The notes: generated by a model from the sequence alone, not told the origin. Counted from the first letter of the stretch, positions 1-49,046 are shown. The stretch: DNA of 49,046 nucleotides from an uncultured Bacteroidaceae bacterium (GCA_964414205.1 CAYPVP010000002.1:1-49046); one strand, 5' to 3'. A program made the numbers and translations.

Positions 1-64
1 CTTTTATTCTACCATGGTCTTGGTGAATTTTGTAATAAAATTTTACACTTTGAAAAATTCAATC

Positions 65-95
65 AAAAAGAGTATTTTGGCAATACTCTTTTTTT
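65..95. terminator. Bidirectional intrinsic terminator downstream of the lipid-kinase gene
   Basis: Stem gagtatt (70-76) pairs with aatactc (82-88) around loop ttggc. An A-run lies on one side and a T-run on the other, and the minus-strand stop is at 135. Confidence 0.6.
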
Positions 96-134
96 ATATA
101 ATAATTTGGCTGAATATGAATATGGTGTAAAAAA

Positions 135-992
135 TCAAAGGGAATTTTTTGTATTGTATTTCATTGGGTTTTTCAAAGGTGAAACATTGACTTCGAATTC
201 GCCTGCCATGTCAATTTCCTCTCCATCTATGCAAAATTTATGTTGATTGTCAAGAACAACTTTTGCTTTTTCTATTGTCCAAAAATTCAACGTGTTTCCA
301 AAATGTTCTTTTCCAAAGCCAACAAAAAAGGCTCTAAACAATGGAAAGAAAACTGCTATCTTCGCAAATAGACCTTTGCATTTCGGTGTTTTGATTGTCA
401 AAAGTTGCAATTTTTTGTCATTTGGAACAAACAACTTGTTGAATTTGAAACCAAAACATCTTGAAGAATCAATAAACATAATCAAAGTGAAATCACCTTC
501 CAAATTGCCTTTGTCGGTTTCAATTTTTGCATTGATTTTTTCAACTTTATAACTTTTAAGAACTTCAAGCCAATAGGCAAAAAATTTTAATTTTTGTTTT
601 TGTTCATTTTTTGTGGCATATCCAATTCGTGTAAAAATTCCAGTGGCAGCAACATAGGCAAATCGAACATTATTCATCATTCCACTTTCATAGATGTCAA
701 AAACATTTTTTTCAGCATTTGCCTTTTGCGATTCATTCAGCGTGCCACAAGGAGAATACAAAATTTCGATGCCATTTTTTTCTGCAATTTCAATGGCATT
801 TGAAAGAGTTCCATCGCCACCACAAATTGCAAGAACATCAGCACCTTCAACAGAATATACATCAGTTTTATTCTTCAATTCATAAACACGAAGAACTTCA
901 TATTGAGATTTTAATTGTTCAACAAAAATTTGGGTGTCAATGGAACATCCGTTACCACTCATTTTGTTGATGACAACAATGATTTTTTTCAT
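135..992 (-). CDS. Diacylglycerol/lipid kinase (DagK/YegS family)
   Basis: ORF 135..1154. The N-terminus MKKIIVVINKMSG and the ICGGDGTLSNAIE (GGDGT) motif are typical of DAGK catalytic domains. I trimmed the start to the ATG at 992, because the ORF-track start at 1154 is a TTG and the first 54 aa look non-protein-like. Confidence 0.8.
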   Translation of the reverse strand: MKKIIVVINKMSGNGCSIDTQIFVEQLKSQYEVLRVYELKNKTDVYSVEGADVLAICGGDGTLSNAIEIAEKNGIEILYSPCGTLNESQKANAEKNVFDIYESGMMNNVRFAYVAATGIFTRIGYATKNEQKQKLKFFAYWLEVLKSYKVEKINAKIETDKGNLEGDFTLIMFIDSSRCFGFKFNKLFVPNDKKLQLLTIKTPKCKGLFAKIAVFFPLFRAFFVGFGKEHFGNTLNFWTIEKAKVVLDNQHKFCIDGEEIDMAGEFEVNVSPLKNPMKYNTKNSL

Positions 993-1251
993 AATCAAAA
1001 GTATATCATTGAAAAGCAATTCAATCAAGTTATTGTCGAAAATGATGAAGATGCAAATTTTATAGTTTTGAAATGGACAAATCCAGGTTGAGTTACCTAA
1101 ACTTGTCCATACTAGAAATATTTTTTGCAACTCACCAAAAAATTTGCGTTTCAATCATAAACAGCATAAAAATATTATTTGTAAATTTTTCGCTATTATG
1201 TTATTATTGTGAATGAAAATTAGAAAAAAACATTGACAGAGGAGAATAGAT

Positions 1252-1740
1252 ATGGACAAACTTCAACAAGACATTCTTGCCCTACTACAAGAGGATGCAA
1301 GATTCTCAACTGAAAAACTTGCTCAAATGACAAATAGCGATGAATCAACGGTTGCAAATGCAATTTTAGAAATGGAAAGCAATGGAACTTTGGTTGGTTA
1401 TTCAGCGATTGTCAACAATGAAAATTTTGATGACGATGTTGTCGAAGCATTGATTGAAGTCAAAGTCACACCAGAAAAATATAAGGGTTTTGATGCAATT
1501 GCAGAAGAAATTCAAGATTTTGAAGAAGTAAAAGGACTTTATCTCATGAGTGGTGGCTATGATTTGACAGTTATGGTTGTCGGAAAAACATTGAAAGATG
1601 TGGCGATGTTTGTGTCACAAAAACTTTCAACAATAGACAATGTCATCAGCACAACAACACACTTTATTTTGAAAAAATATAAAATTGAAGGCAAATTGGT
1701 TCACAACCAAATTGATACCCGTGAAGTGGTGAATCCATAA
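1252..1740 (+). CDS. Lrp/AsnC family transcriptional regulator
   Basis: 162 aa with an N-terminal HTH (DILALLQEDARFSTEKLAQMTNSDESTVANAI) and a C-terminal AsnC-type ligand domain. GGAGAA RBS at 1241. The TAATG overlap couples it to the aminotransferase. Confidence 0.85.
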   Translation: MDKLQQDILALLQEDARFSTEKLAQMTNSDESTVANAILEMESNGTLVGYSAIVNNENFDDDVVEALIEVKVTPEKYKGFDAIAEEIQDFEEVKGLYLMSGGYDLTVMVVGKTLKDVAMFVSQKLSTIDNVISTTTHFILKKYKIEGKLVHNQIDTREVVNP

Positions 1741-2924
1741 TGATAGATTACAGCAAAATTTTAAGCAAAAACGCACAATCGCTTCAACCATCAGGAATTA
1801 GAAAATTTTTTGATGTTGCCGCAGAAATTGAAGGTGTCATCTCTTTGGGTGTTGGTGAGCCTGATTTTGTCACACCATGGAGCGTAAGAAATTCTGCAAT
1901 CAAAAGCATTCAAAAAGGTTTGACTCAATACACCTCTAATGCAGGACTTCCAAAACTTAGAGAACTGATTGCAAAATATCTCAAAACAACCATCAATTTG
2001 ACCTATGACCCAAAAAGTGAAATCATTGTGACAGTTGGGGCAAGTGAAGCCATTGACATTTCTTTGAGAGCCATTTTGAATGAAGGCGATGAAGTGTTGC
2101 TTCCTGAGCCAAGTTATGTTTCATATTCCCCTTGTGTAACGCTGTGCAATGGTGTTGCAGTCAAAATCAAAACATCTGCTGAGAAACTTTTCAGAATTGA
2201 TGCTGAGTCTATTGAAGAAGCAATCACACCAAAAACAAAAGCAATCATACTTCCATATCCAAACAATCCAACTGGCGCAATCATGCAACAAAAAGACTTG
2301 GAAGCAATCGCACCAATCATCATCAAACACAATCTCATTGTCATTTCAGATGAAATTTATTCTGAACTAACCTATGATGGCAATCATACTTCAATTGCAA
2401 GCATTGACGGAATGCAAGAAAGAACAATTGTAATCAATGGTTTTTCAAAGTCTTTTGCAATGACAGGTTGGAGAATTGGCTATTTGGCAGGTCCAAAAGA
2501 ACTTGTAAAAACAATGCTAAAAATTCATCAATACATGATTATGTGTGCTTCAACCTGTGGTCAATATGCTGCATTGACAGCACTTGATGAAGGTTTTGAA
2601 AACAACTTTGCTGTTGTTTCAGAAATGCGTGAACAATACAACAAACGCCGTAATTTCTTGGTGAAAAGGCTGAATGAAATGGGACTGACATGTTTTGAAC
2701 CAAAAGGTGCATTTTATGTTTTTCCTTCTGTCAAATCAACAGGCATGAACGGTGAAGAATTTGCAAACAAACTTTTGAAAGAAGAAAAGGTTGCAGTTGT
2801 TCCTGGTTCAGCATTTGGAGAATGTGGTCAAGATTACATTCGCATTTCATACGCCTATTCAATGTCATCACTTGACACAGCATTAGGCAGAATTGAAAAA
2901 TTTATGAAAAAATATAAAATTTAG
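1740..2924 (+). CDS. Class I/II PLP-dependent aminotransferase (aspartate/aromatic type)
   Basis: 394 aa with the PLP-lysine motif SKSFAMTGWRIGY and PNNPTG. The AsnC plus aminotransferase pairing is common in Firmicutes. Confidence 0.88.
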   Translation: MIDYSKILSKNAQSLQPSGIRKFFDVAAEIEGVISLGVGEPDFVTPWSVRNSAIKSIQKGLTQYTSNAGLPKLRELIAKYLKTTINLTYDPKSEIIVTVGASEAIDISLRAILNEGDEVLLPEPSYVSYSPCVTLCNGVAVKIKTSAEKLFRIDAESIEEAITPKTKAIILPYPNNPTGAIMQQKDLEAIAPIIIKHNLIVISDEIYSELTYDGNHTSIASIDGMQERTIVINGFSKSFAMTGWRIGYLAGPKELVKTMLKIHQYMIMCASTCGQYAALTALDEGFENNFAVVSEMREQYNKRRNFLVKRLNEMGLTCFEPKGAFYVFPSVKSTGMNGEEFANKLLKEEKVAVVPGSAFGECGQDYIRISYAYSMSSLDTALGRIEKFMKKYKI

Positions 2925-3065
2925 TTTTTGCAAAAATAAGTTTACTGTTATTCTTCAAATTTTCTCTCAAATGCAAATTGAAGATTGAATTTAATCAAAT
3001 TTCAGACATATTTTAATTGTCCATATACCAAAGTTTGGTTCATAAGTTTGTTTATAAGATTATTT

Positions 3066-3096
3066 AAAGCGTTTCAAATGAAACGCTTTTCTTTTA
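3066..3096 (+). terminator. Intrinsic terminator for the aminotransferase operon
   Basis: agcgtttc (3068-3075), loop aaat, gaaacgct (3080-3087), followed by ttttctttt. Confidence 0.65.
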
Positions 3097-3123
3097 CAAA
3101 AAAGCCACTGTTTCCAGTGGCTT
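3097..3123 (-). terminator. Intrinsic terminator for the phosphoesterase gene
   Basis: agccactg (3103-3110), loop tttc, cagtggct (3115-3122). A T-run follows on the minus strand (aaaaaa at 3098-3103 on plus). The gene stop is at 3154. Confidence 0.65.
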
Positions 3124-3153
3124 ACATCAACTATTGTGATTTTCTGTGTCAAT

Positions 3154-4596
3154 TTAGTTCAATACGATTTGGTCGTCTTTTACAATATTATATTCAATCC
3201 AATCTTTAAGGTTTGTCATTTCAATGTCGTAGGTTGTCAAACTTCCTGTTTCAGCATTCAAATCAACAATTCTTCCACCTCTTGGATATGAATCGCTAAT
3301 GCCAGGATACCATCCACAACCAAAACCAGATTGGCGTGACATTGCAAGCATAACTTGATAGTCATCATTTGCTTGTGGTTGATAAATTCCTGCTGCACTG
3401 CTCAAATGGTCATGTCCAACAAAAATGCCTTTGATGTCCTTTCTTGCGAGCATAACATTTGTAAAATTGAAAACATTTGCATCTTTCACTGCATAGCCAA
3501 CTTGTTCTTTTGTTTCGCCATTGTGACCTTTGTATTCAATGGTTTTTGCACCATTTTCAACAGCAAGAGCAAAATTTTCATGAATATAAGAATAGTCATA
3601 ATAACTGTTTTCAACTTTTGTTTGATTTGCGTTGTTTTTAAACTCAGTCATGAAGTGGAAAAGTGGTGTTGCAATGTGTGTAAACATCATTTGGTCAACC
3701 TTTTGTCCTCCGTTCATTGCTTTGAGTTTTTCACCTTGTGCAACATAGAAATCAATTTGTGCTTGGTCGATTGCTTCATAGCCACCTGACATAACCGAAG
3801 TTTTTGTGTCAAGGCAAAGCAAGTTTGAAACAATTTTGCCATTTTGGTCAAAAACTGGAATTGATATGTCAGCAACCAAAGCATCTGTTTTGTTCATTAT
3901 GTCAAAACAAGCATTGCTTTCATATCCTCCCCAAAAGTTTGCTTTTCCGACATAGCAGTCATAAAGTTCTTTTGGTGTAGTTTTTGTTGGGCCACCTGCA
4001 TCATGATTTCCAAAAACAGTTGTCCAAGGAATTCCAAATGAGCCAATGAGTTTGGCAATTTGTGTGTGATATTCAAGCAAAGTAGATTTTTTAAGCACCA
4101 TTTCACTGCTTGTGTTGTCCCCTGTCAAAACAATAAAATCAGGGTTTGCATCTTTCACCATTGCTGAAAGAAGTGCTGCATCATAATCTTTGATGTTTCC
4201 TGATGTTCCGCTGTATTGTGGGTCTGCAATTTGCAAAACACGCAATTTGCCATTTGGTGTTGTCAAAGGACCTTGACTTTCATCAAATGAAAATTTTGCA
4301 TATGCAGTGAGTGTACTATTCGACTTTGCCAATTCTTTTCCTGTTTCAATTGTTGCAGGTTGCTTCCAAACATTTTTGTCCCAAAACCATCCTTGAAAAA
4401 CGTTTCCTTGTTTTTCTGGATTTTGAGGTTCAACGAAGTCTGCTTCTGATTTGACAGTGATACTATAATAGGTGTCTCCGTCAACATCAAAATTGATTGT
4501 CAAGCCACTGCTGTCACAAGCAGCAAAAGTGATGGCAATCAAAGCAACAAGAAGTGTCAAAAGTAAAATTCTAGCAATTTTTCTGTGTTGTTTCAT
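3154..4596 (-). CDS. Lipoprotein: Listeria-Bacteroides repeat (Flg_new) domain plus calcineurin-like metallophosphoesterase
   Basis: Signal peptide with a lipobox (LIAITFAAC). The repeat signature is NVFQGWFWDKN...LTAYAKF. Metallophosphoesterase motifs are LTGDN, GNHD and GHDH. ATG at 4596 has a GGAGAGGAG RBS. Confidence 0.8.
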   Translation of the reverse strand: MKQHRKIARILLLTLLVALIAITFAACDSSGLTINFDVDGDTYYSITVKSEADFVEPQNPEKQGNVFQGWFWDKNVWKQPATIETGKELAKSNSTLTAYAKFSFDESQGPLTTPNGKLRVLQIADPQYSGTSGNIKDYDAALLSAMVKDANPDFIVLTGDNTSSEMVLKKSTLLEYHTQIAKLIGSFGIPWTTVFGNHDAGGPTKTTPKELYDCYVGKANFWGGYESNACFDIMNKTDALVADISIPVFDQNGKIVSNLLCLDTKTSVMSGGYEAIDQAQIDFYVAQGEKLKAMNGGQKVDQMMFTHIATPLFHFMTEFKNNANQTKVENSYYDYSYIHENFALAVENGAKTIEYKGHNGETKEQVGYAVKDANVFNFTNVMLARKDIKGIFVGHDHLSSAAGIYQPQANDDYQVMLAMSRQSGFGCGWYPGISDSYPRGGRIVDLNAETGSLTTYDIEMTNLKDWIEYNIVKDDQIVLN

Positions 4597-4773
4597 TATA
4601 ACTCCTCTCCATTTTCACAATAGTGACTATACGATAGTAGCATATTTGTTTGCAAAATGGAACACTCAAAAAAAGAAAACTGTCAAATTTTGCATAATTT
4701 TTTCTTTTCGGCATATTCTTTCAAAAATCGACATAACTCGCATATTTTGAATGAAATTATATTTTTATTATAA

Positions 4774-4804
4774 CTAAAAAAACCACCATATGGTGGTTTT
4801 TTTG
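4774..4804. terminator. Bidirectional intrinsic terminator after cspA-like gene
   Basis: Perfect palindrome aaccaccat/atggtggtt (4781-4798) flanked by an A-run and a T-run. Confidence 0.75.
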
Positions 4805-4822
4805 TTTTGTTTTGTTCAGTTC

Positions 4823-5032
4823 TTAGATTGCTCTAACATTAACTGCACGCATTCTTGACTTGTTCTTTTTGTCTGGTTCAATATCGAATTGAACTTTTTG
4901 TCCGTCTGACAATGATTTGTATCCGTCGCCAGTGATTGATGAATAGTGAACAAAAATATCTTCACCACCTTCTTCATTTGCGATGAAACCAAATCCTTTT
5001 GTAGCGTTAAACCATTTGACTGTTCCTTGCAT
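4823..5032 (-). CDS. cspA: Cold-shock protein (CspA family)
   Basis: 69 aa, [17 protein letters not shown]...DIFVHYSSI, containing the RNP-1 and RNP-2 motifs. AGGAGG RBS. Confidence 0.95.
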
Positions 5033-5128
5033 AGTATGAGACCTCCTTCCGTAATTCTATCTCGGCTAAATATTGCTAGCGAGAGAAAAACATCCGTTCG
5101 CAAGGCACAAATCAACTTCGATAAAAAG

Positions 5129-5157
5129 ATTATATCACATTAAAATTTTAATAGCAA
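5129..5157 (-). promoter_or_regulatory. Candidate sigma-A promoter for cspA with about a 90-nt leader
   Basis: Minus strand reads TTGCTA, 17 nt, TGaTATAAT (extended -10). A long 5' UTR is typical for csp genes. Confidence 0.5.
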
Positions 5158-5166
5158 TAAAGAAAT

Positions 5167-6108
5167 TTATATTTTTATAATATTTTGTGGTTTTCCATTT
5201 ATAAACATTTCAACATTTTGAATTACAATCTCAAAAAGTCTTTTTCTTGCTTCAAATGACATCCAAGCAATGTGTGGAGTGACCAAAATGTTTTTTGCAA
5301 AAAGCAAAGCATTGTCATCTTTTGGAGGCTCTTTTGAGAGTACATCTACTCCTGCGCCTGCAATTCGCTCACAATTCAAAAAATCTGCCAACGCATTTTC
5401 ATCAATCAAGCCACCACGAGAAGTGTTCAACAAAAATGCTGTTTGTTTCATTTTTGACAAGAATGAAGCATCAACCATTTTTTCATTGTCCTTGTCTAGT
5501 GCCAAGTGCAAAGAAACAACATCAGAATTGTTCAACAAGTAATCTAAATTGACTGTGTCTGCTTTTGGAGTTCTGTTCCATTTCAAAACTTTCATTCCAA
5601 AAGCATGTGCAATTTTTTCTACACTTCTTCCAATGTTGCCATAGCCAACAATTCCAAAAGTTTTGCCTGAAAGTTCAATGATTTTTTGAGTTTGAAAACA
5701 AAAATCTTTTGACTTTGACCATTCTCCATTTCTTGTTGCCAAAGAATGTTGCCCCACTGCACAACAAAGTTCCAACAACAAGGCAAATGTGAGTTGAGCA
5801 ACACTGTCTGTGCTGTATTGTGGCACATTTGAAACAAGGACTCCGTGTTTGTTTGCTTCTTTCAAATCAATTGTGTTGAAGCCTGTTGCCAAAACAGCAA
5901 CAAATTTCAAGTTTGGACAATTTTCAAAAACTTCTTTTGTCATCAATACTTTGTTTGTCAAAACAATGTCAGCATCTCCAATTCTTGAAATCGCATCTTC
6001 TTGTTTTGTGTTTGAATAGGAAATTACTTCTCCATATGGTTTCAAACGACTTTCAAAATTTAGTTCGTTCTGTTCGACGGCATGTGTGTCAAGAGCAACT
6101 ATTTTCAT
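5167..6108 (-). CDS. D-isomer-specific 2-hydroxyacid dehydrogenase (glycerate dehydrogenase-like)
   Basis: NAD-binding motif GIVGYGNIGRSV, then RGGLID, then the catalytic-histidine region VTPHIAW. Start set to the ATG at 6108 (MKIVALD) with a GGAGA RBS. Confidence 0.85.
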   Translation of the reverse strand: MKIVALDTHAVEQNELNFESRLKPYGEVISYSNTKQEDAISRIGDADIVLTNKVLMTKEVFENCPNLKFVAVLATGFNTIDLKEANKHGVLVSNVPQYSTDSVAQLTFALLLELCCAVGQHSLATRNGEWSKSKDFCFQTQKIIELSGKTFGIVGYGNIGRSVEKIAHAFGMKVLKWNRTPKADTVNLDYLLNNSDVVSLHLALDKDNEKMVDASFLSKMKQTAFLLNTSRGGLIDENALADFLNCERIAGAGVDVLSKEPPKDDNALLFAKNILVTPHIAWMSFEARKRLFEIVIQNVEMFINGKPQNIIKI

Positions 6109-6218
6109 ATTATCTCCAATTTTTTTCAATGATAGCACCTATCCAGCATTTTTTCAACTCAATTTTTTTGTTGCAACTTTCACATGCAACATTTTACAAT
6201 TTGTTGTGGCAAATTAGG

Positions 6219-6247
6219 TTGAGAAATTTCAAGCATAAGAGTATAAT
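6219..6247 (+). promoter_or_regulatory. Candidate sigma-A promoter for the MATE gene
   Basis: TTGAGA (6219-6224), 17 nt, TATAAT (6242-6247), 27 nt upstream of the ATG at 6274. Confidence 0.5.
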
Positions 6248-6273
6248 ACTTTCAAATTTACAAAGGAAATAAT

Positions 6274-7620
6274 ATGAAAGACTTAACCATTGGAAAGCCA
6301 TCAAAAGTCATTTTGGGACTTTCTCTGCCAATTTTAATGAGTGTAATTTTTCAACAAATCTATTCGCTTGCTGATTCAATCATTGTTGGAAAATTCGTTG
6401 GTGAAAACGCTCTTGCATCAATCGGTGCAACTTTTCCAATATCCATGATTTTTATGGCATTTGCCATTGGATTTGGCGTTGGTTCAAGCATTTTGATTTC
6501 CAAATTTTTTGGAGAAAAAGAACTTTTAAAAGTCAAAACTGGTGTCTCCACAATTCTTGTGTCAGGTTTTGTTTTGGCAATAATTCTTTTCACAATTGGA
6601 ATTTTGCTTTCAAGTTCATTGCTCAAACTCATACAAACTCCACAATCAATTTTTGCTGATGCAAAAATCTATCTTGACATCACTCTTTACAGTTTCACAT
6701 TTGTGATGTTCTACAACATCGTAAATTCAATTTTCACGGCACTTGGCGATTCAGTGACGCCTTTGATATTTTTGATTATTTCATCAATCATAAACATTGT
6801 TTTAGACTTGATTTTTGTTTTGGTTTTTCATTGGGGAGTTGCAGGAGCAGCGTGGGCTACATTCATTTCCCAAGTCTTTTGTTCAGTTTTGTCAATGGTC
6901 ATTTTGCTTATCAAAGTTTCAAAACTGACAACAGAAAAAGCAAAGTGGTTTGACAAAAAAATGTTGAAAGACATTTGTTTGTTTTCATTTCCAAGCATAT
7001 TGCAACAATGCTTCATTTCATTTGGCAATTTGTTTGTTCAATTTGTCATCAACGGTTTTGGAGAAAGTGTCATTGCAGGTTTTACGGCAGCAATCAAACT
7101 CAACACTTTTGCAATGATGTCTGTCACCACAATGGAAAACTCAATGTCTTCCTACACGGCACAAAATCATGCAGCAGGAAAACACGACAGAATCAAAAAA
7201 GGATATGGCATAGCATTGCTTCTTGGTGTCATAATTTGTTTTTGTTTTGCAATTCCATATGTAGCAGCAGCAAAACCAATCATAGGTTTGTTTTTGAAAA
7301 ACCAAAATGCCGAAGCATTGCAAACAGGTGGAATGTTCCTTTTCATTGTTGCTCCGTTCTATCCTCTCATTTCAACCAAAATCACTTCCGACAACATTTT
7401 GCGTGGAATGAACCACATGAAGATGTTTATGACAGCAACCTTGACAGACCTTGTTTTGAGAGCCATTCTAACATATGTGTTCAGCCGTTTTTGGGGAGCA
7501 ATTGGAATTTGCATATCATGGCCAATTGGCTGGGTGATTGGCACAGCAATGTCGGTAGGCTTCGTTTTGACAGACAAAAAATTGTTTGAAAGAAAAAATA
7601 AAAAATTAAGCAAAAATTGA
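6274..7620 (+). CDS. MATE family efflux transporter
   Basis: 448 aa and about 12 TM segments. The N-terminus KVILGLSLPILMSVIFQQIYSLADSIIVGKFVG is typical of MatE repeats. Confidence 0.88.
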   Translation: MKDLTIGKPSKVILGLSLPILMSVIFQQIYSLADSIIVGKFVGENALASIGATFPISMIFMAFAIGFGVGSSILISKFFGEKELLKVKTGVSTILVSGFVLAIILFTIGILLSSSLLKLIQTPQSIFADAKIYLDITLYSFTFVMFYNIVNSIFTALGDSVTPLIFLIISSIINIVLDLIFVLVFHWGVAGAAWATFISQVFCSVLSMVILLIKVSKLTTEKAKWFDKKMLKDICLFSFPSILQQCFISFGNLFVQFVINGFGESVIAGFTAAIKLNTFAMMSVTTMENSMSSYTAQNHAAGKHDRIKKGYGIALLLGVIICFCFAIPYVAAAKPIIGLFLKNQNAEALQTGGMFLFIVAPFYPLISTKITSDNILRGMNHMKMFMTATLTDLVLRAILTYVFSRFWGAIGICISWPIGWVIGTAMSVGFVLTDKKLFERKNKKLSKN

Positions 7621-7700
7621 AAATTGCATTTTAATTAAAAAAAGCATACATTAGAATGTATTGAATTGAAAATGTTTTGTAATGAAAAGATTTTGAATTG

Positions 7701-7729
7701 AAAAAGGGAGATATAATCTCCCTTTTTTT
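7701..7729. terminator. Bidirectional intrinsic terminator between convergent MATE and rimI genes
   Basis: aaaaa-gggaga-ttataa-tctccc-ttttttt. Confidence 0.75.
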
Positions 7730-7895
7730 GTTATCGCAAATTGAATTTTGCAAAGACTTTTTCTCAAAACTCGCTTTAATTCATCATCATTTTGCAATTT
7801 GAAATGTTGCCACATAACTTGTAAATCAAAATTAGTTTGCATCAAAAAATCATATTTGCAAATTTCTTGCAAAAAACTTGTTCTACACAAATTTT

Positions 7896-8330
7896 TCATT
7901 TTAGGTCAGCCCACATTATGATTGCATCTGAGCCATCGCTATAATAGTTTTTGCGAATTCCAGCCGTCGCAAAGCCATATTGTTCATAAAGACTAAATGC
8001 AACAACATTGTTGACACTGACTTCAAGTGTTGCCTTGTCAATGCCAAGCAGTTTTGCTTTTGCAATCATATGCGACAGCAACAACTTTCCATAGCCACAC
8101 CCACGAAACTCTTTTTTGACAGCAATGTTCATGATGTGTGCTTCATCAAAACTTTGGTGAAACCCTCCATAGCACACAACTTTGTCATCAACAACTCCAA
8201 CAATATAGTGCGCATATTCAGATGCCAATTCAGGAATGAACATGTTGATTGTCCATGGTGATGCAAAGGCTTCACTTTCAATTTCTGCCATTTGTGACAA
8301 ATGTTCAAATTTTAGTTTCTCAAATTTCAT
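7896..8330 (-). CDS. rimI: Ribosomal-protein-alanine N-acetyltransferase
   Basis: 144-aa GNAT with acetyl-CoA motif RGCGYGKLLL. It overlaps the tsaB stop and follows the conserved tsaE-tsaB-rimI order. Confidence 0.85.
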   Translation of the reverse strand: MKFEKLKFEHLSQMAEIESEAFASPWTINMFIPELASEYAHYIVGVVDDKVVCYGGFHQSFDEAHIMNIAVKKEFRGCGYGKLLLSHMIAKAKLLGIDKATLEVSVNNVVAFSLYEQYGFATAGIRKNYYSDGSDAIIMWADLK

Positions 8331-8898
8331 CTTTGGCTCTTTCGGCTTGCGATTTTCTCAAATACAATGGTCTGAGTTGTTCCACAAAGTCACCATTTTC
8401 AAATTTCTTTCTTGAAATCTCATCCAAAGAGAATGCAAATTCATCATAGTCTTCTTGTTTGACAACTTTTTGACAATTTGGAATGTCATTTGTTTCAAAA
8501 TAGTCCATGCTTTGCAATTTTCCATTTTCAAAAAATGCTCCAAAAACATTGCCGTGAAGTGCAGGAACTGTGCAGAAGACTTTTTCTTCAATTCCACATG
8601 CCAAAAGTTCAAAAGAATTGATTTCTATTCGTTTTGCACCTGTGCCCATTGCAATGGCATTTGCTGTTGCCGTTCCAATTCGTATGCCTGTGAATGAGCC
8701 AGGGCCCGTGACAACTGCCACTGCATCCAAATCATTTGGAGTCAATTCATAGTATTCCATCATTTCATCAATGCAAGGAAGCAAACTTGAAGAATGTCCT
8801 CTTTTGTTTGCTTCGCTTTCATGCACAATGAAATTGTCGTTCTTTATCAAAACAACCAATAGTTGTTCTCTTGTTGAGTCAATAGCCAATATATTCAT
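8320..8898 (-). CDS. tsaB: tRNA t6A biosynthesis protein TsaB
   Basis: ILAIDSTREQLLV and GPGSFTGIRIG motifs. Confidence 0.88.
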   Translation of the reverse strand: MNILAIDSTREQLLVVLIKNDNFIVHESEANKRGHSSSLLPCIDEMMEYYELTPNDLDAVAVVTGPGSFTGIRIGTATANAIAMGTGAKRIEINSFELLACGIEEKVFCTVPALHGNVFGAFFENGKLQSMDYFETNDIPNCQKVVKQEDYDEFAFSLDEISRKKFENGDFVEQLRPLYLRKSQAERAKDEI

Positions 8899-8910
8899 AG
8901 CAAAAGTATA

Positions 8911-10323
8911 TCACAATCTATTTTCGGTTTCAACAATAAATATGCGTTTTGTGTCATCAATTCTTTCAATTTTCATTGTGATGATTTTGCCTGTCAAATC
9001 ATTCAATTTGTTCCACTCAATGACGGTAACTCCATTCATTGCAAGATATTCTTCAACACCTGTTTCATAAAGTTCATCAGCATTTTCAATGCGATACATG
9101 TCCAAGTGATAAAGAGGCAAACGACCACTTTCATAGGTGTTCAAAATTGTAAAAGTTGGGCTTGTGACATTTTCTTCAACACCAAGTGCTTTTGCAAGTG
9201 ATTTTGTGAATGTGGTTTTTCCTGCACCCAAATCACCATCTAGCAACAAAATTTCGCCACCAACAAGGGTTTCAGCAATTTTTTGTGCAAATGCTTCTGT
9301 TTCTTGTTCATCGTTCATCAAAAAGCGACCTGAAATTTGTTTGTCATCAATAACATTATCCATCAATAAAACATCTCCATTTGTTTGATTTTTTGTTTTT
9401 TTATGTTTGTGAATTGGTTCCCAATGCAATGCTTTTGAAAGTCCTTTGTAGGTTATGAATGTCAAAAGGCTGACAAACAAGCATCTAATCAAATTGAATG
9501 GCACAATTGCTCCAAACAAATAGCATGTATAAAAATTGTCGACAGTGACGTTTGGAAACATTGGTCTTATAGTGCCAAGCAAAGGAGCCCAATTGCCTTT
9601 AAAGAATAATTCCAAATACAAAGGAACTGAAATGAAATAGTTGACCAAAACTGAACAAAATGTAAGCAAAATTGAACCGACAGCCAAACCAATAATAGCA
9701 TTTTTGCGTGATTTTTTGTGACGATAAATCAAACTTGCTGGCAAAACAAATGCTATTCCCAACAATATATCTGTGAGTTCCCCTGAGTAACTTGTGCTTG
9801 AAAATGGCAATTTTAGCAAACATTTCAACACTATCACCAAACAGCCACTAACAGGTCCTAATGAAAACCCTGCAAGCAATGCAGGAAGTTCCGAAAACTG
9901 AATGTCTAGAAACGCTGGAAACAATGGCAATGGAAATTTGACATACATGTAAAGAATGAATGAAACTGCTGTCAACATTGCAATTTTTGCCAATTTCACT
10001 GTTGAAACAGGTTTTGCAGTTGTTTTGATTGTTGCAACTCCATCAACATAGACAATCTTTTTTCCTTGAAAAAAATTTGCAATTCGTTTTTTAAATGGCA
10101 ATTTGATTTTTTTGTGTTTGTCACAAATTGTTTCAGCATTTTGGCAAATTGATTTCAAATTTTGACAATTTGTTTCGGTATTTTCACAAGCCTCATTGCC
10201 AAAATCAACATTTGAATTGATTTTGATTTGTTGTTCTTTGCATAGATTTTCACTATGTTGTTTTTGATTGACGGCATTCAAAATTGCTCCATTGTCAATC
10301 ACATTTTCATTTTTTTGTTGCAT
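8911..10323 (-). CDS. Fusion ORF: RibU-like ECF-transporter S component (aa ~100-300) plus t6A ATPase TsaE (aa ~321-470)
   Basis: The membrane part (FLDIQFSELPALLAGFSLGPVSG, 5-6 TM) resembles riboflavin S components. The C-terminal part carries the TsaE signature GDLGAGKTTFTK...SPTFTI...YHLDMYR. There is no stop between the two parts. ATG at 10323 has an AGGAGA RBS. An internal in-frame ATG at 9363 has a GGAG 11 nt upstream. Confidence 0.8.
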   Translation of the reverse strand: MQQKNENVIDNGAILNAVNQKQHSENLCKEQQIKINSNVDFGNEACENTETNCQNLKSICQNAETICDKHKKIKLPFKKRIANFFQGKKIVYVDGVATIKTTAKPVSTVKLAKIAMLTAVSFILYMYVKFPLPLFPAFLDIQFSELPALLAGFSLGPVSGCLVIVLKCLLKLPFSSTSYSGELTDILLGIAFVLPASLIYRHKKSRKNAIIGLAVGSILLTFCSVLVNYFISVPLYLELFFKGNWAPLLGTIRPMFPNVTVDNFYTCYLFGAIVPFNLIRCLFVSLLTFITYKGLSKALHWEPIHKHKKTKNQTNGDVLLMDNVIDDKQISGRFLMNDEQETEAFAQKIAETLVGGEILLLDGDLGAGKTTFTKSLAKALGVEENVTSPTFTILNTYESGRLPLYHLDMYRIENADELYETGVEEYLAMNGVTVIEWNKLNDLTGKIITMKIERIDDTKRIFIVETENRL

Positions 10324-10371
10324 AACGCTCTCCTAATTTTTCTGGGAGCTTATTGATTTTGCCATGGTTCA

Positions 10372-10404
10372 AAAACAAAAAAAGCCCCGTTATACAACAG
10401 GGCA
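10372..10404 (-). terminator. Riboswitch expression-platform terminator
   Basis: Minus strand reads gccctg-ttgtataa-cggggc followed by tttttttgttttt. It lies between the FMN aptamer and the RBS of the ribU-tsaE ORF. Confidence 0.7.
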
Positions 10405-10419
10405 AAACAATCATACGAA

Positions 10420-10532
10420 ATGATTTTCTTCTTTCATCCGGACTATACCGTTGGTTTGGGAGTTGCACCCAATCAACCCGAAGGCTCGTGGACTATACCA
10501 CCAGTAAGGAATCAAACCTAACCCTGAAGTAA
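10420..10532 (-). promoter_or_regulatory. FMN riboswitch (RFN element)
   Basis: Minus strand reads CTTCAGGGTTAGGTTTGATTCCTTACTGGTGGTATAGTCCACGAGCC...GGGTGCAACTCCCAAACCAACGGTATAGTCCGGATGAAAGAAG. This matches the conserved RFN core blocks (CTTCgGGGcAGGGTGaaATTCC..ACcGGCGGTa.AGtCCgCGAgC ... CCgACaGT.aAGTCtGGATG.aAGAAG). It is the only GC-rich structured block in this spacer. Confidence 0.85.
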
Positions 10533-10536
10533 TATT

Positions 10537-10565
10537 ATAGTATTCCTAAAATATGCTTTTGTCAA
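10537..10565 (-). promoter_or_regulatory. Candidate sigma-A promoter driving the FMN riboswitch
   Basis: Minus strand reads TTGACA (10560-10565), 17 nt, TACTAT (10537-10542), immediately upstream of the aptamer 5' end. Confidence 0.55.
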
Positions 10566-10623
10566 CACTCAAATGCAACAAATTTTAAAACATAAAACAA
10601 ATGCGCCTTTTCAATTTTGACAT

Positions 10624-11250
10624 CTATTTGCAAAGTTTTGATGCGCCAATTCTGTCAGCACCTGCTTCAATCATTTTTCTTGCTGTTTCATCATCACGAA
10701 TTCCACCACTTGCTTTGATTTTGATTCTTCCTTTGCTTGCTTTTTTCATTGTTTCAATGTCATGTATGGTTGCAATTCCACCCAAAAATCCTGTGCATGT
10801 TTTCACAAAACAAGCCCCCTTTTCAACGGCGATTTCAACTGCTTTTTCAATCTCCAAATCAGAAAGCAATGGACTTTCCAAAATCACTTTGACAGGCACA
10901 CCACACTCCACAACAGCACTGATATCATTTCCTACAAGATGATAGTTTTTGTTTTTCAATGCTGAAATGTTCATGACCATGTCAATTTCATCAGCACCGT
11001 CCAAAACTGCCAATTTTGCTTCTGCACCTTTGATTGCCGAATAGGTTTGCCCCAAAGGGAATCCAACAACAACTGCAACTTTGACATTGCTGTTTTTCAA
11101 TTCTTCCTTGCATAGTTTTGTATAGATGCTGTTGACACAAACGCTGTAAAATCCGTTTTCAATGGCTTCACGGCATACTTTTTTTACATCTTCATTTGTC
11201 GCATCAGGTTTCAAAATTGTATGGTCAACATATTTTGCAATTTCTATCAT
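10624..11250 (-). CDS. deoC: Deoxyribose-phosphate aldolase
   Basis: 208 aa starting IAKYVDHTILKPDAT. Schiff-base lysine region FVKTCTGF. ATGA overlap with the pdp stop. Confidence 0.9.
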   Translation of the reverse strand: MIEIAKYVDHTILKPDATNEDVKKVCREAIENGFYSVCVNSIYTKLCKEELKNSNVKVAVVVGFPLGQTYSAIKGAEAKLAVLDGADEIDMVMNISALKNKNYHLVGNDISAVVECGVPVKVILESPLLSDLEIEKAVEIAVEKGACFVKTCTGFLGGIATIHDIETMKKASKGRIKIKASGGIRDDETARKMIEAGADRIGASKLCK

Positions 11251-12551
11251 TCAATCACCTCATAAATCAATTTGTTTCTTTTTGGTTTTGTTTCTGAAAA
11301 TTCAAACAAATCTACAACTTGTTTTGCAATTTCCATTTGCCATTCTTCATTTGCATATGCAAGATACAAGGCATCTCCAACATTCACTTTGTCACCGACT
11401 CGCTTCAAAATTTTGATGCCAATTGAATGGTCAATCTTGTCTTCTTTTTTCAACCTGCCACCACCCATTTTGGCAACAAGTTTCCCTAGATTCTTGGTTT
11501 GAATTTTTGAAATATAGCCTGATTTAGAACTGAAAATTTCCACTTTCGACATTTTTGCCATTTGCATCTGCAATGATTTTCCACCTTGTGCAAAAACAAG
11601 TTCCTCAAATTTTTCAAATGCCTTTCCCGACTGAATCGCATCTTCAATCATTTTTTCAGCACCTGCTTCTGTCACATCAAGTGCCATTTTCAAAAGTTCA
11701 ACCGAAATAGCCTTTGAAACAACATACAAATTGTTTTTCTCACCTTTCAAAACATCAACTGCACCTTGAATTTCAAGCGAATTGCCTATGTAGTTGTCCA
11801 ACGGCTCATCCATTGAAGTTATGATTGCTTCAATTTTTGCGCCATTCATTTTTCCGATTTTAACCATCAATTTTGCAAGTTGTTTTGTTTTTTCATAGTC
11901 GCCAAGAAATGAGCCATCTCCAACTTTGACATCCAAAACCAAGCAATCAGCACACACAGCCAATTTTTTGCTCATGATTGATGACGCAATCAGTGGAATT
12001 GAATCAACCGTTGCTGTCACATCTCTCAGAGCATACAAAATTTTGTCAGCAGGACAAATGTTTGCAGTTTGACCACAAATTGCAACGCCAATTTCAGAAA
12101 CTTGCTTTTCAAAATCGGCTTTTGAAAGATTGACATTCATTCCTTCAATCGATTCAAGTTTGTCCAAAGTTCCACCAGTAAAACCAAGACCACGACCACT
12201 CATTTTGGCAAATTTCAAACCAAGCGATGCCAAAAGAGGAGCAATGACAAAGGTGACACTGTCGCCAACACCACCTGTGCTGTGTTTGTCAACAGTGACA
12301 CCTTCAATGTGCAAAAAGTCTACAATTTCACCACTATCGCGCATTGCAATTGTCAAGTCATATGTTTCATTTTCTGTCATACCTTTGAAACAAATTGCCA
12401 TCAACAATGCAGATATTTGATAGTCCTCAATTTTTTTTGACAAAATTCCATCAACAAAAAATGTAATCTCATCTTTGTTCAATTCTAGTCCAAGTTTTTT
12501 CTTTTCAATGATTGAAACAATGTCCACAATTTTCTCCCCACAAAAAATCAT
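11247..12551 (-). CDS. pdp: Pyrimidine-nucleoside (thymidine) phosphorylase
   Basis: 434 aa with DKHSTGGVGD and SGRGLGFTGGTLDKLE motifs. Confidence 0.92.
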   Translation of the reverse strand: MIFCGEKIVDIVSIIEKKKLGLELNKDEITFFVDGILSKKIEDYQISALLMAICFKGMTENETYDLTIAMRDSGEIVDFLHIEGVTVDKHSTGGVGDSVTFVIAPLLASLGLKFAKMSGRGLGFTGGTLDKLESIEGMNVNLSKADFEKQVSEIGVAICGQTANICPADKILYALRDVTATVDSIPLIASSIMSKKLAVCADCLVLDVKVGDGSFLGDYEKTKQLAKLMVKIGKMNGAKIEAIITSMDEPLDNYIGNSLEIQGAVDVLKGEKNNLYVVSKAISVELLKMALDVTEAGAEKMIEDAIQSGKAFEKFEELVFAQGGKSLQMQMAKMSKVEIFSSKSGYISKIQTKNLGKLVAKMGGGRLKKEDKIDHSIGIKILKRVGDKVNVGDALYLAYANEEWQMEIAKQVVDLFEFSETKPKRNKLIYEVIE

Positions 12552-12847
12552 CGTCTTCTTTCGATTGTTTGAATGATATCTTCCATTTTTTGCACCGAAA
12601 GTTCATTTTCTATCATCGCAAAAACATCAACATCAAAAGAAACAACAACTTTGTCAACGCCGAACTTTTGTTTTGCAAGATTTTGAATTTCTTTTTCAAT
12701 TTCAAATCTTTTTTGCCTTGAATAAATTGGTTTTGAAATGATGGAAACAACGGCAGTGTTTTCAAGCACAAAACTTTTTGACTTCAAAACATAATCATTT
12801 TCAACAATATTTTCATATACATTTGCTAAAAGAAAAATTTCAAACAT
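12548..12847 (-). CDS. Hypothetical 99-aa protein, translationally coupled (ATGA) to pdp
   Basis: ATG with a GAGGTG RBS and protein-like composition. I do not recognise a family. Confidence 0.55.
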   Translation of the reverse strand: MFEIFLLANVYENIVENDYVLKSKSFVLENTAVVSIISKPIYSRQKRFEIEKEIQNLAKQKFGVDKVVVSFDVDVFAMIENELSVQKMEDIIQTIERRR

Positions 12848-12891
12848 ATGCTCACCTCAATCTAGTTTTGCATAAGTTTGAAATTATATTC

Positions 12892-13245
12892 CTATTCTTC
12901 TTCAAAAATTTCTACATTATCGCCATTGTTCCAAAGTTTTTCAAGTGAAAAATTTTCTCTTGCTTCACTGTTGAAAATGTGCACCATAACGTTTCCATAG
13001 TCAACCACTGCCCACTGTCCATCTTTCACACCTTCTGAGCGAATGATTCTTTCTCCATATTCTTTTTCAAGCACTTCTTCAACTTCTTCTGCAAGTGCCT
13101 TAATTTGTGTTGAACTTCGACCTGTGCAAACCACAAAATAGTCTGCTACAACTGTCAAATCTCCAACTTTTATCGATTTTATGTCGATTGCTTTTTTGTC
13201 ACTCAAAACTTTGCATACTGCATTTTTCAATTCTAACGATGTCAT
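12892..13245 (-). CDS. rsfS: Ribosome silencing factor RsfS (IojAP)
   Basis: ADYFVVCTGRSSTQIKALAEEV...WAVVDYGNVMVHIF is the canonical RsfS sequence. It lies downstream of nadD/yqeK, as in Bacillus. Confidence 0.92.
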   Translation of the reverse strand: MTSLELKNAVCKVLSDKKAIDIKSIKVGDLTVVADYFVVCTGRSSTQIKALAEEVEEVLEKEYGERIIRSEGVKDGQWAVVDYGNVMVHIFNSEARENFSLEKLWNNGDNVEIFEEE

Positions 13246-13267
13246 ATTATTCCTTTTGCCTAACTGG

Positions 13268-14404
13268 CTAGTATTTTGTTCCTAAATAGTAATCATATGC
13301 CGACTTTGTCAATGAATACATTGTTCTTCCTTTCGACATAACGTGGTTGTAACTGTGCTCCAAACAATCAAGAAATCCTTTTTCAAAATTTGAATAGATT
13401 GATTCAATCAAAGTTTCCATTCCATAAAAATTTCTGTCTTCTGAAATCATGTCTGCACAAAAAATCAATTTGTCCAAAGTGGTCATTTTGGGTTTTGCAG
13501 TTGTATGAACACAAATTGCTTCCAAAATTTCTTCATCATCAATTCCAAAATCTGTTTTTGCTCGCTCAGCACCCAAAAATTGGTGCAAAACTGGTGAGCC
13601 GATTGAATCTTTTGGAACAGAAATTCCTGTTGTATCAAGCATTTCTTTTGAATTGTCATGTAGCAATGCCGACAAAAAAACTTTTTCAAAATCTAGATGC
13701 AATCTACATTTGCTGTTCAAATCAACAGCACGCCTGACAACAGCCTTGCTATGCTCAAATTTTTCTGTCGAAAGTCGATTTTTCAACTTTTCTATCATAG
13801 AGTCATATTCATGAAACAAATTTTGTTGTTTGATGATTTGCATGACTCCATCAGATATTGTTGCAGAATCGCCCATGAGCAAATTTGCACGCACAATCGA
13901 TGAAGAAACATCATCACCTACCGTTTGCAACAACCTAATTTTTCCACCATATTTTTCAGTCAAAACATCTGCAACATTTGACAAGTTTTCACCCTTTCGA
14001 CCAGCAACCAAAATTGGAAGTGTGGACAAAATTGTTTTTGGCTCAAACCATTTGTCAAAATCTAGCAAACTATCACCACCAATCAAATAGTAGCATTCCC
14101 CATATTGGGCAACCAATTCAGGCAAAACCATTGCAGCATAATTTTTTTCAAACCCACTCGTTTTTTCAAAATCTGAAATTTCAACCTCGAAAGGCACGTT
14201 TTGAAAAAGTGATTGTAGCATAGAAACTCGCAGTTCAAAATCTATTGATGCGCATGCTTTGTGAGGAGGGTTGAATGTGGGGACAAGAACCAATTTGTCT
14301 GCACCAATTTCAGCGATTGCTTCTTGACATATTCTCAAATGTTCAATGTGAGGAGGGTCAAAAGCACCTCCAAAAATTATAGTTTGCATACAAATATAAT
14401 ACAT
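13268..14404 (-). CDS. nadD: Fused nicotinate-nucleotide adenylyltransferase (NadD) plus YqeK-type HD phosphohydrolase
   Basis: N-terminal IIFGGAFDPPHIEHL (HxGH-type nucleotidyltransferase). C-terminal HD domain (FEHSKAV ... LLHDNSKE ... HTTAKP). The start may be the ATG at 14389 (MQTIIFGG) instead. Confidence 0.85.
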   Translation of the reverse strand: MYYICMQTIIFGGAFDPPHIEHLRICQEAIAEIGADKLVLVPTFNPPHKACASIDFELRVSMLQSLFQNVPFEVEISDFEKTSGFEKNYAAMVLPELVAQYGECYYLIGGDSLLDFDKWFEPKTILSTLPILVAGRKGENLSNVADVLTEKYGGKIRLLQTVGDDVSSSIVRANLLMGDSATISDGVMQIIKQQNLFHEYDSMIEKLKNRLSTEKFEHSKAVVRRAVDLNSKCRLHLDFEKVFLSALLHDNSKEMLDTTGISVPKDSIGSPVLHQFLGAERAKTDFGIDDEEILEAICVHTTAKPKMTTLDKLIFCADMISEDRNFYGMETLIESIYSNFEKGFLDCLEHSYNHVMSKGRTMYSLTKSAYDYYLGTKY

Positions 14405-14464
14405 TACAAGTCGACAAAAAGCAAGTTTTAGTTTATTTTTTCAATTTGTGGAAACACTTTTTTT

Positions 14465-15331
14465 ATGGCAAAAAAAATTGATAGAATAGTTTTGACAATT
14501 GTGCTTCTTGTGTTCAATTTTCTATGGTTGCAAATTTTGACAAAAAACATAGCAATCACAGCAATTTTGGCGTGTTTGACAACATTTTTGATTGCATTTG
14601 TCATTTGGCAAATTGGCTCACACGTCGAAAGTTCTCCATATTCCGAAAGAGAACTTGCAGAAGAGTTTGCAATCAGAGGCAACAGTTATGCTCTGACAAT
14701 TTTTGCCCTAGCACTTCAAAACGAAAATTTTGAACTGAAAGGAAATGTTTTGGCAAGTGAAAAAACTGCCATTGTTGCAAACTTCAAACTTGGAGATTTG
14801 TCACTTTCTGATGTTTTGAACTGCTATCAACAAAACAAAAACAAGCAAACAATCATTATTTTGACAAACTCAATAAGTGCTGGATGCTTGCAATTTGCAA
14901 GACGATTCAATTCTGAAATTGAAATTGTGTCAATGAAAAACATTTTCAAGTTTTTGAAAGCAAAAAATGCACTTCCAGTGATTGAAAAACGAAAATCAAC
15001 ATTTTCTTTCAAAGATTTTTTCAGCATATTCTTCAAACAAAAAAATGCTAAATATTTTTTGCTGACATCAATTCCACTTTTGATTTTTTCATTTTTGACA
15101 CCAATGAAAATTTATTACATCATAATGTCGGCCGTTGCCATATGTTTTGCCATTGTTTCAATGTTGCCATTTGCTCATGACAATTCAGGTGATGGAACAA
15201 ATTTCAACAAACTGACAAAACAAGCACTGCCCAAAAAGAAAATCAAAGATTTCTTTTCATCAAATGATGAAAATCTAAATTTGCGAATTCAAAACGCTGA
15301 TGTTGAAAATCACAATGAAAAGAAAAAATAA
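14465..15331 (+). CDS. Hypothetical membrane protein
   Basis: 288 aa. Two N-terminal and two C-terminal TM helices flank a soluble core of about 130 aa. No family recognised with confidence. Confidence 0.6.
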   Translation: MAKKIDRIVLTIVLLVFNFLWLQILTKNIAITAILACLTTFLIAFVIWQIGSHVESSPYSERELAEEFAIRGNSYALTIFALALQNENFELKGNVLASEKTAIVANFKLGDLSLSDVLNCYQQNKNKQTIIILTNSISAGCLQFARRFNSEIEIVSMKNIFKFLKAKNALPVIEKRKSTFSFKDFFSIFFKQKNAKYFLLTSIPLLIFSFLTPMKIYYIIMSAVAICFAIVSMLPFAHDNSGDGTNFNKLTKQALPKKKIKDFFSSNDENLNLRIQNADVENHNEKKK

Positions 15332-15474
15332 AAATTTCTTTTTATGCAATCATTTTTCAATTTTTTTCACAATGATTTAGCAATTCCTTTTAAATAATTA
15401 TGCTATTCATTTAAAAATTGATTTTACAATTTCATTTAGAATGATATTGTAATTCCTTTTAGAATTGATTTTAC

Positions 15475-15506
15475 AAAAAAAAGTTCTTTGTCAGAACTTT
15501 TTTTTG
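15475..15506. terminator. Bidirectional intrinsic terminator between convergent genes
   Basis: A-run, aagttct, ttgtc, agaactt, T-run. Confidence 0.75.
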
Positions 15507-15573
15507 CTTATTAAAATGTTTTCATATCATACTAAAATTTTTATGGCGTATGATAATGATTTGATATTCTATT

Positions 15574-16905
<1,332 letters not shown>

Positions 16906-18270
16906 TTACAAAATTCTGTTCAAAATTGATTTTGCTGCTTTTTTTCCTGCGCCCATTGCCAAAATGACTGTTGCTGCACCCGTTTGGGCATCTCCACCAG
17001 CAAACACTTTGTCAACAGATGTCATAAGGTTTTCATCAACAATGATTGTTCCTTTTTTTGTGACTTCCATTTTATCAAAACTTTTTTTCAAAAGTGGATT
17101 AGGGCTTGTTCCAAGTGCGACAATGACTTCATCACATTCAATGACAAATTCGCTGTTTTCAATCACAACAGGACTGCGTCTTCCTGTTTCATCAGGTTCA
17201 CCAAGTCGCATGGAAACACACTTTACACCCGTGACAAAACCATTTTCACCAACAATTTCGACAGGGTTTGTGAGCAAATCAAAGATGACGCCTTCTTCCT
17301 CAGCATGAATGATTTCTTCTTGTCTAGCAGGCATTTCATCACGAGAACGGCGATAGACCAAATGACATTCAGCACCCAAACGCAACGCAGTTCTTGAAGC
17401 GTCCATAGCAACGTTTCCTGCACCAACAACAACAACTTTTTTGCCACGTTGAACAGGAGTTGCCGAGTCGCATTGATATGCTTTCATCAGATTGACACGA
17501 GTCAAATATTCATTTGCTGAATAAACTCCATTCAAATTTTCACCTGGAATTTTCAAAAACATTGGAAGTCCTGCACCTGAGCCAATGAAGACAGCATCAA
17601 ATTCTTCCAAAAGTTCTTCAACAAAAACAGTTTTTCCAACAACTTGATTCAATCGAATTTCAACACCAAGTTGAGAAAGTTTGTCAATTTCTTTTTGCAC
17701 CAAAGATTTTGGCAATCTGAATTCAGGAATGCCATAAACCAAAACGCCACCTGCTTTGTGGAGTGCTTCAAAAATCACAACATCAACGCCATTTCTTGCA
17801 AGGTCACCTGCACATGACAATCCTGCCGGACCCGAACCAACAACAGCGACTCTTTTGCCAACTTTTTCAATTTGCTTGGTTTCCACCATTTGTGCAAGTC
17901 CAAAATCGGCTGTAAATCTTTCCAAAGCACCAATGGCGACAGAGCCACCAAGTTTTGTTTTGCGAACACAAAATTTTTCACATTGATTTTCTTGTGGACA
18001 AACTCTGCCACAAATTGCAGGCAAATTGTTGTCCATTGAAAGTGTGCGATAGGCGTTTTCGACATCGCCTTTTTTCAAGCAATCAATAAATGTTGGAATG
18101 TTTACTCCAACTGGACATCCCTTTTTGCATGGTGCAGTTTTGCATGTCAAGCATCGATTTGCTTCTTCAAAAGCAGTTTTTTCATCAAAGCCAAGCGAAA
18201 CTTCATCAAAGTTTTTGACTCTTGATTCAGGAGATTGATTTTTCATTGAATTTCTTTTTTGGTCATTCAT
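16906..18270 (-). CDS. nfnB: NfnB / GltD-like NADPH-dependent oxidoreductase large subunit (glutamate synthase small-chain family)
   Basis: Fe-S motifs CLTCKTAPCKKGCPVG and CGRVCP..QCE. Dinucleotide folds GSGPAGL and VVGAGNVAMD. Start set to the ATG at 18270 (GGAGAGAG RBS), which overlaps the nfnA stop as ATGA. Confidence 0.85.
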   Translation of the reverse strand: MNDQKRNSMKNQSPESRVKNFDEVSLGFDEKTAFEEANRCLTCKTAPCKKGCPVGVNIPTFIDCLKKGDVENAYRTLSMDNNLPAICGRVCPQENQCEKFCVRKTKLGGSVAIGALERFTADFGLAQMVETKQIEKVGKRVAVVGSGPAGLSCAGDLARNGVDVVIFEALHKAGGVLVYGIPEFRLPKSLVQKEIDKLSQLGVEIRLNQVVGKTVFVEELLEEFDAVFIGSGAGLPMFLKIPGENLNGVYSANEYLTRVNLMKAYQCDSATPVQRGKKVVVVGAGNVAMDASRTALRLGAECHLVYRRSRDEMPARQEEIIHAEEEGVIFDLLTNPVEIVGENGFVTGVKCVSMRLGEPDETGRRSPVVIENSEFVIECDEVIVALGTSPNPLLKKSFDKMEVTKKGTIIVDENLMTSVDKVFAGGDAQTGAATVILAMGAGKKAAKSILNRIL

Positions 18271-19097
18271 TTTCTCTCTCCTTTCAATCTGCACAAATGC
18301 TTTTGTTCATCTTCACGATAGAATTTTGAACGAGCCATTGCCTCGTCAAAATCAACCAAGTGTCCATCAAATTCTGGCCCATCAACGCAAGCATATTTTC
18401 TTTCGCCACCAACTGTCACACGGCAACCACCACACATACCAGTTCCGTCAACCATCAAAGAATTCATGCTGACAATGGTGTGAATTCCAAATTCTTTTGT
18501 CAAATTGCAAACTGCCCTCATCATTGGCAGAGGTCCAACTGCAAAAACAACATCATATTTGTTTCCACTTTCAACAAGTTCTTTGATTTTGTCAGTGACA
18601 AAGCCCTTGTTTCCACTTGAACCGTCATCTGTCATGACATACAAGTTGTCAGTTGTTTTTTTCATTTCATCAGCATACATCACAAGTTCAACATTTCTTG
18701 CACCAATGATTGCATCAACTTGTTTTTCAGCGCCATACAACTGTTTTGCTTGTGGGTGAATGACAGCCGTGCCAATTCCTCCACCAACCAACAAAACTTT
18801 TTTGGCATTTGACAAATCTGTGGCATTGCCAAGTGGTCCAACCAAGTCTTGAAGGCAATCACCTGCATTCGTTTTTGCAAGTTTTGCAGTGGTAAAACCA
18901 AGTGTTTGAACCAAAATTGAAATTGTTTTGTTTTCTCTTGAATAGTCGCAAATTGTAAACGGAACTCTTTCTCCGTTTTCATCAACTCTCAAAATGACAA
19001 ATTGACCAGCCAAACAATGTCTGCTGATTTCAGGAGATTCAATGACATATTCATTGACATTTTCTGCAAGTTGTCTTTTTTCAATAATCTTATACAT
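18267..19097 (-). CDS. nfnA: NfnA / ferredoxin-NADP reductase-like FAD and 2Fe-2S subunit
   Basis: 276 aa with GQFVILR, RVPFTI, GGGIGTA and a C-terminal CGGCRV...CVDGP cluster motif. Pairs with the downstream nfnB-like gene. Confidence 0.85.
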   Translation of the reverse strand: MYKIIEKRQLAENVNEYVIESPEISRHCLAGQFVILRVDENGERVPFTICDYSRENKTISILVQTLGFTTAKLAKTNAGDCLQDLVGPLGNATDLSNAKKVLLVGGGIGTAVIHPQAKQLYGAEKQVDAIIGARNVELVMYADEMKKTTDNLYVMTDDGSSGNKGFVTDKIKELVESGNKYDVVFAVGPLPMMRAVCNLTKEFGIHTIVSMNSLMVDGTGMCGGCRVTVGGERKYACVDGPEFDGHLVDFDEAMARSKFYREDEQKHLCRLKGERK

Positions 19098-19139
19098 TTT
19101 TCTTCTCAGTAATTTATTTCTATCTGTCTGTGTTTGTGT

Positions 19140-19769
19140 CTATTTATTTTTTTTCTTGTCATAAGTGCAAAAATCAAAAAGCGAGCAATTTTTGCAATCA
19201 GGTTTTTGTGAGTGGCAAGTATATCTTCCATGAAAAATCATCAAATGATGAAGTCTTGACCATTTTTCTTTTGGAAACAGTTTTTTCAGTTCTTCTTCAA
19301 TCTCCAAAGGATTTTTTGATTTTGCCAGTCCCAATCGATTTGCAACTCTTGAAACATGCGTATCAACAGCAATGGCATCTCCACCAAAAGCCTCCGAAAA
19401 CACCACGTTTGCTGTCTTTTTTCCAACGCCATCAAGCGTCATCAATTCATCAACATTGTTTGGAACATTTCCATCAAAATTTTCAACAATAGATTTTGAG
19501 CAACCTATAAGATTTTTTGCTTTGTTTCGATAAAAACCACAAGAATAAATCTTTTTTTCAAGTTGCGATTGTTCAATTTCAGCAAATTGGTTTGGGGTGT
19601 TCATTTCTTGAAAAAGTTTACGAGTTGTCTCGTTGACTCTCTTGTCTGTGCATTGTGCAGACAAAATGACAGCAACAAGCAGTTCAAAAGGTGAAGAATA
19701 AAGCAGTTCACATTTTGCATTTGGATGTTCTTCTTCAAGTTTTTCAAACAACAAATCAAAATTTTTCAT
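19140..19769 (-). CDS. nth: Endonuclease III
   Basis: HhH-GPD (LMTLDGVGKKTANVV) and a C-terminal 4Fe-4S loop CHSQKPDCKNCSLFDFC. Start trimmed to the ATG at 19769 (MKNFDLLFEKL), because the ORF-track start is a TTG. Confidence 0.9.
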   Translation of the reverse strand: MKNFDLLFEKLEEEHPNAKCELLYSSPFELLVAVILSAQCTDKRVNETTRKLFQEMNTPNQFAEIEQSQLEKKIYSCGFYRNKAKNLIGCSKSIVENFDGNVPNNVDELMTLDGVGKKTANVVFSEAFGGDAIAVDTHVSRVANRLGLAKSKNPLEIEEELKKLFPKEKWSRLHHLMIFHGRYTCHSQKPDCKNCSLFDFCTYDKKKNK

Positions 19770-19825
19770 CACAACATTATCGCACAAACTCAACAACATT
19801 GCAACTTTAAAGCATACAATTCTTT

Positions 19826-20077
19826 TCAAACCATTTTTGAAATTTTTCCACCAAAACTGATTGCAAAAGCACCCAAATAGGTGACAAATCTTCCACGAGC
19901 AAGAATGTTTTTTGCTCTTTCAAGTTCTCTTGTCATCATTTTGACAGACAAGCCACATCCAATGCCTGCCTCTTTTGGAGTGTTTATGATTTGTCCTGCA
20001 ATTCCATAGTTCAAAATTTGTTCATAAAATTTCATCGCTTCCGAACGAGAACGAAAAGCAAAAAAAATCTCTCTCAT
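19826..20077 (-). CDS. DUF3343-like small protein (putative S/Se carrier-like)
   Basis: 83 aa. The pattern FRSRSEAMKFYEQILNYGIAGQIINTPKEAGIGCGLSV matches my memory of the DUF3343 consensus (F.S...A...E..l...gi...liP.P......CG.al). Confidence 0.6.
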   Translation of the reverse strand: MREIFFAFRSRSEAMKFYEQILNYGIAGQIINTPKEAGIGCGLSVKMMTRELERAKNILARGRFVTYLGAFAISFGGKISKMV

Positions 20078-20164
20078 AGTTGCCCCTTTTAGAATAGAAT
20101 ATAGTAGATTGCTACTACCTTATATGCTATGCCAATGTTTACATAAAGTTGAAAGGAGAAAAAT

Positions 20165-21292
20165 ATGATTTATTTGGACAATTCAGCCACATCTCAATTC
20201 AAGCCGAATTCCGTGATAAAAGCAGTTTGTGATGAGATTAAAAACAGTTCTAACAGTGGCAGAAGTGGACACAAACTAGCCATAGAAAACGCTTTGAAAA
20301 TTGAAAAATGTCGCCAATTTTTGCTTGCAAAACTACATGGCGAAAATTCTCACAACATCATTTTTACAAAAAATGCAACTGAGGGACTAAATTTGGCATT
20401 GCTCGGATTTTTGAAAGAACACGACCATGTTGTAACCACATGTTTTGAACACAATTCTGTGCTTCGACCATTGTTTCATCTTGCAAAAAGCAAAGGTGTT
20501 GACATCACCATTGTCGAGCCAAAAGAAAATGGAATTTTTGTCACCGTTGAAGACTTGAAAAAACACATAAAACCAAACACAAAATTGATTGCGATAAACA
20601 CAGTGTCAAATGTCAATGGTGCGACATGTGACCACAAATCAATTTGCAAACATTTTGAGATTCCAATTTTGCTTGATGCCTCACAAGGACTGCCAATTCT
20701 CAATTTTGACCTAGAAAAAGAAAACATCGCATTTTTGGTTGCACCAGGTCACAAGGGTTTGCATGGCATTCAAGGCACAGGTTTTTTGGCTGTCCGAAAC
20801 GATTTGCAACTGACTCCATTGACATATGGAGGAACGGGAACAAACTCATACAGTCTGGACATTCCTGATTCTCCACCAGAAAGATATGAAACAGGAACGC
20901 TTTTTTCGGCTGGCATTCATGGACTATATTATGGAGCAAAATGGACATATGAAAACATCGAAAAAATCAAAAGCAACAACACCAAATTGAGCATGCAACT
21001 TGTTCACGCACTCAAAACATTGCAAGCAAAAGTTTTTTCAAACAACGCACAATCAGGGGTGATTTCATTCATTCTTCCAAATGTTGACCCTTCAATCACA
21101 GCAGACATTCTTGACAAAAATTTTGACATTGCTGTGAGAAGTGGTTTGCATTGCGCTCCTCTTGCACACAAATTTTTGGGAACATATGAAACGGGAACAG
21201 TTCGGGCAAGTCTTGGGGTTGAAACAACAACAAAAGATGTTGAGCAATTTGTTGTGGCTGTTGAAAAAATCAAATTGGGCATTGCAAAATAG
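20165..21292 (+). CDS. Class V aminotransferase / cysteine desulfurase-like
   Basis: 375 aa with MIYLDNSATS, the PLP-lysine region APGHKGLHG, and the C-terminal RSGLHCAP cysteine loop. AGGAGA RBS. Confidence 0.85.
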   Translation: MIYLDNSATSQFKPNSVIKAVCDEIKNSSNSGRSGHKLAIENALKIEKCRQFLLAKLHGENSHNIIFTKNATEGLNLALLGFLKEHDHVVTTCFEHNSVLRPLFHLAKSKGVDITIVEPKENGIFVTVEDLKKHIKPNTKLIAINTVSNVNGATCDHKSICKHFEIPILLDASQGLPILNFDLEKENIAFLVAPGHKGLHGIQGTGFLAVRNDLQLTPLTYGGTGTNSYSLDIPDSPPERYETGTLFSAGIHGLYYGAKWTYENIEKIKSNNTKLSMQLVHALKTLQAKVFSNNAQSGVISFILPNVDPSITADILDKNFDIAVRSGLHCAPLAHKFLGTYETGTVRASLGVETTTKDVEQFVVAVEKIKLGIAK

Positions 21293-21644
21293 CAATCACA
21301 TTCTAGAATTGAAAAAATGTTTGTTGCCAAACACAAACAAAATAAATGTTAGTGGAGATGTGCCAACAAAATAAAAGTTTGTTGGCAAGCACCAACACAA
21401 TATACAAAAGAAAAAAATTCCAACACCTGAGCATTAGAATTTTTTTTAATTTTTCAATACAATTCATTTGATTTTTCATTTTCAATTACATTGCTAATGC
21501 AACATTTTTGTTTCAATTTTGCATTTTGCAACTCAATTCAATATTTTGAATTTGAATTAAAATTTCAACACAAATTAGAGATTTCAATTAAACTACATTT
21601 TCTTGAAAAATTCAAATTTTTCAACCTTAATCACCATTTCCACT

Positions 21645-22754
21645 TTAACTCAAATTCAAAATTTTCAATTTGTCTTTTTTAAATGCAGAATTTAAAATTA
21701 TCCATTTTGCATCATATGGCGAAAGATTTGGATATTTTTGATTCAACAAGCAAACTGCACCTGCCACATATGGTGCAGAAACAGAAGTTCCACTCATTTC
21801 CATGTATGCAGAATGAGTCGACAGTCCTTTCACATGAACGCCCAAAGCATAGACATCAGGCTTTCTGACGCCACAAAATTCGCCACTTGAAGAAAAAGTG
21901 GCTTCAAAGTTGTCTTTGTCCACTGCTCCAACTGTAATAACATAAGGGCTGATGCCAGGTGACTTCAAACTGTTTCTTCCACTGTTTCCCGATGCACAAA
22001 CAACAGTGATTCCGTTTTTGACAAGAATTTCTGCACCAAGTTTCAGTGGGTCACTATATGACAAAGGTTCAGAGCCAAAACTCATGCAGACAGTTTTTAT
22101 GTTGAATTTTCTTGCATGGTCAATCACCCATTGCATGCCTTCAAGAACTTTGAATGCCCCTGATTCGCCTGTGTGTGAAATGACTTTCACTGCGACCAAA
22201 TCTGCCATTGGTGCAATTCCAACAATGTTTTTGCCCGAAACAACGCCATTGCCAAGTGCAACCCCAGCAACAAATGTTCCATGCCCATTGTCATCATATG
22301 GACTTTTTTTGTCATCAATCAAATCAACAAATTCTTTCACTCGATTTTTTGGCATGCAAAGGTCAAGGTGAGGAGAAACCCCTGTGTCAAGCGTGCAAAG
22401 TGTAGTTCCTTCGCCATTCAAATTTTTGGAAAAATCAAGCAAATTTGGTGGGCTTCCAAGTCGCCTCAATGCTTCAATGCCTTTTGAACCATATTCATCA
22501 TGTTCATCCAGGCAAGCAGTCACCCTTGTTTGCCGAGTCACATATTCAACGCAGTTCATTTCTGACAACAGTTTTGCATCTTGAAAATCACATTCAATTC
22601 CAATTGCAGAAATAAAAGGAAATTTTTTTACAATTTGAAATCGCCTTTCAAACTGCCAAAATGCACGCTTATCCCTGCAAAAAACAACTGCTTTCTCTTT
22701 ATGACCCTTTCTGATTTGTTTGACAAGTTCAAAATCTAGTTTTTTTTCAAACAT
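21645..22754 (-). CDS. Subtilisin-like S8 serine peptidase without a signal peptide (intracellular or Csp-like)
   Basis: Catalytic triad blocks are LDTGVSPHLD (Asp), HGTFVAGV (His) and SGTSVSAPYVAGA (Ser), with the oxyanion residue in SGNSG. The N-terminal ~90 aa look like a propeptide, and there is no hydrophobic leader. Confidence 0.85.
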   Translation of the reverse strand: MFEKKLDFELVKQIRKGHKEKAVVFCRDKRAFWQFERRFQIVKKFPFISAIGIECDFQDAKLLSEMNCVEYVTRQTRVTACLDEHDEYGSKGIEALRRLGSPPNLLDFSKNLNGEGTTLCTLDTGVSPHLDLCMPKNRVKEFVDLIDDKKSPYDDNGHGTFVAGVALGNGVVSGKNIVGIAPMADLVAVKVISHTGESGAFKVLEGMQWVIDHARKFNIKTVCMSFGSEPLSYSDPLKLGAEILVKNGITVVCASGNSGRNSLKSPGISPYVITVGAVDKDNFEATFSSSGEFCGVRKPDVYALGVHVKGLSTHSAYMEMSGTSVSAPYVAGAVCLLNQKYPNLSPYDAKWIILNSAFKKDKLKILNLS

Positions 22755-22755
22755 T

Positions 22756-23067
22756 TTAAACTCCCAACATTTTCAAAAGTTTTTTTAGTTTGTCAAGTTG
22801 TTGCTGGTTCAAAAAGCCCTTGGCACGAGAATAAAATTCTTCCAATTCGCCTTTTGACAATTTTCCTTGTTTTTTCAAATCAGATGCAGTTTTCAACATT
22901 TCTTGCATAAGTTCACTTTCATTTTTGTTTTTCAACTTATCAAATTTTTTCTCCATGTCATCAGCATCTTCTTTGCTTATGTCATCAGCAAATTTTTTTG
23001 CTTTTTCTGCCTTTTTCTTCATATCATCATATTGACTTTTTTGTTTGTTCCATGTTTTAAAATCCAT
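22756..23067 (-). CDS. Hypothetical 103-aa K/E-rich helical protein, 1 nt upstream of the S8 peptidase start
   Basis: ATG at 23067 with a GAGGAA RBS. The longer 247-aa ORF-track version is rejected. Confidence 0.55.
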   Translation of the reverse strand: MDFKTWNKQKSQYDDMKKKAEKAKKFADDISKEDADDMEKKFDKLKNKNESELMQEMLKTASDLKKQGKLSKGELEEFYSRAKGFLNQQQLDKLKKLLKMLGV

Positions 23068-23132
23068 AATTTCCTCACTAAAATAATATATGTTTGCATA
23101 TAATGTAATGTTAAAAAATAATGGAGAAAAAA

Positions 23133-23681
23133 ATGAATATTGACCCAAACATGATGAATATGATGATGAACATGATGTCAAACAAAAAAGTTGGTTCAGA
23201 GCAACCTCCCCCACAACAACCTCAACCAAAGGCTGAACCAAAAGGTTATTGCCGAAGTTTTGAGTCTGAAAATCAAATGAACCAAAGTGATTTTTCTCAA
23301 CAAGCAAACAATAACAATCAAACAAACAATCAAAGCCAATCAAACAATCCTTTTGATTTTTCAAAAATGATGTCGATGTTTGGTGGCAACAACAATTCTG
23401 AAAACAGCAATTCAAGTGGTTTTGCAAGTTTGCTACCACAAATGATGGGAATGTTTCAAGGCAAAAATTCAGTTTCAAATTCTCAACAAAGCACATCACA
23501 AAGCAATCAAGAATCTGCTCAAAATGGAAGTTTCAATGATGAATTTGAAGAAGAAAAATCGGAAAGTTTTCAACAGCAAGTGAAATCAGCAAACTTTGAA
23601 GATGTAAAAGGTTTTTGTGGAAACGAAATCAATCAAACACTTGAAAAATTGTATAACAAAAAACGCCCAACCAAAAGGTAG
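23133..23681 (+). CDS. Hypothetical Q/N/M/S-rich low-complexity protein
   Basis: ORF 23121..23681. GGAG at 23123 favours the ATG at 23133 (MNIDPNMMNMMMNMM...). It ends inside a terminator hairpin. No family recognised. Confidence 0.5.
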   Translation: MNIDPNMMNMMMNMMSNKKVGSEQPPPQQPQPKAEPKGYCRSFESENQMNQSDFSQQANNNNQTNNQSQSNNPFDFSKMMSMFGGNNNSENSNSSGFASLLPQMMGMFQGKNSVSNSQQSTSQSNQESAQNGSFNDEFEEEKSESFQQQVKSANFEDVKGFCGNEINQTLEKLYNKKRPTKR

Positions 23682-23692
23682 TGGGCGTTTTA
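23658..23692. terminator. Bidirectional intrinsic terminator (glyA and the Q/N-rich ORF)
   Basis: acgccca (23663-23669) pairs with tgggcgt (23682-23688). There is a T6 on the minus strand and a T4 on the plus strand. Confidence 0.65.
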
Positions 23693-23730
23693 AAATACAT
23701 AAGATAAAAATAATTTAGTTGAATGATTAG

Positions 23731-24984
23731 TTACATGATGACATCGTCAGCATACAAAGGATATTTTGCACAAAGTTTTGCAACTCTTGCTTTGACATCT
23801 TCAACAGCACTTTCATCTTTTTCTACAATGTCTGCAATCATATTTCCAATTTCAACCATGTCTTCTTCAACCATGCCACGAGCAGTGATTGCAGGAGTTC
23901 CAATTCTAACCCCAGAAGTGACAAATGGCTTTTCAGGGTCATTTGGAACTGCGTTTTTGTTAGCAGTGATGTTTGCTGAATCAAGAAGTTCTGCCAAACG
24001 CTTTCCTGTCATTCCTGTTCCAATCAAATTGACCAACATAAGATGGTTGTCAGTTCCACCAGAAACAAGTTTTACACCACGAGCAAGCAAAGTGTCTGCA
24101 AGTGTTTTTGCATTGTTTTTGATTTGAAGTTGATATGCTTTGAATTCAGGTGACAATGCTTCTTTGAAAGCAACTGCTTTTGCTGCGATGACGTGCATCA
24201 AAGGTCCACCTTGTGATGCAGGGAAAATTGCTTTGTCGATTGCTTGTGCAAATTCTTGCTTGCACATAATCATTCCACCACGAGGTCCACGAAGTGTCTT
24301 GTGAGTTGTTGTTGTGACAAAGTCAGCATAAGGAACAGGGCTTGGATGAAGTCCTGTTGCAACAAGACCAGCAATGTGGGCAATGTCAACCATCATCAAA
24401 GCACCAACTGCATCGGCAATTTCACGGAATTTTGCAAAATCAATGACTCTTGGATAGGCAGAAGCACCAACAACAATCATTTTTGGTTGAATTTCTTTTG
24501 CAAGTTTCATGACTGCATCATAGTCAATTCTTCCAGTTTCAGCATCAACACCATATTGAACTGAATTGAAAAGTTTTCCTGAAAGAGAAACTTTTGCACC
24601 GTGAGTCAAGTGTCCACCATCTGCAAGAGACATTCCCATGATTGTGTCACCAGGTTTGAGCATTGCATTGTAAACTGCAAGGTTGGCATTTGAACCACAG
24701 TGAGGTTGTACGTTCACATGGTCGCAACCAAAAAGTTCTTTTGCTCTTTCAATGGCAAGATTTTCGCAGACATCAACATATTTGCAACCGTCGTAATATC
24801 TTTTTGCAGGATATCCTTCGGCATATTTGTTTGTCAAGTGTGAGCCTGTTGCAGCCATGACAGCAGGTGAAACAAGGTTTTCACTTGCAATGAGTTCAAG
24901 ACAATTTTGTTGTCTGTGAAGTTCATCAACCATAGCGTTGTAAACTTCAATGTCAGCATCTTTGATTGATTTTAAATCGATCAT
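23731..24984 (-). CDS. glyA: Serine hydroxymethyltransferase
   Basis: 417 aa with the PLP-lysine block [14 protein letters not shown]. Confidence 0.97.
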
Positions 24985-25054
24985 TTTTAATCTCCCATAT
25001 AAAACTATTGTGTTTTGTTTTTATTGTGTTTTGTATATTTATTTCACTATTGAT

Positions 25055-25372
25055 TTAGCAGTGCTTTTCCAAAGTCGAAACAATGCCTTCTTTTGAACGA
25101 ACTCCAACAATTTTTTCAACAACTTCACCGTTCTTAAAAATCAAAATTGTAGGAATTGCTTGAATTCCAAATCTTTCTGCAATTTCAGGTTCTTCATCAA
25201 CATTGACTTTTCCGATAATTGCTTTTGAAATCATTTCAGAAGTCAACTCCTCAATGACTGGTGCAAGAAGTTTGCATGGTCCACACCAATTTGCCCAAAA
25301 ATCCACCATTACAGGAATTTCAGTTGTAGAAATCGTGCTGTCAAAATTGTGTTTTGTCAAATTCAATTCCAT
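25055..25372 (-). CDS. trxA: Thioredoxin
   Basis: 105 aa with the WCGPCK active site. GGAG RBS. Confidence 0.95.
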   Translation of the reverse strand: MELNLTKHNFDSTISTTEIPVMVDFWANWCGPCKLLAPVIEELTSEMISKAIIGKVNVDEEPEIAERFGIQAIPTILIFKNGEVVEKIVGVRSKEGIVSTLEKHC

Positions 25373-25380
25373 TCTATCTC

Positions 25381-25827
25381 CTAAATCTTTTTTTGATTGA
25401 AATCCAAAGGTTTTCTTTCAACTTCTGTTGCATCGGCAATTCTTACCATTTGTGGGGAATAGCCTTTTTTGTTCCTGACAAGTTTGTCACATCCAAGTGC
25501 AATCAAAAAACCAACAACAAGTCCAACCATTGCCAAAACAATTTCGTAGATTTCACCCCAAATCGACCCGACACCAATGCCAACGCCGACCAATATCAAA
25601 GGTATTATATAAACTATAAATGCTGCTGTCAACACAAATTTGTCGCCCATTTCCACTTCAACATAGTCACCAACATTGACATCAAGTGAGTTTTTCAAAA
25701 CAGTTTTGACTTTCATTCCATCTTTGGTGACTGCACACATATGACAAGAATCACATGCAGATTTACGGTCAAATTCTACGGTTGCTTTTGAACCTTTGAT
25801 TTTCACGACTTGTCCAATTTCTGTCAT
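25381..25827 (-). CDS. RseC/MucC-family (SoxR-reducing-system-like) membrane protein
   Basis: From the ATG at 25827, 1 nt (25828) after the hisS stop codon (25829-25831): MTEIGQVVKIKGSKATVEFDRKSACDSCHMC..., then two TM helices. This is the typical RseC architecture. Confidence 0.7.
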   Translation of the reverse strand: MTEIGQVVKIKGSKATVEFDRKSACDSCHMCAVTKDGMKVKTVLKNSLDVNVGDYVEVEMGDKFVLTAAFIVYIIPLILVGVGIGVGSIWGEIYEIVLAMVGLVVGFLIALGCDKLVRNKKGYSPQMVRIADATEVERKPLDFNQKKI

Positions 25828-25828
25828 A

Positions 25829-27184
25829 TCATTCCTCGTGATTGCAACCATTGCAACAGCCTTCACAACTGCCACACTCGCATTCGCAATCTTCGTCAAA
25901 ATCATCTCCACCCATCTCAATTGATTCAAATTCACAAATTGTTTGCCAAATGTCTTCAATTTCAATTTCAATTTCACGTTCAAGTTTTGAATTCATTGAT
26001 TTCAAAACAATTTTGTTCTTTTCAATTTCATCATCACCCAAAACCACAACAAATTTTGCATTTGTTTTGTTTGCATATTTCATTTGTGCCTTGATGCTTT
26101 TGTCCATCAAATCAAAATCAACAGAAAAACCGTTGTTACGCATTTCATTTGCAATGCTCAATGCCTTGATTTTTGCATTTTCTCCAATGGTTGCGATGTA
26201 CAAATCGTTTGAATAGTCTTTCCATTCATCAGTGATTTTTTCATTGTCCAAAACCATCAACAATCTTTCAATTCCCAAACCAAAACCAACAGCAGGTGTA
26301 TGTTTTCCACCAACTTCTTCTACAAGTCCATTATATCTTCCACCACCACAAACTGTTCCTTGTGCACCAATTGAATTTGTGACAAACTCAAAAACAGTTC
26401 TTGTGTAGTAGTCAAGTCCACGAACAATCATAGGATTGATTTTGAAATCAATTTCTTGTGCAATCAATGCTTTTTGCAAACCATCAAAGTGATTTTTGCA
26501 ATCAGAGCACAAATAGTCAATGATTTTTGGAGCATTTTGAGTGATTTTTTTGCATCCTTCTTCCTTGCAATCAAGAATTCTCAAAGGGTTTTTTTCAAAT
26601 CTTTCACGGCAAGTTGGACACATTTTGTTTATGTTGTCGCCCAAATATTCTTTCAATGCTTTGTGATAATCTTTTCTGCATGTTGGACAGCCAATGCTGT
26701 TTATGTTGAGTTCCAATTTGTCAAGTCCAAATTGCTCAAAAAAGTTTTTTGCAAGTGAAATGACTTCTGCATCAGCCAAAAAACTGTCTGAACCATAAAG
26801 TTCAACACCAAATTGGTGATGTTCACGAAGGCGTCCACTTTGTGGCTTTTCATATCTGAAAACTGGTGTCAAATAAAACATTTTGAGAGGCAAAGTTGAT
26901 GCTTGCAAGTTTTCAACAAAACTTCTTGCAACACCTGCTGTTCCCTCTGGCTTCAATGTCATGCTTCTGCCACCTTTGTCATCAAATGTGTACATTTCTT
27001 TGTTGACAATGTCGGTTGTGTCACCAACTCCTCGCAAAAACAATTCTGTGTGTTCAAAAACTGGTGTTCTTATCTCTTTAAAACCATATCGCATTGCAGT
27101 TTCCAATGCAATTCCTTCAATGTGTTGCCATCTGTATGATTCGTTTGGCAAAGCATCCTTTGTTCCCTTTGGAATTGTAATCAT
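25829..27184 (-). CDS. hisS: Histidine--tRNA ligase with a Cys-rich acidic C-terminal tail
   Basis: Class II motifs (KGTKD, FRYEKPQSGRLREHHQ, GGGRYNGLV). Start set to the ATG at 27184 (AAGGAG RBS). About 35 extra C-terminal aa read GGDDFDEDCECECGSCEGCCNGCNHEE. Confidence 0.92.
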   Translation of the reverse strand: MITIPKGTKDALPNESYRWQHIEGIALETAMRYGFKEIRTPVFEHTELFLRGVGDTTDIVNKEMYTFDDKGGRSMTLKPEGTAGVARSFVENLQASTLPLKMFYLTPVFRYEKPQSGRLREHHQFGVELYGSDSFLADAEVISLAKNFFEQFGLDKLELNINSIGCPTCRKDYHKALKEYLGDNINKMCPTCRERFEKNPLRILDCKEEGCKKITQNAPKIIDYLCSDCKNHFDGLQKALIAQEIDFKINPMIVRGLDYYTRTVFEFVTNSIGAQGTVCGGGRYNGLVEEVGGKHTPAVGFGLGIERLLMVLDNEKITDEWKDYSNDLYIATIGENAKIKALSIANEMRNNGFSVDFDLMDKSIKAQMKYANKTNAKFVVVLGDDEIEKNKIVLKSMNSKLEREIEIEIEDIWQTICEFESIEMGGDDFDEDCECECGSCEGCCNGCNHEE

Positions 27185-27293
27185 AAAATCTCCTTGACAA
27201 TGAGAAAACTTGACATCAGTCAAGCATCTCATTTTTTGGCTAAACCAGTTTCTATTTTGCACCAAAATTCATTTTTTGGCAACAAATTGCATA

Positions 27294-28604
27294 TTAAAGA
27301 ATGAATTTTCTAAGGTTTCCTGCTTTCATTGCAGAATCCAAATGTTCTTTTGCATAGTCAAGTGTCACATTAAATTCAGAAACTGTTGTTTCATCGGCTT
27401 CAAACAAGACTTTTTCAAGCAAGTTTTCCAAAACTGCATGCAACCTTCTTGCACCAAGATTTTCAGTGTTTTCGTTTTCAAAATAGGCAACTTTTGCAAT
27501 TTCACGAATTGCCTCATTTTCAAATGACAATTCAACGCCATCAACTTTCAACAAAGCCTTGTATTGTTTCAAAACGGCATTGTCAGGTTCGGTCAAAATT
27601 TTGACAAAATCTTCTTCTGACAAATTTTCAAGTTCGACTTTGATTGGAAAACGACCTTGCAATTCAGGAATCAAATCGGACATCTTTGAAATGTGGAAAG
27701 CACCTGCTGCAATAAACAAAATGAAATCGGTTCTGATTGAGCCATGTTTTGTTTGCACAGTTGAACCTTCAACAATCGGCAAAATGTCCCTTTGAACACC
27801 TTCTCTTGAAACATCAGGACCATGTCCACCTGCTCTGCCTGCAACTTTGTCAATTTCGTCCAAGAAAACAACTCCGTCTTGTTCGGCTCTGCGCAATGCT
27901 TCTTGAACAATGGCTTCTTGGTCAATCAATTTTTCACTTTCGGCATTGATGATGATATTTTTGGCTTCCAAAACTGAAATTTTTCTTTTTTTGGTTTGAT
28001 TTGGGTTCATAATTCCCCCAAAAATGTCACCAATGTTGATTGATGTGTCTCCACCTGGTTGAAGTTGCAACTCTTTTGGTTGAATTTTGACTTCCATTTC
28101 AACTTGAATGCTGTCGAGATGTCCCATGCGTAGTTCTTGCAAAAGTTCTTCACGAAGTTGAGCATCAGGCAAATCTGTTCCTGCTTTTTTTCTGATTGGA
28201 AGCAACAAATCAACCAATGATTTTTCTGCAACTTCCTCGGCTTTTGGCTTCACTTCTTTAAATTTTTCATCTTTGACCATTCTGATTGAAACTTCAACCA
28301 AATCACGAATGATGCTTTCAACATCTCTGCCAACATATCCAACTTCGGTGAATTTTGTTGCTTCGACTTTTACAAATGGTGCTTTAACAATTTTTGCAAG
28401 TCTTCTTGCAATTTCAGTTTTTCCAACACCAGTTGGTCCTTTCATGATGATGTTTTTTGGAGTGATTTCTTCACGAATTTCTTCTGGCAAACGGCTTCTG
28501 CGATAGCGATTGCGAAGTGCAATTGCCACAGCAACTTTGGCATCGTGTTGCCCAATGATATATCTGTCAAGTTCTTGAACAATTTGTTTTGCAGTAAGTT
28601 CCAT
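27294..28604 (-). CDS. hslU: ATP-dependent protease ATPase subunit HslU
   Basis: [17 protein letters not shown], Walker [16 protein letters not shown], and DEIDK. ATG at 28604 with an AGGAGG RBS. Confidence 0.95.
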
Positions 28605-28614
28605 AAAATTCCTC

Positions 28615-29148
28615 CTAAACTGTTTCAACAGTGATGTGGTCATTTGTGAAAACACAAAGTTGGCTTGCAATCAACAAAGATTTTTTTGCGATTTCAGGAG
28701 CAGAAAGATTTGTGTTTTGAGTGAGCGCACGTGCAGCAGCAAGGGCATAGTTTCCACCTGAGCCGATGGCACAAACTCCACTTTCTGGCTCGATGACCTC
28801 GCCCGTTCCACTGACAATATAAAGATTGTCCTTGTCAGCAACAATAAGCATTGCTTCAAGTTTTCTTGGCATGTTGTCACTTCTCCAAAGTTCTGCAAGT
28901 TCAACAGCACTTCTCATCAAGTTTCCTGAATATTTTTGCAACATCGATTCAAATTTTTCTGAAAGAGCGAAAGCATCAGCAACAGAACCTGCAAAGCCAA
29001 CAACGACTTTTTCGTTGTAAATTCTTTTGACTTTTACAGCGTTTCCTTTGAAAATTACACTTTCTCCCATTGTAACTTGTCCATCTCCTGCAACTGCTGT
29101 GATTCCGTTGCATTTTACGGCACAAATTGTAGTTCCTCTCATTTCCAT
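28615..29148 (-). CDS. hslV: ATP-dependent protease subunit HslV
   Basis: The Thr N-terminus (GTTICAVK) and [14 protein letters not shown]. Confidence 0.95.
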
Positions 29149-29172
29149 TTTCCAAACTCCTTTGGCATTAGC

Positions 29173-30486
29173 CTAGTTTTCTGAAACAAAATATGTTTCA
29201 ACAAAATTTTTCATTGATTGAATTGAGCGTTCAGCATATGCTCTTTTTCTTTCTGACTTGTCACGAACATGAATTTTCAATTCTGGCAAAATTCCAAAAT
29301 TGGAATTCATAGGTTGAAAATTTTCATTTTCTTTTTCGCAAACCCAACTTGTCAAAGCACCCATAATGGTGTCTTTCGGCAAACTACATTTTTCAAGACC
29401 TTGCAATTCTCTTGCAAGTGAAACAGCACTCCAAAGTCCACTCATGATGCTTTCAACATAGCCTTCAACACCAGAAAGTTGACCAGCAACAAACAACAAT
29501 TTTTCTCCTTGAACTCTGAAATTATCATTCAAAAGTTTGGGAGAATTGACAAAAGTGTTTCTGTGCATCACGCCATATCTCAAAAATTCAGCATTTTTTA
29601 GGGCTGGAATCAAACTGAAAACTCTTTTTTGTTCTCCAAATGTCAGATTTGTTTGAAAGCCAACCATGTTCAAAGCATCGCCTTTCAAATTTTCTTTGCG
29701 AAGTTGAACGACAGCATAGTGTTTTTTGTTGTTTTTGTCATACAGTCCCACTGGTTTCATTGGACCAAAACGCATTGAATCTTCTCCTCGTTTTGCCATG
29801 ACCTCAATCGGCATGCAACCTTCAAAAACTTCTTTGCCCTCAAAATCTTTCAGTTTTACTGTTTCAGCATTTGAGAGTTCTTGCCAAAAGTGAACATATT
29901 CTTCTTTGTCCATTGGCAAATTCAAATAGTCATCTCCACCTTTGTTGTATCTGCCACCCCACCATGCACAATTCATATCAATTGAATCAAGCGAAATGAT
30001 TGGAGCAATGGCATCAAAAAAATAGAGATTTTTTGAGCCACACATGTTTTGAAGTTTTTCAGCAAGTTTTTTTGAAGTCAAAGGTCCTGTCGCAATGATG
30101 GTTGGTTCATCAAAATCTATGTCGACAATTTCTTTGCGAATGAGAGAAAACTTTTCAAATTGAAACAGTTTTTTTTCAACAGCATCTGAAAACATTTCTC
30201 TGTCAACTGCCAATGCACCTCCTGCCTCAACTCGGCATTGATGTGCAATTTTCAAAAGTTCACAATCAAAAAATTCAAGTTCTTTTTTCAACAGTCCCGA
30301 AGCCGATGACAATTCCATAGATTTGAGTGAGTTTGAACAAACTAGTTCAGCAAGTTTGTCAGTTTTGTGAGCCCCTGAAAATTCTTGTGGGCGCATTTCA
30401 AACAAATCTACTTCATATCCTCGTTTGAGCAACTGAAAGCATGCTTCCGAGCCAGCCAAACCTCCACCAACGACATTGATTTTCAT
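29173..30486 (-). CDS. trmFO: Methylenetetrahydrofolate--tRNA-(uracil-5-)-methyltransferase TrmFO
   Basis: INVVGGGLAGSEA FAD fold, 437 aa, in the conserved topA-trmFO-hslVU context. Confidence 0.93.
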   Translation of the reverse strand: MKINVVGGGLAGSEACFQLLKRGYEVDLFEMRPQEFSGAHKTDKLAELVCSNSLKSMELSSASGLLKKELEFFDCELLKIAHQCRVEAGGALAVDREMFSDAVEKKLFQFEKFSLIRKEIVDIDFDEPTIIATGPLTSKKLAEKLQNMCGSKNLYFFDAIAPIISLDSIDMNCAWWGGRYNKGGDDYLNLPMDKEEYVHFWQELSNAETVKLKDFEGKEVFEGCMPIEVMAKRGEDSMRFGPMKPVGLYDKNNKKHYAVVQLRKENLKGDALNMVGFQTNLTFGEQKRVFSLIPALKNAEFLRYGVMHRNTFVNSPKLLNDNFRVQGEKLLFVAGQLSGVEGYVESIMSGLWSAVSLARELQGLEKCSLPKDTIMGALTSWVCEKENENFQPMNSNFGILPELKIHVRDKSERKRAYAERSIQSMKNFVETYFVSEN

Positions 30487-30558
30487 ATTATATTTTCCAA
30501 TTTTTGTGTATATTTTGCATTATGTTTGTGTGAAATTATGATGAAATATCAAACAAAA

Positions 30559-32676
30559 TTATTCTGCATCATTTTTTGCAGGAGCATCTTCTTTGTGTCC
30601 ACAAGTCTTGCTTGTGCAAACATAAATCTCTGCATCTCCCTTTTTCCAAACTTTCATTGCACTTCCACATTCTGGGCAAAGAATTGGTGCAGGAATGTCC
30701 CATGACATAAAGTCACAATTTGGATAGTTTGAACAACCATAAAAGAATTTTCCTGTTTTGGTGCGTTTTTTGACAACATCTCCTCCACACTTTGGACAAA
30801 TTCCAATTTTTTCAACAATAGGCTTGGTGTTTTTACATTTTGGATAGTTTGGACATGCCAAAAACTTGCCAAAACGACCATCTTTGACAACCATGTTTGC
30901 GCCACATTTTTCACAAATCACATCACTTACAACATCTGGAACTTTTTCAACACTACTGTTCTTTTGAGCATTTTCCATTCTCTTCACCAATGTTGGATAG
31001 AATTGTTCAATCAATTCATACCATTCTTGACCGCCTTCTGCAATCTTGTCCAATGCACCTTCCATTCTAGCAGTGAACGAAAGATTCATTATGTCTGAAA
31101 AATATTTTTCCATATATTCACAAACTGCTTCTCCAAGTGGAGTTGGCAAAATGTTTTTTCCATCTTTTGAAGTATAAATTCGTTTTGCAAGCACACTGAT
31201 TATTGAAGCATAGGTGCTTGGACGACCAATTCCATTTTCTTCCATCGCCTTGACCAAGGTAGCATCAGAATATCTTGCAGGTGGTTTTGTGAATTTTTGT
31301 TCATGTTCAAGTTTTTGCAAACTCAATTTTTCGCCTTCATTGAGGTTTGGAAGAGTTGCAACTTCATCATTTTCTGCATCACTTTCAACAGTTGCAGAAT
31401 AAACAGCCGTATATCCTTTGAATTTTTCGCTTTTGCCTTTCAACGACAAACCATATGTTGTGCCATTGCTTTCGGCTGAAATGTGAACATTCATTGTGTA
31501 ATATTCTGCATTTGTCATTTGCGAAGCCAAAAATCTTTCATAAATCAATTTGTAGAGGCGCATTTGGTCTCTATCAATTTTGCCTTCCAAAGATTTTGGA
31601 GTTCTTTCCAAAGAAATTGGACGAATTGCTTCGTGGGCATCTTGTGCAGAATCTTTTGTCTTGTAAAAGTTTTGTTTTTTTGGAGCATATTCTTTGCCAT
31701 AGTTTTGGCTGATGAATTCAAGTGCCAAATTTGCAAAATCAGGTGAAACACGAACGCTGTCAGTTCTGATGTAGGTTATAAGAGCAGTCAAACCTTCACC
31801 ATAAACTTCAATTCCTTCATACAGTTGTTGTGCAACTCTGATTGAACGGTCAGCAGTCATGTTGAGTTTGTGGCTTGCCTCTTGTTGCATTGTTGAAGTT
31901 GTAAATGGTGGAGCAGGTTTTGATGTTGATGTTCCCTTTTTTACATTGTCAACAAAATAGTTTGCATTTTGAAGACCATCAAGCACAACTTTTGCGTCAT
32001 TTTCGTTTGTAATTTTGGTTTTCTTTCCTGCCACATCAACAAATGAAGCCTTGAACAAATTTGATTTTGAAACCTTTATTCCATCTTTTGAAAGATGTGC
32101 AAAAATGTTCCAATATTCTTCTGGCACAAAAGCACGAATTTCTTTTTCACGGTCAACAATCATTTTGAGAGCAGCCGATTGCACACGACCAGCAGATGAG
32201 CCACCTTTGACTTTTCTAGACAAAATTGGTGAAATTTTGTAGCCAACAAGTCTGTCAAGCACTCTTCTTGCTTGTTGTGAATCAACAATGTCCATGTTGA
32301 TTTTTCTTGGTTCTTCCATTGCCTTTTTCACTGCTTTTGGTGAAATTTCATGGAACTCAATTCTGACATTGTCGTCATCAATTCCCAAAGTGTTTTTCAA
32401 ATGCCAACTGATTGCCTCTCCTTCTCGGTCAGGGTCAGTTGCCAAATAAACTTTCTCATACTTTTTGACGGCTTGCGAAAGTTGTTTGATGGTTGTTTCT
32501 TTGTCAGGGTTGACTACATATTCAGGTTTAAAGTGGTTTTCAATTTGAATTCCCAATTTTTTTTGTGGCAAATCACACACATGACCTTTTGAAGCCATAA
32601 CGGCAACATCACCACCCAAATATTTTTGTATGGTCTTGGCCTTTGACGGTGACTCAACAATAATCAATGTTTTCAT
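30559..32676 (-). CDS. topA: DNA topoisomerase I
   Basis: TOPRIM LIIVESPSKAKTI, the catalytic Tyr region, and three C-terminal Zn-ribbons (CEKCGANMV..CPNYPKC and others). Confidence 0.97.
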   Translation of the reverse strand: MKTLIIVESPSKAKTIQKYLGGDVAVMASKGHVCDLPQKKLGIQIENHFKPEYVVNPDKETTIKQLSQAVKKYEKVYLATDPDREGEAISWHLKNTLGIDDDNVRIEFHEISPKAVKKAMEEPRKINMDIVDSQQARRVLDRLVGYKISPILSRKVKGGSSAGRVQSAALKMIVDREKEIRAFVPEEYWNIFAHLSKDGIKVSKSNLFKASFVDVAGKKTKITNENDAKVVLDGLQNANYFVDNVKKGTSTSKPAPPFTTSTMQQEASHKLNMTADRSIRVAQQLYEGIEVYGEGLTALITYIRTDSVRVSPDFANLALEFISQNYGKEYAPKKQNFYKTKDSAQDAHEAIRPISLERTPKSLEGKIDRDQMRLYKLIYERFLASQMTNAEYYTMNVHISAESNGTTYGLSLKGKSEKFKGYTAVYSATVESDAENDEVATLPNLNEGEKLSLQKLEHEQKFTKPPARYSDATLVKAMEENGIGRPSTYASIISVLAKRIYTSKDGKNILPTPLGEAVCEYMEKYFSDIMNLSFTARMEGALDKIAEGGQEWYELIEQFYPTLVKRMENAQKNSSVEKVPDVVSDVICEKCGANMVVKDGRFGKFLACPNYPKCKNTKPIVEKIGICPKCGGDVVKKRTKTGKFFYGCSNYPNCDFMSWDIPAPILCPECGSAMKVWKKGDAEIYVCTSKTCGHKEDAPAKNDAE

Positions 32677-32688
32677 AGCACTCCTTTT

Positions 32689-33825
32689 CTAGTTGCAAAG
32701 CACATAATAATTTCCAGACAATTTGTCCACGACACCAAAAATTTCAAGATTTATCAGTGCCGAACTCAATTCATTGGCAGAACATTCAATCTGCTTCAAC
32801 AATTCTTCAAAATGTGTTTCGCCTTGATATAGCAAATCTACAATTTTTTGTTCAAGGAAGTCAAGTTGCAATGCTTCCTCTTTGTTTTCATTTTTGGACT
32901 TTGTCATTCCAAGCCCAAAAAACACATCATCAGGTGAAAGCACCAAAGCACATTGACCTGATTTCAACAAGCGATTGCTTCCTTCGCTTGATGGTTTGTT
33001 TATGTCAGCAGGAACAATGAAAACTTCTTTCCCCTGTTCCAAAGCATAATTGATTGTAATCAACGAACCACTGTTTTCTTTTGCTTCTGCAAGAAAAACT
33101 CCATCAGACAAACCACTGATAATTCGATTTCTTTCAGGAAAATGATATGAAGTTGGTCTTGAATCTAATGGATATTCCGTCACAATCAACCCACCACTTT
33201 GCAAAAGTTTGTCATAAAGTGCTCGGTTTTCAGCAGGATAGCAAACATTCAGTCCACATCCAAAAACAGCAATCGTTGCACCACCTTCTTGAATTGTGGT
33301 TTTGTGTGCAAGTGTATCAACACCTCGGGCAAAGCCAGAAACAACAACCAAATCCTCTCTTGCAAAACTTCTTGTAAAGTCTTCAACAATTCTCAATCCA
33401 TATTTTGTTGGAATTCGTGTTCCAACCACACCAATTGATTTTTGATGAAGTAATTGTGTGTTTCCTTTCAAAAACAGCAACACAGGATAATCATCAATTT
33501 CAAGCAGTTTTTGTGGATAGTGCTTGTCTAAATATGAAACCACTTCACACCCAAGTTTGTCAAGAGTCAAAATATATTCATCAACATTTTGACAATTTTC
33601 TTGAAATTTTTCAAAGTGTTTGTCGGCATCAATGTTGGAAAAAATTTTTCTTGCATATATCTTGTCATTGAAAAGTCTAGATTTATTTTCTGCTTTGTCA
33701 AGCAATCGATGTTTCTTTTTGTTTGTCATTTCAATTTGTGCAAGACACAAAATTGCTTTTTTTTCGTCAGTTATATCAAACATTAAATTTCCTATCAAGT
33801 TCTCGATATTGAATGGCTTCTGCAA
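32689..33825 (-). CDS. dprA: DNA-processing protein DprA (Smf)
   Basis: Rossmann core VVSGFARGVDTLAHK with a C-terminal winged-helix. The true start may be the ATG at 33783. Confidence 0.9.
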   Translation of the reverse strand: MQKPFNIENLIGNLMFDITDEKKAILCLAQIEMTNKKKHRLLDKAENKSRLFNDKIYARKIFSNIDADKHFEKFQENCQNVDEYILTLDKLGCEVVSYLDKHYPQKLLEIDDYPVLLFLKGNTQLLHQKSIGVVGTRIPTKYGLRIVEDFTRSFAREDLVVVSGFARGVDTLAHKTTIQEGGATIAVFGCGLNVCYPAENRALYDKLLQSGGLIVTEYPLDSRPTSYHFPERNRIISGLSDGVFLAEAKENSGSLITINYALEQGKEVFIVPADINKPSSEGSNRLLKSGQCALVLSPDDVFFGLGMTKSKNENKEEALQLDFLEQKIVDLLYQGETHFEELLKQIECSANELSSALINLEIFGVVDKLSGNYYVLCN

Positions 33826-35305
33826 TATGAGTGTTTTTTATGTTTTCTGAACCTTCAAGGTCAGCAATGGTTCTTGCAACCTTCAAAATTCTTGATGTTG
33901 CCCTTGCGCTCAAATTCAATTTTTCAAAGGCTTTTCTCAAAAGTCGCTCTGATGCATCATCAATTTTGCAAAATTTCTTTACATGTCTTTCTGACATTTC
34001 TGAATTTGTCAAAATCTTTTCACCTGCAAATCTTTTTCTTTGAATTGCTCTTGCTTTTTCAATTCTTTTTTTGATTTCAATCGAATTTTCTTCTTCGCCT
34101 TTTGAACGCAATTCATCATATTCTACACTATCAACTTCAATTTGCAAATCAATTCTATCCAAAAGTGGCCCTGACAATTTTGAAAAATAGTTGTGAATTT
34201 GTGTTGATGTGCATCTGCATGTTTGAGTTTTTGAACCATAGTTTCCACAAGGACAAGGGTTCATGCTTGCAATAAGCATGAAATTTGCAGGATATTCAAC
34301 AGATTTTGTCACTCTTGAAATGCTAACTTTTCTGTCTTCAAGTGGCTGTCTGAGGGTTTCCAAAGCATGACGAGAATATTCAGGCATTTCATCCAAAAAC
34401 AACACTCCATGATTTGCCAAACTCACCTCTCCTGGCTTTGCTTTTGCACCACCCCCAACCAATGCAGGCACAGTTGCTGTGTGATGTGGAGTTCTAAATG
34501 GTCTTGTTGCAACAATTCCAACAGATTGTTCCAAAAGTCCTGCAATGCTATGCACCTTTGTGACTTCAACTGCTTCTTCAAAAGTCATTTCAGGCATGAT
34601 TGTTGGCACGCATTTTGCAAGCATTGTTTTTCCTGCACCAGGTGGTCCAATCATAATAACATTATGTCCACCACAAACAGCAATTTCCAACGCTCTTTTT
34701 GCCACAACTTGCCCTTTTACATCAGCAAAATCAACACCATACATTGATGAGATTTTGGCAGATTCAAAGCAAGTTTGTTCAACTTGTTTTTTGCTTTCTC
34801 CTTGCAAAAATTCAGCAGTTTCTTTCAGCGATTCAAAAGCATAAACTTCAATTCCCTCAATATAACTTGCTTCTTTTGAATTTTGTTTGGGAACAACAAA
34901 CTTTCTTGCTCCGTCTTGCATTGCAGAAATGATTGTTGGCATGACTCCATTCACATGTCGCAAAGAGCCATCAAGAGATAGTTCACCAACAAAAATATAT
35001 TCATCATAGTTTTTTGATGCAATTTGCCCTGACGCAACCAAAGTCGCAACGGCAATTGGCAAATCAAATGAAGGACCTTCTTTTTTTGTGTCAGCAGGTG
35101 CAAGATTGACAGTGATTCTTTTTGCAGGATATTGAAACCCACTGTTTTTGATTGCAGAACGAATTCTTTCTTTTGATTCTTTTGTTGCCGTGCTTGCAAG
35201 TCCAACCATTTCAAAAGCAGGCAAACCATTGTTTATATCAATTTCAACATCAATAGGATATCCAATCAATCCATCTAGTGCATAACTTTTTACTTTTGCA
35301 AGCAT
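33776..35305 (-). CDS. comM: YifB/ComM-family Mg-chelatase-like AAA+ ATPase
   Basis: Lon-protease-like N-domain, Walker A GPPGAGKTMLAK, and VLFLDEMPE. Start ATG at 35305 or 35311. Confidence 0.9.
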   Translation of the reverse strand: MLAKVKSYALDGLIGYPIDVEIDINNGLPAFEMVGLASTATKESKERIRSAIKNSGFQYPAKRITVNLAPADTKKEGPSFDLPIAVATLVASGQIASKNYDEYIFVGELSLDGSLRHVNGVMPTIISAMQDGARKFVVPKQNSKEASYIEGIEVYAFESLKETAEFLQGESKKQVEQTCFESAKISSMYGVDFADVKGQVVAKRALEIAVCGGHNVIMIGPPGAGKTMLAKCVPTIMPEMTFEEAVEVTKVHSIAGLLEQSVGIVATRPFRTPHHTATVPALVGGGAKAKPGEVSLANHGVLFLDEMPEYSRHALETLRQPLEDRKVSISRVTKSVEYPANFMLIASMNPCPCGNYGSKTQTCRCTSTQIHNYFSKLSGPLLDRIDLQIEVDSVEYDELRSKGEEENSIEIKKRIEKARAIQRKRFAGEKILTNSEMSERHVKKFCKIDDASERLLRKAFEKLNLSARATSRILKVARTIADLEGSENIKNTHIAEAIQYRELDRKFNV

Positions 35306-35442
35306 AATCATTCCCCTATTGTTTTTCAAATTTTGTATTCATTTGCTATTAAATTTTCATTCATTAGTTTTCATTCATTTATATTTCGATTTTTTTATTC
35401 ATTTACTTTTCAAATTTCTCAACAAATTTTTGTTGCAAACGC

Positions 35443-35480
35443 CAAAAACAAAATTGCTCACTCGCATACACGAGTGAGCG
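35443..35480 (-). terminator. Intrinsic terminator of the large surface-protein gene
   Basis: 9-bp stem gctcactcg / cgagtgagc (35456-35479). On the minus strand it is followed by aattttgttttt. Confidence 0.65.
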
Positions 35481-35485
35481 ACATT

Positions 35486-38470
35486 CTAAGCAATATTTCC
35501 ATTTTTCAATCTTTGATAAGTTTTTACTGCATTGATTGGTGTAAACAACTGTTCAGGGTCATCATCAGGTGTAATCACTGGCTTTTTGTTGTCATAGCAA
35601 TAGAATGACATTGGATAATTTACAGGGAAAGTCTTTCCGGGAACCAAATTTGCAAATGTGCTCAAATCAAGTTGAGTGGTCAATGTCAAGCCAGACAAAA
35701 CTCTGCTGTCTTCCGAAATGACACCTCTTTCAGGATAGTGAACACCGATGTTTGCAACACCCAATTGGAAATATGGTGTTCCATCTTTTGACAAGCAACG
35801 CAAGACATCTCCATTTGAAGTTCCATTGAACGTAAACAAATTTTTGGTTGTGTTCCAACTTGTAGTTGTCAAAGTTCTCATTGTTTCCGTAATCAAGTTT
35901 GCCGTTGATTTGTTCATTCCAAACTCTTGAACAAAAGTCATGTCAAGTTGTTGAGATTTTTTCCAGTTGTAAATGTCACAGAAACCTTCAAATTCCAAAT
36001 TAGAATGTGAAACTTGTCTAAAATAGATTTCATAGGCAGGAACATATGTTCCAGGTTTTTCAGGGTCTTCAATCGACTGATCCAAAATTGAGTCAAGGTT
36101 TTCAGTGACAAGCCCAATTGAAATGTTCATTGAATTTGTGAAAATTGAATTTTTCAATTTTACATTTGAATTCATTTTGTTTTTCAGTGTCTTTCCTTCA
36201 TAGATGTCTTGAACGCTTGTGTTGACATAAAGTGTTTGTCCACCAGAGTTTCTCATGACACTTCCTTCAATTTTGACATCAGATGCTGCAACATAGACAC
36301 AGTTGAAAGCATTTTCAATCAAACAAAATTCAACACTGACATTAGAAAGTCTTTCATCTTTGTTTGCCAAATATTTGTTTCTGCCATCAACAACAATTCC
36401 ACTTCCAACTTTGACATAGTTGAACAATGAGATGCTGTTGTTTGAACTTGATTCAATGTTGTTTCCAACTCTGACTTTAACATTTTTTATGCTGACATCA
36501 TCAACAACAACTTTCAATGCTGAAACATTTTTGGTGTCTTTGAAATCAGTTTCTTCATCACCAACAATAGGCATTTCGGCATCTTCTGTCATCATCTTGA
36601 TTGTGTTGCCATTTCCAAAAAGATTGCAGAACAATTCTTTGTCAAAATATTGTCCATTCTTTTGACCAAGAGTCATGTTGTTGTGCAAAACGATTGCAAA
36701 ATTGTCATGTTTTCTTTCGTTGTCCATTTGTTGTTTTGCAAGGTTATTGACAAAATCATAGCCTTCTATCGTCAGTGTATTGATTTCAGATTGAACTTGT
36801 TTGTCTGTTTTTCCTGAATTTGCAAATGTTTCTGCACTTTCTTTTGAAACAAAGCCAACGTTGACAGCGTTGTCAACAAATTTCATAGTATAAGAAATTG
36901 AAACATTGACAGATTTAAACAATGGATATTTTGATTTGATTGTGACAGTAACTGATTGTGATGTCGCATCAACATTCAACAAACCATCTTGTGTCAATGT
37001 CGAACCATTGCGTTTGGCATCTTCATCAATTGACCATTCAAGCAAATATTTATAATTTTCAATTTCAGAAAGAGTATCAATGTTTTTGGCTTCTTTGCCA
37101 ACCAAAGTATAAATCGAATTGATTTCAAATTGGAAACTGTCAACAAGGGTATTTGAAGATACATCATAAGTCTTCTTTCCAAAGACACGGTTCATTTCAA
37201 TTCCTGCTTTTTTGTCATCACTTGATTTCAAAGTCAGTTCAACTGAATAGACAGGTGGCAAAACTTGAATTTCAAAACTTTCTTCAATTCCGTTTGATGT
37301 TGCCGAAATTACAACTTTTCCAACACCAACAGGAACAATCATTCCATTTTCAATTTTGACAATGCTGTCATTTGAAGATTGAATTTCAACATTTTGGAAA
37401 ACAGATTTCATTTCAACATATTTTCCAATGCTTCCAAGTGTCAAATATGGGTTTTGTGTTCCATCAACAACTGCCCACATGTCAACATTGTAGAAAGCAA
37501 TTTTTTTGAAATTGACTTTTGTTGCAAAAGTTTGTTTTAAAACACTTCCTTCATAAATTTTGGCTTCTATGTTTGCTTCAACAAGATTGTTGCTGTTTTC
37601 AAAATTTACATTGAGAACTTTGTCAACAACACTTCCAACATCAGATTGATAGACAACTTTTTTTCCTGTCATATCAAAATTTGAATTTACGATTGAAGAA
37701 ATGTCAAACTTTCCAACATTTTCTATGCTTGATGCAACAAAATCGAATTCATTTGTCACAAAATATTTTTCATTTGATGCATTTGAAACTTTAAATGTAT
37801 ATTCAGCAAATCTATCGTCTTCAGACATCTCTTTTGGAGGATTTTTGAGTGTAGCACGAACAGTTACATTTCCAGACTTCAATGCTGTCACAACACCATT
37901 TTTGTCAATTGAAACAAACTCATTTCCTTCAACAATTTTCCAATCAACATATTGTTGTTCCATTTTTGCATCTTGTGGGTTCAAAACTGCTTCAAGTTGG
38001 TGTCTGTCGCCAACTGAAAATGAAGTTGGAACATTGTCTGCAATGTTGATTGAAACAACATCTGCACTTGTGACAATGACACGAATTGTTGTTGACACAT
38101 TGCCTTCGGCTGTTGCAGTGATTTCAGCAGTGCCCAAACTTTTGAATTTGACAAGTCCTGAGTCAGAAACTGACAAAACCTTGGTGTCTTCAACAGAAGC
38201 AACACCATCTTGTGGACTCCATTCAACTGTCTTTACATTTGCCTTTGAAGGATAAACTGTTGCTTTGAGTTGCATAGTTTCTTCATTGATGTATGCAATC
38301 AAAGTTTTTTGTGGGGAAAGTTCTAGCAGTGTTCCATCAACATTTTGCCTATAAATCGAAACGCCTTCAACAGAAACATAACCTCCTGGAATAACAGAAG
38401 CAGTCAAACTTACAATCAAAATTACTATCAATGGAATAATCATTAACATTCCAAGCAAAAATTTCTTCAT
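35486..38470 (-). CDS. Large N-terminally anchored surface protein with Big_2 (Ig-like) domains and a probable right-handed beta-helix region
   Basis: Start ATG at 38470 (MKKFLLGMLMIIPLIVILIV is a TM segment or signal anchor). Big_2-like segments include ATVYPSKANVKTVEWS...GTAEITATAEG and LEAVLNPQDAK...SGNVTVRATL. The later region has repetitive N/V/S beta-strand periodicity. Confidence 0.7.
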   Translation of the reverse strand: MKKFLLGMLMIIPLIVILIVSLTASVIPGGYVSVEGVSIYRQNVDGTLLELSPQKTLIAYINEETMQLKATVYPSKANVKTVEWSPQDGVASVEDTKVLSVSDSGLVKFKSLGTAEITATAEGNVSTTIRVIVTSADVVSINIADNVPTSFSVGDRHQLEAVLNPQDAKMEQQYVDWKIVEGNEFVSIDKNGVVTALKSGNVTVRATLKNPPKEMSEDDRFAEYTFKVSNASNEKYFVTNEFDFVASSIENVGKFDISSIVNSNFDMTGKKVVYQSDVGSVVDKVLNVNFENSNNLVEANIEAKIYEGSVLKQTFATKVNFKKIAFYNVDMWAVVDGTQNPYLTLGSIGKYVEMKSVFQNVEIQSSNDSIVKIENGMIVPVGVGKVVISATSNGIEESFEIQVLPPVYSVELTLKSSDDKKAGIEMNRVFGKKTYDVSSNTLVDSFQFEINSIYTLVGKEAKNIDTLSEIENYKYLLEWSIDEDAKRNGSTLTQDGLLNVDATSQSVTVTIKSKYPLFKSVNVSISYTMKFVDNAVNVGFVSKESAETFANSGKTDKQVQSEINTLTIEGYDFVNNLAKQQMDNERKHDNFAIVLHNNMTLGQKNGQYFDKELFCNLFGNGNTIKMMTEDAEMPIVGDEETDFKDTKNVSALKVVVDDVSIKNVKVRVGNNIESSSNNSISLFNYVKVGSGIVVDGRNKYLANKDERLSNVSVEFCLIENAFNCVYVAASDVKIEGSVMRNSGGQTLYVNTSVQDIYEGKTLKNKMNSNVKLKNSIFTNSMNISIGLVTENLDSILDQSIEDPEKPGTYVPAYEIYFRQVSHSNLEFEGFCDIYNWKKSQQLDMTFVQEFGMNKSTANLITETMRTLTTTSWNTTKNLFTFNGTSNGDVLRCLSKDGTPYFQLGVANIGVHYPERGVISEDSRVLSGLTLTTQLDLSTFANLVPGKTFPVNYPMSFYCYDNKKPVITPDDDPEQLFTPINAVKTYQRLKNGNIA

Positions 38471-38755
38471 ATCTTCTCCGTGATGAAAAGAAAACAATTG
38501 GAATCTAAAATTCCAGCGTTTTCTAAAAACATTCATTCATTTTAGCATATAGAAATGCAAAAATCAACAATAATATCTTTCTCACATGGTGTAGAAAAGA
38601 CTATGTTCTTTTGGCAAAAATTTTGTCTATGAAAATCAAAATGACAAATTGCAAACAAAACTATTCCGATTTATGAACAAAAGCGTTACGAAAAATAAAA
38701 AATTTTGAAGGATAATGACAAAACTCAACATAACTACAATATTTTAAACTTTATA

Positions 38756-38784
38756 TTGATTGCTACATTTTGATGTGTTAAAAT
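38756..38784 (+). promoter_or_regulatory. Candidate sigma-A promoter for the LRR lipoprotein / transporter operon
   Basis: TTGATT (38756-38761), 17 nt, TGtTAAAAT extended -10 (38776-38784). Confidence 0.5.
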
Positions 38785-38813
38785 AAAACCATAGTTTATG
38801 GAAAGGAGAAATT

Positions 38814-39614
38814 ATGAAAAAACGAACAAATTTAATTGCAGTTGTTGTGTTGCTTTTGTTGTTTGCGTTGCCAATTCTTACGGCTTGTGATGATGACAAA
38901 TTGTCTTATGATTTCATCTCGGGTGATTTTGGCTACAAAATTGTCAGTGACACAACTGTTAGTCTAACTTTTTTGCACAACAAAAATTTGGAAAATGCAA
39001 TCATTCCATCAAAAGTTGAACATGAACAAAAAACTTACAGCATCACTTCAATCGGCGAAGGTGTTTTTGCACCCGTTGCAACAGGAATGTCACTCAATGA
39101 AATTTTTCACTACTCACCAGAATTGGATGACAAAAATGACAAATTGAAAACCGTTGCATTTGCACCAGATTGTCAAGTGGAAAAAATTGGAAACAGGGCT
39201 TTTGAAAAATGCAAAGCAATGCAATCAATCGCGCTTCCTGAATCATTGAAAGAAATTGGTGGTTTTGCGTTTTACAAATGCGAAAATTTGACTGAAATTT
39301 CTTTGCCAAAAAATGTTCAGGAAATCAAAGACTTTGCTTTCACAGGCTCATCAAAACTTGCAAAAGTTGTTTTGGAAGTCACCGACAAAGACAAAATTCC
39401 AAAACTTGGTGCTCAAACTTTCAAAATTTATGACAGTTCACAAGCAGGCTTCATGAGTTCAACAAATCCATATCAGATAATTGAAAATTTAAAAATTTTT
39501 GTTGGAAGTCAAGAAATTGCTTCTCAACTTCAAAGTTTTCAAACTTCAACAATTGTCGAATATAGAAATTGGTTTGATTATACAGCAAAAAATTTGGCTG
39601 TCATAGGTGGTTGA
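38814..39614 (+). CDS. Lipoprotein with BspA-type leucine-rich repeats
   Basis: Signal peptide plus lipobox (LPILTAC). LRR_5-like repeats read IGNRAFEKCKAMQSIALPESLKEIGGFAFYKCENLTEISLPKNVQEIKDFAF. Confidence 0.75.
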   Translation: MKKRTNLIAVVVLLLLFALPILTACDDDKLSYDFISGDFGYKIVSDTTVSLTFLHNKNLENAIIPSKVEHEQKTYSITSIGEGVFAPVATGMSLNEIFHYSPELDDKNDKLKTVAFAPDCQVEKIGNRAFEKCKAMQSIALPESLKEIGGFAFYKCENLTEISLPKNVQEIKDFAFTGSSKLAKVVLEVTDKDKIPKLGAQTFKIYDSSQAGFMSSTNPYQIIENLKIFVGSQEIASQLQSFQTSTIVEYRNWFDYTAKNLAVIGG

Positions 39615-39615
39615 A

Positions 39616-41484
39616 ATGGAAAACAAAGAAATGATTTTGACAAATGAATCTGTCTGTGATGAAAAACAAAATTGCAAAACCTATTCCAGCAAAGAACGCA
39701 CATGGTATCTTCTTGGCGTTGCTGGACAAAATGTCATCTATAATATAGTTGGTGCTGCGCTTGCCTACTATTTGCAATTCACATTGCTAATTCCTGCTCT
39801 ATCGGTTGGTTTGATTATGTCTTTGGCACGAATTTGGGACGCATTCAACGACCCAATGATGGGCACACTTGTTGACATGACCCGTTCAAAGTTTGGAAAA
39901 TGCCGACCATATTTGATGGCAATTCCAGTGCCAATTTTGGTCATAACAATTTTATGTTTCACAAACTTTGGTTTTTATGGAGAAGGCGTCGTTTCAAATG
40001 GTTTGATTGTTGGTTGGGCAGCCTTTACATATGTTTTGTGGGGAATGATTTACACTGTCGGCGACATTCCAATGTGGGGAGTTTCTTCCTTGATGACAGA
40101 ATCAGAAAAAGACAAAAACAAATTGCTTTCTCTTGCCAGAGTCGCTGCTGGAATTGGAGGAGGAATCACACTTTTGGCAATGCAACCATTGTCACTTGGG
40201 CTTGGTGAACTTTTGACCAACACATCTCTTGCAAACGGAAACCCTGCCGTCGGAGAAAAATATGGTTTTTTGATTTCAGCCGTAATCTTTGGCATCATTG
40301 GAACTTGTGCATTTTTGCCAATGGGATTCAAAATCAAAGAAGTTATAAAGCCAATTGGAGAAAAGAACTCTTTTGGAAAAAACATAAAAATTGCAATGGG
40401 CAACAAGCCATTCAGACAAATTATTTTTTCAGGAATTTTGGGAAGCACAAAAATGATGATTATGCTTGCAGCAATGCCACTCATCACCTACTATTTCTCA
40501 TCAAAAAGCCCTATTTTGGCACTTGTCTACATGGTTTTGCTTGGAGGAGGATTTTTCATTGGACAATTCATTTCAATGATTTTCACTCCAAACCTTTTGA
40601 AATTTGTTAGCACCAAAAAACTCTACAACTTGTCTAACTTGGCAGGAGTTCTTCCATTTTTGTTGATTTTTGTGATTTTCTTGATTTCGCCAAGTGGCCT
40701 CACACACCCTGCTTTCGTTTTCTTGGCATTCCTTTTGTTTGTGATTTGTGGAGGGTCAATGGGCATCACAACCGTTTTGCAATCAACAATGATTGCAAAT
40801 GCCATCGACTATGAAGAATACACAAACCATCGCCGTCCTGATGCCGTATTCTTTGCTGGTCAAACCTTTGTCACAAAACTTCAAACTGGAATTGCAACAA
40901 TCATTTCTGCTCTTGCCTATACCATTGTTGGTTTTTCAGATTTCAGAGTTGCTGAACTCAACGCCTATATTTCAGCAGGAGGCACACCAAGACTTGTTGG
41001 CGAATATGGCTCATTCATGATGATTTTGTTTTTCATTGTTTCAATTCTTCCAGCAATAGGCTCTTTGCTTTCAATCATTCCAACTTGGAAATATTGCCTT
41101 GATGATGATGAGCACAAACGAATTTTGACAGTTTTGCGTGCAAGAAGAAAAGCAAATTTAGCAGGTGAAGAATTCACTCTTGACAATGAAAAGGAACTTT
41201 CACAACAATTTGAAATTGCACTCAAAGAGCAAAAAGAGAAAGAAAAACTTGAAAGAAAATCTAAAAAATGTGCAAACAAAAAACACAAGAACAATTCAAA
41301 TGAAAGCGATGCAGAAGATTTGCACAACAACGAAATTGAAAGTGAAAATGAAAGCGAACAACTCGACAATTCCAGCAACGCCAATCAAGAAAGTTCTTCG
41401 ACCAATGACAAACAAGAATGTTCTTCGACCAAACAAGAAGGCAGTTCTCAAAATATTGAAGAAGAAGACAACACCAAAGAATAA
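39616..41484 (+). CDS. GPH-family (MelB/GusB-like) glycoside-pentoside-hexuronide:cation symporter with a ~140-aa charged C-terminal tail
   Basis: Family motif RIWDAFNDPMMGTLVD and about 12 TM segments. The ATG at 39616 follows AGGTGG. The tail runs from about aa 480 and is K/E-rich, then S/N/E-rich, with a 27-nt duplication (41386..41405 and 41413..41432). Confidence 0.8.
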   Translation: MENKEMILTNESVCDEKQNCKTYSSKERTWYLLGVAGQNVIYNIVGAALAYYLQFTLLIPALSVGLIMSLARIWDAFNDPMMGTLVDMTRSKFGKCRPYLMAIPVPILVITILCFTNFGFYGEGVVSNGLIVGWAAFTYVLWGMIYTVGDIPMWGVSSLMTESEKDKNKLLSLARVAAGIGGGITLLAMQPLSLGLGELLTNTSLANGNPAVGEKYGFLISAVIFGIIGTCAFLPMGFKIKEVIKPIGEKNSFGKNIKIAMGNKPFRQIIFSGILGSTKMMIMLAAMPLITYYFSSKSPILALVYMVLLGGGFFIGQFISMIFTPNLLKFVSTKKLYNLSNLAGVLPFLLIFVIFLISPSGLTHPAFVFLAFLLFVICGGSMGITTVLQSTMIANAIDYEEYTNHRRPDAVFFAGQTFVTKLQTGIATIISALAYTIVGFSDFRVAELNAYISAGGTPRLVGEYGSFMMILFFIVSILPAIGSLLSIIPTWKYCLDDDEHKRILTVLRARRKANLAGEEFTLDNEKELSQQFEIALKEQKEKEKLERKSKKCANKKHKNNSNESDAEDLHNNEIESENESEQLDNSSNANQESSSTNDKQECSSTKQEGSSQNIEEEDNTKE

Positions 41485-41602
41485 CTTTTGTTTTTTGACA
41501 TATGTTTGCAACCAAACAAACTACTGTTTTGGTTGCAAGCATATGCTTCGACTAGATGCCAAATGGCTAGTTCGTTTGATTGGAAACAAACTATTTTAAA
41601 AC

Positions 41603-41630
41603 AAAAAAACAGCAATATGCTGTTTTTTTT
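41603..41630. terminator. Bidirectional intrinsic terminator
   Basis: A7-cagca-ata-tgctg-T8. It sits 120 nt after the transporter stop and about 280 nt after the sipW-like stop. Confidence 0.65.
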
Positions 41631-41699
41631 GTTGTTCTTTCTATTCAATTTTTTATGACTTTTTCAAACAATTCAGCCATGCTTCAAAGTTTAAAACTT

Positions 41700-41930
41700 A
41701 AAGTTTCAATGTCATCATTGTCCCATCTCTCAATGTTCAATCTTTCATTGCCCTATCTTTCAATGTGTCGTCATTTCCCAATCTTTCAATGTTCCATCTC
41801 TCATTGTTCAATCTTTTAAGTTTCATATTTCATTACCATATCTACCAATGCTCAATCTTTTATTGTCAAATGTTTAATCTCTCAATGTTCTATCTATCAT
41901 TGTTCAACATCTCATTGCTCAATGTCATCA
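41700..41930 (-). repeat. Degenerate ~12-nt direct-repeat array repeating the stop-proximal sequence of the sipW-like gene
   Basis: About a dozen copies of the plus-strand motif TCAATGTTCNATCTYTCATTG (minus strand AACATTGARAGAT). The identical 12-mer tcaatgtcatca occurs at 41706..41717 and at 41919..41930, the latter inside the gene's 3' end. Confidence 0.8.
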
Positions 41931-42703
41931 AAATCTTTGTCATTTCTATCAAACAAATCATCATTTTCTAAATCTTTTGTTTTTTCTTCACATTCTTTTT
42001 TGTCAGCACTCTCATCAACATTTTGTTCTGACAAGTTTGACAACAATTTCGTTTTTTCTTCATCAGTCAAGTTCTTCAATTTTTCAGCAAGCATTTTGTT
42101 TTCAAGTTCAATTTTCAAAATTTTTTTGTCATCTTTCCCCTTATCCTTTATATATTGAAGGATAATCAAAATCAAAACAATCAACAACGGCAATGCAATG
42201 ACAACAATATAACCTGTTGGCGTGACCAAAAACTTCATAAACTTTCCAAGAGTTGGCAAGTTTTTCACCATGATTGAAGAAATGTCAGTCGCTTTGATTT
42301 TTGGGTCTTCCGAAAAATTGGCATCACCTTTGGTTGTCACCCAAACGACTCCATCTTTGTCTGTTTCGACATCTACAACACGGTGCGTAAGGTTTCTTCC
42401 ACCAAGGCTAGAACTTGGATAAGTGACAATTTTGCCAATGGTGATTTCATCAATAGAACTCACTTCTTTTGCAAGAATAATTGTGCCAACTTCCAATTCA
42501 GGTTCCATAGATGGTGTCAAAACAGTATAGAAATAGTGTCCAAAAATTTTGGGTTGCTGTTTTGATGATTTTTGAACAATAACCATCACAAAAATTGCAC
42601 AAAGAAAAATTGCAACAATTGCTACAATGACATTTGAAACAATTTTGTAAATTTTCTTTGCTTTTTCAACTTTCAATTTTTTATCGTTTTTGCAATCTGT
42701 CAT
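41912..42703 (-). CDS. SipW-type (S26B, archaeal/ER-like) signal peptidase I with an extended charged C-terminal tail
   Basis: N-terminal TM, catalytic Ser block LTPSMEPEL, His block LTHRVVDV, KGDAN, a C-terminal TM (YIVVIALPLLIVLILIIL), then a ~75-aa K/E/D tail. Confidence 0.85.
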   Translation of the reverse strand: MTDCKNDKKLKVEKAKKIYKIVSNVIVAIVAIFLCAIFVMVIVQKSSKQQPKIFGHYFYTVLTPSMEPELEVGTIILAKEVSSIDEITIGKIVTYPSSSLGGRNLTHRVVDVETDKDGVVWVTTKGDANFSEDPKIKATDISSIMVKNLPTLGKFMKFLVTPTGYIVVIALPLLIVLILIILQYIKDKGKDDKKILKIELENKMLAEKLKNLTDEEKTKLLSNLSEQNVDESADKKECEEKTKDLENDDLFDRNDKDFDDIEQ

Positions 42704-42728
42704 ACTTTATTCCACACAACCAATTTTT

Positions 42729-42838
42729 GCCAACATTTAACAACTTTTTCGCTAACATTTGCTAATATTTGCCTACAAATGTATTTCTGAAATAGTGCCT
42801 AACAATGTGTTGAAACGACAATTTCAAAGCCTACAATT
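42729..42838. repeat. Six copies of a 10-mer GCYWAYAWWT in the spacer upstream of the sipW-like gene
   Basis: gccaacattt at 42729, gctaacattt at 42751, gctaatattt at 42761, gcctacaaat at 42771, gcctaacaat at 42797 and gcctacaatt at 42829. Three copies are exactly tandem (42751-42780). Confidence 0.75.
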
Positions 42839-42859
42839 ATCTGTTCCAAGTTGTCTAAG

Positions 42860-45430
42860 TTATTCCTTGTTTTGCTCATCATTTCTTGTAGTTTTTTCAA
42901 TTTCAATCATTTCATCTTTATTGTTCAAAGATTTTTCATTGTCATTTTCTACATTCTTTTCATTTTCAACAACTTCAACAACAAGATTTTTTTTCTTTGA
43001 CTTTTCATTTCGTTTTCGATTTGAATCAAAAACCACTTTTGTTCCAAAATCAATTTTCATTGCATCATTGATTGAATTTGTAGAAATTGAAATCTTTCCA
43101 ACTGACAATTTTGAAGAATCAACATCTGAAATTTTAATTTTCTTTCCAGTTGCTTTTGAATATTTTTGATTTGCAGTGGTTTTGCTGATTGTCCATGAGT
43201 TTTTGTTTTCATCAACTTTGACAATTCTTGCATCAATGTCGCCTACCAATTTTTTGGCTTCGTCCAAAACAAAAGCGTCTTCCACTAGTTTTTTTGCTTT
43301 TGAAAACAACTTTTCATCTTCTCGTTGTTGTTTCAAAATTTCTCTTTCTTCTTCTTTTCGTTTTTCTCTTTCGATTCTTTCGGCTTCTTTTATCTTCTCT
43401 TTTTCGAGTCGCTCAATTTCTTTTTGCTTTTCTTTTTCGAGTCTTTCAGCCTCTTTGATTTTTTCTCTTTCGATGCGCTCAATTTCTTTTTGCTTTTCTT
43501 TTTCTAGTCTTTCGGCTTCTTTTTGTTGTTTTTCTTCAAGTTGTTTTTCATTCAACTTGTTTTTTTCATCTTGGTCATCATCTGCTTTGTTCTCAACAGA
43601 TTCAGTTTTATTTGCCACACTTTGACCAAAATCAAACTTTTCAATGTTTGGTTTGTTTTCAAGATTCATGTTGCCAATCGAAAGTTTTTTCTTGATTTCT
43701 TCAATGTTTGCCTCTTTTGGTCTGACATCAAGTTCTTCAATTTCATCATCAGAAATTTGAGGCAATTTGATTTTTGCAACATCATCAACAAATGAATTTC
43801 CAAGTGCCACGCCCAAACTTTCAGAAAGCAATTCAGTTGAACGATGTTTGCGAAGTGCCTCGGCCCTCATTGCATTGTCACGTTGTCGTTTTGTTTCCGT
43901 TTCACGAAGTTGGTTGTCTTTTTTGATTTTTTTGTAGGCATTCAAACAACGGTCGATGGCATCTTTGATTTTCATCATTTCTTGTTGTTTGAGTTTGTCT
44001 TCATCAGGTCTTTTATAAACTTTTCTTATGTCAAAAACGAATTTGTCAAATTGAGAATCATCAACTTCTTTTTCATTTTCATCATATTTTGGAAGCATAT
44101 CCTCATGAATTTCTTTTCCAGAACCATGAGAATCAGTTGAATTGTCTGTTGATTTTTGAGAGTCGTCGCCCTCTTTTGAAGTATCTTTGACATCGGTGAT
44201 ATTTTCAGATTGACCTTGCACCTTTTCATCGGTTTTTTGCGATGTTTCGTCAGCATCAACTTGGTCTTGTTTTTTAAGTTCAGGGGCTTTTGTTTTGTCA
44301 TCATCCCCTTTGTCGCTATCAAAATCAAAAGATTCGGCTTTTTCATCAGATTTTTCAACTTCTTTCTCTTTTTCTTCAACAGCCATTGAGTCTTGAAATT
44401 TTTGAGCCCAAGGGTCACGTACAATTTTGTCTGGCAAAAAGTCCAATTCTCCAACTCGCATAATGTCAATAAATTCACTGTCTTTGTCAGCCTTTTTGAC
44501 ATCATCGCTTGTTGATTGGTCATACATGCTTTCAAAAATCATAGAGTTGAGAGCAACCATATTTCTGAGTCTTTCATTGGTGTCATTGTCAATTGGCAGT
44601 TCTTCAACTTCATCTGTGGTCGAAAAGCCACCTGTCACTTGATAGGTTTCAATGAATTGCCACAAAACAAGAGCCTTTTTGAAGTTTGGTTCTTTCAAAA
44701 TGACGTTTGTTCTTGAAATTGGAGGTCTGACAGGTGCGCAATGTCGCATTGCTTTTGCAAAAGATGAAGACAAAAAGTCCGTGACAATTCGGTCAATTTT
44801 TGCAATTCTTTCAACTTTTGTCAGTGTTTCAGGGTCCAACTGCATGACTTCATCAAAAGAAAGTTGTGCCAAATATTCAGTTCGATAACTAATTTTCTTT
44901 TCAGGCAAATTATATCGTGATTCAACTTCCATTTGCAAAACATCTTGTGTGGCAGTCGCTTTTTTGATTTTGTCATATCTCAAAGTGACAAAATCTTTTA
45001 TTTTCAAAAGCAAAGTGTAAATAAATCGGTTTTCATAGATTTCAAAAGATTCTTCTTTTGTGATGTTCAAAATTTTTGATGGAGTAACACTGCCATCTTT
45101 GTCAACCTTTGAAATCATGTTGGTGTGCTGTGCAAGGTGTTTGACTGATTCAGTAGAAATTGAGCGAGCAAGCGAAACATCAACAATGTCTTCTTGTTGA
45201 ACAATGAATTTTCGAGGGTTTCGGACAATGTGGTCGAGGTTTGGCAAAATTTCTTCAATGGTGTCAATCCAATCAATGCTTATGTCTTGAACAAGTCTTT
45301 TTTTGTTCATTTTTATGTTTGAAGCACCAGATTCTATCTTTTTTTTGTATGTTGAAAAGAAGTCCTCATCTTTCAAGACGGAAACAATTTTATTTGCATA
45401 TTCAAGATATTGTTCTCTTGTTGTAGCCAT
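42860..45430 (-). CDS. Large hypothetical protein: N-terminal globular domain (possibly McrC-N/DUF2357-like) plus a long acidic/basic low-complexity and E/K/R-repeat region
   Basis: ATG at 45430 (MATTREQY) with an AAGGGGA RBS; the ORF-track start is a TTG. The N-terminal ~290 aa are ordered and include EESFEIYENRFIYTLLLKIKDFV, which resembles the McrC block ...LANRIIKSTLAIL. The remainder is D/E/K/S-rich. I could not find a PD-(D/E)xK motif by eye. Confidence 0.6.
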   Translation of the reverse strand: MATTREQYLEYANKIVSVLKDEDFFSTYKKKIESGASNIKMNKKRLVQDISIDWIDTIEEILPNLDHIVRNPRKFIVQQEDIVDVSLARSISTESVKHLAQHTNMISKVDKDGSVTPSKILNITKEESFEIYENRFIYTLLLKIKDFVTLRYDKIKKATATQDVLQMEVESRYNLPEKKISYRTEYLAQLSFDEVMQLDPETLTKVERIAKIDRIVTDFLSSSFAKAMRHCAPVRPPISRTNVILKEPNFKKALVLWQFIETYQVTGGFSTTDEVEELPIDNDTNERLRNMVALNSMIFESMYDQSTSDDVKKADKDSEFIDIMRVGELDFLPDKIVRDPWAQKFQDSMAVEEKEKEVEKSDEKAESFDFDSDKGDDDKTKAPELKKQDQVDADETSQKTDEKVQGQSENITDVKDTSKEGDDSQKSTDNSTDSHGSGKEIHEDMLPKYDENEKEVDDSQFDKFVFDIRKVYKRPDEDKLKQQEMMKIKDAIDRCLNAYKKIKKDNQLRETETKRQRDNAMRAEALRKHRSTELLSESLGVALGNSFVDDVAKIKLPQISDDEIEELDVRPKEANIEEIKKKLSIGNMNLENKPNIEKFDFGQSVANKTESVENKADDDQDEKNKLNEKQLEEKQQKEAERLEKEKQKEIERIEREKIKEAERLEKEKQKEIERLEKEKIKEAERIEREKRKEEEREILKQQREDEKLFSKAKKLVEDAFVLDEAKKLVGDIDARIVKVDENKNSWTISKTTANQKYSKATGKKIKISDVDSSKLSVGKISISTNSINDAMKIDFGTKVVFDSNRKRNEKSKKKNLVVEVVENEKNVENDNEKSLNNKDEMIEIEKTTRNDEQNKE
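43340..43540 (-). repeat. In-frame 66-bp (22-aa) tandem repeats encoding KEAERLEKEKQKEIERIEREKI
   Basis: cgctcaatttctttttgcttttcttttt recurs at 43410 and 43476, a period of 66. A third, more diverged copy lies upstream. Confidence 0.8.
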
Positions 45431-45715
45431 AAAATTCCCCTTCACCAACAATCAAATTTTTCACTTCAAATGTTGCATTTCAAATTTGTTTTGACATTTT
45501 TTGCTAAAAGCCTAACAAACAATTTGCATCATTTTTTGCTTTCAACATTGCCTTTGAAATTTGCTTTTTCAATGTTCTTTGTCTCAACTTGTCAATTTTT
45601 ATGACAAACATTGATTAGTTTTCAAGTTGCAACTTGCTTTTGTGCAAAAATTTGGGTGAGTTTAAAACATAATTTCAAAGCACAAAATTTTGCACAGTGC
45701 AAACACAACAACAAA

Positions 45716-47221
45716 TCAAAACAACTTTTTCAAACGGTTCAAATAGTCTTTGCATTCCATCATGTTTTCTTCACCAAACTGTTCAGAAAGATACAAAATG
45801 AAACCGTCAATTTCATCACGAATGTATGCTAAGTTCAAAGATTCAAACTTTCTCAAAATCTTGTTACACAAGACATAGTCGAGTCCATCAATTTCAGTTC
45901 CACCACAAGCAACATAGACAGGGACAAATTCTTTCAACTGTTTGACAATACGGTTTCCAAACGCAAGACGGAAGTGTTCAATGACAAAGTCATCAAGTTT
46001 GTTGATTTTTTCAAGGTTCTCTTTTGAAACTTGATGTTCTTTTTGTGCAGTTTTAAACATCGCTTCAACGTGTTCATAACTGATTGTCAACTCATCTGCT
46101 TCTGGACATTCAAAAGGAACACCTTTACTGTTGATGTTGATTGGAATTGCACGGTCATAAACTTTGTCGGAAATTGCAAAAGTAGAGTCATCGTTGTTTG
46201 CAGTTCCGATAAACCACATATTTTGTGGAAGTTGGAAACGACCTTTGACAATGTGTTTAGGGTCACTTGGCCAACCTGATGGAACAAGGTCAACAATCCA
46301 TTCATCACGAGATGGCATTTCCAAAATAGAAAGCATTTCAGCAAAATAGTATTCAACACGTGCGATGTTCATTTCGTCCAAAACGGTGAGATAGATGTTT
46401 TTGTTCCAAGTTGCCTCATACATTTTTTTCAAAACTTCGGTTTCGTTGAAACGCTTTGTAAATTCGTTGAAATAGCCAAAAAGTTCGGTTCTGTCACGCC
46501 AAGAAGGTTGAACAGAAGCAATTGTTGCAGGGTTTTTCAAAAAGACACCCATAGCGTGAGGCAAAGAAGTTTTACCTGTACCAGAAATACCTTGCAAAAT
46601 CAACAATCTAGTTGTGGACATACCAGCAATAAACAGTCTGATGACTTTGACTTCATAGAACAATCTCATTTTTGAACAAGCAAAATGCCTGAAACGGTCG
46701 CAAAGTTGTTCCAATGTGATTTCATTGTCATATTCAGGGTCAACATAGTTTTCATAAATTTGGTCAATTTCTGACAATTTATAAAAACGAGATTCGCCTG
46801 CATCGGCTTTCTTTTCTCCGTCTTCGCCATCTTCACCATCGAAGTTGCCAGTATCGCTGATTCGCATGCTCAAAATTCTGTCTTTTTCAGCCGTAATTCT
46901 GACAATTTGTTTTTTCAAATTTGCACATTCTTCAACAAGGTCTTGTGGCAAAACCTTTTTTGTGCTTATTCTGACAAGTTTTCTGATTCCAAAAACCAAA
47001 AGCCAAATGACAGCGATCAAAACTGATGCCATCAAAATGATAAAAATTGATGCCACAGCCCATTCGCCTGCACCAAAATTCGTTGTTAAATTTGAAAGTG
47101 CCAATTGATATTCTTTAAAATTGAATATTCCTGCAATTCCCAAAAAAATTCTTCCAAGTCCTTGTTCCCAAAATGCACCCAAAAATGCGCGCAAGAACTC
47201 AAAAACTGCGTCTATGTTCAT
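45716..47221 (-). CDS. Membrane-anchored McrB-family (AAA_5) NTPase
   Basis: ATG at 47221 (MNIDAVFEFL) with a GGGAGA RBS. Hydrophobic N-terminus (GRIFLGIAGIFNF; WAVASIFIILMASVLIAVIWLLVFGI). Walker A LILQGISGTGKTS, VQPSWRDRTELFGYF, Walker B plus the McrB signature YLTVLDEMNIARVEYYFAEMLSILE, and FQLPQNMWFIGTANNDDS...DRAIPINI. Confidence 0.75.
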   Translation of the reverse strand: MNIDAVFEFLRAFLGAFWEQGLGRIFLGIAGIFNFKEYQLALSNLTTNFGAGEWAVASIFIILMASVLIAVIWLLVFGIRKLVRISTKKVLPQDLVEECANLKKQIVRITAEKDRILSMRISDTGNFDGEDGEDGEKKADAGESRFYKLSEIDQIYENYVDPEYDNEITLEQLCDRFRHFACSKMRLFYEVKVIRLFIAGMSTTRLLILQGISGTGKTSLPHAMGVFLKNPATIASVQPSWRDRTELFGYFNEFTKRFNETEVLKKMYEATWNKNIYLTVLDEMNIARVEYYFAEMLSILEMPSRDEWIVDLVPSGWPSDPKHIVKGRFQLPQNMWFIGTANNDDSTFAISDKVYDRAIPININSKGVPFECPEADELTISYEHVEAMFKTAQKEHQVSKENLEKINKLDDFVIEHFRLAFGNRIVKQLKEFVPVYVACGGTEIDGLDYVLCNKILRKFESLNLAYIRDEIDGFILYLSEQFGEENMMECKDYLNRLKKLF

Positions 47222-47389
47222 TATGTCTCCCTTTTGCACATTTGTGCCACGCCCCAAAACTCATGCTTTTTGCCATGTTCACGACCACTTGTCGCTTGGT
47301 TTCAAAAACGCTTTGATTTGTTTTGAATTCATGCTTATTGCCATTTCTAAACAACCATAAGTTGTTCTTCATTCAAAAAAATTCAAGGG

Positions 47390-47413
47390 GGCTTGCGAAA
47401 TGAGTTGCAAGCC
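47390..47413 (-). other. GC-rich hairpin (possible terminator or attenuator between sipW-like 2 and the McrB-like gene)
   Basis: ggcttgc (47390-47396) pairs with gcaagcc (47407-47413). On the minus strand it is followed by cccttgaattttttt. Confidence 0.4.
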
Positions 47414-47433
47414 GTTAAATTTTCAGTTTTATC

Positions 47434-47459
47434 TTTGAAAGTTCAAATGAACTTTCAAA
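47434..47459. promoter_or_regulatory. Perfect 12-bp inverted repeat (operator-like palindrome)
   Basis: tttgaaagttca-aa-tgaactttcaaa, about 215 nt upstream of the McrB-like start codon. Confidence 0.45.
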
Positions 47460-47519
47460 ATTTGTCTTTTTGTTTTGCATGCAAAGTTTTTGTCATGCAA
47501 CATTTCTTTATTTTTGATT

Positions 47520-47720
47520 TTTTTCTTCGTTACAACTACTTTGTTGTTTTTTCGTTACAACATATTAGTTGATTATGTTTCAACAATTTGTTGTTAATTG
47601 CCCAACTCATTGTTTTTGTTCAACTATTTGTTGTTAATTGCCCAACTATTTGTTGATTTATTCAACTATCTATTGTTTATTTTTCAAGTAATCGTTATTT
47701 TCATTCAACTAGTTGTTATC
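47520..47720 (-). repeat. Degenerate direct-repeat array repeating the stop-proximal sequence of sipW-like gene 2
   Basis: About 8 copies of the minus-strand motif AACAA(A)TAGTTG(A/G). A perfect 22-bp direct repeat atttgttgttaattgcccaact occurs at 47586..47607 and 47626..47647. ttcgttacaac occurs at 47526 and 47551. The palindrome caactagttg spans the TAG stop. Confidence 0.8.
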
Positions 47721-48608
47721 GTTGTTGTCTTCAAATGAATTATTTTCGTCTTGAATTGCAATGTCGTTGTTTTCAACTTCATCATGCAAAACACTTTCTT
47801 CTTGTTTTGTTTTTTCTGCTTGAAGTTTCAAAAGCAATTCCATTTTTTGTTCATCAGTCATTTGGTCAAGCGACAATGATGCGCCATTTGCGACTTCTTG
47901 TTGAAGTTTTGCTTTCATTTTTTCAGTTCTCAACTTGATGACTGAATTGACAAAGAAAGCAAGATAGACAACCAACAAAAGAATGAGTGGCAAAACAATT
48001 GCACACAAATAGGCTATTTTGTCATCTTGCAATGTCAAAATCAACTTTCCAACTTTTCCAACTCTGCCACCTTCCCAAACTGCAACAACATCATCAATGA
48101 CTCGATACTTGTCATCTCTGCCCGCAGTGTTGTCACCTCTTGTAAAATATCCAGTTATATATACTGGGGCTTTACCATCTTTGACTTCTTCGGGGTTGGT
48201 GAGCACAGTGTCAATTGAATCAATTCTGTGAGTGTTCAAAACCTTGTTATCGCCAATTTGTTGCCAAAAAGTGATGACAGTTCCAACTTTCAAGTCACTT
48301 CCGTCACCATCATAAAGTTTGGTGAAAATCAAATCATATTGATTGAATGCAGGTTCCATTGAGTCAGACCTAACTGGCATGATTGCCCAACCAAAAATGT
48401 TTGCAACACCTTTTCCATTTTTGTCCAATCTTGTGATTGAAGAAATGGACACTCCCAAAGTGGAAATGACAATGAAAACAGCCAACACAGTTCCCACAAT
48501 GGATAGTGCTTTGCGAACTTTCATTTGTTTTGCTGTCATTGGTTTTTTTTCTTTCTTTTGTTTTTTCAAAGTTTTTTCGTTGTTATTGTTCATAATCTCT
48601 CTCTTCAT
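47709..48608 (-). CDS. SipW-type (S26B) signal peptidase I, second paralog, with an extended charged C-terminal tail
   Basis: N-terminal TM (ALSIVGTVLAVFIVISTLGV), Ser block RSDSMEPAF, His block NTHRIDSI, RGDN, a C-terminal TM (YLCAIVLPLILLLVVYLAFFV), then a ~75-aa tail. The start is the ATG at 48608 or 48593. Confidence 0.85.
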   Translation of the reverse strand: MKREIMNNNNEKTLKKQKKEKKPMTAKQMKVRKALSIVGTVLAVFIVISTLGVSISSITRLDKNGKGVANIFGWAIMPVRSDSMEPAFNQYDLIFTKLYDGDGSDLKVGTVITFWQQIGDNKVLNTHRIDSIDTVLTNPEEVKDGKAPVYITGYFTRGDNTAGRDDKYRVIDDVVAVWEGGRVGKVGKLILTLQDDKIAYLCAIVLPLILLLVVYLAFFVNSVIKLRTEKMKAKLQQEVANGASLSLDQMTDEQKMELLLKLQAEKTKQEESVLHDEVENNDIAIQDENNSFEDNNDNN

Positions 48609-48844
48609 TCATAAATTTTGTCACAAGTCTAGCCATAGAATGTATAACTATTTTAGTTGAAAAAGCATTGAATGTCAATAGTGAAAGACATTCAAATAAT
48701 AAACAATTATCACAGGCAATATATTTGAATTTAGCATTTTGTTTTTGTTCAAATTTGAGTTTGTTTGCAAGCAAAAATTTGAGTGCAAATAGAAATCAAA
48801 AAATTATTTTGAGTGAATAAAAATTTTATGATTATGGGGTGTGG

Positions 48845-49046
48845 GGCTTGAACTTGGCTTGAACTTGGCTTGGCTTGGCTTGGCTTGTACTTGGCTTGTA
48901 CTTGGCTTGGCTTGTACTTGGCTTGTACTTGGCTTGTACTTGGCTTGGCTTGTACTTGGCTTGGCTTGTACTTGGCTTGGCTTGGCTTGTACTTGGCTTG
49001 TACTTGGCTTGTACTTGGCTTGTACTTGGCTTGTACTTGGCTTGTA
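48845..49046. repeat. Satellite built from 5-mer GGCTT and 11-mer GGCTTG(T/A)ACTT units, running to the window edge
   Basis: Direct reading gives ggcttgaactt x2, ggctt x3, then irregular alternation of ggcttgtactt and ggctt to position 49046. It is GC-richer than the flanks. Confidence 0.9.

Follow-up and report, generated by a model that had tools for sequence, protein, structure and literature searches.

The window analysed here, a stretch of 49,046 nucleotides, carries four open reading frames on the minus strand at 41912-48608, all of them present where an earlier note on this DNA had placed four co-directional genes. In the order of transcription, they encode a SipW-like signal peptidase (SipW-like 2), a McrB-family GTPase, a McrC-homologue and a second SipW-like signal peptidase (SipW-like 1). 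The transport genes and satellite repeat that had been described as flanks were also recovered: an MFS_2 sugar transporter is encoded at 39607-41484, and TRF detects a satellite with an 11-bp unit at 48845-49046. Spacers between the block genes are long, at 157-488 bp, and the claim that every spacer holds a repeat array stood in part. TRF found tandem arrays with 22-, 25- and 40-bp periods and quasi-palindromic CAACAAATAGTTG units at 47522-47717, in the 488-bp spacer between the SipW-like 2 and GTPase genes, as well as arrays at 41710-41907 and, weakly, at 45452-45487, and none in the 42704-42859 spacer. The arrays at 47522-47717 could be operator sites. A promoter-like site, TTGACA-17-TAAAAT, lies about 40 bp upstream of the SipW-like 2 gene (48650-48678, minus strand; 11/12 consensus matches) and could be where a transcription unit of all four genes begins, as a consensus match of a kind that the region holds in the number expected by chance. 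Small intergenic arrays like those of the block occur elsewhere in the window, with seven in 41.7 kb.

SipW-like 2 (299 aa; 47709-48608, minus strand) is an archaeal/ER-type S26B signal peptidase by its match to NF046067 (1.8e-15), and its TIGR02228 score of 46.2 bits is slightly under the cutoff of 51.85. SipW-like 1 (263 aa; 41912-42703, minus strand) reaches 78.2 bits against TIGR02228 and 4.8e-26 against NF046067. The catalytic motifs are SDSMEP with the serine, THRI with the histidine and RGDN in SipW-like 2, and TPSMEP and THRV, respectively with the serine and the histidine, in SipW-like 1. The topology of SipW-like 2 comprises an N-in transmembrane (TM) helix (residues ~35-58), an extracytoplasmic catalytic domain, a second TM helix (~200-225) and a 70-aa cytoplasmic tail carrying MTDEQKMELLLKLQAEK; SipW-like 1 has the same topology, with LTDEEKTKLLSNLSEQ in its cytoplasmic tail. 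The agreement of the profiles, the retention of Ser and His and the charged tail after the second TM helix bear out the earlier description of two flanking archaeal-type signal peptidases with cytoplasmic tails. With 91.5 and 57.1 bits against NF046067, the B. subtilis SipW equivalog with a cutoff of 190 bits, the two block peptidases are SipW-type by sequence but not SipW orthologues. A tail motif, [KRQE][KRQA][AV][IVM]x[ED][YF][LIV] ('...EEIKRRAIEEYLA'), is found in 53 of 137 cluster SipW ORFs and in none of 3,229 unrelated ORFs, and could form a physical link from the cytoplasmic GTPase to extracytoplasmic processing.

The GTPase (45716-47221, minus strand) is 501 aa long when begun at the ATG where its homologues begin; extended mechanically, the ORF reaches a TTG at 47257 and gives 513 aa. 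An N-terminal hydrophobic segment and one TM helix are followed by a short helical stalk, an acidic linker and the AAA+ GTPase domain. The single strong TM anchor (residues ~55-80, WAVASIFIILMASVLIAVIWLLVFGI; 46982-47059, minus strand) has a hydropathy peak of 3.14 and precedes a helical, heptad-like stretch of about 30 aa, and the basic RKLVRISTKK that follows the anchor would place the GTPase domain in the cytoplasm according to the positive-inside rule. Walker A is GISGTGKT (residues 211-218; 46568-46591, minus strand), with G211, G214, G216, K217 and T218 invariant, and Walker B is VLDEMN (residues 280-285). The GTANNDD at residues 339-345 contains the McrB signature in a shortened NxD form, N342-N-D344-D345 (46187-46198, minus strand), as judged by alignment and comparison with PDB sequences. 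Across 15 diverse aligned members, N342 and D344 are invariant and position 345 is D, E or Q; the published NxD branch is likewise defined by the shortened signature, usually with D or E next (PMC11090510, section 7). E. coli McrB gives the only PDB sequence matches (E 2.1e-5), with Walker A, Walker B and the signature aligned; the NCBIfam McrB profile matches at 3.3e-5 and Pfam AAA_5 weakly. The protein had been called a McrB-family NTPase with a TM anchor, and these matches agree. The motifs and hydropathy show a GTPase whose nucleotide-binding motifs are intact and which one TM helix is predicted to hold at the cytoplasmic face of the membrane.

Downstream lies the McrC-homologue (42860-45430, minus strand), a cytoplasmic protein with no TM helix, which is 856 aa long from its ATG (863 aa if begun at the TTG at 45451). 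Its residues ~1-300 form a DUF2357 (McrC N-terminal) domain (44531-45430, minus strand), recognised by PF09823 and by invariant columns and including NPRKFIV, EEDIVD and FEIYENRFIYTLL. The PF09823 match covers residues 57-159 and scores 34.4 bits (cutoff 23.3); 16 of 16 homologues match the profile as well. The YENRFIYTLL block, which had been likened to McrC N-domains by eye, falls inside this match. When a 53-sequence profile of the N-domain was aligned by hhalign with E. coli McrC (a sequence checked to be identical to 6HZ4_M), no similarity was detected (probability 0.1), and Foldseek returned no match for the predicted DUF2357 structure, which is mediocre at a pTM of 0.50. The tail consists of more than 500 aa of charged, low-complexity acidic/basic sequence. 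TRF confirmed the reported 22-aa E/K/R repeats, EKQKEIERLEKEKIKEAERIER..., as 2.6 copies of a 66-bp period with 84% matches (43352-43523, minus strand); this stretch is 36% D/E and 35% K/R, and the repeats are predicted to form a charged helix or coiled coil. Searches of Pfam, NCBIfam and PADLOC found no domain past DUF2357, in keeping with the impression that the partner has no nuclease, and residues 501-856 contain no Cys and one His. Canonical McrBC restriction was rejected as an identity for the block, given no PD-(D/E)xK nuclease, an NxD rather than NxxD signature, a membrane anchor at the N-terminus in place of a soluble DNA-binding domain, and the lack of hhalign similarity between the partner and E. 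coli McrC.

Relatives of the GTPase gene occur in at least 598 species-representative genomes, among Christensenellales, Ruminococcus/Acutalibacteraceae, Lachnospiraceae and RF39-like Bacilli, that is, gut and rumen Firmicutes. The long spacers would allow each block gene a promoter of its own, and the four might on that ground be neighbours by chance that form no system. In a sample of 80 loci from such genomes, the DUF2357 gene is downstream of the GTPase gene in 70 of 73 evaluable loci and 73 of 74 have a SipW gene, counts that rest on crude ORF calling and custom HMMs, of which the two for the Pil and TMx proteins described below cross-match (124 shared hits). The order SipW-McrB-DUF2357-(SipW) is kept in Christensenellales, Oscillospirales, Lachnospiraceae and Bacilli, and in some relatives (L001) the genes overlap or abut. 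This co-occurrence makes the block genes conserved neighbours, in line with their earlier grouping into one block, and refutes chance adjacency, which we consider negligible. Compared with three related loci (L004, L006 and L007), identity is 82-83% for the GTPase domain and 74-78% for the DUF2357 domain, and only 28-35% for the SipW cores and about 25% for the tail of the McrC-homologue, a pattern that fits a conserved motor with fast-evolving surface parts.

The clusters of relatives hold further genes. Where at least 5 kb was available on both sides (n=47), two SipW genes were found in 31 loci, members of the Pil/TMx family in 41 and an EAL gene in 31; about six Bacilli-type loci of this set have no Pil/TMx gene within 10 kb. 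The Pil proteins, one to several per cluster, belong to a new family of β-sandwich fold; their signal peptides are of the SipW type (...TATYAWF...), and a WxEGxDxDC motif lies at the C-terminus. TMx proteins are TM-anchored Pil paralogues from the same clusters, uncleaved-looking and with cytoplasmic N-tails, and 79 of 81 TMx ORFs carry the WxEGxDxDC motif. A degenerate EAL-domain protein is usually encoded as well. The N-terminal pattern of the Pil family is ...(S/T)(S/T)AT(Y/F)AWF..., and the signal motif was detected in 60 of 93 Pil ORFs; among five N-termini compared with TIGR04088, the profile for SipW-dependent-type signal peptides, one scored 23.1 bits (cutoff 19), one 17.1 bits and three gave no match. 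For a Pil orthologue, AlphaFold confidently predicts an all-β structure (pLDDT 86.7, pTM 0.84). The best PDB match of this model in Foldseek was not significant (E 6.5e-3, TM <0.2) and TasA was absent from the top 50; the Pil proteins also gave no Pfam match, Peptidase_M73 included, at E up to 1 and no PDB profile match. Identity of the Pil proteins with TasA/camelysin was rejected on these results, and with TasA absent among the Foldseek matches, the analogy with a TasA-like fibre subunit is confined to the association with SipW and the type of signal peptide. No Pil-type substrate gene lies in the window itself, and the substrate and EAL genes of the source should lie just past its end, above 49046.

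These partners bear on whether the block serves defence, as one of the hypotheses in the earlier note had it. A McrB-like ring could sense infection and membrane components could then kill or arrest the cell, as might be expected from descent from McrBC type IV restriction and from sister clades (CoCoNuTs) that are predicted defence systems (PMC11090510). The GTPase domain does match a PADLOC candidate model, PDC-M26A, at 8.5e-37, but the match is limited to the GTPase core (residues 197-319 against profile positions 313-436 of 724) and no other block gene matches a PADLOC model. A PDC-M26 system was rejected, as component A is matched in that core only and no partner component is matched in the block. 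Nor is there a nuclease or toxic effector domain, for which the shortest McrC-like orthologues, at 362-377 aa, would have no room. Across many Clostridia lineages the GTPase retains 60-80% identity, and in at least 598 species its surroundings are of the housekeeping kind (nusB, xseAB, dprA and topA flank the relatives), which sets it apart from defence genes with their patchy distribution and fast turnover. Among plasmid and phage records, none spans 80% or more of the protein. The constant partners, moreover, are secreted, structural-looking proteins and their peptidases. Anti-phage or abortive-infection activity has no specific support here and appears quite improbable. The same conservation and distribution, together with an unremarkable GC content, leave the idea of an accessory region unsupported.

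A role in cell division or sporulation was also weighed, in which an FtsB-like TM/coiled-coil module would bring the GTPase to the septum or forespore, with proteins of division or the spore coat as the targets of the SipW peptidases. Bell et al. call the N-terminal module of the GTPase FtsB-homologous (PMC11090510). With Pfam, no significant FtsB/DivIC match was obtained for the N-terminal modules, and FtsL_2 appeared at E 0.05-0.1 in two of six, which is not significant. In one relative, veg and a SipL-like gene are near the block, but division-like and sporulation-like neighbours vary between loci, and it is secreted β-sandwich proteins and the EAL protein that recur as partners. The reduced Bacilli/Mycoplasmatota-type and Christensenellales carrier lineages are not known to form spores. 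We regard such a role as very improbable.

The block had been described as one that could not be assigned to any named system. It can be assigned: its sequence features fit CoCoPALM, a class that was named in a single paragraph by Bell et al. (eLife 2024, PMC11090510) and is uncharacterised, and the published description matches in the McrB-family GTPase, the NxD signature, the adjacent DUF2357 McrC-homologue and the signal-peptidase genes. A literature search found no follow-up to that paragraph.

Our preferred reading, to which we give a probability of roughly 0.55, is that the block is a chromosomal, lineage-conserved machine of gut Bacillota for surface-fibre assembly or secretion, and not a defence island. 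The source organism probably belongs to Christensenellales. The evidence favours the other earlier hypothesis, in which an NTPase drives an envelope or secretion machine and SipW processes the substrates, since the clusters of relatives carry families of proteins with SipW-type signal peptides. Fibre formation is wholly inferred. The GTPase would form a McrB-like hexameric ring under the membrane, which the DUF2357 domain would plug and activate as McrC does in McrBC. Such a ring would translocate no DNA; its GTP cycle would instead be coupled to the SipW peptidases, the anchored paralogue or both, with membrane anchors, coiled coils and the tails of the peptidases as the links. Both the cleavage of secreted subunits and their incorporation into a surface fibre, for which the TM paralogue would be the anchor, would be gated in this way, and the EAL protein would supply a c-di-GMP input.

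The same gene set also allows a secretion or processing checkpoint with no fibre motor, in which a McrB/DUF2357 GTPase switch, perhaps responsive to c-di-GMP, would toggle or position the SipW peptidases and release matrix or adhesin proteins without a pilus. The conserved tail motif suggests that the peptidases are controlled from within the cytoplasm, the EAL domains of the clusters look degenerate and the Pil fold matches no known pilin or fibre subunit; the size spread of Pil paralogues (200 to 877 aa) with no shared known domains resembles an adhesin repertoire. However, an AAA+ hexamer whose pore is plugged by a partner would be a costly device for a simple switch, and the near-universal TMx beside cleaved paralogues resembles an anchor-plus-subunit layout. 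We hold a checkpoint to be unlikely, if well worth keeping in mind.

Within the preferred fibre-assembly or secretion reading, a more specific proposal may be put forward tentatively, and we would not wager on it. CoCoPALM could be an unrecognised surface-filament machine of monoderm gut bacteria, in which a membrane-tethered McrB-type ring, exapted from DNA restriction, and a nuclease-less McrC-like shaft that plugs it drive c-di-GMP-controlled polymerisation of structurally novel β-sandwich pilins. The ring would pass mechanical or gating work to peptidases docked by their '...EEIKRRAIEEYLA' tails and to a TM-anchored base subunit, and the whole would be a functional analogue of the type IV pilus built from unrelated parts. 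Should the function inferred in the preferred reading be right, the motor of a restriction enzyme now serves a surface-fibre system as its engine or gatekeeper, a system that spans hundreds of gut and rumen Firmicute species whose adhesion and biofilm biology is almost unknown. Cultured carriers exist, among them Ruminococcus sp. FC2018 and Eubacterium ruminantium FB3002, and the hypothesis is therefore directly testable.

Compared with known systems, the block is closest to CoCoPALM, sharing an NxD McrB GTPase with an N-terminal TM and helical module, a neighbouring McrC-homologue that has a DUF2357 domain and a charged, possibly coiled-coil extension, the lack of a nuclease, signal-peptidase-family genes and a Bacillota host. 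No feature contradicts membership; the FtsB homology of the N-module was not reproduced with Pfam. To the published paragraph, which omits them, we add the Pil/TMx family with its candidate substrates and TM-anchored paralogue, the degenerate EAL partner, the duplicated peptidases and their conserved cytoplasmic tail motif. With the McrBC of E. coli (PDB 6HZ4, 6UT6), the block shares an AAA+ GTPase with aligned Walker A, Walker B and Asn/Asp signature and a DUF2357 partner directly downstream, and, by analogy only, a hexameric ring plugged and activated by that partner. McrBC, in contrast, has NxxD rather than NxD, a DNA-binding N-domain rather than a TM anchor, a PD-(D/E)xK nuclease in a McrC to which hhalign detects no similarity, and methyltransferases rather than peptidases and secreted proteins as partners. 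CoCoNuTs, the sister clade, share the NxD GTPase core, coiled-coil extensions and frequent loss of the McrC nuclease, but are soluble and always accompanied by HEPN or other nucleases and RNA-binding domains, whereas the block has a membrane anchor, a cluster without any nuclease and envelope partners.

In tapA-sipW-tasA of B. subtilis and the archaeal bundling pili (AbpA), as in the clusters of relatives, a dedicated archaeal-type peptidase adjoins secreted β-rich substrates, signal peptides are of the SipW-cognate type (one of five N-termini here scores above the TIGR04088 cutoff) and an anchor paralogue stands beside cleaved subunits, as TapA does beside TasA. The substrates here are not TasA/camelysin homologues, the peptidases score far under the SipW equivalog cutoff, and a GTPase, putatively a ring, is added to a layout that in tapA-sipW-tasA has no NTPase. 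Type IV pili, Tad pili and archaella are alike in design: they combine an NTPase hexamer in the cytoplasm (predicted for the block), a signal peptidase of their own, several paralogues as secreted subunits and, frequently, c-di-GMP input, for which the degenerate EAL protein would be a FimX-like counterpart. Homology to these machines was detected for no component and no platform (PilC) protein was seen; their NTPase is of the PilB/VirB11 type and the one here an AAA+ of the McrB type, and in place of a PilD-type aspartyl prepilin peptidase there is a SipW-type serine peptidase, which would cut after the hydrophobic core.

The four co-directional minus-strand genes reported in the earlier note are borne out as open reading frames at 47709-48608 (SipW-like 2), 45716-47221 (or 47257; the GTPase), 42860-45430 (or 45451; the DUF2357 protein) and 41912-42703 (SipW-like 1). 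That observation was correct and careful, and the system is real and conserved. The GTPase (501 aa) has a single strong transmembrane (TM) helix at approximately residues 55-80 and a basic patch after it. Among solved structures it matches E. coli McrB only, in an alignment that includes Walker A, Walker B and the Asn/Asp signature. A major branch of McrB proteins has the NxxD signature shortened to NxD, usually with D or E next, and in a large clade with this signature the GTPase is fused to an FtsB-like TM/coiled-coil module, with both homologues, McrB and McrC, bearing coiled coils (Bell et al., eLife 2024, PMC11090510). The clade was named CoCoPALM by these authors, who put off its analysis to a future paper (PMC11090510). 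An alignment of 15 members of our family, the most distant at 33% identity, shows no variation at N342 and D344 and has D, E or Q at the position after D344, in exact agreement with the NxD signature as published. At its N-terminus the GTPase has the TM-plus-helix architecture, and a Pfam search of this N-terminal module gave no significant match to an FtsB/DivIC domain. We therefore regard it as very probable that the block belongs to CoCoPALM, whose defining features other than FtsB homology are present, the coiled coil of the McrC homologue being putative. A role in division or sporulation was considered and rejected, since similarity to FtsB/FtsL falls short of significance and neighbouring genes of these kinds are not conserved. 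Our literature search on CoCoPALM found the single paragraph of Bell et al., no follow-up paper and nothing in the supplements searched; a co-mention of SipW and McrB in a C. perfringens paper proved to be merely an E. coli strain genotype.

No TM helix is present in the 856-aa protein. Its first 317 residues alone exceed the threshold of Pfam DUF2357 (34.4 bits; threshold 23.3), 16 of 16 homologues exceed it too, and the YENRFIYTLL block, previously likened to McrC N-domains, falls within this match. The full-length 863-aa form returned nothing from Pfam, and that only the isolated N-domain scored is probably due to the compositional bias of the tail. This tail contains the 22-aa E/K/R repeats already described, encoded by a 66-bp repeat, and is otherwise charged and of low complexity. 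The absence of a nuclease was also confirmed, since no domain other than DUF2357 was detected and residues 501-856 hold zero Cys and one His. No meaningful match was obtained when the DUF2357 alignment was searched as a profile against PDB sequences, Foldseek of the DUF2357 model (pTM only 0.50) gave no significant match in the PDB, and hhalign of the N-domain against E. coli McrC was negative. At the extreme C-terminus, beyond the variable charged tail (window 42860-43250), lies a small module, 'W(T/A)(I/L)SxTTxNQKY...GK...D..K(L/V)SVGxI', which is conserved within Christensenellales and absent in one relative's locus (L001); seemingly related internal copies, 'LWGG(N/D)A(N/T)LG', occur in another (L004, 14700-14921).

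In both peptidases the serine of SMEP and the histidine of THR are retained, and two TM helices, the first N-terminal, precede a charged cytoplasmic tail of ~70 aa. SipW-like 1 and SipW-like 2 both match models of archaeal/SipW-type signal peptidase I, scoring 78.2 and 46.2 bits, respectively, against TIGR02228 (cutoff 51.85), and matching NF046067 with E-values of 4.8e-26 and 1.8e-15. An amphipathic motif, '...(D/E)EEIK(R/K)(R/K)A(I/V)EEYLAxQ...', is conserved in the cytoplasmic tails of cluster SipW peptidases; by a strict regular expression it is present in 53 of 137 cluster SipW ORFs and in 0 of 3,229 unrelated ORFs of these loci (L001-L085). It is found in 2-3 tandem copies in some peptidases, and its carriers include loci L033, L034 and L044. 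The window's own peptidase tails have a diverged motif, 'LTDEEKTKLL' and 'MTDEQKMELL' (form 'L(T)DE(E/Q)KxxLL'; regions 41912-42120 and 47709-47900), and SipW tail peptides read 'EEIKRRAIEEYLA' and 'LTDEEKTKLL'. B. subtilis SipW is not known to carry such a tail motif. As a candidate for what physically joins the peptidases to the cytoplasmic GTPase/DUF2357 pair, the motif is the obvious one.

GTPase homologues number in the thousands, with 60-80% identity in many Clostridia MAGs; they form 758 representative clusters at E<=1e-30 (50% clustering), and the full-length ~500-aa architecture is kept down to ~35% identity. With one genome per species scanned, at least 598 carry a relative, and the loci compared here are the best 80 of these. 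They include Christensenellales, the closest among the matches listed (78% identity) and hence the probable order of the window, together with Oscillospiraceae, Acutalibacteraceae, Ruminococcus, Lachnospiraceae, Bacilli, Erysipelotrichaceae and 'Mycoplasmatota'-labelled MAGs, as well as two cultured strains, Ruminococcus sp. FC2018 and Eubacterium ruminantium FB3002. Based on custom HMMs run on all ORFs of the loci with naive ORF calling, the DUF2357 gene comes after the GTPase gene at 70 of 73 evaluable loci, a SipW gene is present at 73 of 74, and it lies directly upstream of the GTPase gene at 49 of 67. Where at least 5 kb was available on both sides (47 loci), 31 loci have two SipW genes, 31 an EAL-domain gene and 41 a member of the Pil/TMx family, the Pil and TMx profiles cross-hitting. 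This co-occurrence refutes chance adjacency. The canonical order is EAL - TMx - Pil(s) - SipW - GTPase - DUF2357 - (SipW) - (more Pil). In the window, this order is entered at a SipW gene and cut off at 49046, so the upstream half of the cluster is expected just outside it, with Pil, TMx and EAL genes predicted within ~6 kb, the arrangement of L004 and L006.

Some loci depart from this order. Two of Bacilli/Clostridium sp. CAG:567-type (L082, 3501-10000; L085, 3212-10000) have four tandem SipW paralogues of 174-198 aa upstream of the GTPase gene and one further SipW gene downstream, an unusual peptidase expansion. Six of Bacilli/Mycoplasmatota-type (L051, L054, L066, L071, L075 and L076) show a minimal version consisting of the GTPase, a DUF2357 protein of 362-377 aa and short SipW genes. 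At these six, no Pil/TMx gene is found within 10 kb, and L071 also has no SipW gene; their substrate genes may lie elsewhere, or this minimal form may operate in another way.

The match of the GTPase to PADLOC PDC-M26A (8.5e-37) bears on a defence or abortive-infection module, the first of two functions proposed in the earlier note. This match covers the GTPase core only, with no PADLOC match for the other genes of the block, and reflects the shared NxD GTPase clade rather than membership of the candidate system PDC-M26. No effector is present and the distribution is core-like, and the defence proposal is thus not upheld. Compared with the closest relatives, identity is 82-83% in the GTPase domain, 63-67% in its N-terminal module and 74-78% in the DUF2357 domain, falling to 28-35% in the SipW cores and ~25% in the McrC tail. 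A cytoplasmic engine under strong constraint, combined with exposed parts that evolve fast, is as expected of a surface-structure machine and not of a defence gene, and the alternative proposal, an envelope machine with SipW-processed substrates, is the better of the two. Coverage of the GTPase reaches 80% in no plasmid or phage record, partial matches being GTPase-core relatives at no more than 40% identity. One such relative is encoded in an unannotated human-gut 'Bacteriophage sp.' record (MT835511.1, 40037-41104) and shares 35% identity with residues 169-458; it probably belongs to the other McrBs of the NxD clade and not to CoCoPALM.

The Pil proteins of relatives (200-877 aa) begin with a signal peptide ending ...(S/T)(S/T)AT(Y/F)AWF(T/S)... 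and often have a C-terminal W-x-EG-x-D-x-DC motif. One Pil N-terminus passes the NCBIfam 'SipW-dependent-type signal peptide' model at 23.1 bits (cutoff 19), and another comes near at 17.1. The TMx paralogues have the C-terminal domain in common with Pil, with the motif in 79 of 81, and a charged cytoplasmic tail plus TM helix in place of the AWF signal, which suggests an uncleaved, membrane-anchored form. A six-frame motif scan found no Pil-type signal peptide in the window; such substrates are not encoded there. No Pfam domain and no LPXTG sorting signal were found in the family, none of the sources gives it an informative name, and a profile search of the Pil alignment against PDB sequences gave no meaningful match. 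AlphaFold predicts the L004 Pil orthologue confidently as all-beta (pLDDT 86.7, pTM 0.84), with disorder around the predicted cleavage site. Foldseek found no significant match to this model in the PDB or among viral models; its weak matches, to generic beta-sandwich adhesins, CBMs and pilins, do not include TasA. The main rival to fibre assembly, that the GTPase merely regulates the processing or secretion of non-filamentous surface proteins, we consider unlikely.

The EAL domains of the clusters are recognisable (1.1e-13). In the alignment the catalytic K-x-D element mostly lacks its Lys and the DDFG-equivalent position is variable, from which we infer degeneracy; the domain is possibly c-di-GMP-sensing, an assignment that is not rigorous. 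The Christensenellales EAL protein of L004 (3712-5490) has a long K/E-rich linker, no evident TM helix and C-terminal 'G(Q/N)WVDxDGNV(F/Y)xGYFDxxGxW' repeats resembling cell-wall or YD-type repeats, and in other lineages the protein has only ~250 aa.

The suggestion that the block lies in an accessory region did not hold up, the flanks being chromosomal genes of ordinary kinds, in the window those for an MFS_2 transporter and for BspA-LRR and Big_2 proteins and in relatives nusB, xseAB, dprA and topA. An accessory island is rejected because GC is flat (32-37% in the block, no different from the remaining window), no full-length copy was found on plasmids or phages, and small intergenic tandem repeats occur window-wide, although they are larger in the block's unusually long spacers. 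The 1,016-aa Big_2-domain surface protein (35486-38536, minus strand) and the BspA-type LRR lipoprotein (38814-39614, plus strand) adjoin the block, marking a part of the genome rich in surface proteins. The MFS_2 sugar transporter (39607-41484, plus strand) has an unusual K/E/S/N-rich low-complexity tail of ~120 aa past its last TM helix. Between this convergent gene and sipW-like 1, a 15/30/56-bp tandem array of TCATTGTCCAATCTT-like units (41710-41907) is crossed by short spurious ORFs. Quasi-palindromic units, CAACAAATAGTTG / GGGCAATTAACAAC, with a ~40-bp period (47522-47717) fill the 488-bp spacer between the sipW-like 2 and GTPase genes and could be operator sites; promoter and terminator consensus matches in the region are no different in number from chance. 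Upstream of sipW-like 2, at the place of the Pil/TMx genes in relatives, ~18 copies of an 11-bp satellite, GGCTTGTACTT, with a GGCTT-insertion variant, reach the very end of the window (48845-49046) and may point to a break in the assembly and not to a boundary of biological origin. Elsewhere in the window, an FMN riboswitch (RF00050, 98.9 bits; 10422-10535, minus strand) lies upstream of the minus-strand ORF 8911-10323.

In summary, the analysis shows which parts the block and its relatives contain, that their motifs are intact, how they are placed in the membrane and that their linkage is conserved. In McrBC (PDB 6HZ4/6UT6; Niu et al. 2020, as cited in PMC11090510), McrB is a GTP-dependent hexamer, and the N-domain of McrC enters its pore and contacts the signature Asp, thereby stimulating hydrolysis. 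In the fibre-assembly model, the GTPase ring would hang from the membrane by six TM/helical stalks, with the DUF2357 protein as its activator or shaft, and the GTP cycle would be coupled through the peptidase tails, the TMx N-tail or both to Pil precursor cleavage. The cleaved subunits would then be built into a fibre anchored by TMx, and second-messenger input could come from the EAL protein, by analogy with the FimX-type regulation of type IV pili. We give this function in envelope-fibre assembly a probability of roughly 0.55. Concrete parts are now at hand for tests of a class that is widespread in gut Firmicutes and mechanistically unprecedented.
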